From positions 827,086-891,085 of the forward strand of contig VJWM01000016.1 in the NCBI GenBank assembly GCA_010909165.1: 64,000 nucleotides of DNA, written 5' to 3'. A program made the translations under genes and the position numbers. Source of the stretch: Anthoceros angustus (lineage: Eukaryota; Plantae; Anthocerotophyta). The notes below the pieces were generated by a model. That model saw only the letters and a program-made list of their open reading frames with translations. It had not been told where the DNA came from and did no database searches. Positions 1 to 64,000 of the stretch are shown here, piece after piece (positions within the stretch are counted from its first letter, which is position 1; each line of letters opens with the position of its first letter).

Positions 1-1281
1 AATTTCGAACTCTACAATTTTTGCGGATTTCACCAATTGTGCCCAGCTTGACTGCAACGGAGCTGAGCCTGATCATGGCGTTGGTGAACTTGAGCGACCA
101 AAACGGGTCGTTCTGGGAGTTGAGTGTGGCAGTGAACTGCGTGAGCACATCGTTGTGGAGAACTTGGTCTGAGGTCATGAGGCCCTGGTTGGCCAGCAGA
201 TTGGTGTAGTAGTTGTTGTCGAATACGAGGGGCGTGCTCACGTCCAAGGGCACCGTAGTGTCGGGGTTGGCGTTGGGCGGGCACAGTTGCTTCAGCTTGG
301 CTGCGTACACCGGGTCCAGTGAAGAATCCGTCCTGGAAGTGAGGTTGAAGTTGTAAAGGCGGCTGGAGAAGGAGGAGCAGTGCGCCCTCCCGATGGTGTG
401 CGCTCCTGCAATTGCAAGCATCGAGTAATAATGCAGACTCAGAACGTCATTCCACTTCCATGGCAGTGATCGAGCTGGGCCAGGCGCACTACCTGAGAGC
501 GTGATCATCTCGTCCTGAGTGAGCCCTTTATTTGCGAAGCTCTGCGTGAGCTGCTGCACATTGGCGGTGGCTGGAGGAAGGTTGAGCAGCGCATCCGGGT
601 TGAGCGAGATCCTACCGTCTCTGCGCCCGGTCGGTACCTGCCATGTTGGTCCCCCGGACTGCGGACAAGCACAAACAAGGTAAGGACTCACTAACACATC
701 TCCAACTGCTCGCAACTGTTTGTAATGTAAACGACAACCATCGCGGGGCTCACGGTTTTGATCTCTTACAATCACGACCGAGTCCCGCGCAGCAAGAGCC
801 ACGATGTCCGCACACGACACGATGCCCGGGCAGGCAGCTTCCAGAGCCGTCTTCGCCGCATCGATCACCTGGTAGCCGCGGATGGACAGATTGGGAGTGG
901 CATCCTTCTCGGCCAGGGGAAACCCGGACGTGGAGTCGAGGAGCAAAGAACCGTCGCATCCCTGCAGACACACGCACATGCGGAATGTGTAGCATACTTC
1001 ATCACACACGCAGTTGAAAAGCTTTAAGACAGCAGCATCTCCACCTGCACAAAACAGTCGTGGAAGTGGAGGCGGAGAAGCGAAGCCGGCAGAGTAGGAT
1101 CGCTATTCGCAAATTTCTTCACCGTGGTGTTCACAATACTCTCGGCACTGGGACAGTTCACGTTGTAGAAGCCGACGAAGAACTGCGCCTGCACCGTCCC
1201 GAGCCCCAGCAGCAGGACGACGGCTGCTACCGCGGCCCCCCTGCTGTGCTCCGCCATGGCCATGGATCCCGTCCCGCTCAT
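1..1281 (-). CDS. Class III secretory peroxidase, 4 exons; the stop codon lies just beyond the window edge
   Basis: Signal peptide, then [25 protein letters not shown]|GCDGSLLL (distal His), [21 protein letters not shown]|GAHTIG (proximal His), FDNNYY and GEIRKNCR. Three GT-AG introns at the usual class III positions. Confidence 0.96.
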
Positions 1282-1951
1282 TCCTTCCTCGACCTCAGCA
1301 GCTTCTTCACCCGGGAGTAGACCGACACGCCGGCAGTGTGATGCGGAGCGGATCCTAACACCAGCGGAGCGCCGGAAGCTTCCGGCATCGCAGAGTCAGA
1401 GAGCGCTACAACGACCTGCGCTCATACAGCTGTAGCGGTAGTCGGACTCCACAGACTTTTTTGTTGCACCTGCTTCGAACTGCAGAATCAGCCACTCCCG
1501 GCCACATCATTCAATGCTGCAGCCTGCAGCAGAGGCGGCCGGACTGGACGCCGCGGCGGGACGTACGAGCATTCAAGGAAGCAACAACTGCACTGAATGC
1601 GCTTGCCGTGCTGCTCTCGGGACTCATCCGCTTCGTGTTTGCACTCGCTTTGATGGCAGCCAGGCTGTTTACTGGACATGTGACACCTCCACCAACCCCC
1701 CTGCGCTCGTCCTGCCCCGTCTGGATGCATTCTCCACAGCATGTCTGTTTTGTACACTGTACACTCCACGCCGCATTCAAGGCTCCGTCCTTTGCTGTGG
1801 CAAGCTTCAAATCTCCAACTTGCTGATGTTATCTAAACGCGCTCAACAAACTTTTACTCCCATCCCCGCAGAAACTGGTCCACAAAAATTCTCCCGAATG
1901 CGCGAAATGTTGGAAGCAAGGTAGACCTCACACACAACACAAACCCTAGCC

Positions 1952-2746
1952 ATGCTGAGGGCAACCTTCCTGAGCAGGACCTTCCGGACGTGCGAACTGT
2001 CCGGCCAGCTCGGTCGGAGGAAGGTGATCCTCAGCGGGAGCAGGCTGAGCACGTCGACGATGACGCAAGCGGCAGGCGGGAGCAGCAGGAGCCCGTCAGA
2101 GACGAAGCAGCTCGTAGACCGGATGCACGCACTGCTGGACGGGCAGCCTATGCATGCGTGGGATAAGCTGTGGGCGGAGAATGTAGTGCCGTGGGATCTG
2201 GGGAAGGTGACTCCGGTGGTGGCAAGCCTGGTGCGGGAGGGGAAGCTGCCGGAAGGCCGAGCCCTGGTCCCCGGGTGCGGAGCCGGGCACGATGTCGTTG
2301 CCCTGGCCGGGCCGGCAAGGCACGTCGTCGGCCTGGATATTTCAGACACGGCTGTGGCCATCGCCAGATCCCTGTCTGCCGGTGTCGCCAACTCGGAGTT
2401 TGCGGAGTTTATTGTGCACGACTTTTTCACATATGCTCCTGCAGCTCCCTTTGATCTCATCTTTGATTACACCTTCTTCTGCGCCATGGACCCTCCGTTG
2501 CGGCCAGCGTGGGCCAAGAAAACGGCAGAGCTGCTTGCACCAGACGGCCTCCTGGTCACGCTCATGTACCCTATAGCGGAGTACGCTGGTGGCCCTCCGT
2601 TTGCTGTGTCCGTGGAAGCGTACGAGCAGGTTCTGCTCCCCCTGGGATTCAAGCCTGTGTTTAGCGAGGAGAATCGCCTCAGCGTCGAGGCTCGCCAGGG
2701 TCGCGAAATTCTGTCGTTTTGGAGAAGAAGCAAGTCCAACATGTGA
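1952..2746 (+). CDS. Thiol/thiocyanate/halide methyltransferase (HOL / TPMT-like), intronless, with a probable N-terminal transit peptide
   Basis: 264-aa ORF with PWDLG, GRALVPGCGAGHDV (SAM motif I), FDLIFDYTFFCA and GGPPF. The N-terminus is R/S/T-rich. Confidence 0.92.
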   Translation: MLRATFLSRTFRTCELSGQLGRRKVILSGSRLSTSTMTQAAGGSSRSPSETKQLVDRMHALLDGQPMHAWDKLWAENVVPWDLGKVTPVVASLVREGKLPEGRALVPGCGAGHDVVALAGPARHVVGLDISDTAVAIARSLSAGVANSEFAEFIVHDFFTYAPAAPFDLIFDYTFFCAMDPPLRPAWAKKTAELLAPDGLLVTLMYPIAEYAGGPPFAVSVEAYEQVLLPLGFKPVFSEENRLSVEARQGREILSFWRRSKSNM

Positions 2747-2968
2747 TAGACGTCGAGCCGCGTAGTATAAACCCAGTTGGTTTTAGGGATAAGTCTACCC
2801 TAAAATGCCCGCTATCGTTTTAGCACAGCCACTGAGCAGTTGTCGTCGGTTTATAATGTTTTCATGTTCTCCGTTCAAAAGCTACTAAGCTACTTATAAC
2901 ACGCATTGCCTAATGTACTGATACACCAAAAGGAAACGGCTTCCCGACCCCGTGAGCGGGTCGTGGAG

Positions 2969-4863
2969 ATGGACACCACCGTTGAGCTCCTGACAGAGCA
3001 AGAATCCGCCGTGTACGATCGCCAAATTCGGGTGTGGGGAGTTGATGCTCAGAGACGGTGCGTGTCTAACAGGATCTGTCATGCCATGCCGGGATATTGA
3101 TGGTTGGCGGGTTTTCAATTGTGCTCCTGATGCTGCAGGCTAGGCAAGGCCCGGGTGCTGGTGGTGGGAATTACGGGGGTTGTTGCGGAGGTGAGACTTT
3201 TCGTTTCTTGCAGCTGCTGCGACTTCACGGTTGTCTGACACGGCAATTGGTGGCATTGCCATGGTTGACTTCTGCTTCTCCTGCGGTGTCTGGTGTTGTG
3301 TGGGTTGCTCGGTGATGCTCCGAAATGCTGCAGACGTGCAAGAACATTGTGCTAGCAGGAGTCGGGGCTGTGACGTTGCTGGATGATGCGCCAGTCACTC
3401 TGGCTGCAGCGCAGTCCAACTTCCTCATCCCGTGGGAAGAGCTCGATCGCTCTGGGCAGACTATTGGTGCCGTTTGTGCCGATTCTTTGAAGGATTTCAA
3501 CCCTATGGTGAAGGTGTCAGTGGTGACAGGTGAGTGGCCTCCCTCTACTTGTTACAGCTTTCCCCTTCTGTCAGCTCAGGACCGATGCCAGCGATGATGA
3601 TGTCAAGTAGGGATGCAGGTGGCGTTGCCGAGAAGCCTGATGAGTTCTGGGACAGCTACGATGCAGTAGTTCTTGGGCGTGTTCCTCTGGATCTCAGGGT
3701 TTGGTGCTTAGTCCCGTTTGTTCTTCAGCTTGTCTGTTGTTCTGGTGCCCTGTCTGTCTCAGGGTGCTAAGTAGCAGGACTGACCCCCGGATGTGTAACT
3801 TGTGTGGCAGATTCGCATCAACTCCGTCTGCCGGCATCGGCCAAAAAAAGTCGCTTTCTATTGGGTTGAGTGTCGAGGTTCATGTGGAACCATCTTCGTG
3901 GATCTGCATAGGCATTCATATGCTCCTAAGGTGCTGGGTGCATGCTTCCTATCCACATTTGCTGCTTCTAGCTGTAATGCCTTTCCACTGAGTTCATGCC
4001 TGATTTTCTCCTTCTTCACGCAGAAGGAAGGCGATGCCATGGATGCTATCTCGGAGATAGTGTTTCCAAGCCTCTTGGTTTACTCCTTCTCCCTTTTTGG
4101 TTGCTTTGCTTAATTGTTCTTCCTGACTGGCACCACTGATTTGAGGGTTAAATGCTTGGACAGGAGTCTTTGAGCGTGCAATGGAAAAGCTTACCGAAAC
4201 GAACCAGCAAACTTTTCTTTGCCATGAGAGGTACTGCTGATAGGCGTGTGGAACTGAATTTGGCACCTGTAACCTTGTGTTGTACAACTTTACATTCTGT
4301 TATCATGCAACGCGAATATCGAGAACTCATTCTGACCCAATCCTTGGCTCACAACTGGGTTCTTCAGTCATCGAAGAATTTGAGCAGGGTAAGGCAAATG
4401 AACCCAGCCACGATGGAGCTGCTGGAATACAAACTTTCAGCAAGATACTGTGCAAGGCCCAGGCAAGTCTTCTGGCAGGTTCTACCAGAACTCTAACAGC
4501 TCTCAGAAAGGTTTTGTAGTTCAGAAAGCTTAAAAAGTGTGGTCACACTCTTCTCCTGCAGGGAGTTTCGGAGTCCCTAGTTCCTGAATCTCTTCTGCGA
4601 AGAATACTCAGTGCAGGCACCAGAGAGCTACCCCCGGTTTGTGCCATCCTGGGCGGTATTTTAGGACAGGTCAGAAACTTCCTTTAAGTCTTTTGGGATG
4701 CTGTCCGTTGCGTAACGTGTGGTCTTGCTGAACTATTTGTGCTCTTGCCTCACAGGAAATATTGAGGGCTGTGTCGGGTAAAGGAGAACCCCTTAGAAAC
4801 TTCTTCTTCTTTGATGCTCACGATGGGAAGGGTGTCATCGAGGCCATCCTACCAGCTGTATGA
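2969..4863 (+). CDS. SAE1: SUMO-activating enzyme subunit 1 (SAE1/AOS1), multi-exon
   Basis: LTEQESAVYDRQIRVWGVDAQRR, CKNIVLAGVGAVTL, LKDFNPMVKVS, PPVCAILGGILGQ|EILRAVSGKGEPLRNFFFFD; TGA at 4861-4863. Confidence 0.93.
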
Positions 4864-5222
4864 TGTGGGTCGGATTCATATGTGTCCCTTCGTGACTTGT
4901 CTGGCCTAGGGTTCTGTAAGTCAGGAATGGCGAAGGGACAAAAACTCGTAACTGGAAAGTGAGTGATTCGGTTGGGAAATCTCTTTGGGTTTTATTATCT
5001 TGTCTACCTATTTTGTGGATACGGCTGACAATGAAACAACCACGTTTTTCCACAAACGTGCGTTGAAATTTGGGTGCCTGATATTACATAGTAGGCAAGT
5101 GAGCACCTATCTATGTACATTTTACATGTAATGCGCGCCGGATACATCGCTCGCGTCCGAGGTTGTAAGTGTGAAGCACCGCCAGCATGCAAGCTCGCTA
5201 GCACTGTGGTGGTGCGGCAACG

Positions 5223-8200
5223 ATGGCTGCGGCGGAAGTGGCTGCGCTACCGCTAGGCGCTCCAGTGGCGGTGGAAGTAGAGCCTCAAGCCAGTTCTTCA
5301 CCAGATGCGAAGAAGGATGACAATTGGCGGCCCGCGCCTGAGCAGCCCCAGCCTCTGAGGGAGGCATTCGTCCAGAACGCAGTGAATTTTCTCTCGCACC
5401 CGAAAGTGAAGGGCTCCAGCGTGCAGCATCGCCTCAAATTCTTAGAGACCAAGGGCCTCACCAAGGACGAGATTGATGAAGCCTTTAGGCGAGTTCCGGT
5501 GTGTAAATCGGCATTCCCTTGTCTGATCAAGGAATGATTTTGCCTGTTGAAAGCAAGGGGATGACCGGTGCACGCATCGCAAGTCATGGTTCAATTCGGC
5601 GTGCTGATTTTGATGTTGTGATCGAGAGCAATGTAGGTGCACTGACGGGGCTCCTTTGTGCTGTAGGATCCACCCTCAGCTACCACGGCCATTCCACTCG
5701 CACCTCGAGGTACTTGGTAGATCAAATTTGGTTGTCATCTCCACATTTGATAACTGTGAGGAGGCGGCTGAGGTAGGCAGTCTTGTATGAGCAGAATCAG
5801 CTGTATCCGGAGCTGCACCTGGCTACCAGATTGCACCTGGCTACCAGATTGCACCTGCTTCCCAAGTTGGACCTCTAGCGCAAGCGCTCCCCACTCAGCA
5901 GCAGCAGCTAGCGTTAGCGCCGAAGCGGCCGGGATGGACACAAATGGTTGTGGCGGTTGGCGTGCTTGCTTGTGCTGGTGCTGGCACTGGTGTGTTGGTC
6001 AAGGTAGGGTCTTATGAACTTCCTCGGGTGCTCTTTCCAGGTTATTGATTTTGAGCTTGGTTTTACTGTAAGGTGTTCGTGATTTTGTGCATGGTGCGGT
6101 CATTGTTCGCAGAGGTGGCTGATTCCGAAGTTGAAGAACTGGATTCGACGCGTCGCACTTGATGGAACACCTGAGCAAAAGAAAGCGGCCCAGGAAGATG
6201 ATGCTGCAAATGTGTCAGCAGTGACAGCAACTGCTGCTGCTGTGGCAGCGGCTGCCTCTGAGGTGGCAGCAGCGACACAAGAGATTGTTCGCTCCCGGGT
6301 TGAAGGTTGTTGCTTTTAAGCCCTCGCTGCTGCTTCCAGCTAATACTAGGTACTTACCCTCGCAATGCTCATTCCTTTGCTCCATGCCACAGAGCGGGAG
6401 TATCGGAACGAGTTTATTAATGCACTGGACGCACGGACAACCAGCCTGAAGGCAGCCCTGACTGTCGTGCAAGAGGCAATGCAAAATATCGAGGCATCAC
6501 GACAGGTTTCACCAGATTCCCGTGACCTTCTTAGAGACCGGGTAAACACAGGTTCCGAGAGTTTCAACTGGGCAGCTCGGCCAGGTTGGTTCATTATGCG
6601 GATTGTGATTGTCATTCAAATGGTTGCCTGTAGAAAATATAGCTCACGTCTGTTTATGGGCACAGTTGCGGCAACCAACTTTGAAGCTCAATATGCAGCC
6701 AGGAATTCCATCGTAAAGGTGTGGTGCTTCTCGTCGAATAACCGATTCATCAACCATATCTCATTCACTGTTCTCTTTCTGGAACATTTACACTCAGCTG
6801 TTCGTGTTTTCTGTGTGTTTTATGTGTCTAGTCTGCCAAGGGTGGCCTCGCAACAGAGCTACACAGGCCTTCATCCGGCCATCATGTGCAGACAGGTTTA
6901 ATTTGTGAAAAGTCTTTTCTTGGGTTCATATATTGAGTAAAGATCAATTCATCCGACTTCAGTGGGAGATACAGCTGCTGGGACAGCTTATTCCAACTTG
7001 ATGTGCGTCTGCCTGTGCAGCAAACCTATTGCGCGGCGCTGGGATGCATGGTCCTTCAAGAATGGATGAGGTTTGTCCAGTCATGAAGGCTTTGAAGTGT
7101 CTTGAATGATGGGTGGGTGGGCCACTGTTTGTGTTTGACTGCCACCTCTTATGTCGGACTTCACTTTAGATTGGCTTGGCTACCTTGGTTTCTCTTGAGC
7201 CTCACAACTTCCCTTTCAGTGGTGTTTTCTTTGGTCCTTGAAAGAAGCATATCCTAGCACCCAGTCAGCTTTTGTGGTATTCGTCTAGTTTTCATCACCT
7301 GAATGTGAGAGCAAAGTTGACCGAGGTAGTAGTAGCCATCATGCTAGGCAGCATGTAGTAAGAACGGCTTTCTGTTTGATTTTGAGCTTGGTTTTACTGT
7401 AAGGTGTTCGTGATTTTGTGCATGGTGCGGTCATTGTTCGCAGAGGTGGCTGATTCCGAAGTTGAAGAACTGGATTCGACGCGTCGCACTTGATGGAACA
7501 CCTGAGCAAAAGAAAGCGGCCCAGGAAGATGATGCTGCAAATGTGTCAGCAGTGACAGCAACTGCTGCTGCTGTGGCAGCTGCCTCTGAGGTGGCAGCAG
7601 CAGCGACACAAGAGATTATTCGCTCCGGGTTGAAGGTTGTTGCTTTTAAGCCCTCGCTGCTGCTTCCAGCTAATACTAGGTACTTACCCTCGCAATGCTC
7701 ATTCCTTTGCTCCATGCCACAGAGCGGGAGTATCGGAACGAGTTTATTAATGCACTGGACGCACGGACAACCAGCCTGAAGGCAGCCCTGACTGTCGTGC
7801 AAGAGGCAATGCAAAATATCGAGGCATCACGACAGGTTTCACCAGATTCCCGTGACCTTCTTAGAGACCGGGTAAACACAGGTTCGAGAGTTTCAACTGG
7901 GCAGCTCAGCCAGGTTGGTTCATTATGCGGATTGTGATTGTCATTCAAATGGTTGCCTGTAGAAAATATAGCTCACGTCTGTTTATGGGCACAGTTGCGG
8001 CAACCAACTTTGAAGCTCAATATGCAGCCAGGAATTCCATCGTAAAGGTGTGGTGCTTCTCGTCGAATAACCGATTCATCAACCATATCTCATTCACTGT
8101 TCTCTTTCTGGAACATTTACACTCAGCTGTTCGTGTTTTTCTGTGTGTTTTTATGTGTCTAGTCTGCCAAGGGTGGCCTCGCAACAGAGCTACACAGGCC

Positions 8201-9672
8201 TTCATCCGGCCATCATGTGCAGACAGGTTTAATTTGTGAAAAGTCTTTTCTTGGGTTCATATATTGAGTAAAGATCAATTCATCCGACTTCAGTGGGAGA
8301 TACAGCTGCTGGGACAGCTTATTCCAACTTGATGTGCGTCTGCCTGTGCAGCAAACCTATTGCGCGGCGCTGGGATGCATGGTCCTTCAAGAATGGATGA
8401 GGTTTGTCCAGTCATGAAGGCTTTGAAGTGTCTTGAATGATGGGTGGGTGGGCCACTGTTTGTGTTTGACTGCCACCTCTTATGTCGGACTTCACTTTAG
8501 ATTGGCTTGGCTACCTTGGTTTCTCTTGAGCCTCACAACTTCCCTTTCAGTGGTGTTTTCTTTGGTCCTTGAAAGAAGCATATCCTAGCACCCAGTCAGC
8601 TTTTTGTGGTATTCGTCTAGTTTTCATCACCTGAATGTGAGAGCAAAGTTGACCGAGGTAGTAGTAGCCATCATGCTAGGCAGCATGTAGTAAGAACGGC
8701 TTTCTGTTTGATTTGAGTCCAGGTTGTGGCAAAGTTGGAGCGAGGTGAACCTTTTCCTGATATACGGGTATGCTATCCTGAAATTTGAGCTGGAGCTGTG
8801 GTGTGACGACAAGTTCTAGTATGTTTGCACTTCACTGCCAAACAGCTGAGATCAACCGATTGGATGGAGTGCAGGCTGTTGATGACAAACCTCCCAATCC
8901 CATGCAAGAGCCATCATCCCCTAAGTTGCAACCCAGGCAAAAGGTCTGTAATGTGTGGACTCCTTACAAAGGGCAAAATGGGTATCTGATTAGTGGTCGT
9001 ACTGCTAGGCAATCTCTCCTGATTGTGTCATGGCAACAAGGTCTCTGGTCTCGTTTACTGGTTTCTAGTGATTTCAAGTGCTCTACCAACCAGCTAGGCA
9101 TGTTCTGACATGGTTTTTCTCTACTGTTCGCATGACTCTTTTTTTGGCAGCCTTGGGAAGTAGCTGTATCAGCAGCCCTGAAACCTCGTGAACCTGACAC
9201 GCTTTCTATTGGGCAGTCTGCTATGGTTAGCGAGAGACTTGATGCTGTCGATTGGCCTTCCTCTTCGTGGGCAGCTGGATCTGTCTACCCTTCCGCTGAA
9301 GGGCCTTCCTCTTCGTGGGCAGCTGGACCAGCTGCTGGCATAACTGAACAGGATTCTGCTGGGCGTGGGAAGCACTCTTCCACGGAAATTGGAGTCCGGA
9401 CCAACAGTCCAGGCCCAGTAGGCAAGAGGTGGGTTCCCCCACCCATGCCACCAAGTGCCCTACCAGCGCTCATCTCCTCTGCTCAGCTGGATGGAGAGCG
9501 AGTGGAGTCTGGCGTTGCCTCGTCTGAAGTTCCAACAGCTGTAAAGCAGGAGCCGGTCGACAAGTTCGAGGCAGCGGTGACGATTCCAGCAGCTGGAGAC
9601 AGCCCAGGACAAGCAGAAGCTGCCCCGGAGAGTGATAATCCTCACGAGAGCGGAGGCGCAGGATCAGCGTAG
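5223..9672 (+). CDS. PEX14: Peroxisomal membrane protein PEX14, multi-exon
   Basis: Pex14_N motif REAFVQNAVNFLSHPKVKGSSVQHRLKFLETKGLTKDEIDEAFRRVP, a transmembrane exon, an Ala-rich/coiled-coil region, plant-type DDKPPNP...PRQK|PWE, and WVPPPMP in the last exon. Confidence 0.9.
6046..8710 (+). repeat. ~1.33-kb near-identical tandem duplication inside PEX14 (6046-7376 / 7377-8710)
   Basis: TGATTTTGAGCTTGGTTTTACTGTAAGG begins both units. The units differ mostly by 1-3-bp indels, and the ORF track repeats accordingly. Confidence 0.95.
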
Positions 9673-9681
9673 AAAGTTCGA

Positions 9682-9780
9682 GAGCTAGGAGATTGAACAC
9701 TGGGATCAGCTAGGAGAAAGAACAATGGGATCAGCTAGGAGATTGAACAATGGGATCAGCTAGGAGACCGAACGATGAGA
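9682..9780 (+). repeat. ~25-bp tandem minisatellite (GGGATCAGCTAGGAGA..GAACAAT), about 4 copies, just after the PEX14 stop codon
   Basis: Read directly from the sequence. Confidence 0.8.
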
Positions 9781-10291
9781 GGACAATCGTTCATCTGGGA
9801 GACAATGAAGGCGAAAATTGCTTGACATAGGAGATGGGAAGCTGGCGGTGGTGATCTCGAGATTGAACCAATGGTGGGATACTCGGTCCCTTGCTCTCCG
9901 TCTGTGAAAGGCGAGGTGAAGCGTCTCCGCATGTACGAATGATGGACAGAGCTGAACAAGCTCGGCAACATTACCTACCATCAAAGTTGAAGCATGATCG
10001 GAGATTTGGTTTTGAAAGATAAGCAGTGCTTCGTGCGGTCATTGTGGAGAAAGGAGAAATTGAACCTGTGCTCTTCGTCTGTAATGGGAAAAGTGAAGCG
10101 CCTACGCATGTACGCGTGATTAACACACTTAATCAAGGTCCCAATCACCTAACAGACTGGTGTGGAATAGTACGGGCACGAAATGATTCGGAATTTTTTA
10201 TGTTAACCCCGGATGGATTTTACGTGTCTTTTCTTTCCTTAAGGCGTTTAGTAACACTCCCTTTTCAGCGAGGTGCGTTGTTGCTGCTGTT

Positions 10292-10901
10292 TATTCCAGC
10301 AAGAGTCAGTAAGAATACATGAGAGATGATAGAGAGCTCCCCATCTTTGCCTAACCTAAAAACTTAGCTCTCTCCCCTCGATCTCCTCTTCAAACAGCTT
10401 TCTTCTAGCACGCTCACACTCTAGGCTTCCAAAGCCTTTAGACACGTTAGTCCTATCCTCACAAGAGTGTAGCTCCAAATGCTAGGATCACAGGATGCTC
10501 CTCCCTAGGGCTAGCCTCATCTCCTTTTACAGGGAGGCTTACATCATTCTCAAAGTAAATGCCTAAAGCAGACTTTCTTTCTTAAGCCTTAAGCTAAGTC
10601 TTACCACCACTACTTACAACTTACTAAACTGGATCCAGCAGCCATGAATCTAGTCTAGTAAGTTATGTGATTAGTGGTAATAAGGCTTAAATGAGGCCCT
10701 GAATCATGTTTAGTAAGTTATGTGACTAGTGCTAGTCAGGCTTAGTTTAGGGCTTGAAGAAGATAGTCTGCGTAAGGCAGTTACTTGGGGAACGATGTAA
10801 GGCTCCTAATTAGGGGTAAGGCGAGCTCTAGATGGGTCATCCTAGTATTGATCCTAGTACTGGGGCCATATTCTTGTGAGGCTAGGTTGTGGAAGCCTAA
10901 A
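10292..10901. repeat. Non-autonomous/foldback repeat, left part, interrupted by the transposon
   Basis: 10292-10487 is a direct repeat of 23536-23730. 10448-10640 is an inverted copy of 23331-23537 and is also imperfectly inverted locally at ~10700-10900. Confidence 0.75.
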
Positions 10902-10927
10902 AACAAGGTCTCCTAAGACCTGGAGAC
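10902..10927 (+). repeat. Left terminal inverted repeat
   Basis: AACAAGGTCTCCTAAGACCTGGAGAC. Confidence 0.85.
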
Positions 10928-13493
10928 ACACCCCTCTTTTTAGAGACAGAGGTCGAAATGACCAAATTTTACATTTGAAATCAAATCAAATCGTGATTTC
11001 GTGGGTTTTCGACACAAGGGTCAAAAACACACATCGCAGATAACCAGGTTTTCATAACACCATTTCTAGCTTTATCATGCCATTTGATCTTGCAAATAAT
11101 GGTCCTCGGTTGGATCAAGTTTGAAAATACCCGCGTTTTCAGCACTTTCAAGGACACTTTTCCAAAATCGGTTAGTCTTTCAAAATCGCCAAGTTTGTGA
11201 CGCTTTTTGAATATATGTACTAAGGGTCAAAGTCCAGACGAGACTAATGTTGTGGATACATTTCATTTCCTTCACATGCCCCTCATGTCCAGACATCCCC
11301 CGAACGGTGTCTTTAAATATGTGGCAACGTGAAAGTTCAAGTTCAATATGTCTCTACATGTCACTATACATAATACAACAAATGCATCAACACATGTCAT
11401 TTGGTATCCAAGTGGTGAATTAGATGTATAATTTAGCCAAATGTAAACTAACTAATCGCCTTCTACGCATTTGCCATCCGAAATACACGACACAAGGCGA
11501 GCTTAAAACCCGAACACACATCACTAGACCAGACAGTAGGAGCCAGTGATTTACTTCACTTATAAAAGGGATAGCTTAAACACCGCCAAGTCTTGTCATG
11601 AGCAGTCGAGCAGGACAAGGCGAAAGAAAACAGTTGGCCAAAACCCGGATGTCCGGTGAGCACCAGCCCACACAATGCCCATATTGACCATGCTTTAAAC
11701 GATGTACCCCACGTCAAAGACCAAAGTGTGTGTAAAGGATTCAACAAAAGCACTATTCCCGATTGAGTGAGCATCTGTTGCGAGAAACCAAAACCAATAG
11801 TGCTCATTCCTAGGCTAGTCTCCGAAGCTGTACACTCTCTACGCCTGAATGCACCACCTGAACAAGAAACCAACACTAGCGGCAGTCAAACCAGATGTGC
11901 CATTTGCTTTTGCATCAACACCATCAAATATCCGCAGAGAACACAACCACAAGCAACGATGTAAACATCGATTCGGTAATCTCGAAGGCGAAACCATACT
12001 TGCCATCCTCACTCGGGCTCGGCCTTCACGGTCGCTCCCTCCACGCCAAGGCCTTGGCTTTTCCTGCGACCATCACTGTGGCTAGCTCCCTCGCCTCCTT
12101 CTCGCCCATACGTCGTCTTGACATCCAACTCCTCCAGACAACTCCGCATCTCCGGCTTCACCGCCAAATATGGTCTCGAATCTTGTAGCTCCCTTTTCAT
12201 TGTCTTCACCTCCTCCCGGCAAGTGAGAGGTCACGGGTTATATCCCTTGGCTTTCCACCCTCATCCCCTCGGGAAGGGTCCACACCCCTAGCGGCTCCCT
12301 TAAGGCCACCGACACCCACCTCCCCTTGAACCAACAGGCTTGGGGTGAGGAAAGCAGGTGCCAGGCGGATCGCAGCGACATTGCCTCGCGTGTTGGACCC
12401 CTGAGGCCCCGAGGAGGTCTTCCTCCTAGCCCTCTTCTGCGATGTCGTGAGATGTCACCGTGGGGTGACGTAGCCGCCTCGTTCTCATCGCAATCGTGGA
12501 GAACTAGCCGCACAAAGGCGGGTGCCACAAGTCCGAGGTTAGTAGCGGCGGCTCTGACCAGCAGGCGAAGCGAGCACCGGCCAGGCGAGCGGTGCGCCCG
12601 GCCTGGCACCACCAGGCGAAGCCTTTTGCTGTTCCAATCTCCGATAGCGCTGCAAATGGTCCTCCTCAACCAACACGCACCACTCGCCACCCAAGGCCAC
12701 CACGCCCCGCTCACCCCCAGTGGCACTCAGTAGCCAGATCGCCAACCACGGCAAGCGCAGCTCTTGGAGCGTGATGGAAAATAAAAGAAGAGTGAGGGCA
12801 AGAGGGGGAGTACCGGCCGGAGGAGGGTTTACGCTCGGTCTCTCCCCATTCCTTCCCATCCTACATACAATTGTCGAAGCGCCACACTGCGGCCGAAAAA
12901 AGTACACGGGCCATACACCGACAAGTGTGAAACCTTACAAAAACATGATACGTGTTACAAGCTGTGCCGGATGTCCGGTGGAGAAGCCACGAGACTCAAC
13001 CACATTTGCCAACACTCCAAAAGCACACATCCTAATAAAACAAACCACCTTCACATAACTAGAAATCACCGTCTATGACCTCAGCTCTCTCCCGACCAAC
13101 ATCAAAATTCTGAATTCTAGGTGGGTTAGGATCTGGCTCCTCACCGGAGTCCACACCGCCATCAAGTCCACCAAATAATCAACAGATGCATCAGAGGATT
13201 CAATGTTGTCCAGGTCTTCCGAATCAATCCGCTCATCACCAGTTTCATCACCATCACAGGAGGAAGCACCGCTTCCTCACTAGGCTCGCCGTAACTCAAA
13301 GACCTTCCTCTTCAACATATCCATGGTGTTTTTGCTTAAAGTCCTGCTCCTCGTCAACACAAAATCGTAACCCATGATCGTGGTCTCCAAAAGCTTGATG
13401 GCTTGGACATGTTTCTTCAAAGGATTCCGCGCCTACCTTTCCGTGACTGGTGGGTACTGCACCCATTCCTCCGAGTACCTACCCTCAAGTGCA

Positions 13494-16113
13494 TTAGGGT
13501 TTTCTGCGCCACCGGTGGATTTGTGCTAGCGGGTCGGCTTCATGGTCCACCTCCACAACCTTGCCTAGCAGAAGGCCCTCGGGGTCATCTGCGGCTGGAC
13601 CGCAATCATCATGCCCGCTTGGATCTCGATAGATCCTCGGCTTGTTGTTCCAACCGTTCCGCCTAGCGGCGATCCTGCGGCACCGATAAATCTCTCGGTC
13701 CTGTCCAAATATTCGTCTTGCTAGTGCTGCATCCACCACTACTTCGTCCGGAAACATCACGGGAGGTTCTTGAGCATGCGCTTCCCGGTTATACCATGTC
13801 CATGCCATTTCCAATGGACGAAGATGACCTGACGCTACTAAACCCGCTATTGCCAACTGCTCCTCCCAAAAACCATCCCACCAAGATAGCTGCAACGCAT
13901 TGAAGATTTCTGTGGAAGTTCTTAACTGTCTATTGTCTTCCACTCCAGCCATAGCCTCGGGACATACATGTGGATGCTCCTTTGCTCCTTGCCCTTCGCC
14001 TCACATGCGGTGGTACCGGTGGAGCCGCAACAATCTCCTCTCGCACTCCATCCCGTGGTGAACACCACCATCCGGGGTCCATTGTGGTGTGGAAAATTGC
14101 TTGCACCTCAAAGACCGCCACAAACTCATGACTAGGCAACTCCTCCCGAGTGACCTTAAATTGATGTTGAAAACGTGGTTGTGTAGATCGTTGCGGGGAG
14201 AACCTCCGGGCGGCCATAAATATTGCTTAAAATCAGGCACCTCCTTCATGAGATGGACCTTCGGCGTAGGAGTACAAGCCCTCTCCAAGCAAGCAATCAA
14301 CTCCGGCAATGTGTATGCCTCTTTCAAGTTCAGCACAACAGAAAAACGGGAAAACATTTGATCAATCGATCATGGGTATGGCCAACAATGAGAAACCCCA
14401 CTTTAACCTTCTTAAAAATACCAATGGACACCAACATCGCAATACGCCAACACCTCCTGGTTCTTGTTACGAGCCATTGTATTGTCCATCTGCAGTAAAG
14501 AGTTTCGTGCAATTGCCCTCCCACAAATTAATCACATGCTGGATTACGAATTGTGCCGTTAGGATCATTCCGAATATTGGGTAGCTCGGTACACATAAGT
14601 GCGCATGAATTTGTTGAACACCAAAACCCCAACCACATGGATGTAGATTAGGGCACTATCCACATCTTTGGGCACTCTACGGAAATGAGGCAACTCAGTT
14701 TTTTTCTGGTCCATACCATCTATCGCAATCCCTATGTACTTGGTCGGTTGAGCCATACACTTCCCGCGATGCTTCGCCATTTTCCTCCGCTCCATCTATT
14801 GTTGATCCCGGTGATAATTGAGGAGTTCTCTGTTTCTATCTGCACATACAAGGGCCACCATCAGGACACGCACGCGCAACAACGCAAGTGTTCCCCCTGG
14901 CCCAAAGTCATCGTGCCAAACCCTAAGTCTCCTAAGGCCATAGGGTTTGCGCCCTCTACCGATACCACGGCCATCCAATCACCGGACATCCGGTGCTTGA
15001 TGATAAGGTAGAGGATTCTCGGTTGTACCTTGCTCTTTGTCGTTCCCGGCGTTTTTTATTTTAGCTTTTAACTTCTCACAGATAGCACAGACGGAGAAGC
15101 GGTTGGATCTTGGTATTTTAACAGACCTGAAGTGCCGTATCCACAACTTGCGTAAATAGTAACATACATGTGCGGTAATCGCTCTTGCTGTCTAGCATAC
15201 TCAATATAAATCTCCTCCTTCGTGAATGTATCGGTGTTAAAGACTTCCCTATTGGGTAGCCTTTCCACATTTCCTTTGAAAACAAATCCATCCACATTAC
15301 ACTGTAGACCATACGGTAGGTATTTTTCCGGCCAGGCTCGGCAAACCTCGTCCCCTTCTCAGATGCGAGCATTCTACTGAGTGCCCCAATGCAAAACACA
15401 CGGCAAAATGCCCTCACACACACCGAAACCTTTCCGTGTGGTAGCTTGTTCAACCATCCGGTCACGACACCAGTTTCGTCATCTTCGATCACATCAATCT
15501 GGTCCTGCAAATGCTGTTCCTGCTCCCCCTTACTCATCGAAAAAAAGGCCACGCGACAGGCTTTTAGCCTGCCATGTCCCAACTTTCCTATGCACTTTCT
15601 CCCACAGCACTGCCTCCTCAGGTCTGCACATAGCTTCGCCCGACTACAGTGCTTCGCCAAAACATTGTCCACCTTATTCCTTGCAGCATGGTTCTTGGTG
15701 GAACACATAACCCCATCCATAGACTGCAACTCCAACCCCCTCGACTTGGGATTAGCAGGGAGCAGCATTTCTGGCAATTCTGCCAGGAGGCCTCGTTCTG
15801 CCTCCTCTCCAAACAGTGCAATCGGATCTCGTACCACATTTGGTCTCCCCCGCCTTCCACTCCCAGAACCTCCTTCACCCACTCCTGCAAACTCCAAACC
15901 AAAATCAACAATGCCATAGACCTTCTCACCACAGTCCGGCGACTCAGCAACACTCTCTGTTTCCGATTCCGTGCTATTCTCGGTTGTGGCCTGCGGTGAA
16001 ACACAACGCGTTGAAAATACTCCTGCGACCCACATGGATCTGTAGGCGCCACCTTGTCTCCCTCTGCGCGGCCAGGACACACCCGCTTGGCCCGGGGATT
16101 TGGATCTGGGCAA
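13494..16113 (-). pseudogene. Frameshifted DDD-type transposase
   Basis: Cys-rich N-terminal part (CCGRKC, VCVRAFCRVFCIG), then IAIDGMDQKKTELPHF, QMDNTMARNKN and FKKVKVGFLIVGHTHDx(I)DQMFSRFS, spread over several frames. The three Asp residues fit an RNase H-fold catalytic triad. Confidence 0.75.
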
Positions 16114-17309
16114 AACATCCTCGCCAACTTCTTCGCACCCGGTGACTTGAACAAGCCAGGGTAAATGGTACCTGGTGCAGGCTGCCGAGGCGGGCCAAGA
16201 TTGCGGATATCGGGGGAGGGATATCGAGGGCGCCGCCTCTCTTGTTCACGGCGGCGGGCACGAGCTACCGCCGATCCACATGGTGCAATTTCTTCGCGCG
16301 CGCCTCGTTAAGTGTCCACCAGATCGAACAAAACAAGTCTCCATCGCTTGCGACCTCGTCCGCTATACCACCGCAGGCGGTGTCATCCAAGTCGATGTGT
16401 GCCCAGCTTCTTGACTACAGACATTCACCGGACGTCCGCGGTTCCCTTGGTTGTCCACTCAAGCGCCGCCAAGTCCACGATGTCGGACTCGGACACATGC
16501 CCGAGATCTTCATCGATCACTAGTCGCGTTCACCAAATCAAAGAACTCTTCCTCTGCGAGGTCACCGCCATTGCGCTACCAAAGAGTAGAAGAAAGTGCT
16601 CACAATGTGCTCGGCGGGAAGACGCGTAGCTAGACATGTTCAAACTTGTATCCAGCCTCGTGGCCCGCTCGTAATCAATTATGTGATTGGCCGGATGTAA
16701 ATTGCGGCTCTGATCCTGAAGTCTCGTTAATTGCCTTATGATTGCAAGGATCGAGGCGAGGAGGTTATGCAAAGGCGAAACATGTTTAGCCGATGGCAAA
16801 ACATGGAATATTCTCATAAATATGCTTTACTACTTGTTTTGCCGATGTGCCTTTGGAGCGCGAATGAAGGCTAAACTTGGCGACGATCGCATTGGATGAT
16901 TTCCCATGCGAGTGGAATTGCGAATTGTCACGACGATGCCGAGTCGCTCTCTTGCACATCGTGACCCCACATAGTCATACTACCTTCCTCCACCGCTGGA
17001 AGACCGATTTTGGCGCCAACTGGTGAGATGGTGGATATATTGAGCGAGGGACAAAGCGATGATTTGTCTCTTATCCCTCGTATTCAGCGGGAATCGGAGT
17101 GTCTTCGAATTCTGCGTGGTTTCATTGAAGGTCAACACCGCTCCAACCTCACAGCCATCCGTGTTTCACGAAGAACATACCAGGTCCCGTTGATGTGCGA
17201 CGCGCTGTTTCGACAATCCTTAATGCTTGCAGTCAATTATGTGCTCACCTCATGTTATACTTGCTAGTATGTCCAATGTTCTCCTTGCTACAATGGGTTG
17301 TTTGGCACA

Positions 17310-20300
17310 GATGGGCCCTCAAACAGAAGCGGAGCAAAGGCGCCAAACCCGATGGAGCGCTAGCGGGGGAGAAAAAACGGACCAGGCGGCAGGCCTTTGA
17401 TTCGCAGGGCCCCATGGAGACTGTGACCAGTCCGGATCCGAAGGCATCAAGATGCATACCCCGACACCTGTGAACCCGCGCCCCACGACAACGTCCCCAA
17501 CTAGAGCAACTTTCCAAAGTCCTTACAAGCAAGCAGACATCGACATGATCGGAAGGATGCTTCAGGACAACTCTCCTTTCGATATATCTGACACGAGTTG
17601 GACTGTGCAACAACGTCCTGCAGGACGGTTGGTATTTCTGTACCTCTTGGGTGCTGGACAAGCCAGTTCAAAGCCCTCATGTCTTGGTGCTGTTTTGTTC
17701 ACGCAATTCGTGGAGAAGGATGACCAAGGGTATGTCATTTTTTTGTGTACACTGAAGACAAACCAGCTTCTGAAACTTGACCCCAATGTCGTCCGAGTCT
17801 ACTCAGCTGTGATCAAGAATTTTGACACGGTGGCTTGCCAGCCGGAAAGCGTCCGTGAAGAACTGCAGGCTTGCAGAAAAATGATGGGCACAGAGTTTTC
17901 CACAAGGTAATGCACCAAGTATGTTTAGAAGGCGTTAGGCAGGCTGCTGGTACTCTGTCGGATTCAGGTGTAAACCCACCCGTCGCCGCAGTGGGTGGTA
18001 GTGGATCATCGGCCGGTGAAAGCAGCATAGGACGGCACATCGACTTGACGGGAATTCAAAGCATCCAAGCGGTGCATCCGCCGGCAAGCACACCAGCAGT
18101 GCATCTGCCAGGAAGCAACAACAGAGCACTGCATCAGCCGGGAAGCATCTTGAAGATGGCGGAAATCATTTCACAAGGGCATCTACAGGAAAGCAACCAG
18201 CTTCACCGGGATGCAACCGAGCAAAGGCATCCGAGGGAAGCATCCTGCAATGCCATGGTGGGGAAACATCCTAGCATTGCATCTGCTCAGAGGTCTGCAA
18301 TACAACCAATTGCAAATGATCCAGCAGCATCGGCGTCGGTTTCCGTCGGCCCCCGAGCCAATGCGTCCGGTGTGCACCGGACGTCCCGGGTTTTGACTAT
18401 GGCCAACAGACTTGGTGATTCTTCAAGGCTACAGAAGGAAGCTAGCTTGACCGGGTATGACGAGGATATGGAGAACGACGGTGAGGACACAGAGGACTAT
18501 GCGATGGCGTCCTACCCGCCGAGGAGGACGAAGATGATCAAGACGGTGAAGATGGCTCAGAAGCCTGGAAGGAGACCTGCGAGGCTAATGACGATGAGCA
18601 TGACCTCGAGGTCCTGTCCCCACTGCATGATTGCTCACAGCGGTCTTGGCTTGTCCGGATCGCAGGAGGGTGCAGCAGTCGCCCGTGGGAATGCATCAAA
18701 GGCGGCGAGGAGGAGGGAGAGATGGCAAACCAATCGATGAGAAGGCGCGGGCCAGTAGTGGCAAAGCCAAGAAGGCAAGGGCAAACGGAGAAGCCTGCAA
18801 TTGCAATTGGGAGCGAAGAGTCGGAGGAGGAGGATGAACCGCTTCCGTGTTTGTGGAGATTGCCAAGGATAGCGCGGTGGCTACAGACGATGTGAGCTTC
18901 GCCATCAAAGCGTATGCAAGCCGGACGTGGAAAGGGACGTATCGCAATGAAGAGAGTGTGGGAGTCTACTCGCCAATCAAGTGTTGCACCCCAGGAATTG
19001 TGTCGATGTGGTGAGGAAGTTGGATCTCGCATGGGTAGAGGCTTTGATGCAAAAGATGAAGCATTGTCCACTGGGTGGTGTGTTGCCCATGGTTGTGGTT
19101 GTGGATCCGTCACAATGTGCTACACAAGAGAATTTCAACGTTCAGAAGGTGGACAGGGGGGATTACATTTTTTTCGTCTTAGGGGAAACCATTCCTTCCG
19201 TGCAAGGTCCCTACTGCCTCATCTGCACTCCACCGTGGAAGAGTACAAGTGGATGGATGCATATGTGCTCATTGGACTCAGAGGGCGAGATGAGGATCGT
19301 AGCCACGGACCACAACACCATAGCGACGCCAGAAGACATTTACCTTCATGGACCGTGTGCGTTACATCGTGAGTTCTTGTCTCGGAGGTCGAAGGGTTTG
19401 AAGTGTGACGTGGATTGGAAGCTAGATGTGTATGCACGACAGGTGATCCCCAAGTGGGATGCGACCAAGCATGGCCCCAAGGTGCGATATCACGCCGTGG
19501 ACAATAGGACCTTTGGATTATTGTGTGGCTAAAGTTGACGAAGTGTGGAGGTATGTGGACGAGATTTTGAGAAGTGGGAATGTAAGCAACTACGAGCGGA
19601 TAGATCTTGCCCGAGCACTAGCGGTAACAGCGAAGGCTACAAGGAAGTCGAGGAAATGCAGCCGCGAGAGATCTTGTGGTCATCGATGTGAAGGAATCGG
19701 ATGTTCTGTGAGAGTGTGGAAGTGTTTTCGTGGTATCGAGCACTCAAGCAACAACAATTTGAAGACGGCATGCATGAAGGTTTTGGCTGGAGAAATGAGC
19801 TTGAAGCAAATGCAAGAGTGGGTGGAGAAGGCCAAAAAATTGAACCTCATTCACATCACCCTTGCGAAGAACCTGAATTGTGAGACTTTCCAGCAGGTTA
19901 GGGATCGATACCCTCAATACAGCACGGTGGAGCAGATCAGCAACTTTCAACCGGCATTCAAAAATATGGTAAGTGACATGGACGGCAAGCACCGGCCACC
20001 CGGTGCATGTGATATGTACTAAACAGAAATATGCTTGTTTGCGCATGGTTTGTTTCCACGTCTGACAGTTGGAACTTTGCCATTGCGTGCAGCGGGCCAA
20101 TGCCTGTCTCGAGTGGAGTGCACTCCCTGACAATTTCAAGGAACATGTTTTGAAAGCCAAAGCTTGGAGGATAATGGCAGATGAGCAGCGACAATTGTTG
20201 GAGGCCTCCAGTACCGAAAAGTTACAGACTTTCAGGGATGACGCCGGAGAACCTGCAGGGTAGGTATAGTATGTGGCAACATCGTGCAGATGGCCCAGTT

Positions 20301-20910
20301 TCTAGAACCCCGTCCGTTTGCCATGATTCTGTTGGACTTGCCCCGGGGGTTGAATTTGGATGCGAACTCTAGGGAGTATGACACGCGGTTCACTCGTCAG
20401 GAATTTGAGAAGATCATAATGACATTCCAAGGCATCACAACGTCTGAGGTTTTTCGAGTCGTGGTATTCCATTCGCCTGATGATATGTCCATGGTTCGTG
20501 AAGTTTTGCTTGCAGCATGTAAAGGTGGTGTCACGTCGTGCTTCTGGCACAAAACTAATGTGACGGCACCCTCCACAGATAAGCTGTATGATGCAGGTGA
20601 TTACATCACCACGGGCGCAGGCTCCTTAAAGCAGGATTGTCTGCCTCAGCATTTCTCCCTCAGTGCAGCAGCTGATGTTATGAATGACGGAGGGTTGACA
20701 ACTTGCTTTGAGAAGGTCATGGAACATAAGCTATGTTACAACACGAGATGATAGGGTGGTTTCCCCTACGAAGCCCATTAGATTGTTGAGGAAGTTGATT
20801 GAGTACACAATGGAAGGCGAGTGGATCCTAGATGGTTGTGCGAGGCTCTGGTTCGGTATGGTAGCGACCCTCAAGTCGCCGCAATGTCATTTCGATGACG
20901 TAGATCCCGA
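17310..20910 (+). pseudogene. Transposon cargo: ParB-like domain plus C-terminal beta-class DNA N6A/N4C methyltransferase, frameshifted
   Basis: RKLDLAWVEALMQKM...PMVVVVD...YIFFVLGGNHS (frameshift-corrected), then ILLDLPRG (motif IV-like), CFWHKTN, SPTKPIRLLRKLIE and EGEWILDGCA/GSGS (motif I, +1 frameshift at ~20843). Confidence 0.65.
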
Positions 20911-22471
20911 GCGGTGCAATTCATGGGTTTGCGGCTCAATACGATGGACAAGCGCCAAGCGAGGAGGAGGAGGTGGGAGGCGTTGGCGGGTATGCACCCA
21001 AGGCGTGCGACAAGAGCCCATGGTGAACACATCGCGGTGGCGAGGTTTTTGTGGGTGCAGGCGGCGTGCGGACAAGAAGGCGCGATGCACAATTGAGGCG
21101 TGTCGATCCACTTTCGGCTGGTGTTGTAGGACATCCGTCGACAAGTGCAGGGGAGGTTAGTGAGAAACGCGCAGCGCACATTGGCGAGATGGCTGCGAAG
21201 AGGCTTTTGCAACATTGGGGGCGATGGATCGAGGTCCATCCTTGAGGACGAGAAGTATGATGGCCGATTGACTCTCCGGACAACTTCGCGTGACCAAAAC
21301 AAACTTGTAGCATCCGAATCGGATTGGGAGAGAGTTGTGAGGGCTAGGAAATGCAGGGCGACCGGTTGGGTTAACGTTGCTTTTGTGTTGGACTCAAAGC
21401 TTTGAGACAACTTACGTCTGACAGCCCCATGTCTTACAACACCGGACAGCCGGTGATAAAGGCATTCGGTGTCCATTGTGTCCGATTGATCCAAGCTCGG
21501 CTTGCGAACCATTTTTGTTCACGATGGCTTTTCGGGCAAGGGAGAAACATGGTCGGCTGAACAACATTGCATCAATGAGCATCCTCATGCATATCCTTCA
21601 ATCGAACACCGGAAAAGGGGATTGAGAACTACGCCACGCCGCCCAATCGCCATTTCCTGAGCACCGCGTCACGGCGCATTGGTGTGCATGAGTTGGCCCC
21701 TGCGAGGCGAGGCGTAGGGAAGGCGGTAGTGGCACCCGATTCGAGCTTCGTCCATGTGCGTGAAGTGTCATGGCCGAGACCTTATCGGAATTGCATTTCG
21801 CACATCGACCATGCCGGGCGCTTATACCAGACCAACGAATAGCGAAATGCATTGCTATAAGAAATTCGGTCTGAACACGGCCACACGGGGTCTATTGTGG
21901 TGGAAAGCCTTCGCCGCGCGGGTGATTAGTCGCGGACATGATGAATGCATTCATCATATGCATGTAAAGGGACGATGTCACGATGCGTGTACGACCGCAT
22001 TGAACCCGCAATTGTAAATAGATTGCCGCAGGTGTGTCCGAAAGGCCGGTATGAAGTTGAGATTTCATCCAATTTCGGTAGTGCAACCTCGGGCTGCACA
22101 CTAAAATGGATTCATACCATTCGCACATTCACGGATGTCCGGGTCATACAAGTCTGATACAATGTCGTCGCTCTTTTTTGGTGATCGGACCCTTAAACTC
22201 ATTTTGTGGACCTTTTTTTAATATCCATTTTGTGCGGCCTATAAATTGCATGTATCTGTCTTAAAGAATTGGCAGAAATTCATGAGAACTTGGAGGAGTG
22301 TAGACCATGTGAAGGTCTTATTACCTTAAAACCATTGAAATGCATGGTTTCATTCTTAAAGTCACATCTTTATCATGCAATTTTTTTAAAAAATTCTGCA
22401 AATTATGAAATTCAAGCTTTTTTATTTCCAGGTCCCAAATTTCACCCCCTCAAAACCAGAGACGAGGAGCC

Positions 22472-22497
22472 GTCTCCCACTCTTAGGAGACCTTGTT
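22472..22497 (-). repeat. Right terminal inverted repeat
   Basis: GTCTCCCACTCTTAGGAGACCTTGTT, the reverse complement of the left TIR. Confidence 0.85.
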
Positions 22498-22900
22498 TAA
22501 AGGTCAGTGGGAGCCTAGAATGCGAGTTTTAGAGGAGAGCTAGGTGTCATGGGAGCCTAGAGTGTGAGTCTATAGAGTGTGAGCCTAGAGTGTGTGCCTA
22601 GAGTGTGTGAGTGTGAGCCTAGAGTGTGTGAATGTCAGTGGGAGCCTCGAGTGCGAGTGTGTGAGTCTATAGTGTGAGTGTGTATAGAGGAGATCTGGCT
22701 GTCGTGGGACCCTAGAGTGTGAGAGTGAGCCTAGACTGAGAGCGTGAGCCTAGAGTGTGAGGGTGTCTTCTAGAGAGCTGGGTGTCCTAGGAGTCAGAGT
22801 GTGAGGGTGTCTACAAGAGAGTTGGGTGTCATTGGAGCCTAGAGGAGAGCTGGGTGTCTAGAGGATAGCTCTCAAGAATATGAGGGGAGAAAGCTAGAGA
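22498..22900. repeat. Host repeat continuation with degenerate GAGCCTAGAGTGTG subrepeats
   Basis: Reverse-complement similarity to 10350-10440 and 23600-23780. Confidence 0.7.
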
Positions 22901-22908
22901 GAGATATG

Positions 22909-23010
22909 TACCTCATTTGGTACTAAAAATTCAGTGAAAATATACCTCATTTGGTACTGAAACTCAGAAAAAATATACCTCATTTGGTACTAAAAATTCA
23001 GGAAAAAAAT
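22909..23010 (+). repeat. 3 x ~34-bp tandem repeat (TACCTCATTTGGTACTAAAAATTCAG...)
   Basis: Read directly from the sequence. Confidence 0.85.
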
Positions 23011-23330
23011 ACGGGCGTGTATCCCTTCCTTTTGACTATCGTTCGGGACCACCATTGTCCAACCCGGATGTCTGCAGTATGACATATGGGCCCATTGCCA
23101 TGCAGACACATGACACTAGACCTGGCTCGGTTCGGAATGCGTGCCTTGTAGACACATGACACCATACCTGGCCTGGTTCATAATACGTTTGGTCCCATTT
23201 TTTCAGGTTTGGAATGCGTTTCTTCCCATTTTTTCACCTATTTTATCCTTTTAAAAACGACAGATAGATCACAACGAATGCTGTTTTTTAATCACAATAA
23301 TAAGAAGCCTTGTATGAGAAGCATGCAACC

Positions 23331-23780
23331 CTGGATCTAGTTTAGTAAGTTATAAGTAGTGGTGGTAAGACTCAACTTAGGGCTTAAGGAAGTTAGTCTG
23401 CTCTAGGAGTTACTTTGGGAATGATGTAAGCCTCTCTATAAAAGCAGATGAGGCTAGTCCTAAAGAGGATCATAGGACCTAGAGAGGAGCATACTATGAT
23501 CCTAGCATTGGGAGTTACACTCGGGAGGATAGGACTATTCCAGCAAGAGTCAAGAATATATGAGAGATCATAGAGAGCTCCCCAATCTTTACCTAAGTTA
23601 GGCGCTTAGCTCTCTCCCCTCGATCTCCTCCTCAAACAGCTCTCCTCTAGCACGCTCACACTCTAGGCTCCCGAGGCCTGTAGGCACCTCAGTCCTATCC
23701 TCACAAGAGTGTAACCCTAAGTGCTAGGATTCTTCTAGACATGCTCACACTCTAGGCTCCCAAAGCCTTTAGGCACCTTA
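23331..23780. repeat. Further copies of the host repeat family, one inverted and one direct relative to 10292-10640
   Basis: Shared blocks TATTCCAGCAAGAGTCA, CTTAGCTCTCTCCCCTCGATCTCCTC and AGTCCTATCCTCACAAGAGTGTA. Confidence 0.8.
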
Positions 23781-23913
23781 GTGCGGTGCTGGTAGCTACT
23801 TGGAGGCCTAGTGTTGTGCTGGTAGCTACTTGGAGGCCTAGTGTTGTGCTGGTAGCTACTTGGAGGCCTAGTGCTGTGCTGGTAGCTACTGGAGGCCTAG
23901 TGCTGTGCTGGTA
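23781..23913 (+). repeat. 30-bp tandem repeat, about 4 copies (GTGCTGGTAGCTACTTGGAGGCCTAGTGTT)
   Basis: Read directly from the sequence. Confidence 0.9.
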
Positions 23914-24075
23914 TCCGGTGATGTTTTTGCCGCTGCGTGACTGCCCACCTTGCTAAAAGGGGGTGTTACTACAATACCCTTATTGGGTGCATTAAAAAAA
24001 CGTCGTATATTTGAAAATATCGAGGTTGGAGACACCCACCAAAGACTCATTTTGAGTCTTTGCGTCCACCTGGGG

Positions 24076-25794
24076 TTAAACGAAGGCGGTGTCAACTTCG
24101 CCATAGGCAACACCCACTTCATCATCCTGATCGTCTTCGTCATACACCACTCTCATGTACAACTGTACGGTCCCAACTGTCAGAGCTGGTAGTCTATTTA
24201 CACCCTCAGGGCCTGCTTCTACTCGTAAAAACGGCCACCTTAGCCGCTCGGCTGCTTCGCATTCTTCCATGCCGTCGCCAATCACACAAAACCTGGTTGC
24301 TGGATGAGAGTATCGCTCTTTGATTCCTCGGAAGCAAGCTAACTTGTCAACAACACGGGAGCTGTAAACTGCAGAATGGCACAGACCAGACAAAAGCCGC
24401 GATCAGTCTCGTCCTTCACAAAGCGTAAGACGGACACGAAAGTAGCACAGGATGACATGGAGCTGCTTACTCTTGTCACATTCTATGAATGGGTCGAGCT
24501 TGAAGAGTAGGCACTTTACAATACTTGGTATGAGAACCCCTGATGTCACCAATACGTTCACACTACGACTCCTCCTCGTTTTCTCCGTCATGGGTGAACC
24601 ATTTTGGTCGACCACGACTGCTGTGTCGTTCCGGCCATCACGATCACCTTCATGTACCTTCAGGCAGTCGGCTAGGAGTGCCCTTCCTGCGAGGACCAAA
24701 ACGGACCAAGACATGTTCAAATGAGCATTTCACAACATACATCGTCAGGGAGGCAGGACGCGAGATACACCGAGAAAGCACATACCTGCAGAAAGCCATC
24801 CGTCTGTGTACTTGTCGGTTGCCTCATACAGCCTGTTCCATTCGGCTAGCTCTTCTTCCGGCAATAATCTTTCCAATCCCTGAAAGTGTACAAAACAACG
24901 GTGAGTCCGCATCAATCATAATGACACTCCTCCACACTGTTACTGGAACCCAACCCAAGGAGGCACCCTATTACCTGAGAGTACAGATGACTGACCCATC
25001 GATGGCGGTACGCAAACTTCCTCAGACTCACAGCATCCGACGGAACCTTAAACCCGTCTGCGCCAAAGCTGTAGCCAGACAAATCTGCCCCATCATCATA
25101 TTCAATCAGCGAGCTGATATTCGGTTCACAAAATTCCTCAACCTGCTTGCAGATCACCCCACAGCCTGTCTAGTGAGCAAACCACACCAACTACACTTCG
25201 CTTCCAGACCAAAACCCCAAGCTGAAACGTCGCAACAGTACGTGTCCATTAAAGTGCAACTACCTCCTCGAAAAAGAAATGGGAATCGCAGACACGAAAT
25301 ATGAGCCTCTCCCAGCACCGCCCCAGCAAGGCTCCCAACTCCGGGTCCTTGGCTTGGCCATACAACTTCCCATACGTTCCCTTCTTCAGCGAATTGAAAA
25401 TGATAAGCGTCTCATCGAGGTCCCACAGAAACACCGTGCATGCCTCGGACTTGGACCGGCCGTCCTCCGACGCTAACCGTCCGGCCGAAACCTTGATTTG
25501 CGGACTCTTCATCAACGGCGCCTTGTTGCCTGCGTCCAAATCCTCTTCAGTGCCCGACGCCCGGAGCTTCTTCCGGCACTCTTCCTCAGCTTCAGTTTCT
25601 GCCTTCGCCTCGGCTTCTGCTATCGCTCCTGCTTCTGCTTCAATCCCTTTCACTCCGCCCTGACTGGCCTCCGGCTTCAGCTTGAGGGCACGCGAGGGAA
25701 AACAGCACCTGCTCCTGCCCTTCTTACTAGACGAATTTGAAGCAGCGTCCGCGTTGGCAGCTGGGGAACCATCCTCCCCACTCATCAGAAACAT
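24076..25794 (-). CDS. EYA: Eyes-absent (EYA) family HAD protein phosphatase, multi-exon; start codon uncertain
   Basis: VFLWDLDETLIIFNSL (DxDxT), CDSHFFFEE, DDGADLSGYSFGADGF, RKFAYRHR, NVLVTSGVLIPSIVKCLLFKL, VYSSR, FCVIGDGMEECEAA. Confidence 0.93.
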
Positions 25795-26849
25795 GAACCG
25801 CCTGAAGCCGGCTCTCAGAATCCTTTGCCCCGTCCTAGCCACCTCTTTCTAGGGCTTCCTGCCGGCTCCCTTCCTCCGCTAGTCCAATCCCTGCACGTCT
25901 TCCCATACGCATATCCTCCCCATGCCCACCAAGCCTGGAGGCCTGCGCTCTCCGTGCTGGCAAAAGCTGCGGCTAAACCACTCCCTGATGAAGCTCAACC
26001 AGATGCTTCCCTGAAGCACTCTCGTTCTGACGAGCACGAGCAGAAGTTGGCGGGTCGCTACCGGACGACGGGCACCAGCCTGTCGCCCCCGTGAAACGAA
26101 ATGCGCTTGTCGGGAGAGGCGTAAATAATACCTACGAGTTGTTGCCGTTGCTGGGAAGAAGAGCTTTCCTGTAAACACAGAATGACGTTTGTTGTTGCAT
26201 GGAGGCATCACTGCCTAAGGAAGTGAGTGGCTGTTGCCTGGAGACGAGGCCACCGCGACGGGCAATGCCGGTTCTCCGGTGGACGCCCGTCGACACCGTG
26301 GGCTGCACGACGTACGAAGCTTCCAGACCAGGCATCTGAAACGAGAAAACGTCGTCGCTTCAACCCTAATTTCGTCATCACTCTGACCGAGGCGGAGGCA
26401 GAGGAGAAGGCGACGCCAAGTGCGCAGGGTGGCAGGTGCGCGGCCGGCCGGCCGGCACGTAGCCATCTGCGCGCATGCAACCGTGTCTTCCATTTGCAAG
26501 CACGCGAGAGATGCCGGCCAGCGCAGTACAGTACAGTAGGTGAACATTCCCTCGTCGTGCATTCTTGATCAGCCACAGGCAATTTGACTGGTAAGCCAAA
26601 CTGATCCCAACTTCGACTATCACTCAACACTCTGTTGTTGACACACTTCTTCCACCAACTGCACTTCCCGTAGCCGGTAGGTGTGCTGGTTACCGGCAAG
26701 CTTTTGCGGCACCCACCATGCCGTGAGAGAACGAAGGGGCGTTGATGACGGATTGAGGCGAGAAATCGAGGCCGCGGCAATCTGCCACATTCAATTCTAG
26801 AAAGGTCTTGTATGGTGGACAATTACTATTGTCAAATACGTTTTTTAGT

Positions 26850-29156
26850 CTAATGCTCCGTGAGGCCTTCCAAGACTTGGAAGTAGTTCGGGAAGGTCTT
26901 CCTTACACACTTCGGGTCGTTGATGGTGATGGCACTGTCTCCGGCGGCGGCCAGGGAGAAGGCCATGGCCATGCGGTGGTCATCGTAGGTGTCGATGGCA
27001 GCGGATTTGATGTACTTCGGGGGAGTGATGATGCAGTAGTCAGCTCCTTCCTCCACATGGGCACCAAGCTGTTGCATGCCATGCGCACAAGGACGATGCA
27101 GTTTAGAAGCCAAGATGTACGTACGTGGTTACGTATGAAAGGATGGACACAGGAGAACCAGCAGGCAGCGCACCTTGGCGAGCTCAGTGCAGATGGCGAT
27201 CATTCGCTCTGTTTCCTTCACTCTCCAACTTCCAACTGCACCCAAGCTCAAGCAAAGCAAGCACATATGCTGAGGCCTATGAAAGACAAGTTTATTATTT
27301 CACAGGTTGCGTTGTTTTCGGGCTTCAGGTTTCTCACCATCTCGGATTGCCGTGGGGCCGTCGGCGAAGAGAGCAACCACAGCTAGTGTCATGGCAACAT
27401 CAGGCATGGCATTCATGTCCACATCGATTCCTTTCAACCGTTTGCCGGTGGCCTCAGAGATGGGAGCACCTGTTACCGTGACACTGTGCTCTGTCCACTC
27501 AACCTTGGCTCCCATCTTCTCCAACACCTCAGCGAACTTTACATCACCCTGTGGGCAAAGGCACGACGGCGGTCAGGACCACAACGTTGGATATGATACC
27601 AGGAAGATGACTTGGAACACACCAATGTGACCAACAACCTGGAGGCTGCTTGTTCCACAACCTTCCACTGTCACTTTTCCCCCTGTCACAGCAGCGCCAG
27701 CAAGAAAATAGCTTGCACTTGAGGCATCTCCCTCAACATACGCACGTCCGGGAGTCCTGCATCAGATTGAGAGCCGAGGCACCACCATCAGCATCCAAGT
27801 ATGAGCATGCATCAGGAAGTATAAAACCCTGAACCACTGTCCGGCACGGCAAGGGGTGCGCGTTGTACTTGTAAGTCTGTCCACCTTTGATGAGAAAGCG
27901 CTCCCAGCCTTCATATCGCTCTACTTTCACTCCAAATCTTTCCATCAACTTCAAGGTCATGTCCACATAGGGCACTGAGATGAGCTTATCCACAATCTCA
28001 ATGGTGATATCCCCCAATGCAAGCGGAGCTGCGAGAAGCAGAGCAGTAAGATATTGGCTGCTCACTGCGCCTGAAAGCTTCACCTGCACAGACAGAGGTG
28101 AGTGCTAAATCACGGCACCAAGAAAGGAAATCAAACCCATGAAGGATTGTAGAGGGGCGAGGATCAGAATCTCACTGTTCCTCCAGGGAGCCCGCCTTTG
28201 GCATTGACTGCAACAGGAGGACAGTTGGTGCCCAGTGTGCACTCCACATCTGCACCAAGCTGCTTCAAGCCCGACACAAGGTCCCCGATTGGCCTCTCCC
28301 GCATGCGAGGAACGCCATCCAAAATGTATCTGCCAAGAGCACCAACACGTGGGGTTTAAGCTTGCAAGTCCACCAGAAAAAAACAGAATACGGAACACTG
28401 CAAAATTTGTGACGTCAATGACAAGCAAAGCGTGGCACAACATGCAGACCTGGCGTTGCCACCAGCCACGGTCACCGCCGCTGTCAAAGGTCTCATAGCT
28501 GTTCCAGCATTCCCTAGAAACAATTGAATTTCTTGCTGAGCAGTCTGTCCAACGGGGAATCGGCCTCCAGAACCCACAATGCTCACTTCATTGGCTGCAC
28601 GGTCCTCGGACACATCCAACCCCAGGGCCGTCATGGCGCTCAACATATAGCGCACATCATCACTGTCCAGGAGGTTATCCACCACAGTCGTGCCCTGGCA
28701 TCACGAATTCCTCAGCTCCCAAGACTCACACCCAATTCACACCAAGGACGCCAGCAAGAAAGGGAGCAACATCCAGGTGCGGTAACAGGCAGAACCCACC
28801 TCGGAGAGAGCTGCCAGCAAAAGCAGACGGTTGGAGAGGGACTTGGAGCCGGGCAGCTTGACAGTGCCATTGATCGCCTTCACAGGCTGCAACACCACCG
28901 TCTCCACCTTGTCGGCGGCAGCCGTGGAAGCCGACACCAGCAGCCAGTGGCGGGCAGTCTGCACCCGCACCCTGCTCGGAAGCGGCCGCTGAAGCTGCAG
29001 CTGCAGCTGCTGCTCGTCCGCAACCACATTCCTGACAGCACCCAGCACGGAGCAGGATACCCGGAGCGGGCGCTGCCATCCCTGCACCTCCTGCGCAGGC
29101 AGCTGGGCAGCTCCGAGTGAAGCAGGTGGCGCCCTGAGAGCGCCCATGGCCGCCAT
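26850..29156 (-). CDS. EPSPS: Chloroplast 5-enolpyruvylshikimate-3-phosphate synthase, 8 exons, apparently intact
   Basis: Transit peptide, [83 protein letters not shown]. Seven GT-AG introns. Confidence 0.96.
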
Positions 29157-30329
29157 TCTCCACAACCTTCAGGTGTCAACAGCACAGCATACCAAATGAA
29201 AGCTCAGCACTCAGCTGTCAGCTGGATCCTGCCCTGCCCATATCAGTCTACTTGCAGCCTGCAAACACCGCCTCGTGCATCAAACCAACTCCTCGGAACA
29301 CGCCTCTTCCAATAATTCAGCAGCCGGGGAAGTACAAACACACAACCGGACACTCGGCTGCGACTGCCTTGGTGAGGTGAGAGAGAGAAGGGGGAGGCCA
29401 ATAATGCTCCATTTTCCTGCTGTAAAGATTTCCCTTTCCTCTACTCTACTCCATGTTATCTCCATGGATGCAATGTAATGCCATGCTGTTAGGACTCACA
29501 AACATCACAGTCAGAGCTACGCCACAGGATCAACACAGTTAGCAGACACAAGAAGCAGAGGCAATGGATGTCGGCTACAACAGCACCACTGGCTTGAGGT
29601 AAATAGTAAAGCTAGTCACTCACTCATATCAGCTAGACAGGACAATTATATGGTGCGCAGAAGCACTACATGTGTAGTATAGACTAGGATAGCCCTTGGG
29701 GCTTGGCATAACCTCGAGGACATGACTCTAATCTCCATATATTCAGCATCCTATATACTACGAGAAAGTAGCAGAGGCTTGCACTTGCCCATGTCTGCAG
29801 AATGAGCGGACTATGTAGGTCTCGCTGGCAGGTATCACACAAGCGGACATAGTCTTGCCTCCAGAGACGTTGCTACTTTTATTCATTCGAGGTTTCAGAA
29901 GCCAGAGCTAGCTTCTCACAGCATGCATCTTCTTCCTCTTTTTCCTTTGTCACACAGCGGCTTCAACACCAAGTTTGTGGTGTGTGGTATGTGTGTACGT
30001 AGCTCCCTTCCTAATTCAGACGTAGATACAATGCTACTCTCTACCTTGCGTGAAATTTCATCCCTCTTCTCTCTCGACAACCCACGACAAATCCTTTACA
30101 TCAATGCCAGACAGTACAGCAAGTTTCTTGTTAGCTCCAGCTGACTCTCTGAGCCTGTCTACTCCTGTGCACCTGCCTGAAGCTGCATCCACATTTGCCA
30201 CGAGGATGCATGGAGACGCCTGCTGCTAAACCTGGCTCACAAGACTGTCAAAGCATTCCGCTAGGACAAAACGAGACTGTCAAAGCACCGTGTTACGCTT
30301 CCTACATCCCCATGAGTTTTGGCAAGGTA

Positions 30330-30610
30330 CCTGGAATGGAACAGGCCTTGAGAAGCAAGCAAGAGTAACATTGAGAACTAAAATCAGCCCTTGTTGCTCC
30401 AATCTTCCATACAGAGCAATCGCCTTCTGACCCAGCCCGTGCCCTGCATTCCCAGCCATCAGCATACTCAAGCCTGACACTGAGGTCAGGTCATGGATCC
30501 ACTTGTCGCCCCACAAGTTTTGTTCAGCCACACATCTCTTGGGAACACTGTACAACAGCGAAGATGACACAGCAGATCTCGATTGTGTCCGAGCCGAGAG
30601 GGTCAAGCAC
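30330..30610 (-). pseudogene. Degenerate PPR-like fragment (also at ~42870-43150 and ~56790-57070)
   Basis: MLMAGNAGHGLGQKAIALYGRLEQQGL...VTLAC resembles the PPR consensus MIAGYAQHG.G.EAL.LF..M...G..PD.VT. No continuous ORF. Confidence 0.5.
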
Positions 30611-31336
30611 CATCAGCATGTCACCACATACAAGTTCGTGGTGTGCGAGAAGCATACATGATCTAATCCACATCTCAACAGCGAAAACTCTCTTTAGTTT
30701 GACACTTATGTAATTAGAAAACATAGAGATGAGTGATCAACATGGGAGATGAGTGATCTTCAGTTTAAAATCAGAGATGGGACAATGGCACGTCCTAAAT
30801 GAGAGACATCTCTCCCAGCCTGGGCTGATCAGGAAGGTAGAACAACGCATGCCTCGCATGTGAGAGATTTAGAAGTCATTCCACCAGCGGCACGCTCTGC
30901 ACTTTAAAGAGGAACGCAAATCTGCACTTGCCTTGTGAAATCAAAAGCTACAGCTACAGCTCTACAATTGGCTCGTTCTTTCCTCCCTACCCTCTATGAG
31001 CTAGCACTTGTTCACTAGTGAACACAAGGAGGCTGTGAGATGTTTCTTCTGCATGCAGCATGCGCACTTGAACTTACGAAATGACCAGGAAAGGACAGAT
31101 GAGAATGCACCAACCGTGCCTGGCCACCACTACTTTCTTGTGTCAATTGCAGTCGAGCCTGAACGTCCGAAATGAGTAGGAAACGACAAATGAGAACGCA
31201 TTGGAACAATGAGAAGGCGTTGGAATGCACCAACAGTGTCTCTCTCGAGACCATACCTGACAGCGGATTGAAGCTGTCATCGCCACACCAACTCCCGCTG
31301 GCCAGGCAAGTGAGCTCCGCTGGCCAGGCAAGTGAG

Positions 31337-32205
31337 CTATGGTGAAGACCAGTACAGTCCTCTTGTGAGGGTGGACTTAAACTCCGGACACTGGAATTTC
31401 TTTTCGATGCCCTGTCCTGATGCGCTTGCGACTTTGACCTCCATATCCGTGACCTTGCCAATCACGCTTGTTAAGATGCTGAACACATCTGCCGTTTTAG
31501 GGCCGTCGACGATGGCTTGCATAAAAGCTATGATAAAGTTTGCGCCTTTCTCGGTATCTCTGAAGGATTGTTGTCCAGGACTGGTGGAGTAAACAATGAG
31601 ACAATCGGGCAAAGATTCCGGGGCTCGGACTTCTCCGGCTCTCTTGCTCACCACTTGGCTCTGCTCAACTTCAGAGTCCTCGGCTTTTTTGATTTTGGTA
31701 AGGCTGTCAAATTGTCGACAAGCATTGATCACAAAGACCTTAGGCTTGTTTGCAAGATACCTGGATTCCGAGATGGGCTTCACGATATCATCATCAACAT
31801 ATAGCTTCTCGCCATTTTCTTCACTCATGACGACGTAATCTCGTCCATTTTCATCGATCCCCCCATGGCCATTAATGCAACACAGAAAGCAATCGTCGTT
31901 AGCCAGGGTAGGGAGCTTGGCAAGTCTCCTAAGATAAGATTTGACGTCCTCAGATTGGTTCACCACTATATCTGTATGGAACTTCAAATTCTTGAGAAGA
32001 GCTTCAAGTCGCCCTCTGTCGACAGCTGCACCAGGTCTTTTCTCTTCTATGCTCACAATAACTGCCCAACCTCTCAGTTTGCCTGCTTCCACATTGTCGT
32101 TAGGATAACACTCTGCAAAATGTTGTCCGCTCTCCACTGCCTGCACTTGCGGGGATAGCTGTGTAGGAGTTCCCCGACATACGCTGCTGTTTTTTGATTT
32201 CGATC
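31337..32205 (-). other. Caspase (peptidase C14A-like, p20+p10) exon, copy 1, open and with the His/Cys dyad
   Basis: GWAVIVSI..KRPGAAVD, DCFLCCINGHG, LANKPKVFVINACR, DCLIVYSTSPGQQSFRDTEKG, QCPEFKSTLTRGLYW. Confidence 0.88.
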
Positions 32206-35200
32206 CTACAACAAGTGCAACCTCAGAGCATGCAAGGAACAATGTATATTACAAATTTGGCAGTCATCCTACTAGAAACTACTTCTCGAAAACCTGGACA
32301 TTCAAACGCATTCAGATGGTTCAGAAATCCTAACCTTCAGACTCTAGTTCGGCTCTGGCCAGATCCCTTTTTCGCCCCAAGATGATATGGCCATCTACCA
32401 CGGTTGCATACTCCTTGTTGGCCTTTAAAATAGGTGGCTGGGCTTGTGTACTGGTGGAGATAGGTCCCCAAGACTGCGTGTAGTGTGCAGAGCCCTTTTC
32501 TTTTGTAGCAGCCACCTCCTTGATAAGCTTATTTGTTAGAATGCACTGATGTTTTCTGTGTCTACAAGGCGTGAGGGACACTACACATTCACGCCTCAGG
32601 ACACCTTCAACTAAGGTAACCCCTGCACAACCTTCATACGAAGCACAAAATGAACGAATTTGAGATACAATATGCTCTTGCAAGAACGATAAGGACCTCA
32701 AATAACCTTCGATGGATCGAGCTAATATATCTATGTAACAACCTATTTCTGCATTAAATTCTACAAAGATATCAAGAAACTCTGCAGATATGAGAAGCAT
32801 GTTCGGCTGCAGCTTTACGGTCGAATCAATCCATCTAACATCCTCATCAACCCAACCTTTCTCCAAACAATAGGTGTACAATAAAACCTATCACACGTAC
32901 AGACAAAAACAATGTAGACGTGGTCAATAACAGAAAGCATTCACAAACCAGCGTTGCGAGTAGGACTAAGGAAAGATTCATCTTTGAAAGAGTTACATAC
33001 TTGCAACCGAGGGAAAAATCCTGGTGTGAGAAATGTGCAATCTTGATCATCACATTGTAAACGCAAACCGATGAAGATGTAATCAGTAGAATCATCCTCT
33101 GCAGGCCATTTCAGTTGTCGTTCTGCTCCCGCTACATCTTCTCCATGCATACATAATGGTATAAAGTAACGCACTTGATCTTCTCCATCTCTACTTTCCA
33201 AACAAAGGTGTAACTCAAGAAGGAGTTGGATAAATTGTTCTTCGCTCACAATGGTCTCTTCAAGCCCAACCTTGTTCAAAGACATCTTTAGAAGCTTGCT
33301 CAACCCACACTTGCTTATAAACCCATTTTGAAGCCAATCTCGTCCATCACCAGGTTCGCCAAATATTCCAATCAATTGACTAAAAACCCCCATTCCCAGC
33401 CATTGGAGGTTAAGCACCACAAGCCCTGAAATCTCAAAATATATGATTTCCCCGGAATCCTTAAGGTACGATGCAACCACTTTCCAACTATCCTCCTTTA
33501 CCATGAAATCCAAAAGAAATCTTTTATAATCCTCCGAAATATGTGGATGCCGTAATGCCACCTTACATGTGTTATGGAATAACTCAATAAACTTGTCAGT
33601 ACAAATGATTGGAGTACCTTGTTGCTCTTCAGCCCACCTTTGTACATGTGTCCTTGTTTGCTCACAAATATTGGGAACTGGAGCCAACTTACTAACAACT
33701 CGATGCAACTTCTTCTCCATACTAGTGCGCAATGCATACACATCTTCCCAACTTTGTCCATTGATAAAAGTAGGTTCATACGATAACTCCACCAAATTCT
33801 TAAATTTTTTTTTCACCGATGACATCTCTTCACATATTGCAACAGAATGCTTATCCCCTTGAAGTTTGTCACCAAATGTTACGATTACATTTACATAAGG
33901 TTTCACTTGTTGACTCAAAGGTTTCCCCTGTTGTTGACCCAATCGTGCATTGGAAGCAATAAATTTTAACCAATAAATAAATTCTTCACTAAAATCTTTT
34001 CTATGCTTCATATCTATGGTTGAAAAATTCCCACCGAACTTGAATGGATTGTAAACAAATAAGAAGACAGAAGAATTATTAACATTAGGAAAAACAAAAT
34101 CATGAAGCGCGTGATACTCTCTGTGGCCTGCAAGGTCCCAAATTGTAATCCTTAATGCGGGAGCATCTTTTATCACCTTCACTTCAAATCCAAGTGTTCG
34201 AGGTATCTCTTCCGAAATTGTTTCGCGTTCCATTTCACCATAGTCTTCGTGTGTCTCCATCTTCATCAGAGTATTTCTTATGGTCGTTTTGCCTGAAACA
34301 AAATCATTTTAGTGATCATTCCTAACCGGCACGGAGATATGAGCAATATGCATACACGTCACTCGCTCTACATTCAACATGCCCTATGCCGCTTACCTGC
34401 GTATGGAAATCCACAAAGTACAAGGCGACATGATTTGACGGGCATTGTGGAATTCCTGCCAGAGCTCTTCTATATTCCCTGTTTTGCCGCAGCACTTCAT
34501 CCACTGCAGCACCTTTCCCTGTCTTTTCCACGCAGTGTTTTCGAAAGATATACGCTCCAGATTGGTGTTCACCTGCAGAGTCTGCATGAGCTCTCGAAAC
34601 ATATCGTCATCCAACCCCTTCCAGTCATCCAAGACCAACGTCTTGAGGTAGCGATTGGTCTGCAACGCCTTGTAAAACATCTTCGAGAGGTTGCACGATC
34701 CCGCACGCGTCTGAACTAGGTGCAAACTTTTCACGAACTGGCACCTCTGCAGGATTGGCATCAGTTTGGAGTAGTCGTCGTTATGGCTAGAGTAATTCTG
34801 TCGGACTGTCACAAGAGTGATGCTGCTGTTGTCACACATTCCCTCCAATCCCTGGCTTATAAGACAGCTAGATAGCTAAATGCGTTAAAGTGGTGTTGGC
34901 GCGCAGCATGCGGGCCACAGCTTCTCCCAATGAAGCGTCGATAGGCTCGTGGCCAGATCCAACTATGTCTAGCCGGAGTTTTCTGACAGACTCGTTGGCA
35001 GAAAGAGGCTTGGGAGCAACACTCCCAGCCTCCTGCTCTGCGTCCTGCATACCAGGGTCAATGATCGGGCCAACAGCATGGCCGTTATCCCTGCCTGCTT
35101 TGGCTTACGTCGGTTAAATCCTATCTGCAGGTACTCAACCGTGGTGTTTTGTGCCAGAGCATTCCCTATCTTCAACGCTCCCGCCTCATCCATGCCTATA

Positions 35201-37483
35201 TTGCAAATCCCCAGGTTGCGAAGTGTGGGACTGCTAGTCAGGATGTCAGCCAGGTGGGCTGCTCCACCACCTTCCACTAGAGTGTCTCCAGAAACATACA
35301 AGCTGCGGGCACTTTCTCCTATGGTCGGGTTCCCAGAAAGATACAAGCTGCGGAGCACCGAGCGGCGATTCTCTCGCAGGGCTGCAGCTATGCGACCCAG
35401 TCCATCGGCAGTCATGCCAGTGAATCCCATATTAAGAATTCGCAAGGTGCGGCTCGATCGCAAGGTAGCTGCCAGTGCAATGCAGGCTGCACCTGTTCCA
35501 AACCCACGGTACCCATGCAAATCCAGCAATTCCACTACTGCATTCGAGTTTAGACTTTCCAAGAACGCCGTTGCCTCTGCCACGGTCACTCTGCAATTTC
35601 GACGATATAGAGGGTCGAGCTCGATTGATCTGAGCGTGGGACATTTACCCATAGCTGTCATAAGGCGCTTGCTAAGGCGCAAGCGCAGTTCCTGTTCCGC
35701 CTTTGGATGTTCAACGTCCATCTCGAACAAGTACCCATAGGCGTCCACACGAGGAAGCCGACTTAGAGTAGGCGAAGGTGACTCGAGCTCCGCAAGCAGG
35801 GCAAGCAGCTCCTCAGACACAGGAACTGGAATGGTGACAACAAAGACAGGGAATGGAGTCAAAGCGGCAGACTGCATTCATGATTCAAACGTCTTCATAG
35901 TTTCAACAAAAACAACAGCAGCTTGGAAGTTGGAATGTAAGTTGTTCCATACCTGCGTCGCCTGAAGAGGTGGCCAAAGTGGCCATCGCCGGTAGTGGCA
36001 CCTGTTCCGAACCTGCAGAAGTGAGAGAAGTCAGCTCCCTGTCATGTGTACCTAGTTTTTGGGTTCTAACTTGTGAGACATACAGATGAAGGACAAGGGT
36101 AGCTAGCTAGCTTGGGGCACCTACCCTGCTGTCCAGCGCTTCTTCTCTGTATGTTCTTTGTGAGAGCATTCTGGATGTGTATCCCTTTGCCTTCACTGGA
36201 CCAGGATGTGTTCTTGATGGAAATGTTCTCCAGGACGTTTTTGCAGTTGGGTCCCAGAGACCGCATCAAGTCCCGGAACATGTAGTCATCCAACCCATCC
36301 CAGTCGTCCAACACAAGCGTCTTGAGGCTGGGGTTGTTGTGCAACCCGCGGAAGAACTCCTTGGTGAACCTGCTGGTCCCGTAGGGTTTCAAAAATCTTA
36401 GGCGCAGCTCTTCCAGAGTCTTGCACTTCTGCAGAATCTCCATCACCAAGGGATCCAGCTCCTCCTCCTCCACGGAATGGTAGTGCTCCAGAAGCAGTGT
36501 TGTGACGCTGCTGTTGTGAGCCAGTCCCGACAACCCGCGGGTCACAAAAAAGCTGGTTACGTTCAGGACCTTCAAAGTGGTGTTCGATCGAAGCATGGCA
36601 GCCACAGCTTGTGCGAGCCCGGCCTCCACAACCACACCCTTCCCCCCTGCCAGCCCCAGTACCTCAAGCCAGAGCTCGGTGATGGACTGGTTAAACGGAG
36701 GAGCAGCACTTGGACCGTGAGACTCCTCCTCCGACGAGGACACATCGCAGCTCAGGGCTCTCAAAACAGGGATCAACATTGCTGCCTGCTCAGGGTCCTT
36801 CTGCACGTTATATCCGATATCAATCCTGTTCAGAGTTCTGCTGCGAGCCACAGCGTCTGCAATCACCACGGCGCCCGCACCATCCATCCCTATCGAGCAC
36901 ATCCCGAACACTGTCAAAGCACGACAGTTGGACAGGATGCCGGCAACCTGTTGCGCCCCGGCAGCATTTCCTATCTCATTCCCATCGAGGTACAACACGC
37001 GGAGGACAGATCCGCTGTTGTCTCGCAAGGCTGCGGAGATATGCCCCAGGCCTTCCACTCTCAGGTCGAGCCCCCGCAAGTCCAGAGCCCCCACGCTGCG
37101 GCTGTGTCGCAGGACCACGTCAGCGAGTGCAGCGCACGCTTCCGTCGTCCCGAATCCTTGGATGTGGTTCAAGAAGAGGCTTTCCAACACCCGATTGCGC
37201 TTCAACCCGTTCAGCAATGCCAATGCCTCCACGTCCCTCACGCTGTACAACCCGAGCTCCCCAAGGGATTCAGATTGATCGTCTTGAGGCTCCGGCAGTT
37301 GCCGATGGCGGACATTATCCGCAAGCGCAGCTCCCGCCTGGACGCGTCTGAATCACGCTCCCGGCCAGGAAGTAGCTGCCCCAGGAACCCGCAGGAGGAG
37401 ATCTGGCAGGGTCGGGGAGACGGACTCGAGGCTGACGAGCAGGAAACCAGCTCGGCGGGAAGAGGCGGAGGCGGTTCCGCCAT
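31337..37483 (-). CDS. LRR-Roc-COR (TORNADO1-like Roco) protein with a fused C-terminal caspase domain, copy 1; several 1-2-bp frameshifts in the LRR exons
   Basis: Exons: LRR module A (37483-~36123), linker (~36012-35953), LRR module B to the P-loop (~35826-34397), Roc-COR (34292-33001), COR end (32887-32335) and caspase (32205-31337). Roc motifs: GFPYAG|KTT, RTLGFEV, IWDLAGHREY, VTFGDK. TRN1-like motifs: GLRLQCDD..FLTPGFFPRLQ and LTPCRHRK. Confidence 0.85.
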
Positions 37484-37755
37484 AGCCGAAACTTTAGCAG
37501 AGCAGGGAAACCAGCTCGGCGGGAAGAGGCGGAGGCGGTTCCGCCATAGCCGAAACTTTAGCAGAACGTGCGAGCAGGACAACCAGGTCGGCAGGAAGAG
37601 TCGGTTCCGCCGTAGCCCAAACTTCACAACAACGTCACAGCTTCTCCGACTCATGCCGAGCCACCGGGCTCGGAAGAGGCAAGCGCAGGACAACAGAACC
37701 GAGGGCTAGGACAACAGAACCGAGGGCTAGGACAACAGAACCGAGGGCTAGGACA
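37441..37755. repeat. Short duplications at the Roco 5' end: a ~60-bp duplication including the ATG (37483 and 37547) and 3 x 21-bp GGACAACAGAACCGAGGGCTA
   Basis: Read directly from the sequence. Confidence 0.85.
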
Positions 37756-38032
37756 TACAATGCCCGTAGGCTTCTATGCAGATGTCTCTGGCTTCTGGCA
37801 AGTAGGAAGGAAAGGCGTGATTTTGATTCCTCACTGCTGGCCGGCGCGGAGCAGCACGCAATGGAGCAAATTGGGCAACGTGCATGCCAGCGAGGGGCGT
37901 CGACTTCTTTACAATCACTATACATTACATTACTTGCGTCACATGGCTGCCAGCCCTTCAGTCAACATTTTTCATTCCTGCACGATGTCTGCCGAATGTT
38001 GTCGGCTTTCACGACTTTCTCTTGTGGACGAC

Positions 38033-39387
38033 CACGGCCTTCCAGCTTCCAGCCTCCAGGAAATCCTGACGTCAGGATGAAGTGCTCTACCCAGGTGGCG
38101 GATGGTACATGGACAAAAGCTTTTTATGTTGGCGGTGAATAGTAGTGAAAGAGAGAGGCATTGTAAGGGCATCATCTGGGGCGGTTCCGGCAAGAGTTCT
38201 TGTCTGAACGACTCACGGCCTTGTCTGGACCTGCATTCGATGTTGACATGGCTGGACTCCATCCTCCTCTTCAATGATGCTGGCATACATCTACAATCCA
38301 TAGTGTGCTTGATTTTTGTGGGACTGTCACGTTCCAGGATTTACACATCGATCATGCGTCCACTGCAGAAGGCGTGGGGGAGGGAATGAAAACCTGCTTA
38401 TCTCGGCTGCTTCCCACTCAAAGCCCAGGATCCTCACACAACTATTGCCACAGAAGCTCCTTGCTTCTCATCCTGCTCACAAGTTCCTCCCCCAGCCAGC
38501 CATTTTCTGGGACGAGCTAACCTACTTCGCCTCCAGCTTTGGCTGTTTACAAACGCCTGACTCCTCGCTGCGACCTCTGCGTCTGCGTCGGGGTTCTTGT
38601 TAGAATACCTGTCGACCCACCAAACTGTTGGATCCCCCATGGATCCTGTGGCCACGCCCATCCAGGCGTAAGACCTTCGATGACGAGCACGGGCACAAGT
38701 TGGCGGGTCGCTACCGGACGACGGCCTTCCAGCTTCCAGCCTCCAGGAAATCCTGACGTCAGGATGAAGTGCTCTACCCAGGTGGCGGATGGTACATGGA
38801 CAAAAGCTTTTATGTTGGCGGTGAATAGTAGTGAAAGAGGCATTGTAAGGGCATCATCTGGGGCGGTTCCGGCAAGAGTTCTTGTCTGAACGACTCACGG
38901 CCTTGTCTGGACCTGCATTCGATGTTGACATGGCTGGACTCCTCCTCCTCTTCAATGATGCTGGCATACATCTACAATCCATAGTGTGCTTGATTTTTGT
39001 GGGACTGTCACGTTCCAGGATTTACATCGATCATGCGTCCACTGCAGAAGGCGTGGGGAGGAATGAAAACCTGCTTATCTCGGCTGCTTCCCACTCAAAG
39101 CCCAGGATCCTCACACAACTATTGCCACAGAAGCTCCTTGCTTCTCATCCTGCTCACAAGTTCCTCCCCCAGCCAGCCATTTTCTGGGACGAGCTAACCT
39201 ACTTCGCCTCCAGCTTTGGCTGTTTACAAACGCCTGACTCCTCGCTGCGACCTCTGCGTCTGCGTCAGTTCTTGTTAGAATACCTGTCGACCCACCAAAC
39301 TGTTGGATCCCCCATGGATCCTGTGGCCACGCCCATCCAGGCGTAAGACCTTCGATGACGAGCACGGGCACAAGTTGGCGGGTCGCT
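38033..39387. repeat. ~680-bp tandem duplication (38033-38720 / 38721-39387)
   Basis: ACGGCCTTCCAGCTTCCAGCCTCCAGGAAATCC starts both units. Confidence 0.9.
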
Positions 39388-39731
39388 ACCGGACGACGGG
39401 CACCAGCCTGTGGGCCCCGTGATACCAAATGCGCTTGGCGGAGAGGCGTAAATAATACCTACAAGTTGTTGCCGTGGCTGGGAAGAAGAGCTTTCCTGTA
39501 CACACACAAGGACGTTTGATGTTGCATGGAGGCATCACTGCCTAAAGGAAGTTAGTGCCTGTTGCGTGCTTGGAGACGACGCCATCGCCACGGGCCAATG
39601 CCGGTTCTCCGGTGGACGACCGCCCACACCGTCCGCTGCACCACGTACGAAGCTTCCACACCAGCATCTGAAACGAGAAAACGTCGTCGCTTCAACCCTA
39701 ACCCTACTTTCGAAAGTGCGCGGCCGGCCGG

Positions 39732-41698
<1,967 letters not shown>

Positions 41699-43865
41699 TC
41701 TCCACAACCTTCAGGTGTCAACAGCACATCATACCAAACGAAAGCTCAGCACTCAGCTGCCAGCTGGATCCTGCCCTGCCCATATCAGTCTCCTTGCAGC
41801 CTGCAGACACCGCCTCGTGCATCAAACCAACTCCTCGGAACACGCCTCTTCCAATAATTCAGCAGCCGGGGAAGTACAAACACACAACCGGACACTCGGC
41901 TGCGACTGCCTTGGTGAGGTGAGAGAGAGAAGGGGGAGGCCAATAATGCTCCTTTTCCCTGCTGTAAAGATTTCCCTTTCCTCTACTCTACTCCATGTTA
42001 TCTCCATGGATGCAATGTAATGCCATGCTGTTAGGACTCACAAACATCACAGTCAGAGCTACGCCACAGGATCAACACAGTTAGCAGACACAAGAAGCAG
42101 AGGCAATGGATGTCGTCTGTAACAGCACCACTGGCTTGAGGTAAATAGTAAAGGTAGTCACTCACTCATATCAGCTAGACAGGACAATTATATGGTGCAC
42201 AGAAGCACTACATGTGTAGTATAGGCTAGGATAGCCCTTGGGGCTTGGCATAACCTCGAGGATATGACTCTTATCTCGATATATTCAGCATCCTATATAC
42301 TACGAGAAAGTAGCAGAGGCTTGCAATTGCCCATGTCTGCAGAATGAGCGGACTATCTAGGTCTCGCTGGCAGGTATGACACAAGCGTACATAGTCTTGC
42401 CTCCAGAGATGTTGCTACTTTTATTCATTCAAGGTTTCAGATGCCAGAGCTAGCTTCTCACAGCATGCATCTTCTTCCTCTTTTTCCTTTGTCACACAGC
42501 GGCTTCAACACCAAGTTTGTGGTGTGTGGTATGTGTGTACGTAGCTCCCTTCCTAATTCAGACGTAGATACAATGCTACTCTCTACCTTGCGCGAAATTT
42601 CATCCCTCTTCTCTCTCTCGAGAACCCACGACAAATCCTTTACATCAATGCCAGACTGTACAGCAAGTTTCTTGTTAGCTCCAGCTGACTCTCCGAGCCT
42701 GCCTACTCCTGTGCACCTGCCTGAAGCTGCATCCACATTTGCCACGAGGATGCATGGAGACGCCTGCTGCGAAACCTGGCTCACAAGACTGTCAAACCAT
42801 TCCGCTAGGACAAAAACCAGACTGTCAAAGCACCGTGTTACGCTTCCTACATCCCCATGAGTTCTGGCAAGGTACCAGGAATCGAACAGGCATTGAGAAG
42901 CAAGCAAGAGTAACATTGAGAACTAAAATCAGCCCTTGTTGCTCCAATCTTCGACACAGAGCAATCGCCTCCTGACCCAGCCCGTGCCCTGCATTCCCAG
43001 CCATCAGCATACTCAAGCCTGACACTGAGCCCAGGTCATGGACTGCTCGCCCCACAAGGTTTGTTCAGCCACACATCTCTTGAGAACACTGTACAACAGA
43101 GAAGATGACACAGTAGATCTCGATTGTGTCCGAGCCGAGAGGGTCAAGCACCATCAGCATGTCACCACATACAAGTTCGTGGTGTGCGAGAAGCATACAT
43201 GATCTAATCCACATCTCAACAGCGAAAACTCTCTTTAGTTTGACACTTATGTAATTAGAAAACATAGAGATGAGTGATCAACATGGGAGATGAGTGATCT
43301 TCAGTTTAAAATCTGAGATGGGACAATGGCACGTCCTAAATGAGAGACATCTCTCCCAGCCGGCGCTGATCAGGAAGGTAGAACAACGCATGCCTCGCAT
43401 GTGAGAGATTTAGAAGTCATTCCACCAGCGGCACGCTCTGCACTTTCAAGAAAGAGGAACGCAAATCTGCACTTGCCTTGTGAAATCAAAAGCTACAGCT
43501 ACAGCTCTACAATTGGCTCGTTCTTTCCTCCCTACCCTCTATGAGCTAGCACTTGTTCACTACTGAACACAAGGAGGCTGTGAGATGTTTCTTCTGCATG
43601 CAGCATGCGCACCTGAACTTACGAAATGACCAGAAAGGACAGATGAGAATGCACCAAGCGTGCCTGGCCTATCACCACTACTTTCTTTTGTCAATTGCAG
43701 TCGAGCCTGAACGTCCGAAATGAGTAGGAAACGACAAATGAGAACGCATTGGAACAAATGAGAAGGCGTTGGAATGCACCAACAGTGTCTCTCTCGAGAC
43801 CATACCTGAGAGCGGATTGAAGCTTGTCATCGCCACACCCAACTCCCGCTGGCCAGGCAAGTGAG

Positions 43866-46800
43866 CTATGGTGAAGACCAGTACAGTCCTCTTGTGAGGG
43901 TGGACTTAAACTCGGGACACTGGAATTTCTTTTCGATGCCCTGTCCTGATCCGCTTGCGAGTTTGACCTCCATATCCGTGACCTTGCGAATCACGTTTGT
44001 TAAGATGCTCAATACATCTGCCGTTTTAGAGCCGTCGATGATGGCTTCCATAAAAGCTGTGATAAAGTTTGTGCCTTTCTCGGTATCTCTGAAGGATTGT
44101 TGTCCAGGACTGGTGGAGTAAACAATGAGACAATCGCACACAGAATGCAGGGCTCGGACTTCTCCGGCTCTCTTGCTCACCACTTGGCTCTCCTCAACTT
44201 CAGAGTCCTCGGCTTTCTTGATTTTGATAAGGCTGCCACTTCCTCGACAAGCATTGATCACAAAGACCTTAGGCTTGTTTGCAAGATACCTGGATTCAGA
44301 GATGGGCTTCACGATATCATCATCAACATATAGCTTCTCGCCACTTGCTTCACTTATGAGGATGTAATCTCGTCCATTTTCATCGATCCCCCCATGGGCA
44401 TTCATGCAACACAGAAAGCAATCGTCGTTAGCCAGGGTAGGGACCTTGGCAAGTCTCCTAAGATAAGATTTGACGTTCTCAGATTGGTTCACCACTATAT
44501 CTGTATCGAACGCCAAATTCTTGAGAAGAGCTTCAAGTCGCCCTCTGTCGACAGCTCCACCAGGTCTGTCCTTTTCTATGCTCACAATCACTGCCAAACC
44601 TCTCGTTTGCCTGCTGCCACACTGTCATTAGGATAACTCTCTGCAAAATGTTGTACTCTGCACTGCCTGCACTTGCGGGGATAGCTGTGTAGGAGTTCCC
44701 CGACAGAAGCTGCTGTTTTTTGATTTCGATCCTACAACAAGTGCAACCTCAGAGCATGCAAGGAACAATGTATACTACAAATTTGGCAGTCATCCTACTA
44801 GAAACTACTTCACCAAAACCAGGACATTCAAACGCATTCAGATGGTTCAGAAATCCTAACCTTCATACTCTACTTCGACTCTGGCCAGATCCCCTTTTTG
44901 CCCCAAGATCACGTGCCCATCTACCACGGTTGCATACTCCTTGTTGGCCTTTAAAATAGGTGGCTGGGCTTGTGTACTGGTGGAGATAGGTCCCCAAGAC
45001 TGCGTGTAGTGTGCATAGCCCTTTTCTTTTGTAGTAGCCACCTCCTTGATAAGCTTATCTGTCAGAATGCACTGATGTTTTCTGTGTCTACATGGCGTGA
45101 GGGACACTACACATTCACGCCTCAGGACACCTTCAACTAAGGTAACCCCTGCACAACCCTCATACGAAGCACAAAATGAACGAATTTGAGATACAATATG
45201 CTCTTGCAAGAACGATAAGGACCTCAAATAACCTTCGGTGGATCGAGCTAATATATCTATGTAACAACCTATTTCTGCATTAAATTCTACAAAGATATCA
45301 AGAAACTCTGCAGATATGAGAAGCATGTTCAGCTGCAGCTTTACGTTCGAATCAATCCATCTAACATCCTCATCAACCCAACCTTTCTCCAAACAATAGG
45401 TGTACAATAAAACCTATCACGCGTACAAACAAAAACAATGTAAACGTGGTCAATAACAGAAAGCATTCACAAACTTGCGTTGCGAGTAGGACTAAGGAAA
45501 GATTCATCTTTGAAAGAGTTACATACTTGCAACCGAGGGAAAAATCCTGGTGTGAGAAATGTGCAATCTTGATCATCACATTGTAAACGCAAACCGATAA
45601 AGATGTAGTCAATAGAATCATCCTCTGCATCCTTTGCAGGCCATTTCAGTTGTCGGTCTGCTCCCGCTATATCTTCATCTCCATACATACATGTTGGTAT
45701 AAAGTAACGCACTTGATCTTCTTCATCTCTACTTTCCAAACATAGGTGTAACTCAAGAACGAGTTGGATAAATTGTTCTTCGCTCACAATGGTCTCTTCA
45801 AGCCCAACCTTGTTCAAAGACATTTTTAGAAGCTTGCTCAACCCCCACTTGCTTATAAACCCATTTTGAAGCCAATCTCGTCCATCACCAGGTTCGCCAA
45901 ATATTCCAATCAATTGACCAAAAACCCCCATTCCCAGCCATTGGAGGTTAAGCACCACAAGCCCGATATCTCAAAATATATGATTTCCCCGGAATCCTTA
46001 AGGTACGATGCAACCACTTTCCAACTATCCTCCTTTACCATGAAATCCAAAAGAAATTTTTTATAATCCTCCGAAATGTGTGGATGCTCTAATGCCACCT
46101 TACATGTGTTAAGGAATAACTCATTAAACTTGTCAATAGAAATGATTGGGGTACCTTGTTGGTCTTCAGCCCACCTTTGTACATGTATCCTTGTTTGCTC
46201 ACAAATATTGGGAACTGGGGCCAACTTGCTAACAACTTGATGCAACTTCTTCTCCAGACTAGTGCGCAATGCGTACACATCTTCCCAACTTTGTCCATTG
46301 ATAAAAGTAGGTTCATACGATAACTCCACCAAATTCGTAAACTTTTTCTTCACCAGTAACATCTCTTCACATATTGCAACAGAATGCTTATCCCCTTTAA
46401 GCTTGTCACCAAATGTTACGATGACATGTACATAAGGTCTCACCTATTGACCCAATCGCGCGTTGGAAGCAATAAATTTTAACCAATAAATAAATTCTTC
46501 CTAAAATCTTTTCTATGCTTCATATCCACGGTTGAAAAATTCCCACCCAACTTGAATGGATTGTAAACAAATAAGAAGACAGAAGAATTATTAACATTAG
46601 GAAAAACAAAATCATGCAGCGCGTGATACTCCCTATGGCCTGCAAGGTCCCAAATTGTAATCCTTAATGCGGAGCATCTTTTATCACCTTCACTTCAAAT
46701 CCAAGTGTTCGAGGTATCTCTTCCGAAATTGTTATTTCAGCATAGTCTTCATGTGTCTCCATCATCATCAAAGTGTTTCTTATGGTCGTTTTGCCTGCAA

Positions 46801-49800
46801 CAAAATCATTTTAGTGATCATTCCTAACCGGTACGGAGATATGAGCAATATGAATGCACGTCACTCGCTCTACATTCAACATGCCCTATGCCGCTTACCT
46901 GCGTATGGAAATCCACAAAGTACAAGGCGACATGATTTGACGGGCATTGTGGGAATTCCTGCCAGAGCTCTTCTATATTCCCTGTTTTGCCGCAGCACTT
47001 TATCCACTGCAGCACCTTTGCCCTGTCTTTCCCACGCAGTGTTTTCGAAAGATATACGCTCCAGATTGGTGTTCACCTGCAGAGCCTGCATGAGCTCTCG
47101 AAACATATCGTCATCCAACCCCTTCCAGTCATCCAATACCAACGTCTTGAGGTAGCGATTGGTCTGCAACGACCTGAAAAACATCTTCGAGAGGTTGCAC
47201 GATCCCGCACACTCGTGAACCAGGTGCAAACTTCTCACGGACTGGCACCTCTGCAGGATTGGCATCAGTTTGAAGTAATCGTCGTTATGGCTAGAGCCAT
47301 TGTGTCGGACTGTCACACGAGTGATGCTGCTGTTGTCACACAGTCCCTCCAATCCCCGGCTTATGAGACAGCTAGATAGCTGGAAATGCGTTAAAGTGGT
47401 GTTGGCGCGCAGCATGCGGGCCACAGCTTCTCCCAATGAAGCGTCCATAGGCTCGTGGCCAGATCCAAATATTTCTAGCCGAGGTGTCTGACAGACTCGT
47501 TGGCAGAAAGAGGCTTGGGAGCAACACTCCCAGCCTCCTGCTCTGCGTCCTGCATACCAGGGGTCAATGATCGGGCCAACAGCATGGCCATTATCCCTGC
47601 CTGCTTTGGCTTACTTCGGTCAAATCCTATCCGCAGCCCGTCAAGCGTGGTGGTTTTTGCCAGAGCATTCCCTATCTTCAATGCTCCCGCCTCATCCATG
47701 CCTATATCGGAAATCCCCAGGTTGCGAAGTGTGGGACTGCTAGTCAGGATGTCCGCCAGGTGGTCTGCTCCAGCACCTTCCACTATAGTGTCTCCAGAAA
47801 GATACAAGCTGCGGGCACTTTCTCCTATGGTCGGGTTCTCAGAAAGATACAAGCCGCGGAGCACCGAGCTGCGATTCTCTCGCAGGGCTGCAGCTATGCG
47901 ACCCAGTCCATCGGCAGTCATGCCAGTGCGTTCCATATTAAGATTTTCCAAGGTGCGGCTCGATCGCAAGGTAGCAGCCAGTGCAATGCAGGCTCCACCT
48001 GTTCCAAACCCACGGTACCCACTCAAATCCAGCAATTCCACTACTGCATTCGAGTTAAGACCTTCCAAGAACGCCGTCGCCTCTGCCACCGTCACTGTGC
48101 AATTTTGACGCCCTAGAGGGTCGAGCTCGATTGATCTGAGCGTGGGACATATACCCATAGCTGTCATAAGGCGCAAGCGCAGTTCCTGTTCCGCCTTTGG
48201 ATGTTCAACGTCCACCTCGAACAAGTACCCATAGGCTTCCACACGAGGAAGCCGACTTATAGTAGGCGAAGGTGACTCGAGCTCCGCAAGCAGGGCAAGC
48301 AGCTCCTCAGACACAGGAACTGGAATGGTGACAACAAAGACAGGGAATCGAGTCAAAACGGCAGACATGCATTCATGATTCAAACGTCTACATAGTTTCA
48401 ACAACAACAACAGCAGCTTGGAAGTTGGAATGTAAGTTGTTCCATACCTGCGTCGCCTGAAGAGGTGGCCAAAGTGGCCATCGCCGGTAGTGGCACCTGT
48501 TCCGAACCTGCAGAAGTGAGAGAAGTCAGCTCCCTGTCATATATGTCTACCTAGTTTTTGGGTTCTAACTTGTGAGACATACAGATGAAGGACAAGGGTA
48601 GCTAGCTAGTTTGGGGCACCTACCCTGACGTCCAGCGCTTCTTCTCTGTATGTTCTTTGTGAGAGCATTCTGGATGCGTATCACTTTGCCTTCACTGTCC
48701 CAGGATGTGTTCTTGATGGAAATGTTCTCCAGAACGTTTTTGCAGTTGGGTCGCAGAGACCCCATCAAGTCCCGGAACATGTAGTCATCCAACCCATCCC
48801 AGTTCTCCAACACAAGCGTCTTGAGGCTGGGGTTGTTGTGCAACCCTGGGAAGAACTCCTTGGTGAACCTGCTGGTCCCGTAGGGTTTCAAAAATATGAG
48901 GCGCAGCTCTTCCAGAGTCTTGCACTTCTGCAGAATCTCCATCACAAAGGGATCCAGCTCCTCCTCCTCCACGGAATGGTGGTGGACCAGATGCAGTGTC
49001 GTGATGCTGCTGTTGTGAGCCAGTCCCGACAACCCGCGGGTCACAAAAAAGCTGGTTACCCTCAGGACCTTCAAAGTGGTGTTCGATCGAAGCATGGCAG
49101 CCACAGCTTGTGCGAGCCCGGCCTCCGCAACCACACACTTCCGCCCTGCCCCGGATACCACAAGGCAGAGCTTGGTGATAGACTGGTTAAACGGAGGAGC
49201 AGTACTTGGACCGTGAGACTCCTCCTCCGACGAGGACACATCGCAGCTCAGGGCTCTCAAAACAGGGATTAACGTTGCTGCCTGCTCAGGGTCCTGCTGC
49301 AGGATATCCGATAAGAATCATGTCCAGAGTGCTGCTGCGAGCCACAGCGTCTGCAATCACCACGGCGCCCGCACCATCCATCCCTATCCCGAATATCCGT
49401 AACACTTTCAGAGCGCGAGAGTTGGACAGGATGCCGGCAACCTGCCGCGCCCCGGCAGCATTTCCTATCTCATTCCCATCGAGATGCAACTCGCGGAGGA
49501 CAGATCCGCTGTTGTCTCGCAAGGCTGCGGAGATATGCCCCAGGCCCTCCACACTCAGCTCGAGTCCCTGCAAGTTCAAAGTCTCCAAGCTGCGACTGTG
49601 TCGCAGGACGGCATCCGCGAGTGCAGCGCACGCTTCCGTCGTCCCGAATCCTTCGATGCTGCACAAGCCGAGCCTTTCCAACACCGGATTGCGCTTCAAC
49701 CCGTTTAGCAATGCTAATGCCTCCACGTCCCTCACGCTGTACAACCCGAGCTCCCCCAAGGGATTCAGATCGATCGTCTTGAGGCTCCGGCAGTTGCCGA

Positions 49801-52599
49801 TGGCGGACATTATCCGCAAGCGCAGCTCCCGCCTGGACGCGTCTGAATCACGCTCCCCGGCCAGGAAGTAGCTGCCCCAAGAACCCGCAGGAGGAGGCAG
49901 AGCTGGCAGGCTCGGGGAGTCGGACTCCAGGTCTTCAAGCAACGGAAGTAGGTGCTCCTTCAACAAAGCGTCCGTCAGACGTTCCCCTTGCCTTGCTTCT
50001 CCCACGAAGTACCCTCGATAGAGATGTACTTCAAGTTTGTGTTGGTGGACAGAGATCGAATCAGGTCTTCAAACATCTCATCGTCCAGCCCGTCCCAGCC
50101 ATCCAACACCAGCCTCTTGAGGCAAGGAATTTGCTTCAACCCTCGGAAGAACTCCTTGGTGAACCTGCTGGTCCCGTAGGGTTTCAAAAATCTTAGGCGC
50201 AGCTCTTCCAGAGTCTTGCACTTCTGCAGAATCTCCATCACAAAGGGATCCAGCTCCTCCTCCTCCACGGAATGGTGGTGGACCAGAAGCAGTGTCGTGA
50301 TGCTGCTGTTGTGAGCCAGTCCCGACAACCCGCGGGTCACAAAAAAGCTGCTTACGATCAGGACCTTCAAAGTGGTGTTCGATCGAAGCATGGCAGCCAC
50401 AGCTTGTGCGAGCCCGGCCTCCGCAACCACACCCTTCCCCCCTGCCAGCCCGGATACCACAAGGCAGAGCTGGGTGATGGACTGGTTAAACGGAGGAGCA
50501 GCACTTGGACCGTGAGACTCATCCTCCGACGAGGACCCATTGCAGCTCAGGGCTCTCAAAATAGGGATCACCATTGCTGCCTGCTCAGGGTCCTTCTGCA
50601 GGTCATATCCGATATCAATCCAATTCAGAGTGCTGCTGCGAGCCACAGCGTCTGCAATCACCACGGCGCCCGCACCATCCATCCCTATCCCGAATATCCC
50701 TAACACTTCCAGAGCATGAGAGTTGGAGAGGATGCCGGCAACCTGCCGCGCCCCGGCAGCATTTCCTATCTCATTCCCATCGAGATGCAACTCGCGGAGG
50801 ACAGATCCGCTGTTGTCTCGCAAGGCTGCAGAGATATGCCCCAGGCCTTCCACACTCAGCTCGAGGTCCCGCAAGTCCAAAGTCTCCAAGGTGCGACTGT
50901 GTCGCAGGACGGCATCAGCGAGTGCAGCGCACGCTTCCGTCGTCCCGAATCCTTCGATGCGGGACAAGACGAGCCTTTCCAACACCGGATTGCGCTTTAA
51001 CCCGTTCAGCAATGCCAATGCCTCCACGTCCTTCACGCTGTAAAACCCGATCTTCCACAAGGGATTCAGATCGATCGTCTTGAGGCTCCGGCAGTTGCCG
51101 ATGGCGGACATTATCCGCAAGCGCAGCTCCCGCCTGTACGCGTCTGAATCACGCTCCCCGGCCAGGAAGTAGCTGCCCCAGGAACCCGCAGGAGGAGGGA
51201 GAGCTGGCAGGCTTGGGGAGTCGGACTCCAGGTCTGCAAGCAACGAAAGCAGATGATGCTGCTTCAACAAAGTTTTCGTCAGACGTTCCCCTTGCCTTGC
51301 TTCTCCCACGAAGTACCCTCGATAGAGATGTACTCCAAGTTTGTGTTGGTGGACAGAGATCGAATCAGGTCTTCAAACATCTCATCGTCCAGCCCGTCCC
51401 AGCCATCCAACACCAGCCTCTTGAGGCAAGGAATTTGCTTCAACCCTGAAGAACTCCTTGGTGAACCTGCTGGTCCCGTAGGGTTTCCTAAATATGAGCT
51501 GCAGCTCTTCCAGAGTCTTGCACTTCTGCAGAATCTCCATCACAAAGGGATCCAGCTCCTCCTCCTCCACGGAATGGTGGTGGACCAGAAGCAGTGTCGT
51601 GATGCTGCTGTTGTGAGCCAGTCCCGACAACCCGCGGGTCACAAAAAAGCTGGTTACGCTCAGGACCTTCAAAGTGGTGTTCGATCGAAGCATGGCAGCC
51701 ACAGCTTGTGCGAGCCCGGCCTCCGCAACCACACCCTTCCCCCCTGCCAGCCCCACTACCTCAAGTCAGAGCTGGGTGATGGACTGGTTAAACGGAGGAG
51801 CAGCACTTGGACCGTGAGACTCCTCCTCCGACGAGGACACATCGCAGCTCAGGGCTCTCAAAACAGGGATCAACATTGCTGCCTGCTTAGGGTCCTTCTG
51901 CAGGTCATATCCGATATCAATCCTGTCCACAGTTCTGCTGCGAGCCACAGCGTCTGCAATCACCACGGCGCCCGCACCATCCATCCCTATCCCGAACATC
52001 CCGAACACTGTCAGAGCACGACAGTTGGACAGGATGCCGGCAACCTGCCGCGCCCCGGCAGCATTTCCTATCTCATTCCCATCGAGATATAACACGCGGA
52101 GGACAGATCCGCTGTTGTGTCGCAAGGCTGCGGAGATATGCCCCAGGCCTTCCACACTCAGCTCGAGCCCCCGCAAGTCCAAAGTCTCCAAGGTGCGACT
52201 GTGTCGCAGGACGGCATCAGCGAGAGCAGCGCCCGCTTCCGTCGTCCCGAATCCTTCGATGTGGTACAAGACGAGCCTTTCCAACACAGGATTGCGCTTC
52301 AACCCGTTCAGCAATGCCAATGCCTCCACGTCCCTCACGCTGTAAAACCCGATCTTCGGTCGGGGATTCAGATCGATCGTCTTGAGGCTCCGGCAGTTGC
52401 CGATGGCGGACATTATCCGCAAGCGCAGCTCCCGCCTGGACGCGTCTGAATCACGCTCCCCGGCCAGGAAGTAGCTGCCCCAGGAATCCGCAGGAGGAGG
52501 GAGATCTGGCAGGGTCGGGGAGACGGACTCGAGGCTGACGAGCAGGGAAACCAGCTCGGCGGGAAGAGGCGGAGGCGGAGGCGGAAGCGGTTCCGCCAT
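43866..52599 (-). pseudogene. LRR-Roc-COR-caspase, copy 2, with three tandem A-type LRR modules; TGG>TGA at 51766 plus frameshifts
   Basis: Same exon layout as copy 1; caspase intron at 44732-44860; catalytic motifs CCMNAHGG and KPKVFVINACRGSG; A modules at ~52599-51310, 51309-50006 and 50005-48623. Confidence 0.85.
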
Positions 52600-53606
52600 A
52601 GCCGAAACTTGAGCAGAACGTGCGAGCAGGACAACCAGGTCGGCAGGAAGAGTCGGTTCCGCCGTAGCCCAAACTTCACAACAACATCACAGCTTCTCCG
52701 ACTGATGCCGGGCCACCGGGCTCGGAAGAGGCAAGCGCAGGACAACAGAACCGAGGGCTGGTCTCTGGCTTCTGGCAAGTAGGAAGGAAAGGCGTGATTT
52801 TGATTCGTCACTGCTGGCCGGCGCGGAGCAGCACGCAACGGAGCAAGTTGGGCAACGTGCATGCCAGCGAGGCGCGCGTCGACTTCTTTACAATCACTCT
52901 ACATTACATTACTTGCGTCACATGGCTGCCAGCCCTTCAGTCAACATTTTTCATTCCTGCACGATGTCTGCCGAATGTTGTCGGCTTTCACGACTTTCTC
53001 TTGTGGACGACGACGGCCTTCCAGCCTCCAGGAAATCCTGACGTCAGGATGAAGTGGTCTACCCAGGTGGCGGATGGTACATGGACAAAAGCTTTTTATG
53101 TTGGCGGTGAATAGTGAAAGAGAGAGGCATTGGCGGTTCCGGCAAGAGTTCTTGTCTGAACGACTCACGGCCTTGTCTGGACCTGCATTCGATGTTGACA
53201 TGGCTGGACTCCCTCCTCCTCTTGAATGATGCTGGCATACATCTACAATCCATAGTGTGCTTGATTTTTGTGGGACTGTCACGTCCCAGGATTTACACAT
53301 CGATCATGCGTCCACTGCAGAAGGCGTGGGGGAGGGAATGAAAACCTGCTTATCTAGGCTGCTTCCCACTCAAAGCCCAGGATCCTCACACAACGTTTGA
53401 TGTTGCATGGAGGCATCACTGCCTAAAGGAAGTTAGTGCCTGTTGCGTGCTTGGAGACGACGCCATCGCCACGGGCCAATGCCGGTTCTCCGGTGGACGC
53501 CCGCCCACACCGTCCGCTGCACCACGTATGAAGCTCCCAGACCAGCATCTGAAACGAGAAAACATCGCCGCTTCAACCCTACTTTCGAAAGTGCGCGGCC
53601 GGCCGG

Positions 53607-55611
<2,005 letters not shown>

Positions 55612-57795
55612 TCTCCACAACCTTCAGGTATCAACAGCACAGCATACCAAATGAAAGCTCAGCACTCAGCTGTCAGCTGGATCCTGCCCTGCCCATATCA
55701 CCCTCCTTGCAGCCTGCAGACACCGCCTCGTGCATCAAACCAACTCCTCGGAACACGCCTCTTCCAATAATTCAGCAGCCGGGGAAGTACAAACACACAA
55801 CCGGGCACTGGGCTGCGACTGCCTTGGTGAGGTGAGAGAGAGAAGGGGGAGGCCAATAATGCTCCTTTTTCCTGCTGTAAAGATTTCCCTTTCCTCTACT
55901 CTACTCCATGTTATCTCCATGGATGCAATGTAATGCCATGCTGATAGGACTCACAAACATCACAGCCAGAGCTACGCCACAGGATCAACACAGTTAGCAG
56001 ACACAAGAAGCAGAGGCAATGGATGTCGTCTACAACAGCACCACTGGCTTGAGGTACATAGTAAAGCTAGTCACTCACTCATATCAGCTAGACAGGACAA
56101 TTATATGGTGCGCAGAAGCACTACATGTGTAGTATAGGCTAGGATAGCCCTTGGGGCTTGGCATAACCTCGAGGCCATGACTCTAATTTCGATATATTCA
56201 GCATCCTATATACTACGAGAAAGTAGCAGAGGCTTGCAATTGCCCATGTCTGCAGAATGAGCGGACTATGTAGGTCTCGCTGGCAGGTATCACACAAGCG
56301 TACATGGTCTTGCCTCCAGAGATGTTGCTACTTTTATTCATTCAAGGTTTCAGAAGCCAGAGCTAGCTTCTCACAGCATGCATCTTCTTCCTCTTTTCCT
56401 TTGTCACACAGCGGCTTCAACACCAAGTTTGTGGTGTGTGGTATGTGTGTACGTAGCTCCCTTCCTAATTCAGACGTAGATACAATGCTACTCTCTACCT
56501 TGCGTGAAATTTCATCCCTCTTCTCTCTCTCGACAACCCACGACAAATCCTTTACATCAATGCCAGACAGTACAGCAAGTTTCTTGTTAGCTCCAGCTGA
56601 CTCTCTGAGCCTGCCTGTCTACTCCTGTGCACCTGCCTGAAGCTGCATCCACATTTGCCACGAGGATGCATGGAGACGCCTGCTGCTAAACCTGGCTCAC
56701 AAGACTGTCAAAGCATTCCGCTAGGACAAAACGAGACTGTCAAAGCACCGTGTTACGCTTCCTACATCCCCATGAGTTTTGGCAAGGTACCTGGAATGGA
56801 ACAGGCCTTGAGAAGCAAGCAAGAGTAACATTGAGAACTAAAATCAGCCCTTGTTGCTCCAATCTTCCATACAGAGCAATCGCCTTCTGACCCAGCCCGT
56901 GCCCTGCATTCCCAGCCATCAGCATACTCAAGCCTGACACTGAGGTCAGGTCATGGATCCACTTGTCGCCCCACAAGTTTTGTTCAGCCACACATCTCTT
57001 GGGAACACTGTACAACAGCGAAGATGACACAGCAGATCTCGATTGTGTCCGAGCCGAGAGGGTCAAGCACCATCAGCATGTCACCACATACAAGTTCGTG
57101 GTGTGCGAGAAGCATACATGATCTAATCCACATCTCAACAGCGAAAACTCTCTTTAGTTTCACACTTATGTAATTAGAAAACATAGAGATGAGTGATCAA
57201 CATGGGAGATGAGTGATCTTCAGTTTAAAATCAGAGATGGGACAATGGCACGTCCTAAATGAGAGACATCTCTCCCAGCCTGGGCTGATCAGGAAGGTAG
57301 AACAACGCATGCCTCGCATGTGAGAGATTTAGAAGTCATTCCACCAGCGGCACGCTCTGCACTTTAAAGAGGAACGCAAATCTGCACTTGCCTTGTGAAA
57401 TCAAAAGCTACAGCTACAGCTCTACAACTGGCTCGTTCTTCCTCACTACCCTCTATGAGCTAGCACTTGTTCACTAGTGAACACAAGGAGGCTGTGAGAT
57501 GTTTCTCCTGCATGCAGCATGCGCACTTGAACTTACGAAATGACCAGGAAAGGACAGATGAGAATGCACCAACCGTGCCTGGCCACCACTACTTTCTTGT
57601 GTCAATTGCAGTCGAGCCTGAACGTCCGAAATGAGTAGGAAACGACAAATGAGAACGCATTGGAACAATGAGAAGGCGTTGGAATGCACCAACAGTGTCT
57701 CTCTCGAGACCATACCTGACAGCGGATTGAAGCTGTCATCGCCACACCAACTCCCGCTGGCCAGGCAAGTGAGCTCCGCTGGCCAGGCAAGTGAG

Positions 57796-59490
57796 CTATG
57801 GTGAAGACCAGTACAGTCCTCTTGTGAGGGTGGACTTAAACTCCGGACACTGGAATTTCTTTTCGATGCCCTGTCCTGATGCGCTTGCGACTTTGACCTC
57901 CATATCCGTGACCTTGCCAATCACGCTTGTTAAGATGCTGAACACATCTGCCGTTTTAGGGCCGTCGACGATGGCTTGCATAAAAGCTATGATAAAGTTT
58001 GCGCCTTTCTCGGTATCTCTGAAGGATTGTTGTCCAGGACTGGTGGAGTAAACAATGAGACAATCGGGCAAAGATTCCGGGGCTCGGACTTCTCCGGCTC
58101 TCTTGCTCACCACTTGGCTCTCCTCAACTTCAGACTCCTCGGCTTTCTTGATTTTGGTAAGGCTGTCAATTTGTCGACAAGCATTGATCACAAAGACCTT
58201 AGGCTTGTTTGCAAGATACCTGGATTCACAGATGGGCTTCACGATATCATCATCAACATATAGCTTCTCGCCACTTTCTTCACTCATGACGATGTAATAT
58301 CGTCCATTTTCATCGATCCCCCCATAGGCATTAATGCAACACAGAAAGCAATCGTCATTAGCCAGGGTAGGGAGCTTGGCAAGTCTCTTAAGATAAGATT
58401 TGACGTCCTCAAATTGGTTCACCACTATATCTGTATGGAACTTCAAATTCTTGAGAAGAGCTTCAAGTCGCCCTCTGTCGACAGCTGCACCAGGTCTTTT
58501 CTCTTCTATGCTCACAATTACTGCCCAACCTCTCAGTTTGCCTGCTGCCACACGGTCATTAGGATAATACACTACAAAATGTGGTACCCTCTGCACTGCC
58601 TGCACTTTCGGGGATAGCTGTGTAGGAGTTCCCCGACAGAAGCTGCAGTTTTTTGATTTCGATCCTACAACAAGTGCAACCTCAGAGCATGCAAGGAACA
58701 ATGTATACTACAAATTTGGCAGCCATCCTACTAAAAACTACTTCTCGAAAACCAGGACATTCAAACGCATTCAGATGGTTCAGAAATCCTAACCTTCAGA
58801 CTCTACTTCGGCTCTGACTAGATCCTCTTTTTGCCCCAAGATGACGTGATCATCTATCACGGTTGCATACTCCTTGTTGGCCTTTAAAATAGGTGGCTGG
58901 GCTTGTGTACTGGTGGAGATAGGTCCCAAAAACTTCGAGTAGTAGTGTGCATAGCCCTTTTCTTTGTAGTGAATGGTGACAACAACGACAGGGAATCGAG
59001 TCAAAACGGCAGACATGCATTCATGATTCAAACGTCTACATAGTTTCAACAAAAACAACAGCAGCTTGGAAGTTGGAATGTAAGTTGTTCCATACCTGCG
59101 TCGCCTGAAGAGGTGGCCATAGTGGCCATCGCCGGTAGTGGCACCTGTTCCGAACCTGCAGAAGTGAGAGAAGTCAGCTCCCTGTCATGTCTACCTAGTT
59201 TTTGGGTTCTAACTTGTGAGACATACAGATGACAAGGGTAGCTAGCTAGCTTGGGGCACCTACCCTGCCGTCCAGCGCTTCTTCTCTGTATGTTCTTTGT
59301 GAGAGCATTCAGGACTGGCATCACTTTGAAAAAATTCCGAGCGAATTCTGCAATGAGAGCAATCCGAATGCATTCTGCATTCTGGCAGGAACCCGCAGGA
59401 GGAGGGAGAGCTGGCAGGCTCGGGGAGTCGGACTCGAGGCTGACGAACAGGGAAACCAGCGTGGCGGGAAGAGGCGGAGGCGGTTCCGCC
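57796..59490 (-). pseudogene. Internally deleted Roco-caspase, copy 3: open caspase exon (57796-58664) with catalytic His>Tyr; the Roc, most of the COR and the LRRs are removed
   Basis: CCINAYGG replaces CCINGHGG. The junction at ~58970 joins the last COR exon to the intron upstream of LRR module B. Confidence 0.85.
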
Positions 59491-62400
59491 GTAGCCCAAA
59501 CTTCACAACAACGTCACAGCTTCTCCGACTGATGCCGAGCCACCGGGCTCGGAAGAGGCGGAGGCGTAAATAATACCTACAAGTTGTTGCCGTGGCTGGG
59601 AAGAAGAGCTTTCCTGTACACACACAAGGACGTTTGATGTTGCATGCCATGCGCACAAGGACGTTTGATGTTGCATGCCAGCGAGGGGCGTCGACTTCTT
59701 TACAATCACTCTACATTACATTACTTGCGTCACATGGCTGCCAGCCCTTCAGTCAACATTTTCATCGATCCCCATAGGCATTAATGCAACACAGAAAGCA
59801 ATCGTCATTAGCCAGGGTAGGGAGCTTGGCAAGTCTCTTAAGATAAGATTTGACGTCCTCAAATTGGTTCACCACTATATCTGTATGGAACTTCAAATTC
59901 TTGAGAAGAGCTTTCCTGTACACACACAAGGACGTTTGATGTTGCATGGAGGCATCACTTTGAAAAATTCCGAGCGAATTCTGCAATGAGAGCAATCCGA
60001 ATGCATTCTGGCAGGCTCGGGAGTCGGACTCGAGGCTGACGAACAGGAAACCAGCGTGGCGGAGGCGTAAATAATACCTACAAGTTGTTGCCGTGGCTGG
60101 GAAGAAGAGCTTCAAGTCGCCCTCTGTCGACAGCTGCACCAGGTCTTTTCTTCACTCATGACGATGTAATATCGTCCATTTTCATCGATCCCCATAGGCA
60201 TTAATGCAACACAGAAAGCAATCGTCATTAGCCAGGGTAGGGAGCTTGGCAAGTCTCTTAAGATAAGATTTGACGTCCTCAAATTGGTTCACCACTATAT
60301 CTGTATGGAACTTCAAATTCTTGAGAAGAGCTTCAAGTCGCCCTCTGTCGACAGCTGCACCAGGTCTTTTCTCTTCTATGCTCACAATTACTGCCCAACC
60401 TCTCAGTTTGCCTGCTGCCACACGGTCATTAGGATAATACACTACAAAATGTGGTACCCTCTGCACCTGCACTTTCAGGGATAGCTGTGTAGGAGTTCCC
60501 CGACAGAAGCTGCAGTTTTTGATTTCGATCCTACAACAAGTGCAACCTCAGAGCATGCAAGGAACAATGTATACTACAAATTTGGCAGCCATCCTACTAA
60601 AACTACTTCTCGAAAACCAGGACATTCAAACGCATTCAGATGGTTCAGAAATCCTAACCTTCAGACTCTACTTCGGCTCTGACTAGATCCTCTTTTGCCC
60701 CAAGATGACGTGATCATCTATCACGGTTGCATACTCCTTGTTGGCCTTTAAAATAGGTGGCTGGGCTTGTGTACTGGTGGAGATAGGTCCCAAAAACTTC
60801 GAGTAGTAGTGTGCATAGCCCTTTTCTTTGTAGTGAATGGTGACAACAACGACAGGGAATCGAGTCAAAACGGCAGACATGCATTCATGATTCAAACGTC
60901 TACATAGTTTCAACAAAAACAACAGCAGCTTGGAAGTTGGAATGTAAGTTGTTCCATACCTGCGTCGCCTGAAGAGGTGGCCATAGTGGCCATCGCCGGT
61001 AGTGGCACCTGTTCCGAACCTGCAGAAGTGAGAGAAGTCAGCTCCTGTCATGTCTACCTAGTTTTTGGGTTCTAACTTGTGAGACATACAGATGACAAGG
61101 TAGCTAGCTAGCTTGGGGCACCTACCCTGCCGTCCAGCGCTTCTTCTCTGTATGTTCTTTGTGAGAGCATTCAGGACTGGCATCACTTTGAAAAATTCCG
61201 AGCGAATTCTGCAATGAGAGCAATCCGAATGCATTCTGCATTCTGGCAGGAACCCGCAGGAGGAGGAGAGCTGGCAGGCTCGGGAGTCGGACTCGAGGCT
61301 GACGAACAGGAAACCAGCGTGGCGGGAAGAGGCGGAGGCGGAGGCGGTTCCGCCATAGCCGACTTGAGCAGAACGTGCGAGCAGGACAACCAGGTCGGCA
61401 GGAAGAGTCGGTTCCGCCGTAGCCCAAACTTCACAACAACGTCACAGCTTCTCCGACCGGGCTCGGAAGAGGCAAGCGCATGACAACAGAACCGAGGGCT
61501 AGGACATACAATGCCCGTAGGCTGCTATGCACATGTCTCTGGCTTCTGGCAAGTAGGGAGGAAAGGCGTGATTGATTTTGATTCGTCACTGCTGGCCGGC
61601 GCGGAGCAGCACGCAATGGAGCAAGTTGGGCAACGTGCATGCCAGCGAGGGGCGTCGACTTCTTTACAATCACTCTACATTACATTACTTGCGTCACATG
61701 GCTGCCAGCCCTTCAGTCAACATTTTTCATTCCTGCACGATGTCTGCCGAATGTTGTCGGCTTTCAAGACTTTCTCTTGTGGACGACCACGGCCTTCCAG
61801 CCTCCAGGAAATCCTTGGCGGATGGTACATGGACAAAAGCTTTTTCTGTTGGCGGTGAATTGTGAAAGACAGAGGCATTGGCGGTTCCGGCAAGAGTTCT
61901 TGTCTGACCGACTCACGGCCCAGGCGTAACACCTTCGATGACGAGCACGAGCACAAGTTGGCGGGTCGCTACCGGACCACGGGCACCAGCCTGTGGGCCC
62001 CGTGAAACCAAATGCGCTTGGCGGAGAGGCGTAAATAATACCTACAAGTTGTTGCCGTGGCTGGGAAGAAGAGCTTTCCTGTACACACACAAGGACGTTT
62101 GATGTTGCATGCCAGCGAGGGGCGTCGACTTCTTTACAATCACTCTACATTACATTACTTGCGTCACATGGCTGCCAGCCCTTCAGTCAACATTTTCATT
62201 CCTGCACGATGTCTGCCGAATGTTGTCGGCTTTCTTGATTTTGGTAAGGCTGTCAATTTGTCGACAAGCATTGATCACAAAGACCTTAGGCTTGTTTGCT
62301 CACAATCACTCTACATTACATTACTTGCGTCACATGGCTGCCAGCCCTTCAGTCAACATTTTCATCGATCCCCATAGGCATTAATGCAACACAGAAACTT

Positions 62401-64000
62401 GTTTGCAAGATACCTGGATTCACAGATGGGCTTCACGATATCATCATCAACATATAGCTTCTCGCCACTTTCTTCACTCATGACGATGTAATATCGTCCA
62501 TTTTCATCGATCCCCATAGGCATTAATGCAACACAGAAAGCAATCGTCATTAGCCAGGGTAGGGAGCTTGGCAAGTCTCTTAAGATAAGATTTGACGTCC
62601 TCAAATTGGTTCACCACTATATCTGTATGGAACTTCAAATTCTTGAGAAGAGCTTCAAGTCGCCCTCTGTCGACAGCTGCACCAGGTCTTTTCTCTTCTA
62701 TGCTCACAATTACTGCCCAACCTCTCAGTTTGCCTGCTGCCACACGGTCATTAGGATAATACACTACAAAATGTGGTACCCTCTGCACCTGCACTTTCAG
62801 GGATAGCTGTGTAGGAGTTCCCCGACAGAAGCTGCAGTTTTTGATTTCGATCCTACAACAAGTGCAACCTCAGAGCATGCAAGGAACAATGTATACTACA
62901 AATTTGGCAGCCATCCTACTAAAACTACTTCTCGAAAACCAGGACATTCAAACGCATTCAGATGGTTCAGAAATCCTAACCTTCAGACTCTACTTCGGCT
63001 CTGACTAGATCCTCTTTTGCCCCAAGATGACGTGATCATCTATCACGGTTGCATACTCCTTGTTGGCCTTTAAAATAGGTGGCTGGGCTTGTGTACTGGT
63101 GGAGATAGGTCCCAAAAACTTCGAGTAGTAGTGTGCATAGCCCTTTTCTTTGTAGTGAATGGTGACAACAACGACAGGGAATCGAGTCAAAACGGCAGAC
63201 ATGCATTCATGATTCAAACGTCTACATAGTTTCAACAAAAACAACAGCAGCTTGGAAGTTGGAATGTAAGTTGTTCCATACCTGCGTCGCCTGAAGAGGT
63301 GGCCATAGTGGCCATCGCCGGTAGTGGCACCTGTTCCGAACCTGCAGAAGTGAGAGAAGTCAGCTCCTGTCATGTCTACCTAGTTTTTGGGTTCTAACTT
63401 GTGAGACATACAGATGACAAGGTAGCTAGCTAGCTTGGGGCACCTACCCTGCCGTCCAGCGCTTCTTCTCTGTATGTTCTTTGTGAGAGCATTCAGGACT
63501 GGCATCACTTTGAAAAATTCCGAGCGAATTCTGCAATGAGAGCAATCCGAATGCATTCTGCATTCTGGCAGGAACCCGCAGGAGGAGGAGAGCTGGCAGG
63601 CTCGGGAGTCGGACTCGAGGCTGACGAACAGGGAAACCAGCGTGGCGGGAAGAGGCGGAGGCGGAGGCGGTTCCGCCATAGCCGACACTTGAGCAGAACG
63701 TGCGAGCAGGACAACCAGGTCGGCAGGAAGAGTCGGTTCCGCCGTAGCCCAAACTTCACAACAACGTCACAGCTTCTCCGACTGATGCCGAGCCACCGGG
63801 CTCGGAAGAGGCAAGCGCAGGACAACAGAACCGAGGGCTAGGACATACAATGCCCGTAGGCTGCTATGCAGATGTCTCTGGCTTCTGGCAAGTAGGAAGG
63901 AAAGGCGTGATTTTGATTCGTCACTGCTGGCCGGCGCGGAGCAGCACGCAATGGAGCAAGTTGGGCAACGTGCATGCCATGCGCACAAGGACGTTTGATG
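59490..64000. repeat. Scrambled mosaic of local fragments, including a near-identical pair ~60150-61457 / ~62470-63780
   Basis: Fragments of the caspase exon, COR end, linker exon, Roco 5' region, EPSPS intron and the 26.1-kb segment, all in the same orientation and joined at short shared words. Confidence 0.88.

Follow-up and report, generated by a model that had tools for sequence, protein, structure and literature searches.

The animal caspases (MEROPS C14A; for example caspase-8, -9 and -3, and Dronc) combine a six-stranded p20+p10 fold with a His-Gly and Cys catalytic dyad, and the residues of their S1 pocket on loops L1, L4 and L5 are Arg/Gln/Arg, as compared with Asp/Asp/Glu in the paracaspase MALT1 (PMC4357240). 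MALT1 (C14B-P) has the caspase topology and is activated through dimerisation, while the metacaspases (AtMC4, AtMC9, Yca1, TbMCA2) share with caspases the clan CD His-Cys dyad and the Pfam family PF00656. The absence of caspases from plants is commonly stated as a fact (Table 1 of PMC4357240; PMC10565124; abstract of PMC12521494). A precedent for C14A-type domains outside animals is provided by the caspase homologues of Reticulomyxa (Klim et al. 2018, cited in PMC10565124); as cited there, that account also gives caspases as absent from plants.

A second group of known systems concerns the remainder of the gene described here. Roco proteins, which include plant TORNADO1 and the brown-algal LRR-Roc-COR candidate immune receptors, share an LRR-Roc-COR core (PMC11378527). 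The brown-algal family is expanded and variable, and its group 3 has a peptidase of another kind, IPR009003 (PMC11378527).

A caspase-type exon terminates an LRR-Roc-COR gene

The locus of interest lies in a 64,000-nt stretch of the genome of the hornwort Anthoceros angustus (hereafter, the window; all coordinates refer to it), in which an earlier note had reported caspase motifs at 31337-32205. This interval coincides exactly with the final one of the six exons of a gene (LRR1, a 60-nt exon, LRR2, Roc/COR-A, COR-B-like, caspase), with an acceptor AG at 32207-32206 and a joint in an RNA-type run. We refer to this gene as copy 1; its parts are, in the direction of transcription:

36125..37483, minus strand: exon 1 with LRR module 1, beginning at a probable start ATG
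35953..36012, minus strand: linker exon of 60 nt with phase 1 at either end
34397..35825, minus strand: exon with LRR module 2 (Pfam LRR_6)
34293-34396, minus strand: phase-1 intron splitting the P-loop GFPYAGKT
33001..34292, minus strand: exon with Roc GTPase and COR-A, open (Pfam below cut-off; Atlas cluster; match to relative L005)
32335..32887, minus strand: exon with the C-terminal part of COR (COR-B-like), open (E 4e-12 to the pre-caspase segment of P0124)
32206..32334, minus strand: GT-AG intron, phase 1, from COR to the caspase exon (joint in RNA-type run X1, none in DNA-type runs)
31337..32205, minus strand: last exon, predicted caspase (C14A-type) domain (Pfam C14, PDB caspases, acceptor and frame)

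All five introns are GT-AG, with joints that are seen in run X1 and absent from DNA-type runs; four are phase 1, and the intron between the Roc and COR-B exons is phase 0. Exons were searched separately, and were joined solely for the counting of stop codons, with N at breaks. The Roc-COR-caspase part of copy 1 contains 904 codons without an internal stop. The Roc exon has its P-loop across an intron and a DLAG motif; its top Atlas cluster is Roc/COR-A of Streptophyta (0.95), and it matches L005—a relative from an independent run with the same LRR-Roc-COR-caspase order—at E 4e-40, while the Pfam Roc and COR-A matches of copy 1 are below the cut-off.

In copy 1, the caspase forms the C-terminal end of an LRR-Roc-COR gene, to which it is joined by splicing. 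Judged by its sequence, the gene belongs to the Roco family, of which a Roc GTPase followed by COR is the mark. It differs from TORNADO1 and the brown-algal Roco proteins in its C-terminal caspase; the IPR009003 peptidase of the brown-algal group 3 is trypsin-like.

The S1 residues and predicted fold point to a caspase

The motifs quoted in the earlier note are all present within a minus-strand ORF (31337-32242), residues 57-297 of which match the Pfam family Peptidase_C14 (E 1.2e-31). All of the best 60 PDB sequence matches listed are animal caspases, the top one being Spodoptera caspase-1 (E 1e-11); the identity to animal caspases is just 22-28%. The following features carry the argument below, together with the caspase exons of two further copies of the gene:

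about 32074-31352, minus strand: catalytic core of the copy 1 caspase exon
32036..32038, minus strand: Arg69, equivalent of caspase-1 R179 (S1 pocket, loop L1; by alignment)
31865..31867, minus strand: catalytic His126 (by alignment to the caspase dyad)
31718..31726, minus strand: Asn173-Ala-Cys175, containing the catalytic Cys (codon 31720-31718) and the Asn (codon 31726-31724) that replaces the S1 Gln (Q283 equivalent; by alignment)
31676..31678, minus strand: Asp189, putative self-cleavage site KAED/S, in the 36-aa intersubunit linker
31559..31561, minus strand: Arg228, equivalent of caspase-1 R341 (S1 pocket, loop L5; by alignment)
31339-31337, minus strand: stop codon of the copy 1 caspase exon
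43866..44731, minus strand: copy 2 caspase exon, 93.5% nucleotide identity, dyad and both Arg kept
57796..58664, minus strand: copy 3 caspase exon, 96.5% identity, catalytic His to Tyr

Both basic arginines of the S1 pocket are kept, as had been suggested: Arg69 and Arg228 are assigned by alignment to PDB caspases. A conserved aromatic residue, Phe227, directly precedes Arg228. The claimed replacement of the S1 Gln by Asn also holds, Asn173 being the residue aligned to the S1 Gln. The same Asn is found in 15 of 105 non-plant caspase matches and is thus a natural variant at this site; it is present in 16 of the 20 rows of the plant clade described below. The pentapeptide at the catalytic Cys is NACRQ in copy 1, where Gln takes the place of the Gly two residues after the Cys, and NACRG in copy 2 (as previously read); the literal motif QACxG is absent. 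The KAED/S site occurs in copies 1 and 2, Glu replaces Asp189 in copy 3, and no D-[GSA] motif of the linker is conserved across the plant clade.

A domain of this kind could, hypothetically, be a divergent paracaspase or metacaspase (C14B), with Arg/Lys specificity. MALT1 has the same six-stranded topology, and our tree contains no MALT1 sequence. The S1 residues speak against such an assignment. They are Arg/Asn/Arg on L1, L4 and L5, plus the L5 aromatic; the acidic S1 pocket, named beforehand as grounds for dismissing a caspase, is absent. In MALT1 the corresponding residues are acidic (D365, D462, E500), and here L4 is Asn and L5 Arg; in metacaspases the hallmark is an Asp at the second position ahead of the catalytic Cys (D-x-C) with an acidic S1, and here that residue is Asn, with Arg at L1 and L5. 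The bacterial C14B-like proteins that serve as our outgroup mostly have an aliphatic residue, Asp and Asp at these three sites. Of the shared caspase features, the hornwort domain has the L1 Arg, the aromatic-Arg of L5, the long intersubunit linker and the terminal strand motif; it differs from animal caspases in its S1 Asn and in being fused to LRR-Roc-COR, without a CARD or DED.

Scores from profiles and structures agree. With local HMMs, the domain obtains 170 bits from an animal-caspase HMM, built from matches chosen by this query and so leaning to caspases by construction, and just 31 bits from a bacterial C14B-like HMM; no NCBIfam profile scores above its cut-off. The predicted model (pLDDT 90.7) has six core strands with p20 and p10 parts, and was made from a 125-sequence alignment of mostly animal caspases, so that it too leans to caspases by construction; prediction from the single sequence gives a pLDDT of 36. 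The model superposes on caspases with an rmsd of 1.9-2.4 across 203-208 residues. Its Z scores are 27.8, 27.6 and 27.4 against caspase-8, -9 and -3-type chains, 21.7 against Dronc, 21.5 against MALT1, 18.5 against each of Arabidopsis metacaspases 4 and 9, 15.2 against Yca1 and 12.7 against TbMCA2, with a worse rmsd for the metacaspases; caspases rank above every C14B structure. Caspases are the only structures among the 50 Foldseek matches listed, and the only ones among the Atlas matches listed. Unlike the predicted model and the animal HMM, the S1 residues carry no caspase lean by construction.

The original classification as a caspase rather than a metacaspase or paracaspase is backed by the sequence with its S1 residues, by the HMM scores, by the predicted fold and by the tree, and none of the computational outcomes named beforehand as refuting it was seen. 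These results support a C14A-type caspase domain, with a predicted six-stranded topology, a His/Cys dyad and basic S1 residues, and we give the C14B alternative very little chance of being right.

Relatives in hornworts and liverworts

In an exhaustive HMMER search, the best matches are non-animal, with 31-38% identity; a word-indexed search for homologues of the domain alone gave no match. Among the named caspase relatives, the nearest comes from the hornwort Nothoceros (N. aenigmaticus transcripts). Further relatives include three proteins of run SRR33208241, JGI contigs, and the liverwort proteins of Marchantia polymorpha (Mp6g00860, Mp6g00900, MARPO_0108s0037), M. paleacea and Riccia fluitans (R1flu_002472). 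The liverwort members share the plant caspase clade with copy 1 and differ in being fused to an alpha/beta-hydrolase (SERAC1-like), not to Roc-COR; in the locus of MARPO_0108s0037 (L007:10001-13642), the dyad and both S1 Arg are kept, with NSCRE at the Cys. UniRef labels the Marchantia and Riccia members automatically as 'Caspase family p20 domain-containing protein'.

Copy 1, Nothoceros, Marchantia, Riccia and plant-like contigs form a well-supported plant clade (100/99), in which the fusion partners are Roc-COR, alpha/beta-hydrolase and NB-ARC-LRR. Judging from these sequences, the caspase is not unique to the Anthoceros angustus genome and is a member of a bryophyte-wide clade. The catalytic and S1 residues are kept despite an overall identity of ~30%: in the 20 rows, L1 Arg is conserved in 17, His in 16, Asn in 16, Cys in 17 and L5 Arg in 18. 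Several members have lost the dyad (three by His to Tyr, one by Cys to Gly).

The proposed phylogeny with C14A and C14B places the hornwort domain nearer animal caspases, the C14B side of the tree being bacterial C14B-like sequences only. The median tree path of the plant clade is 3.2 to animal caspases and 5.7 to this outgroup, in a careful tree that left out most of the animal rows, as well as plant rows that were partial or had no dyad; for MALT1 and eukaryotic metacaspases, the comparison was a structural one only. The hornwort domain is in a separate clade, with no nesting seen in any animal caspase subfamily. An AU test does not reject animal monophyly (p-AU 0.405), and so two origins remain for the plant clade: transfer from animals, or ancient retention. 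A tblastn of plasmids with the query gave chance matches only, and hence no hint of a bacterium as a close donor. Metagenome scans returned 0 and 1 loci.

Three eukaryote-like sequences, one of them from Tara Oceans, are the weakly supported sister of the plant clade (86/84). These proteins (P0163 and P0204, on L008 and L009, and P0131) are of caspase type, with Arg/Asn-or-Asp/Arg in S1, and may be protist caspases.

A caspase with animal sequences as its nearest named structures and Atlas clusters might also reflect animal contamination, or a chimeric assembly. Against this, (i) the caspase exon is spliced to a Roc-COR part with a streptophyte top cluster, (ii) it is co-duplicated with intron-containing copies of plant EPSPS, (iii) the region is covered by DNA-type runs of two differently labelled organisms, and (iv) the closest relatives are in the chromosome-scale Marchantia and Riccia assemblies and in Nothoceros transcripts. 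In addition, a tree of the thiol methyltransferase encoded elsewhere in the window puts the host among non-seed streptophytes, with no supported sister. Contamination is very unlikely.

The literature, with subscription papers outside the search, yielded no mention of a bryophyte caspase; nor did we find a paper on NACRG, or on the Marchantia and Riccia proteins of the clade. The plant variant of the caspase family, supported by sequence and predicted structure and with a putative activity, appears to be new, apart from the UniRef auto-labels.

Caspase genes of another order were seen among the relatives. In L002 (1855-5564 and 7538-12643), a caspase exon is joined via a phase-1 GT-AG intron to NB-ARC-LRR, giving a gene of the NLR class with a caspase at its N-terminus; its neighbours are a caspase that lacks the dyad, a hydrolase-like ORF and another NB-ARC-LRR. 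L001 has a similar order, a caspase and then a weak NB-ARC. The main survey of NLR N-termini in non-flowering plants lists no caspase class.

Tandem copies and the integrity of copy 1

The window contains a three-unit segmental repeat (26800-38200, 39700-52600 and 53600-64000), with an EPSPS copy and a Roco-caspase gene in each unit. Several of the EPSPS copies are broken; unit 2 has three LRR1-type modules, and unit 3 is internally deleted and fragmented. In addition to the three caspase exons above, there are partial ones:

59757-59913, 60146-60530, 62226-62299 and 62398-62852, minus strand: four partial caspase-exon fragments

As assembled, copy 1 is not intact. Relative to the sister copies, its LRR exons have eight frame-shifting deletions of 1-4 bases each: in LRR1 at 37441, 37398, 37359 and 37258, and in LRR2, which is 5 bases short of copy 2, at 35057, 34877, 34516 and 34450. 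The Roc exon of copy 2 is frameshifted as assembled, with deletions that differ from those of copy 1, and copy 3 has lost LRR2-Roc-COR-A through an internal deletion.

These breaks and truncations, including those of the adjoining copies, raise the possibility of copy 1 being a pseudogene within a tandem array that is decaying, which would be compatible with an active family elsewhere. Its residues G125, V137, N143 and F178 are copy-specific and are not matched by reads, as would suit decay. Other observations run the opposite way: the breaks are all deletions of 1-4 bases, four of the eight being shortened G/C runs; once the breaks are filled with N, ~1,850 codons read through free of any in-frame nonsense codon; and at 34448, 34516 and 35054 the reads bring back a base, although these reads come from another individual or from other paralogues (2-4% differences). 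The deletions are probably in part assembly errors, their pattern being one that suits long-read consensus error. We regard a pseudogene as quite possible, at rather less than even odds; copy 1 itself may or may not be functional, and the caspase family probably is.

Over the active site (31544-31897), the main RNA-type contig shows 8 differences from copy 1, and the 7 that are listed include none at the His, Asn, Cys or L5 Arg. A further RNA-type joint in run X1 (32484-35953) connects the 60-nt exon with the final part of COR-B and matches the copies without LRR2-Roc-COR-A at 58.8, 60.7 and 63.0 kb; it appears that such a shortened gene is transcribed.

Copies 1 and 2 (31340-32074 versus 43869-44603) are separated by 40 changes of the replacement type and 5 that are silent (P 0.044 against neutrality), and thus there is no purifying signal among copies; omega among copies is 2.3 and 0.9. 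Either diversifying selection or relaxation would account for the replacement excess. The linker has somewhat more than its share of the changes (9 of 36 amino acids, P 0.06).

Predicted activity and possible role

Our main reading, with a probability of roughly 0.58, is that bryophytes have a clade of true-caspase type with active, Asp-directed members, placed here at the effector end of an LRR-Roc-COR sensor. The Asp specificity is predicted from the S1 residues.

Alternatively, the clade could have caspase ancestry and fold, but a relaxed specificity (Asp/Glu), a very low activity, or a role as a c-FLIP-like scaffold or decoy. The change of S1 Gln to Asn, that of Gly to Gln after ACR, the members without a dyad and the excess of amino acid changes between copies 1 and 2 would all be in keeping with this. 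Most members, on the other hand, keep the dyad and both Arg over hornwort-liverwort distances, and the S1 Asn has its counterparts in non-plant caspases; we consider these alternatives, taken together, rather unlikely.

Under the main reading of an active Asp-directed caspase, and by analogy with Roco and initiator-caspase biology, the protein would most likely combine sensor, switch and protease on one chain: (i) the LRRs would sense a ligand, (ii) Roc-COR would bind GTP, switch and dimerise through COR, (iii) two caspase domains would be activated through proximity, possibly cutting their own linker at KAED/S, and (iv) host proteins would then be cleaved after Asp, and possibly also after Glu, with an immune or cell-death response as the outcome. 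An immune role is supported by the repeated fusions in which this clade is found with NLR-type modules. More tentatively, bryophytes may keep an active Asp-specific caspase lineage on LRR-Roc-COR, NB-ARC-LRR and alpha/beta-hydrolase sensors, running an inflammasome- or apoptosome-like pathway of immune cell death that flowering plants lost or never acquired.

With a C14A-type clade in hornworts and liverworts that keeps its catalytic and S1 residues intact, the statement that plants have no caspases becomes directly testable. Marchantia polymorpha, a genetic model, has the members Mp6g00860 and Mp6g00900, and MARPO_0108s0037 would be the easiest to test. Should cleavage after Asp be borne out, the picture of how caspases are distributed among eukaryotes, and of the early history of immune cell death in plants, would have to be revised; fusions of a sensor to a caspase would then represent a new output of plant immune receptors.

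Elsewhere in the window, 18981-20945 holds ORFs without Pfam matches, probably a transposon, and 1952-2746 is a single ORF for a plant thiol (halide) methyltransferase.

Follow-up and report, generated by a model that had tools for sequence, protein, structure and literature searches.

Gene architecture

The window, the whole 64,000-nucleotide stretch of Anthoceros angustus DNA that was analysed, contains a tandem duplicate pair of genes on the minus strand, each with the domain order LRR super-modules, putative Roc-COR, post-COR domain and caspase; the caspase (Peptidase_C14) is the predicted C-terminal effector domain of the same gene as the LRR modules. Exon 1 of the second copy spans positions 48624-52599. 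This copy has three A modules, fused in frame head to tail, whereas copy 1 has a single one; each module is about 1.3 kb long and encodes about 430 residues with 12 ribonuclease-inhibitor-type LRRs. Every LRR of an A module contributes one LxxLxLxx motif (12 per module), of which positions 2, 3, 5, 7 and 8 are referred to as x positions. Exons were analysed singly, each by reference. The features are as follows.

51288..52599, minus strand: A3, first LRR super-module of copy 2, opened by the ATG at 52599, with an A0-like head
49985..51287, minus strand: A2, middle super-module of copy 2, intact, with 12 LRRs
51084, 50982, 50889, 50799, 50712 and 50628, minus strand: starts of the 9-codon strand motifs of A2, repeats 1-6
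50478, 50370, 50301, 50211, 50121 and 50034, minus strand: starts of the 9-codon strand motifs of A2, repeats 7-12
48624..49984, minus strand: A1, third super-module of copy 2, with an A2-like head and an A0-like tail, ending at the exon 1 donor
48508..48623, minus strand: intron 1 of copy 2, 116 nt, GT..AG, removed by splicing in a contig of run X1
47478..48410, minus strand: copy 2 B module, 40% identical to A; it forms the front half of an A-like super-module that has diverged
46879..47448, minus strand: copy 2 C module, which completes that diverged super-module and continues into the Roc P-loop
45470..46768, minus strand: Roc-COR of copy 2 (copy 1 counterpart 32944-34266), used as control domain
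43869..44597, minus strand: caspase (Peptidase_C14) domain of copy 2 (copy 1 counterpart 31340-32065)
36125..37483, minus strand: A0, the sole A super-module of copy 1
34393..35877, minus strand: B and C modules of copy 1, partners for the comparison of the two copies

A2 is a single open frame of 444 codons containing all 12 LRRs. As assembled, A3 carries an in-frame TGA (51766-51768) at x position 5 of repeat 7 and a 2-nt deletion near 51445, and A0 has several 1-nt gaps, which lie in homopolymer runs. Truncated remnants of further gene copies were found at 58-64 kb of the window. The A3 stop and frameshift, the A0 gaps, these remnants and the near-neutral evolution of LRR codons outside the x positions (see below) suggest that decay may be under way in some parts of the array.

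Transcript contigs were spliced, and of the five breaks that copy 2 shows as assembled they restored the frame at three. They filled the 2-nt gap of A1 at window positions 49301/49302; the A3 stop and 2-nt deletion are not among the three restored breaks. Contigs of an independent run matched sequence specific to A1, A2 and the junctions (0-2 mismatches). Transcript contigs continue across the module junctions, where a run of G is longer by one base, and this ruled out a candidate GT..AG intron of about 80 nt there. The variants seen in contigs comprised 14 nonsynonymous and 3 synonymous changes, half of the former (7/14) at x positions.

The A modules are mosaics. By head sequence A0 pairs with A3 and A1 with A2; by tail sequence A1 pairs with A0 and A3 with A2, and a dS of about 1.5 separates these two types of tail. 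Part of the variation among modules may have been imported by recombination rather than arisen at the locus.

Domain matches and predicted structure

No Pfam family matched A2, B or C at E 0.01 or better, and NB-ARC had no Pfam match in any scanned ORF. The Pfam matches to Roc (21.1 bits against a cutoff of 27) and to COR-A (19.1 bits against 35.3), both below cutoff, lie in the order Roc to COR. P0152 is a 1399-residue LRR-Roc-COR protein, and across 415 residues the Roc-COR region shares 33% identity with the stretch of it that is annotated as Roc/COR-A; a PDB sequence search with Roc-COR gave no match. An exhaustive profile-free search with A2 found no match above 50% identity. Its top matches were huge fish and other RNI-like proteins (28-38% identity), and it also recovered a 134-residue transcript fragment of Nothoceros aenigmaticus (47% identity); a word-indexed search with A2 returned one fish protein. 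The search for named TRN1 relatives with P0152 as query gave no match, a blank that is weakly informative.

The AlphaFold (AF2) model of the A module (pLDDT 85, pTM 0.87) shows alternating strands and helices, with repeats spaced by 23-50 residues, mostly 28-31. Every motif falls on a beta strand, with motif position 3 as the first residue of each of the 12 DSSP strands. Foldseek matched the horseshoes of the ribonuclease inhibitor (1dfj), NLRP3, NLRP9 and NOD2 (E 6e-12 to 1e-9). According to the model, the A module is a complete ribonuclease-inhibitor/NLRP-like LRR horseshoe.

Distribution of variation among modules

The data set consisted of eight modules (four A, two B and two C), all from one locus. 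The 7-8-residue motif strings quoted in the original prediction are all present as given there, across A0, A1, A2, A3 and both B modules, and the concentration of module differences at x positions that it proposed was borne out by the counts: 28/50 x codons of the A core are variable vs 47/313 others (Fisher odds ratio 7.2, p 2e-9). Position 3 varies in 7 of the 12 repeats, position 5 in 10 and position 7 in 9, and core positions 4 and 6 vary in one repeat each; the buried leucines of the motif are kept among modules. Positions 9-10 of the motif are also variable. When the register was slid by one residue in either direction, the variable count fell from 28 to 15, and in registers far from the strand it was 0-8. 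In the B module of copy 2, 12 of 30 x codons are unlike those of copy 1. The first and second codon positions carry most of the base changes in x codons; no base bias, adenine-directed or other, was seen there, and mutagenesis of that kind was discarded as a source of these changes. The helical parts are almost identical, as had been described earlier, but this is owed mainly to a recent duplication (dS about 0.05) and not to strong constraint.

Selection on the LRR modules

In a maximum-likelihood codon partition of the A modules, omega was 3.25 (about 3.3) at x positions vs 0.64 elsewhere; equal omega was rejected with p 3e-13, and an omega of 1 at x positions with p 1.3e-6. When x codons were given their own synonymous rate, which was not significantly raised (rho 1.3, p 0.6), the evidence for omega above 1 was weaker (p 0.04). 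The x excess persisted when each codon was counted as one event (p 5e-6). In a four-class codon model, omega was 3.27 at x positions and 0.57 at polar positions off the strands (LRT p 3e-12), polarity serving as the approximation of surface exposure; dN/dS at x positions is far above that at other likely surface positions.

The two copies provided independent comparisons. In the B+C pair the x dN was 0.18 vs a pooled dS of 0.038 (p 2e-4), and for A, B and C pooled the ratio of replacement to synonymous change was 3.0 at x positions (p 1.2e-5) and a nearly neutral 0.93 at other LRR positions; an MK-like table gave a less extreme p of 0.011. As noncoding divergence between the copies is only about 0.026, dS is not depressed, and the x replacement rate exceeds the synonymous rate 3-fold and the noncoding rate about 5-fold. 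Short-term dN/dS in the helical parts is 0.6-0.9. The older tail lineages of the A modules have an omega of about 0.17 at a dS of about 1.5, and the scaffold is therefore constrained in the long term. Roc-COR of both copies is under purifying selection (omega 0.37 between copies, p 0.001), and the caspase domain of these genes has a dN/dS of 2.4-3.0. L001 and L002, considered as a negative control, were dropped, being the same gene unspliced and spliced with zero substitutions between them.

Both estimates at x positions (3.3 by maximum likelihood, 3.0 between copies) are above 1 and above the value at other likely surface positions, so that the outcome named in the original prediction as refuting it was not seen; with the motifs on predicted beta strands, they agree with its proposal of diversifying selection on the concave face. 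Judged from codon substitutions, the concave face of the LRR modules is under positive, diversifying selection, with about three times the neutral replacement rate.

Alternative explanations

The x excess might instead be an old, family-wide hypervariability carried into the modules by gene-conversion or crossover tracts from family paralogues. The head/tail mosaic with its deeply diverged tail types, the further recombinant-looking variants in transcript contigs and a somewhat raised synonymous divergence at core L codons within strands all point that way. However, a tract cannot skip alternate codons, yet positions 3, 5 and 7 vary and 4 and 6 hardly do; the synonymous rate at x codons itself is not significantly raised; and any donor would need an equally hypervariable face, hence face selection somewhere in the family. 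We regard import as the source of the excess as rather unlikely. Relaxed constraint, under which the copies would be decaying pseudogenes with only the buried leucines still looking conserved, would accommodate the stops and frameshifts of A3, A1 and A0, the roughly neutral non-x LRR positions and the degenerate copies at 58-64 kb. It is very improbable, as neutral decay cannot raise a single site class so far above both the synonymous rate (3 times) and the noncoding rate (about 5 times), purifying selection acts on Roc-COR in this gene pair, and three of the five copy 2 breaks are absent from spliced transcript contigs. An assembly or alignment artefact in the tandem repeat is scarcely credible: the assembly does contain homopolymer-length errors, but what differs between modules is a set of substitutions that recur every second residue in step with the protein motif, and the contigs of the independent run reproduce the module- and junction-specific sequence.

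Another possibility concerns the source of the selection, which could be a fast-evolving partner of the plant's own or a symbiont and not pathogens; an endogenous substrate or guardee in co-evolution, allorecognition and the cyanobacterial partners of hornworts are the options. The elevated dN/dS of the caspase domain hints at co-evolution beyond the sensor, but the combination of hypervariable LRR faces with tandem birth-and-death arrays is familiar chiefly from receptors for pathogens (PMC3113787, PMC11378527), and we consider this origin unlikely.

Proposed function

Diversifying selection confined to one face is the classic evolutionary signature of receptors that must keep up with changing ligands. 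We favor, as reasonably probable, an explanation in which diversifying selection on the concave face reflects binding of a variable ligand, with the signal passing via Roc-COR to the caspase. Replacements have gathered at about three times the neutral rate at strand positions 3, 5 and 7 and their neighbours, with the buried leucines conserved, the scaffold at or below the neutral rate and Roc-COR kept by purifying selection. The face would bind a variable ligand, most likely non-self, and binding would be relayed by the Roc-COR switch to the caspase. New specificities could arise by point change on the face, recombination between modules, and gain or loss of whole modules. The original prediction's candidate role in non-self recognition, rather than a TRN1-like developmental role, is plausible: it fits the face pattern, the tandem birth-and-death array and the fused caspase.

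Plants are generally said to be without caspases. A broader reading, which we offer tentatively and with some doubt, is that of a hornwort class of intracellular receptors with an NLR-like build made from other parts, an independent invention of an inflammasome-like receptor-protease. The RNase-inhibitor-type LRR array would be the sensor, the Roc-COR GTPase the switch and the caspase the output, and the sensor would pursue an arms race via point changes on the face, module recombination and changes in module number. The gene is not an NLR but may work in an NLR-like way. With this mark of selection, the LRR-Roc-COR-caspase fusion becomes a candidate for an immune or cell-death receptor that lies outside the NLR family and can be tested, with strand positions 3, 5, 7 and 8-10 of repeats 2-9 as candidate specificity residues.

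Comparison with known systems

In the coffee SH3-CNL cluster, Ka/Ks above 1 is confined to those x residues that the beta-strand motif exposes to solvent (PMC3113787). The hornwort gene resembles such LRRs of plant NLRs and receptor-like proteins in x-confined selection, tandem clustering, recombination and dead copies. However, plant NLRs have NB-ARC, whereas the hornwort gene is without it, having Roc-COR as the switch and a caspase domain as the output; its LRRs are of the 28-36-residue RNase-inhibitor type and not of the plant-specific 23-24-residue type; and its diversity comes additionally from duplication of whole 12-repeat modules.

The LRR-ROCO proteins of brown algae, candidate immune receptors according to PMC11378527 (citing Zambounis et al. 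2012), have the order LRR to Roc-COR that is predicted for the hornwort gene. Each algal LRR is an exon of its own, shuffled and alternatively spliced; in the hornwort, 12 LRRs form an intron-less block of about 1.3 kb, with three such blocks in one exon, and the C-terminal caspase fusion and the land-plant host are further differences.

The A module, Roc-COR and post-COR regions are collinear with P0152, at 31-33% identity, in a TORNADO1-type architecture. P0152 has one LRR module and no caspase. TRN1 itself has a developmental role (Cnops et al. 2006, as cited in PMC11378527) and a single LRR-Roc-COR architecture, to which the hornwort gene adds further LRR modules and a caspase domain. Finally, the LRR domains of the ribonuclease inhibitor and of animal NLRP and NOD proteins have the same horseshoe fold as the A-module model, although at an identity of only 15-19%.

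Organization of the candidate receptor genes

In the window, units of approximately 13 kb are repeated in tandem (28589-41115 and 41120-55033), and the array continues in degenerate form from 55038. Each unit comprises EPSPS-like gene pieces and a minus-strand candidate receptor gene encoding LRR modules followed by Roc-COR, a post-COR domain and a caspase domain. This gene matches Peptidase_C14 of Pfam (E 1e-32), while its Roc and COR-A matches are weak, under Pfam's cutoffs. In copies 1 and 2, the A module or modules are followed by a B+C pair, which is a diverged A-like module (~40% identity).

36125-37483, minus: A0, the sole A module of copy 1
52599 down to 48624, minus: A3, A2 and A1 of copy 2
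48623-48508, minus: intron 1 of copy 2 (116 nt, GT..AG), skipped exactly in one X1 contig; exon 1 ends at 48624
48507-48448, minus: exon after intron 1 (60 nt)

The EPSP-synthase-like pieces, including an N-terminal exon, occur in every unit on the strand of the candidate receptor gene (27132-29165, 39909-41707, 53815-55620). A direct tandem duplication of ~1.33 kb with 99% identity (6045-8717) is unrelated to the LRR modules.

As assembled, the reading frame is broken five times in the A region of copy 2, and A0 shows several gaps of 1 nt in homopolymer runs. The contigs of the public transcript run X1, which carries the same organism label as the window, contain a third of the window's words. 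One of them skips 48508-48623 with GT..AG ends, so it represents spliced RNA; beyond 48448, X1 contigs no longer match the window, consistent with either a second donor at that point or a paralogue. In X1 contigs, the G run at each of the two module junctions is longer by one G, and two additional bases are present at 49301/49302. With these versions both junctions and the A1 break are in frame, the modules being fused directly without an intron; thus, these three breaks are assembly errors or differences between individuals. The remaining breaks lie in A3: a TGA (51766-51768) in an x codon and, near 51445, a gap of 2 nt. X1 variants relative to the window comprise 14 replacement and three silent changes, with seven of the 14 replacements at x positions.

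Three degenerate mini-copies of ~2.3 kb each (58204-64000) look like birth-and-death remnants. The two that keep the module head have the A-module start codon (63679, 61356), with the A-tail splice donor less than ~230 nt further on; downstream of the donors (63448, 61126, 59264) lie the opening 19 residues of B and pieces of the post-COR and caspase domains.

Position of the variable residues

The A modules were aligned in the reading frame of A2, which is intact (417 codons shared), and the 12 canonical LxxLxLxx motifs with their x positions (2, 3, 5, 7, 8) were marked before variability was inspected. At the DNA level, short patches of change interrupt long identical stretches. The original prediction that differences among A modules concentrate at the x positions was borne out, and all the motif strings it quoted were found: within core codons 1-363, the amino acid varies in 28 of 50 x codons vs 47 of the 313 remaining codons (odds ratio 7.2, p 2e-9). 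Position 3 is variable in 7/12 repeats, position 5 in 10/12 and position 7 in 9/12, and buried positions 4 and 6 in 1/12 each; positions 9 and 10 are also variable. Shifting the x mask by one residue reduced the variable count from 28 to 15, and far from the strand it fell to 0-8.

An AlphaFold2 model of A2, built from a small alignment (mean pLDDT 85, pTM 0.87), is a solenoid of alternating strands and helices, in which motif position 3 is the start of all 12 DSSP strands. Its Foldseek matches are ribonuclease inhibitor and the LRR domains of NLRP3, NLRP9, NLRP14 and NOD2 (E 6e-12 to 1e-9). On this model, the variable residues are thus those that point outward from the concave sheet, together with those of the loop after it.

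Selection on the LRR modules

By Nei-Gojobori counts in the core, dN is 0.14-0.33 in x codons and 0.026-0.054 in other codons, with dS of 0.05-0.08. Codon likelihood (GY94/F3x4, common branch lengths and kappa, omega estimated separately for each site class) gave, for the best topology ((A0,A3),(A1,A2)), omega of 3.25 for x positions and 0.64 for the others. Equality of the two was rejected (p 3e-13), as was omega_x = 1 (p 1.3e-6), in agreement with the predicted diversifying selection on the concave face; when x codons had their own synonymous rate, omega_x was 2.6 (p 0.04 against 1), the rate ratio rho of 1.3 being not significant. In a four-class model, omega at x positions was above 1 and higher than at other surface positions, for which polar off-strand residues served as a proxy (3.27 vs 0.57, p 3e-12); apolar residues had 0.55, and positions 1, 4, 6 and 9 had 1.21, driven by 1 and 9.

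With at most one event counted per codon, 28 x codons were variable vs a neutral expectation of 12.9 (p 5e-6). Most changes at x codons fall on codon positions 1 and 2, more than one base is changed in 13 of 29 variable x codons, and no base bias was seen among these changes.

The B+C pair, compared between copies 1 and 2, gave dN of 0.18 at x positions against a pooled dS of 0.038 (ratio 4.2, p 2e-4). In a pool of the orthologous LRR parts, which paired the head of A0 with that of A3, its tail with that of A1, and B and C with their counterparts, x codons (n = 100) evolved at 3.0 times the synonymous rate (p 1.2e-5) and the 610 other codons at 0.93 times. Noncoding DNA differs between these copies by K ~0.026, so codon bias has not lowered dS. 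Roc-COR has dN/dS of 0.37 (below 1 at p 0.001), and the two old lineages of A-module tails have omega of ~0.17 at dS ~1.5, showing that in the long run the scaffold is constrained.

In the caspase domains of the three copies (31340-32065, 43869-44597, 57799-58524), replacement changes far outnumber silent ones, 40 to 5 (dN/dS 2.4, p 0.07) and 41 to 4 (3.0, p 0.03). Caspase exon K (0.064-0.07) exceeds that of flanking noncoding DNA (~0.026), and the catalytic His of copies 1 and 2 is Tyr in copy 3.

Mosaic origin of the modules

Informative sites of codons 1-260 group A0 with A3 and A1 with A2, while those of codons 367-417 group A0 with A1 and A2 with A3. Given this conflict, copy 2 seems to have gained its three modules by exchange with a multi-module paralogue rather than by local copying. 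Recombination is one source of diversity at the locus; by itself, it cannot explain the two-residue periodicity.

Taken together, the results give good support for positive selection on the concave face at this locus, which we consider very probable. Non-self recognition, also part of the original prediction, is a reasonable function to infer for the LRR face; for selection and recognition jointly, our confidence is moderate, somewhat above even. The main limits are that the sequences are few and have recombined, that the scaffold has evolved almost neutrally over the short term, and that parts of the array show signs of decay.

Comparison with known systems

No close homologue of the A module was found in the two protein collections searched; the closest named relative found was a transcript from the hornwort Nothoceros aenigmaticus, which shares 47% identity with the module head. 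P0152, a protein of 1399 residues encoded in a Logan assembly (L002:182-4381) with Pfam Roc (weak) and COR-A matches, aligns collinearly with the gene in the window: residues 20-441 of A2 match its residues 13-440 (32% identity), Roc-COR 524-909 (33%), and the post-COR domain 925-1063 (31%). L001:709-5098 gives this sequence unspliced, 190 bases longer and with zero substitutions between the Logan assemblies of two runs. P0152 has one LRR module and no caspase. The A module thus corresponds to a complete LRR domain in a TORNADO1-like architecture, which has been multiplied in the window gene.

Plant NLR clusters are an established case of Ka/Ks above 1 at the x residues of xxLxLxx alone (PMC3113787), and concave-face sites of brown-algal LRR-ROCO genes, proposed to be immune receptors, are reported to be under positive selection (PMC11378527). 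The literature searched contained no account of a plant Roc-COR-caspase protein. The window gene differs in its LRR type, in having 12 repeats packed as a single block that duplicates instead of an exon for each repeat, in its caspase output, and in its occurrence in a land plant.
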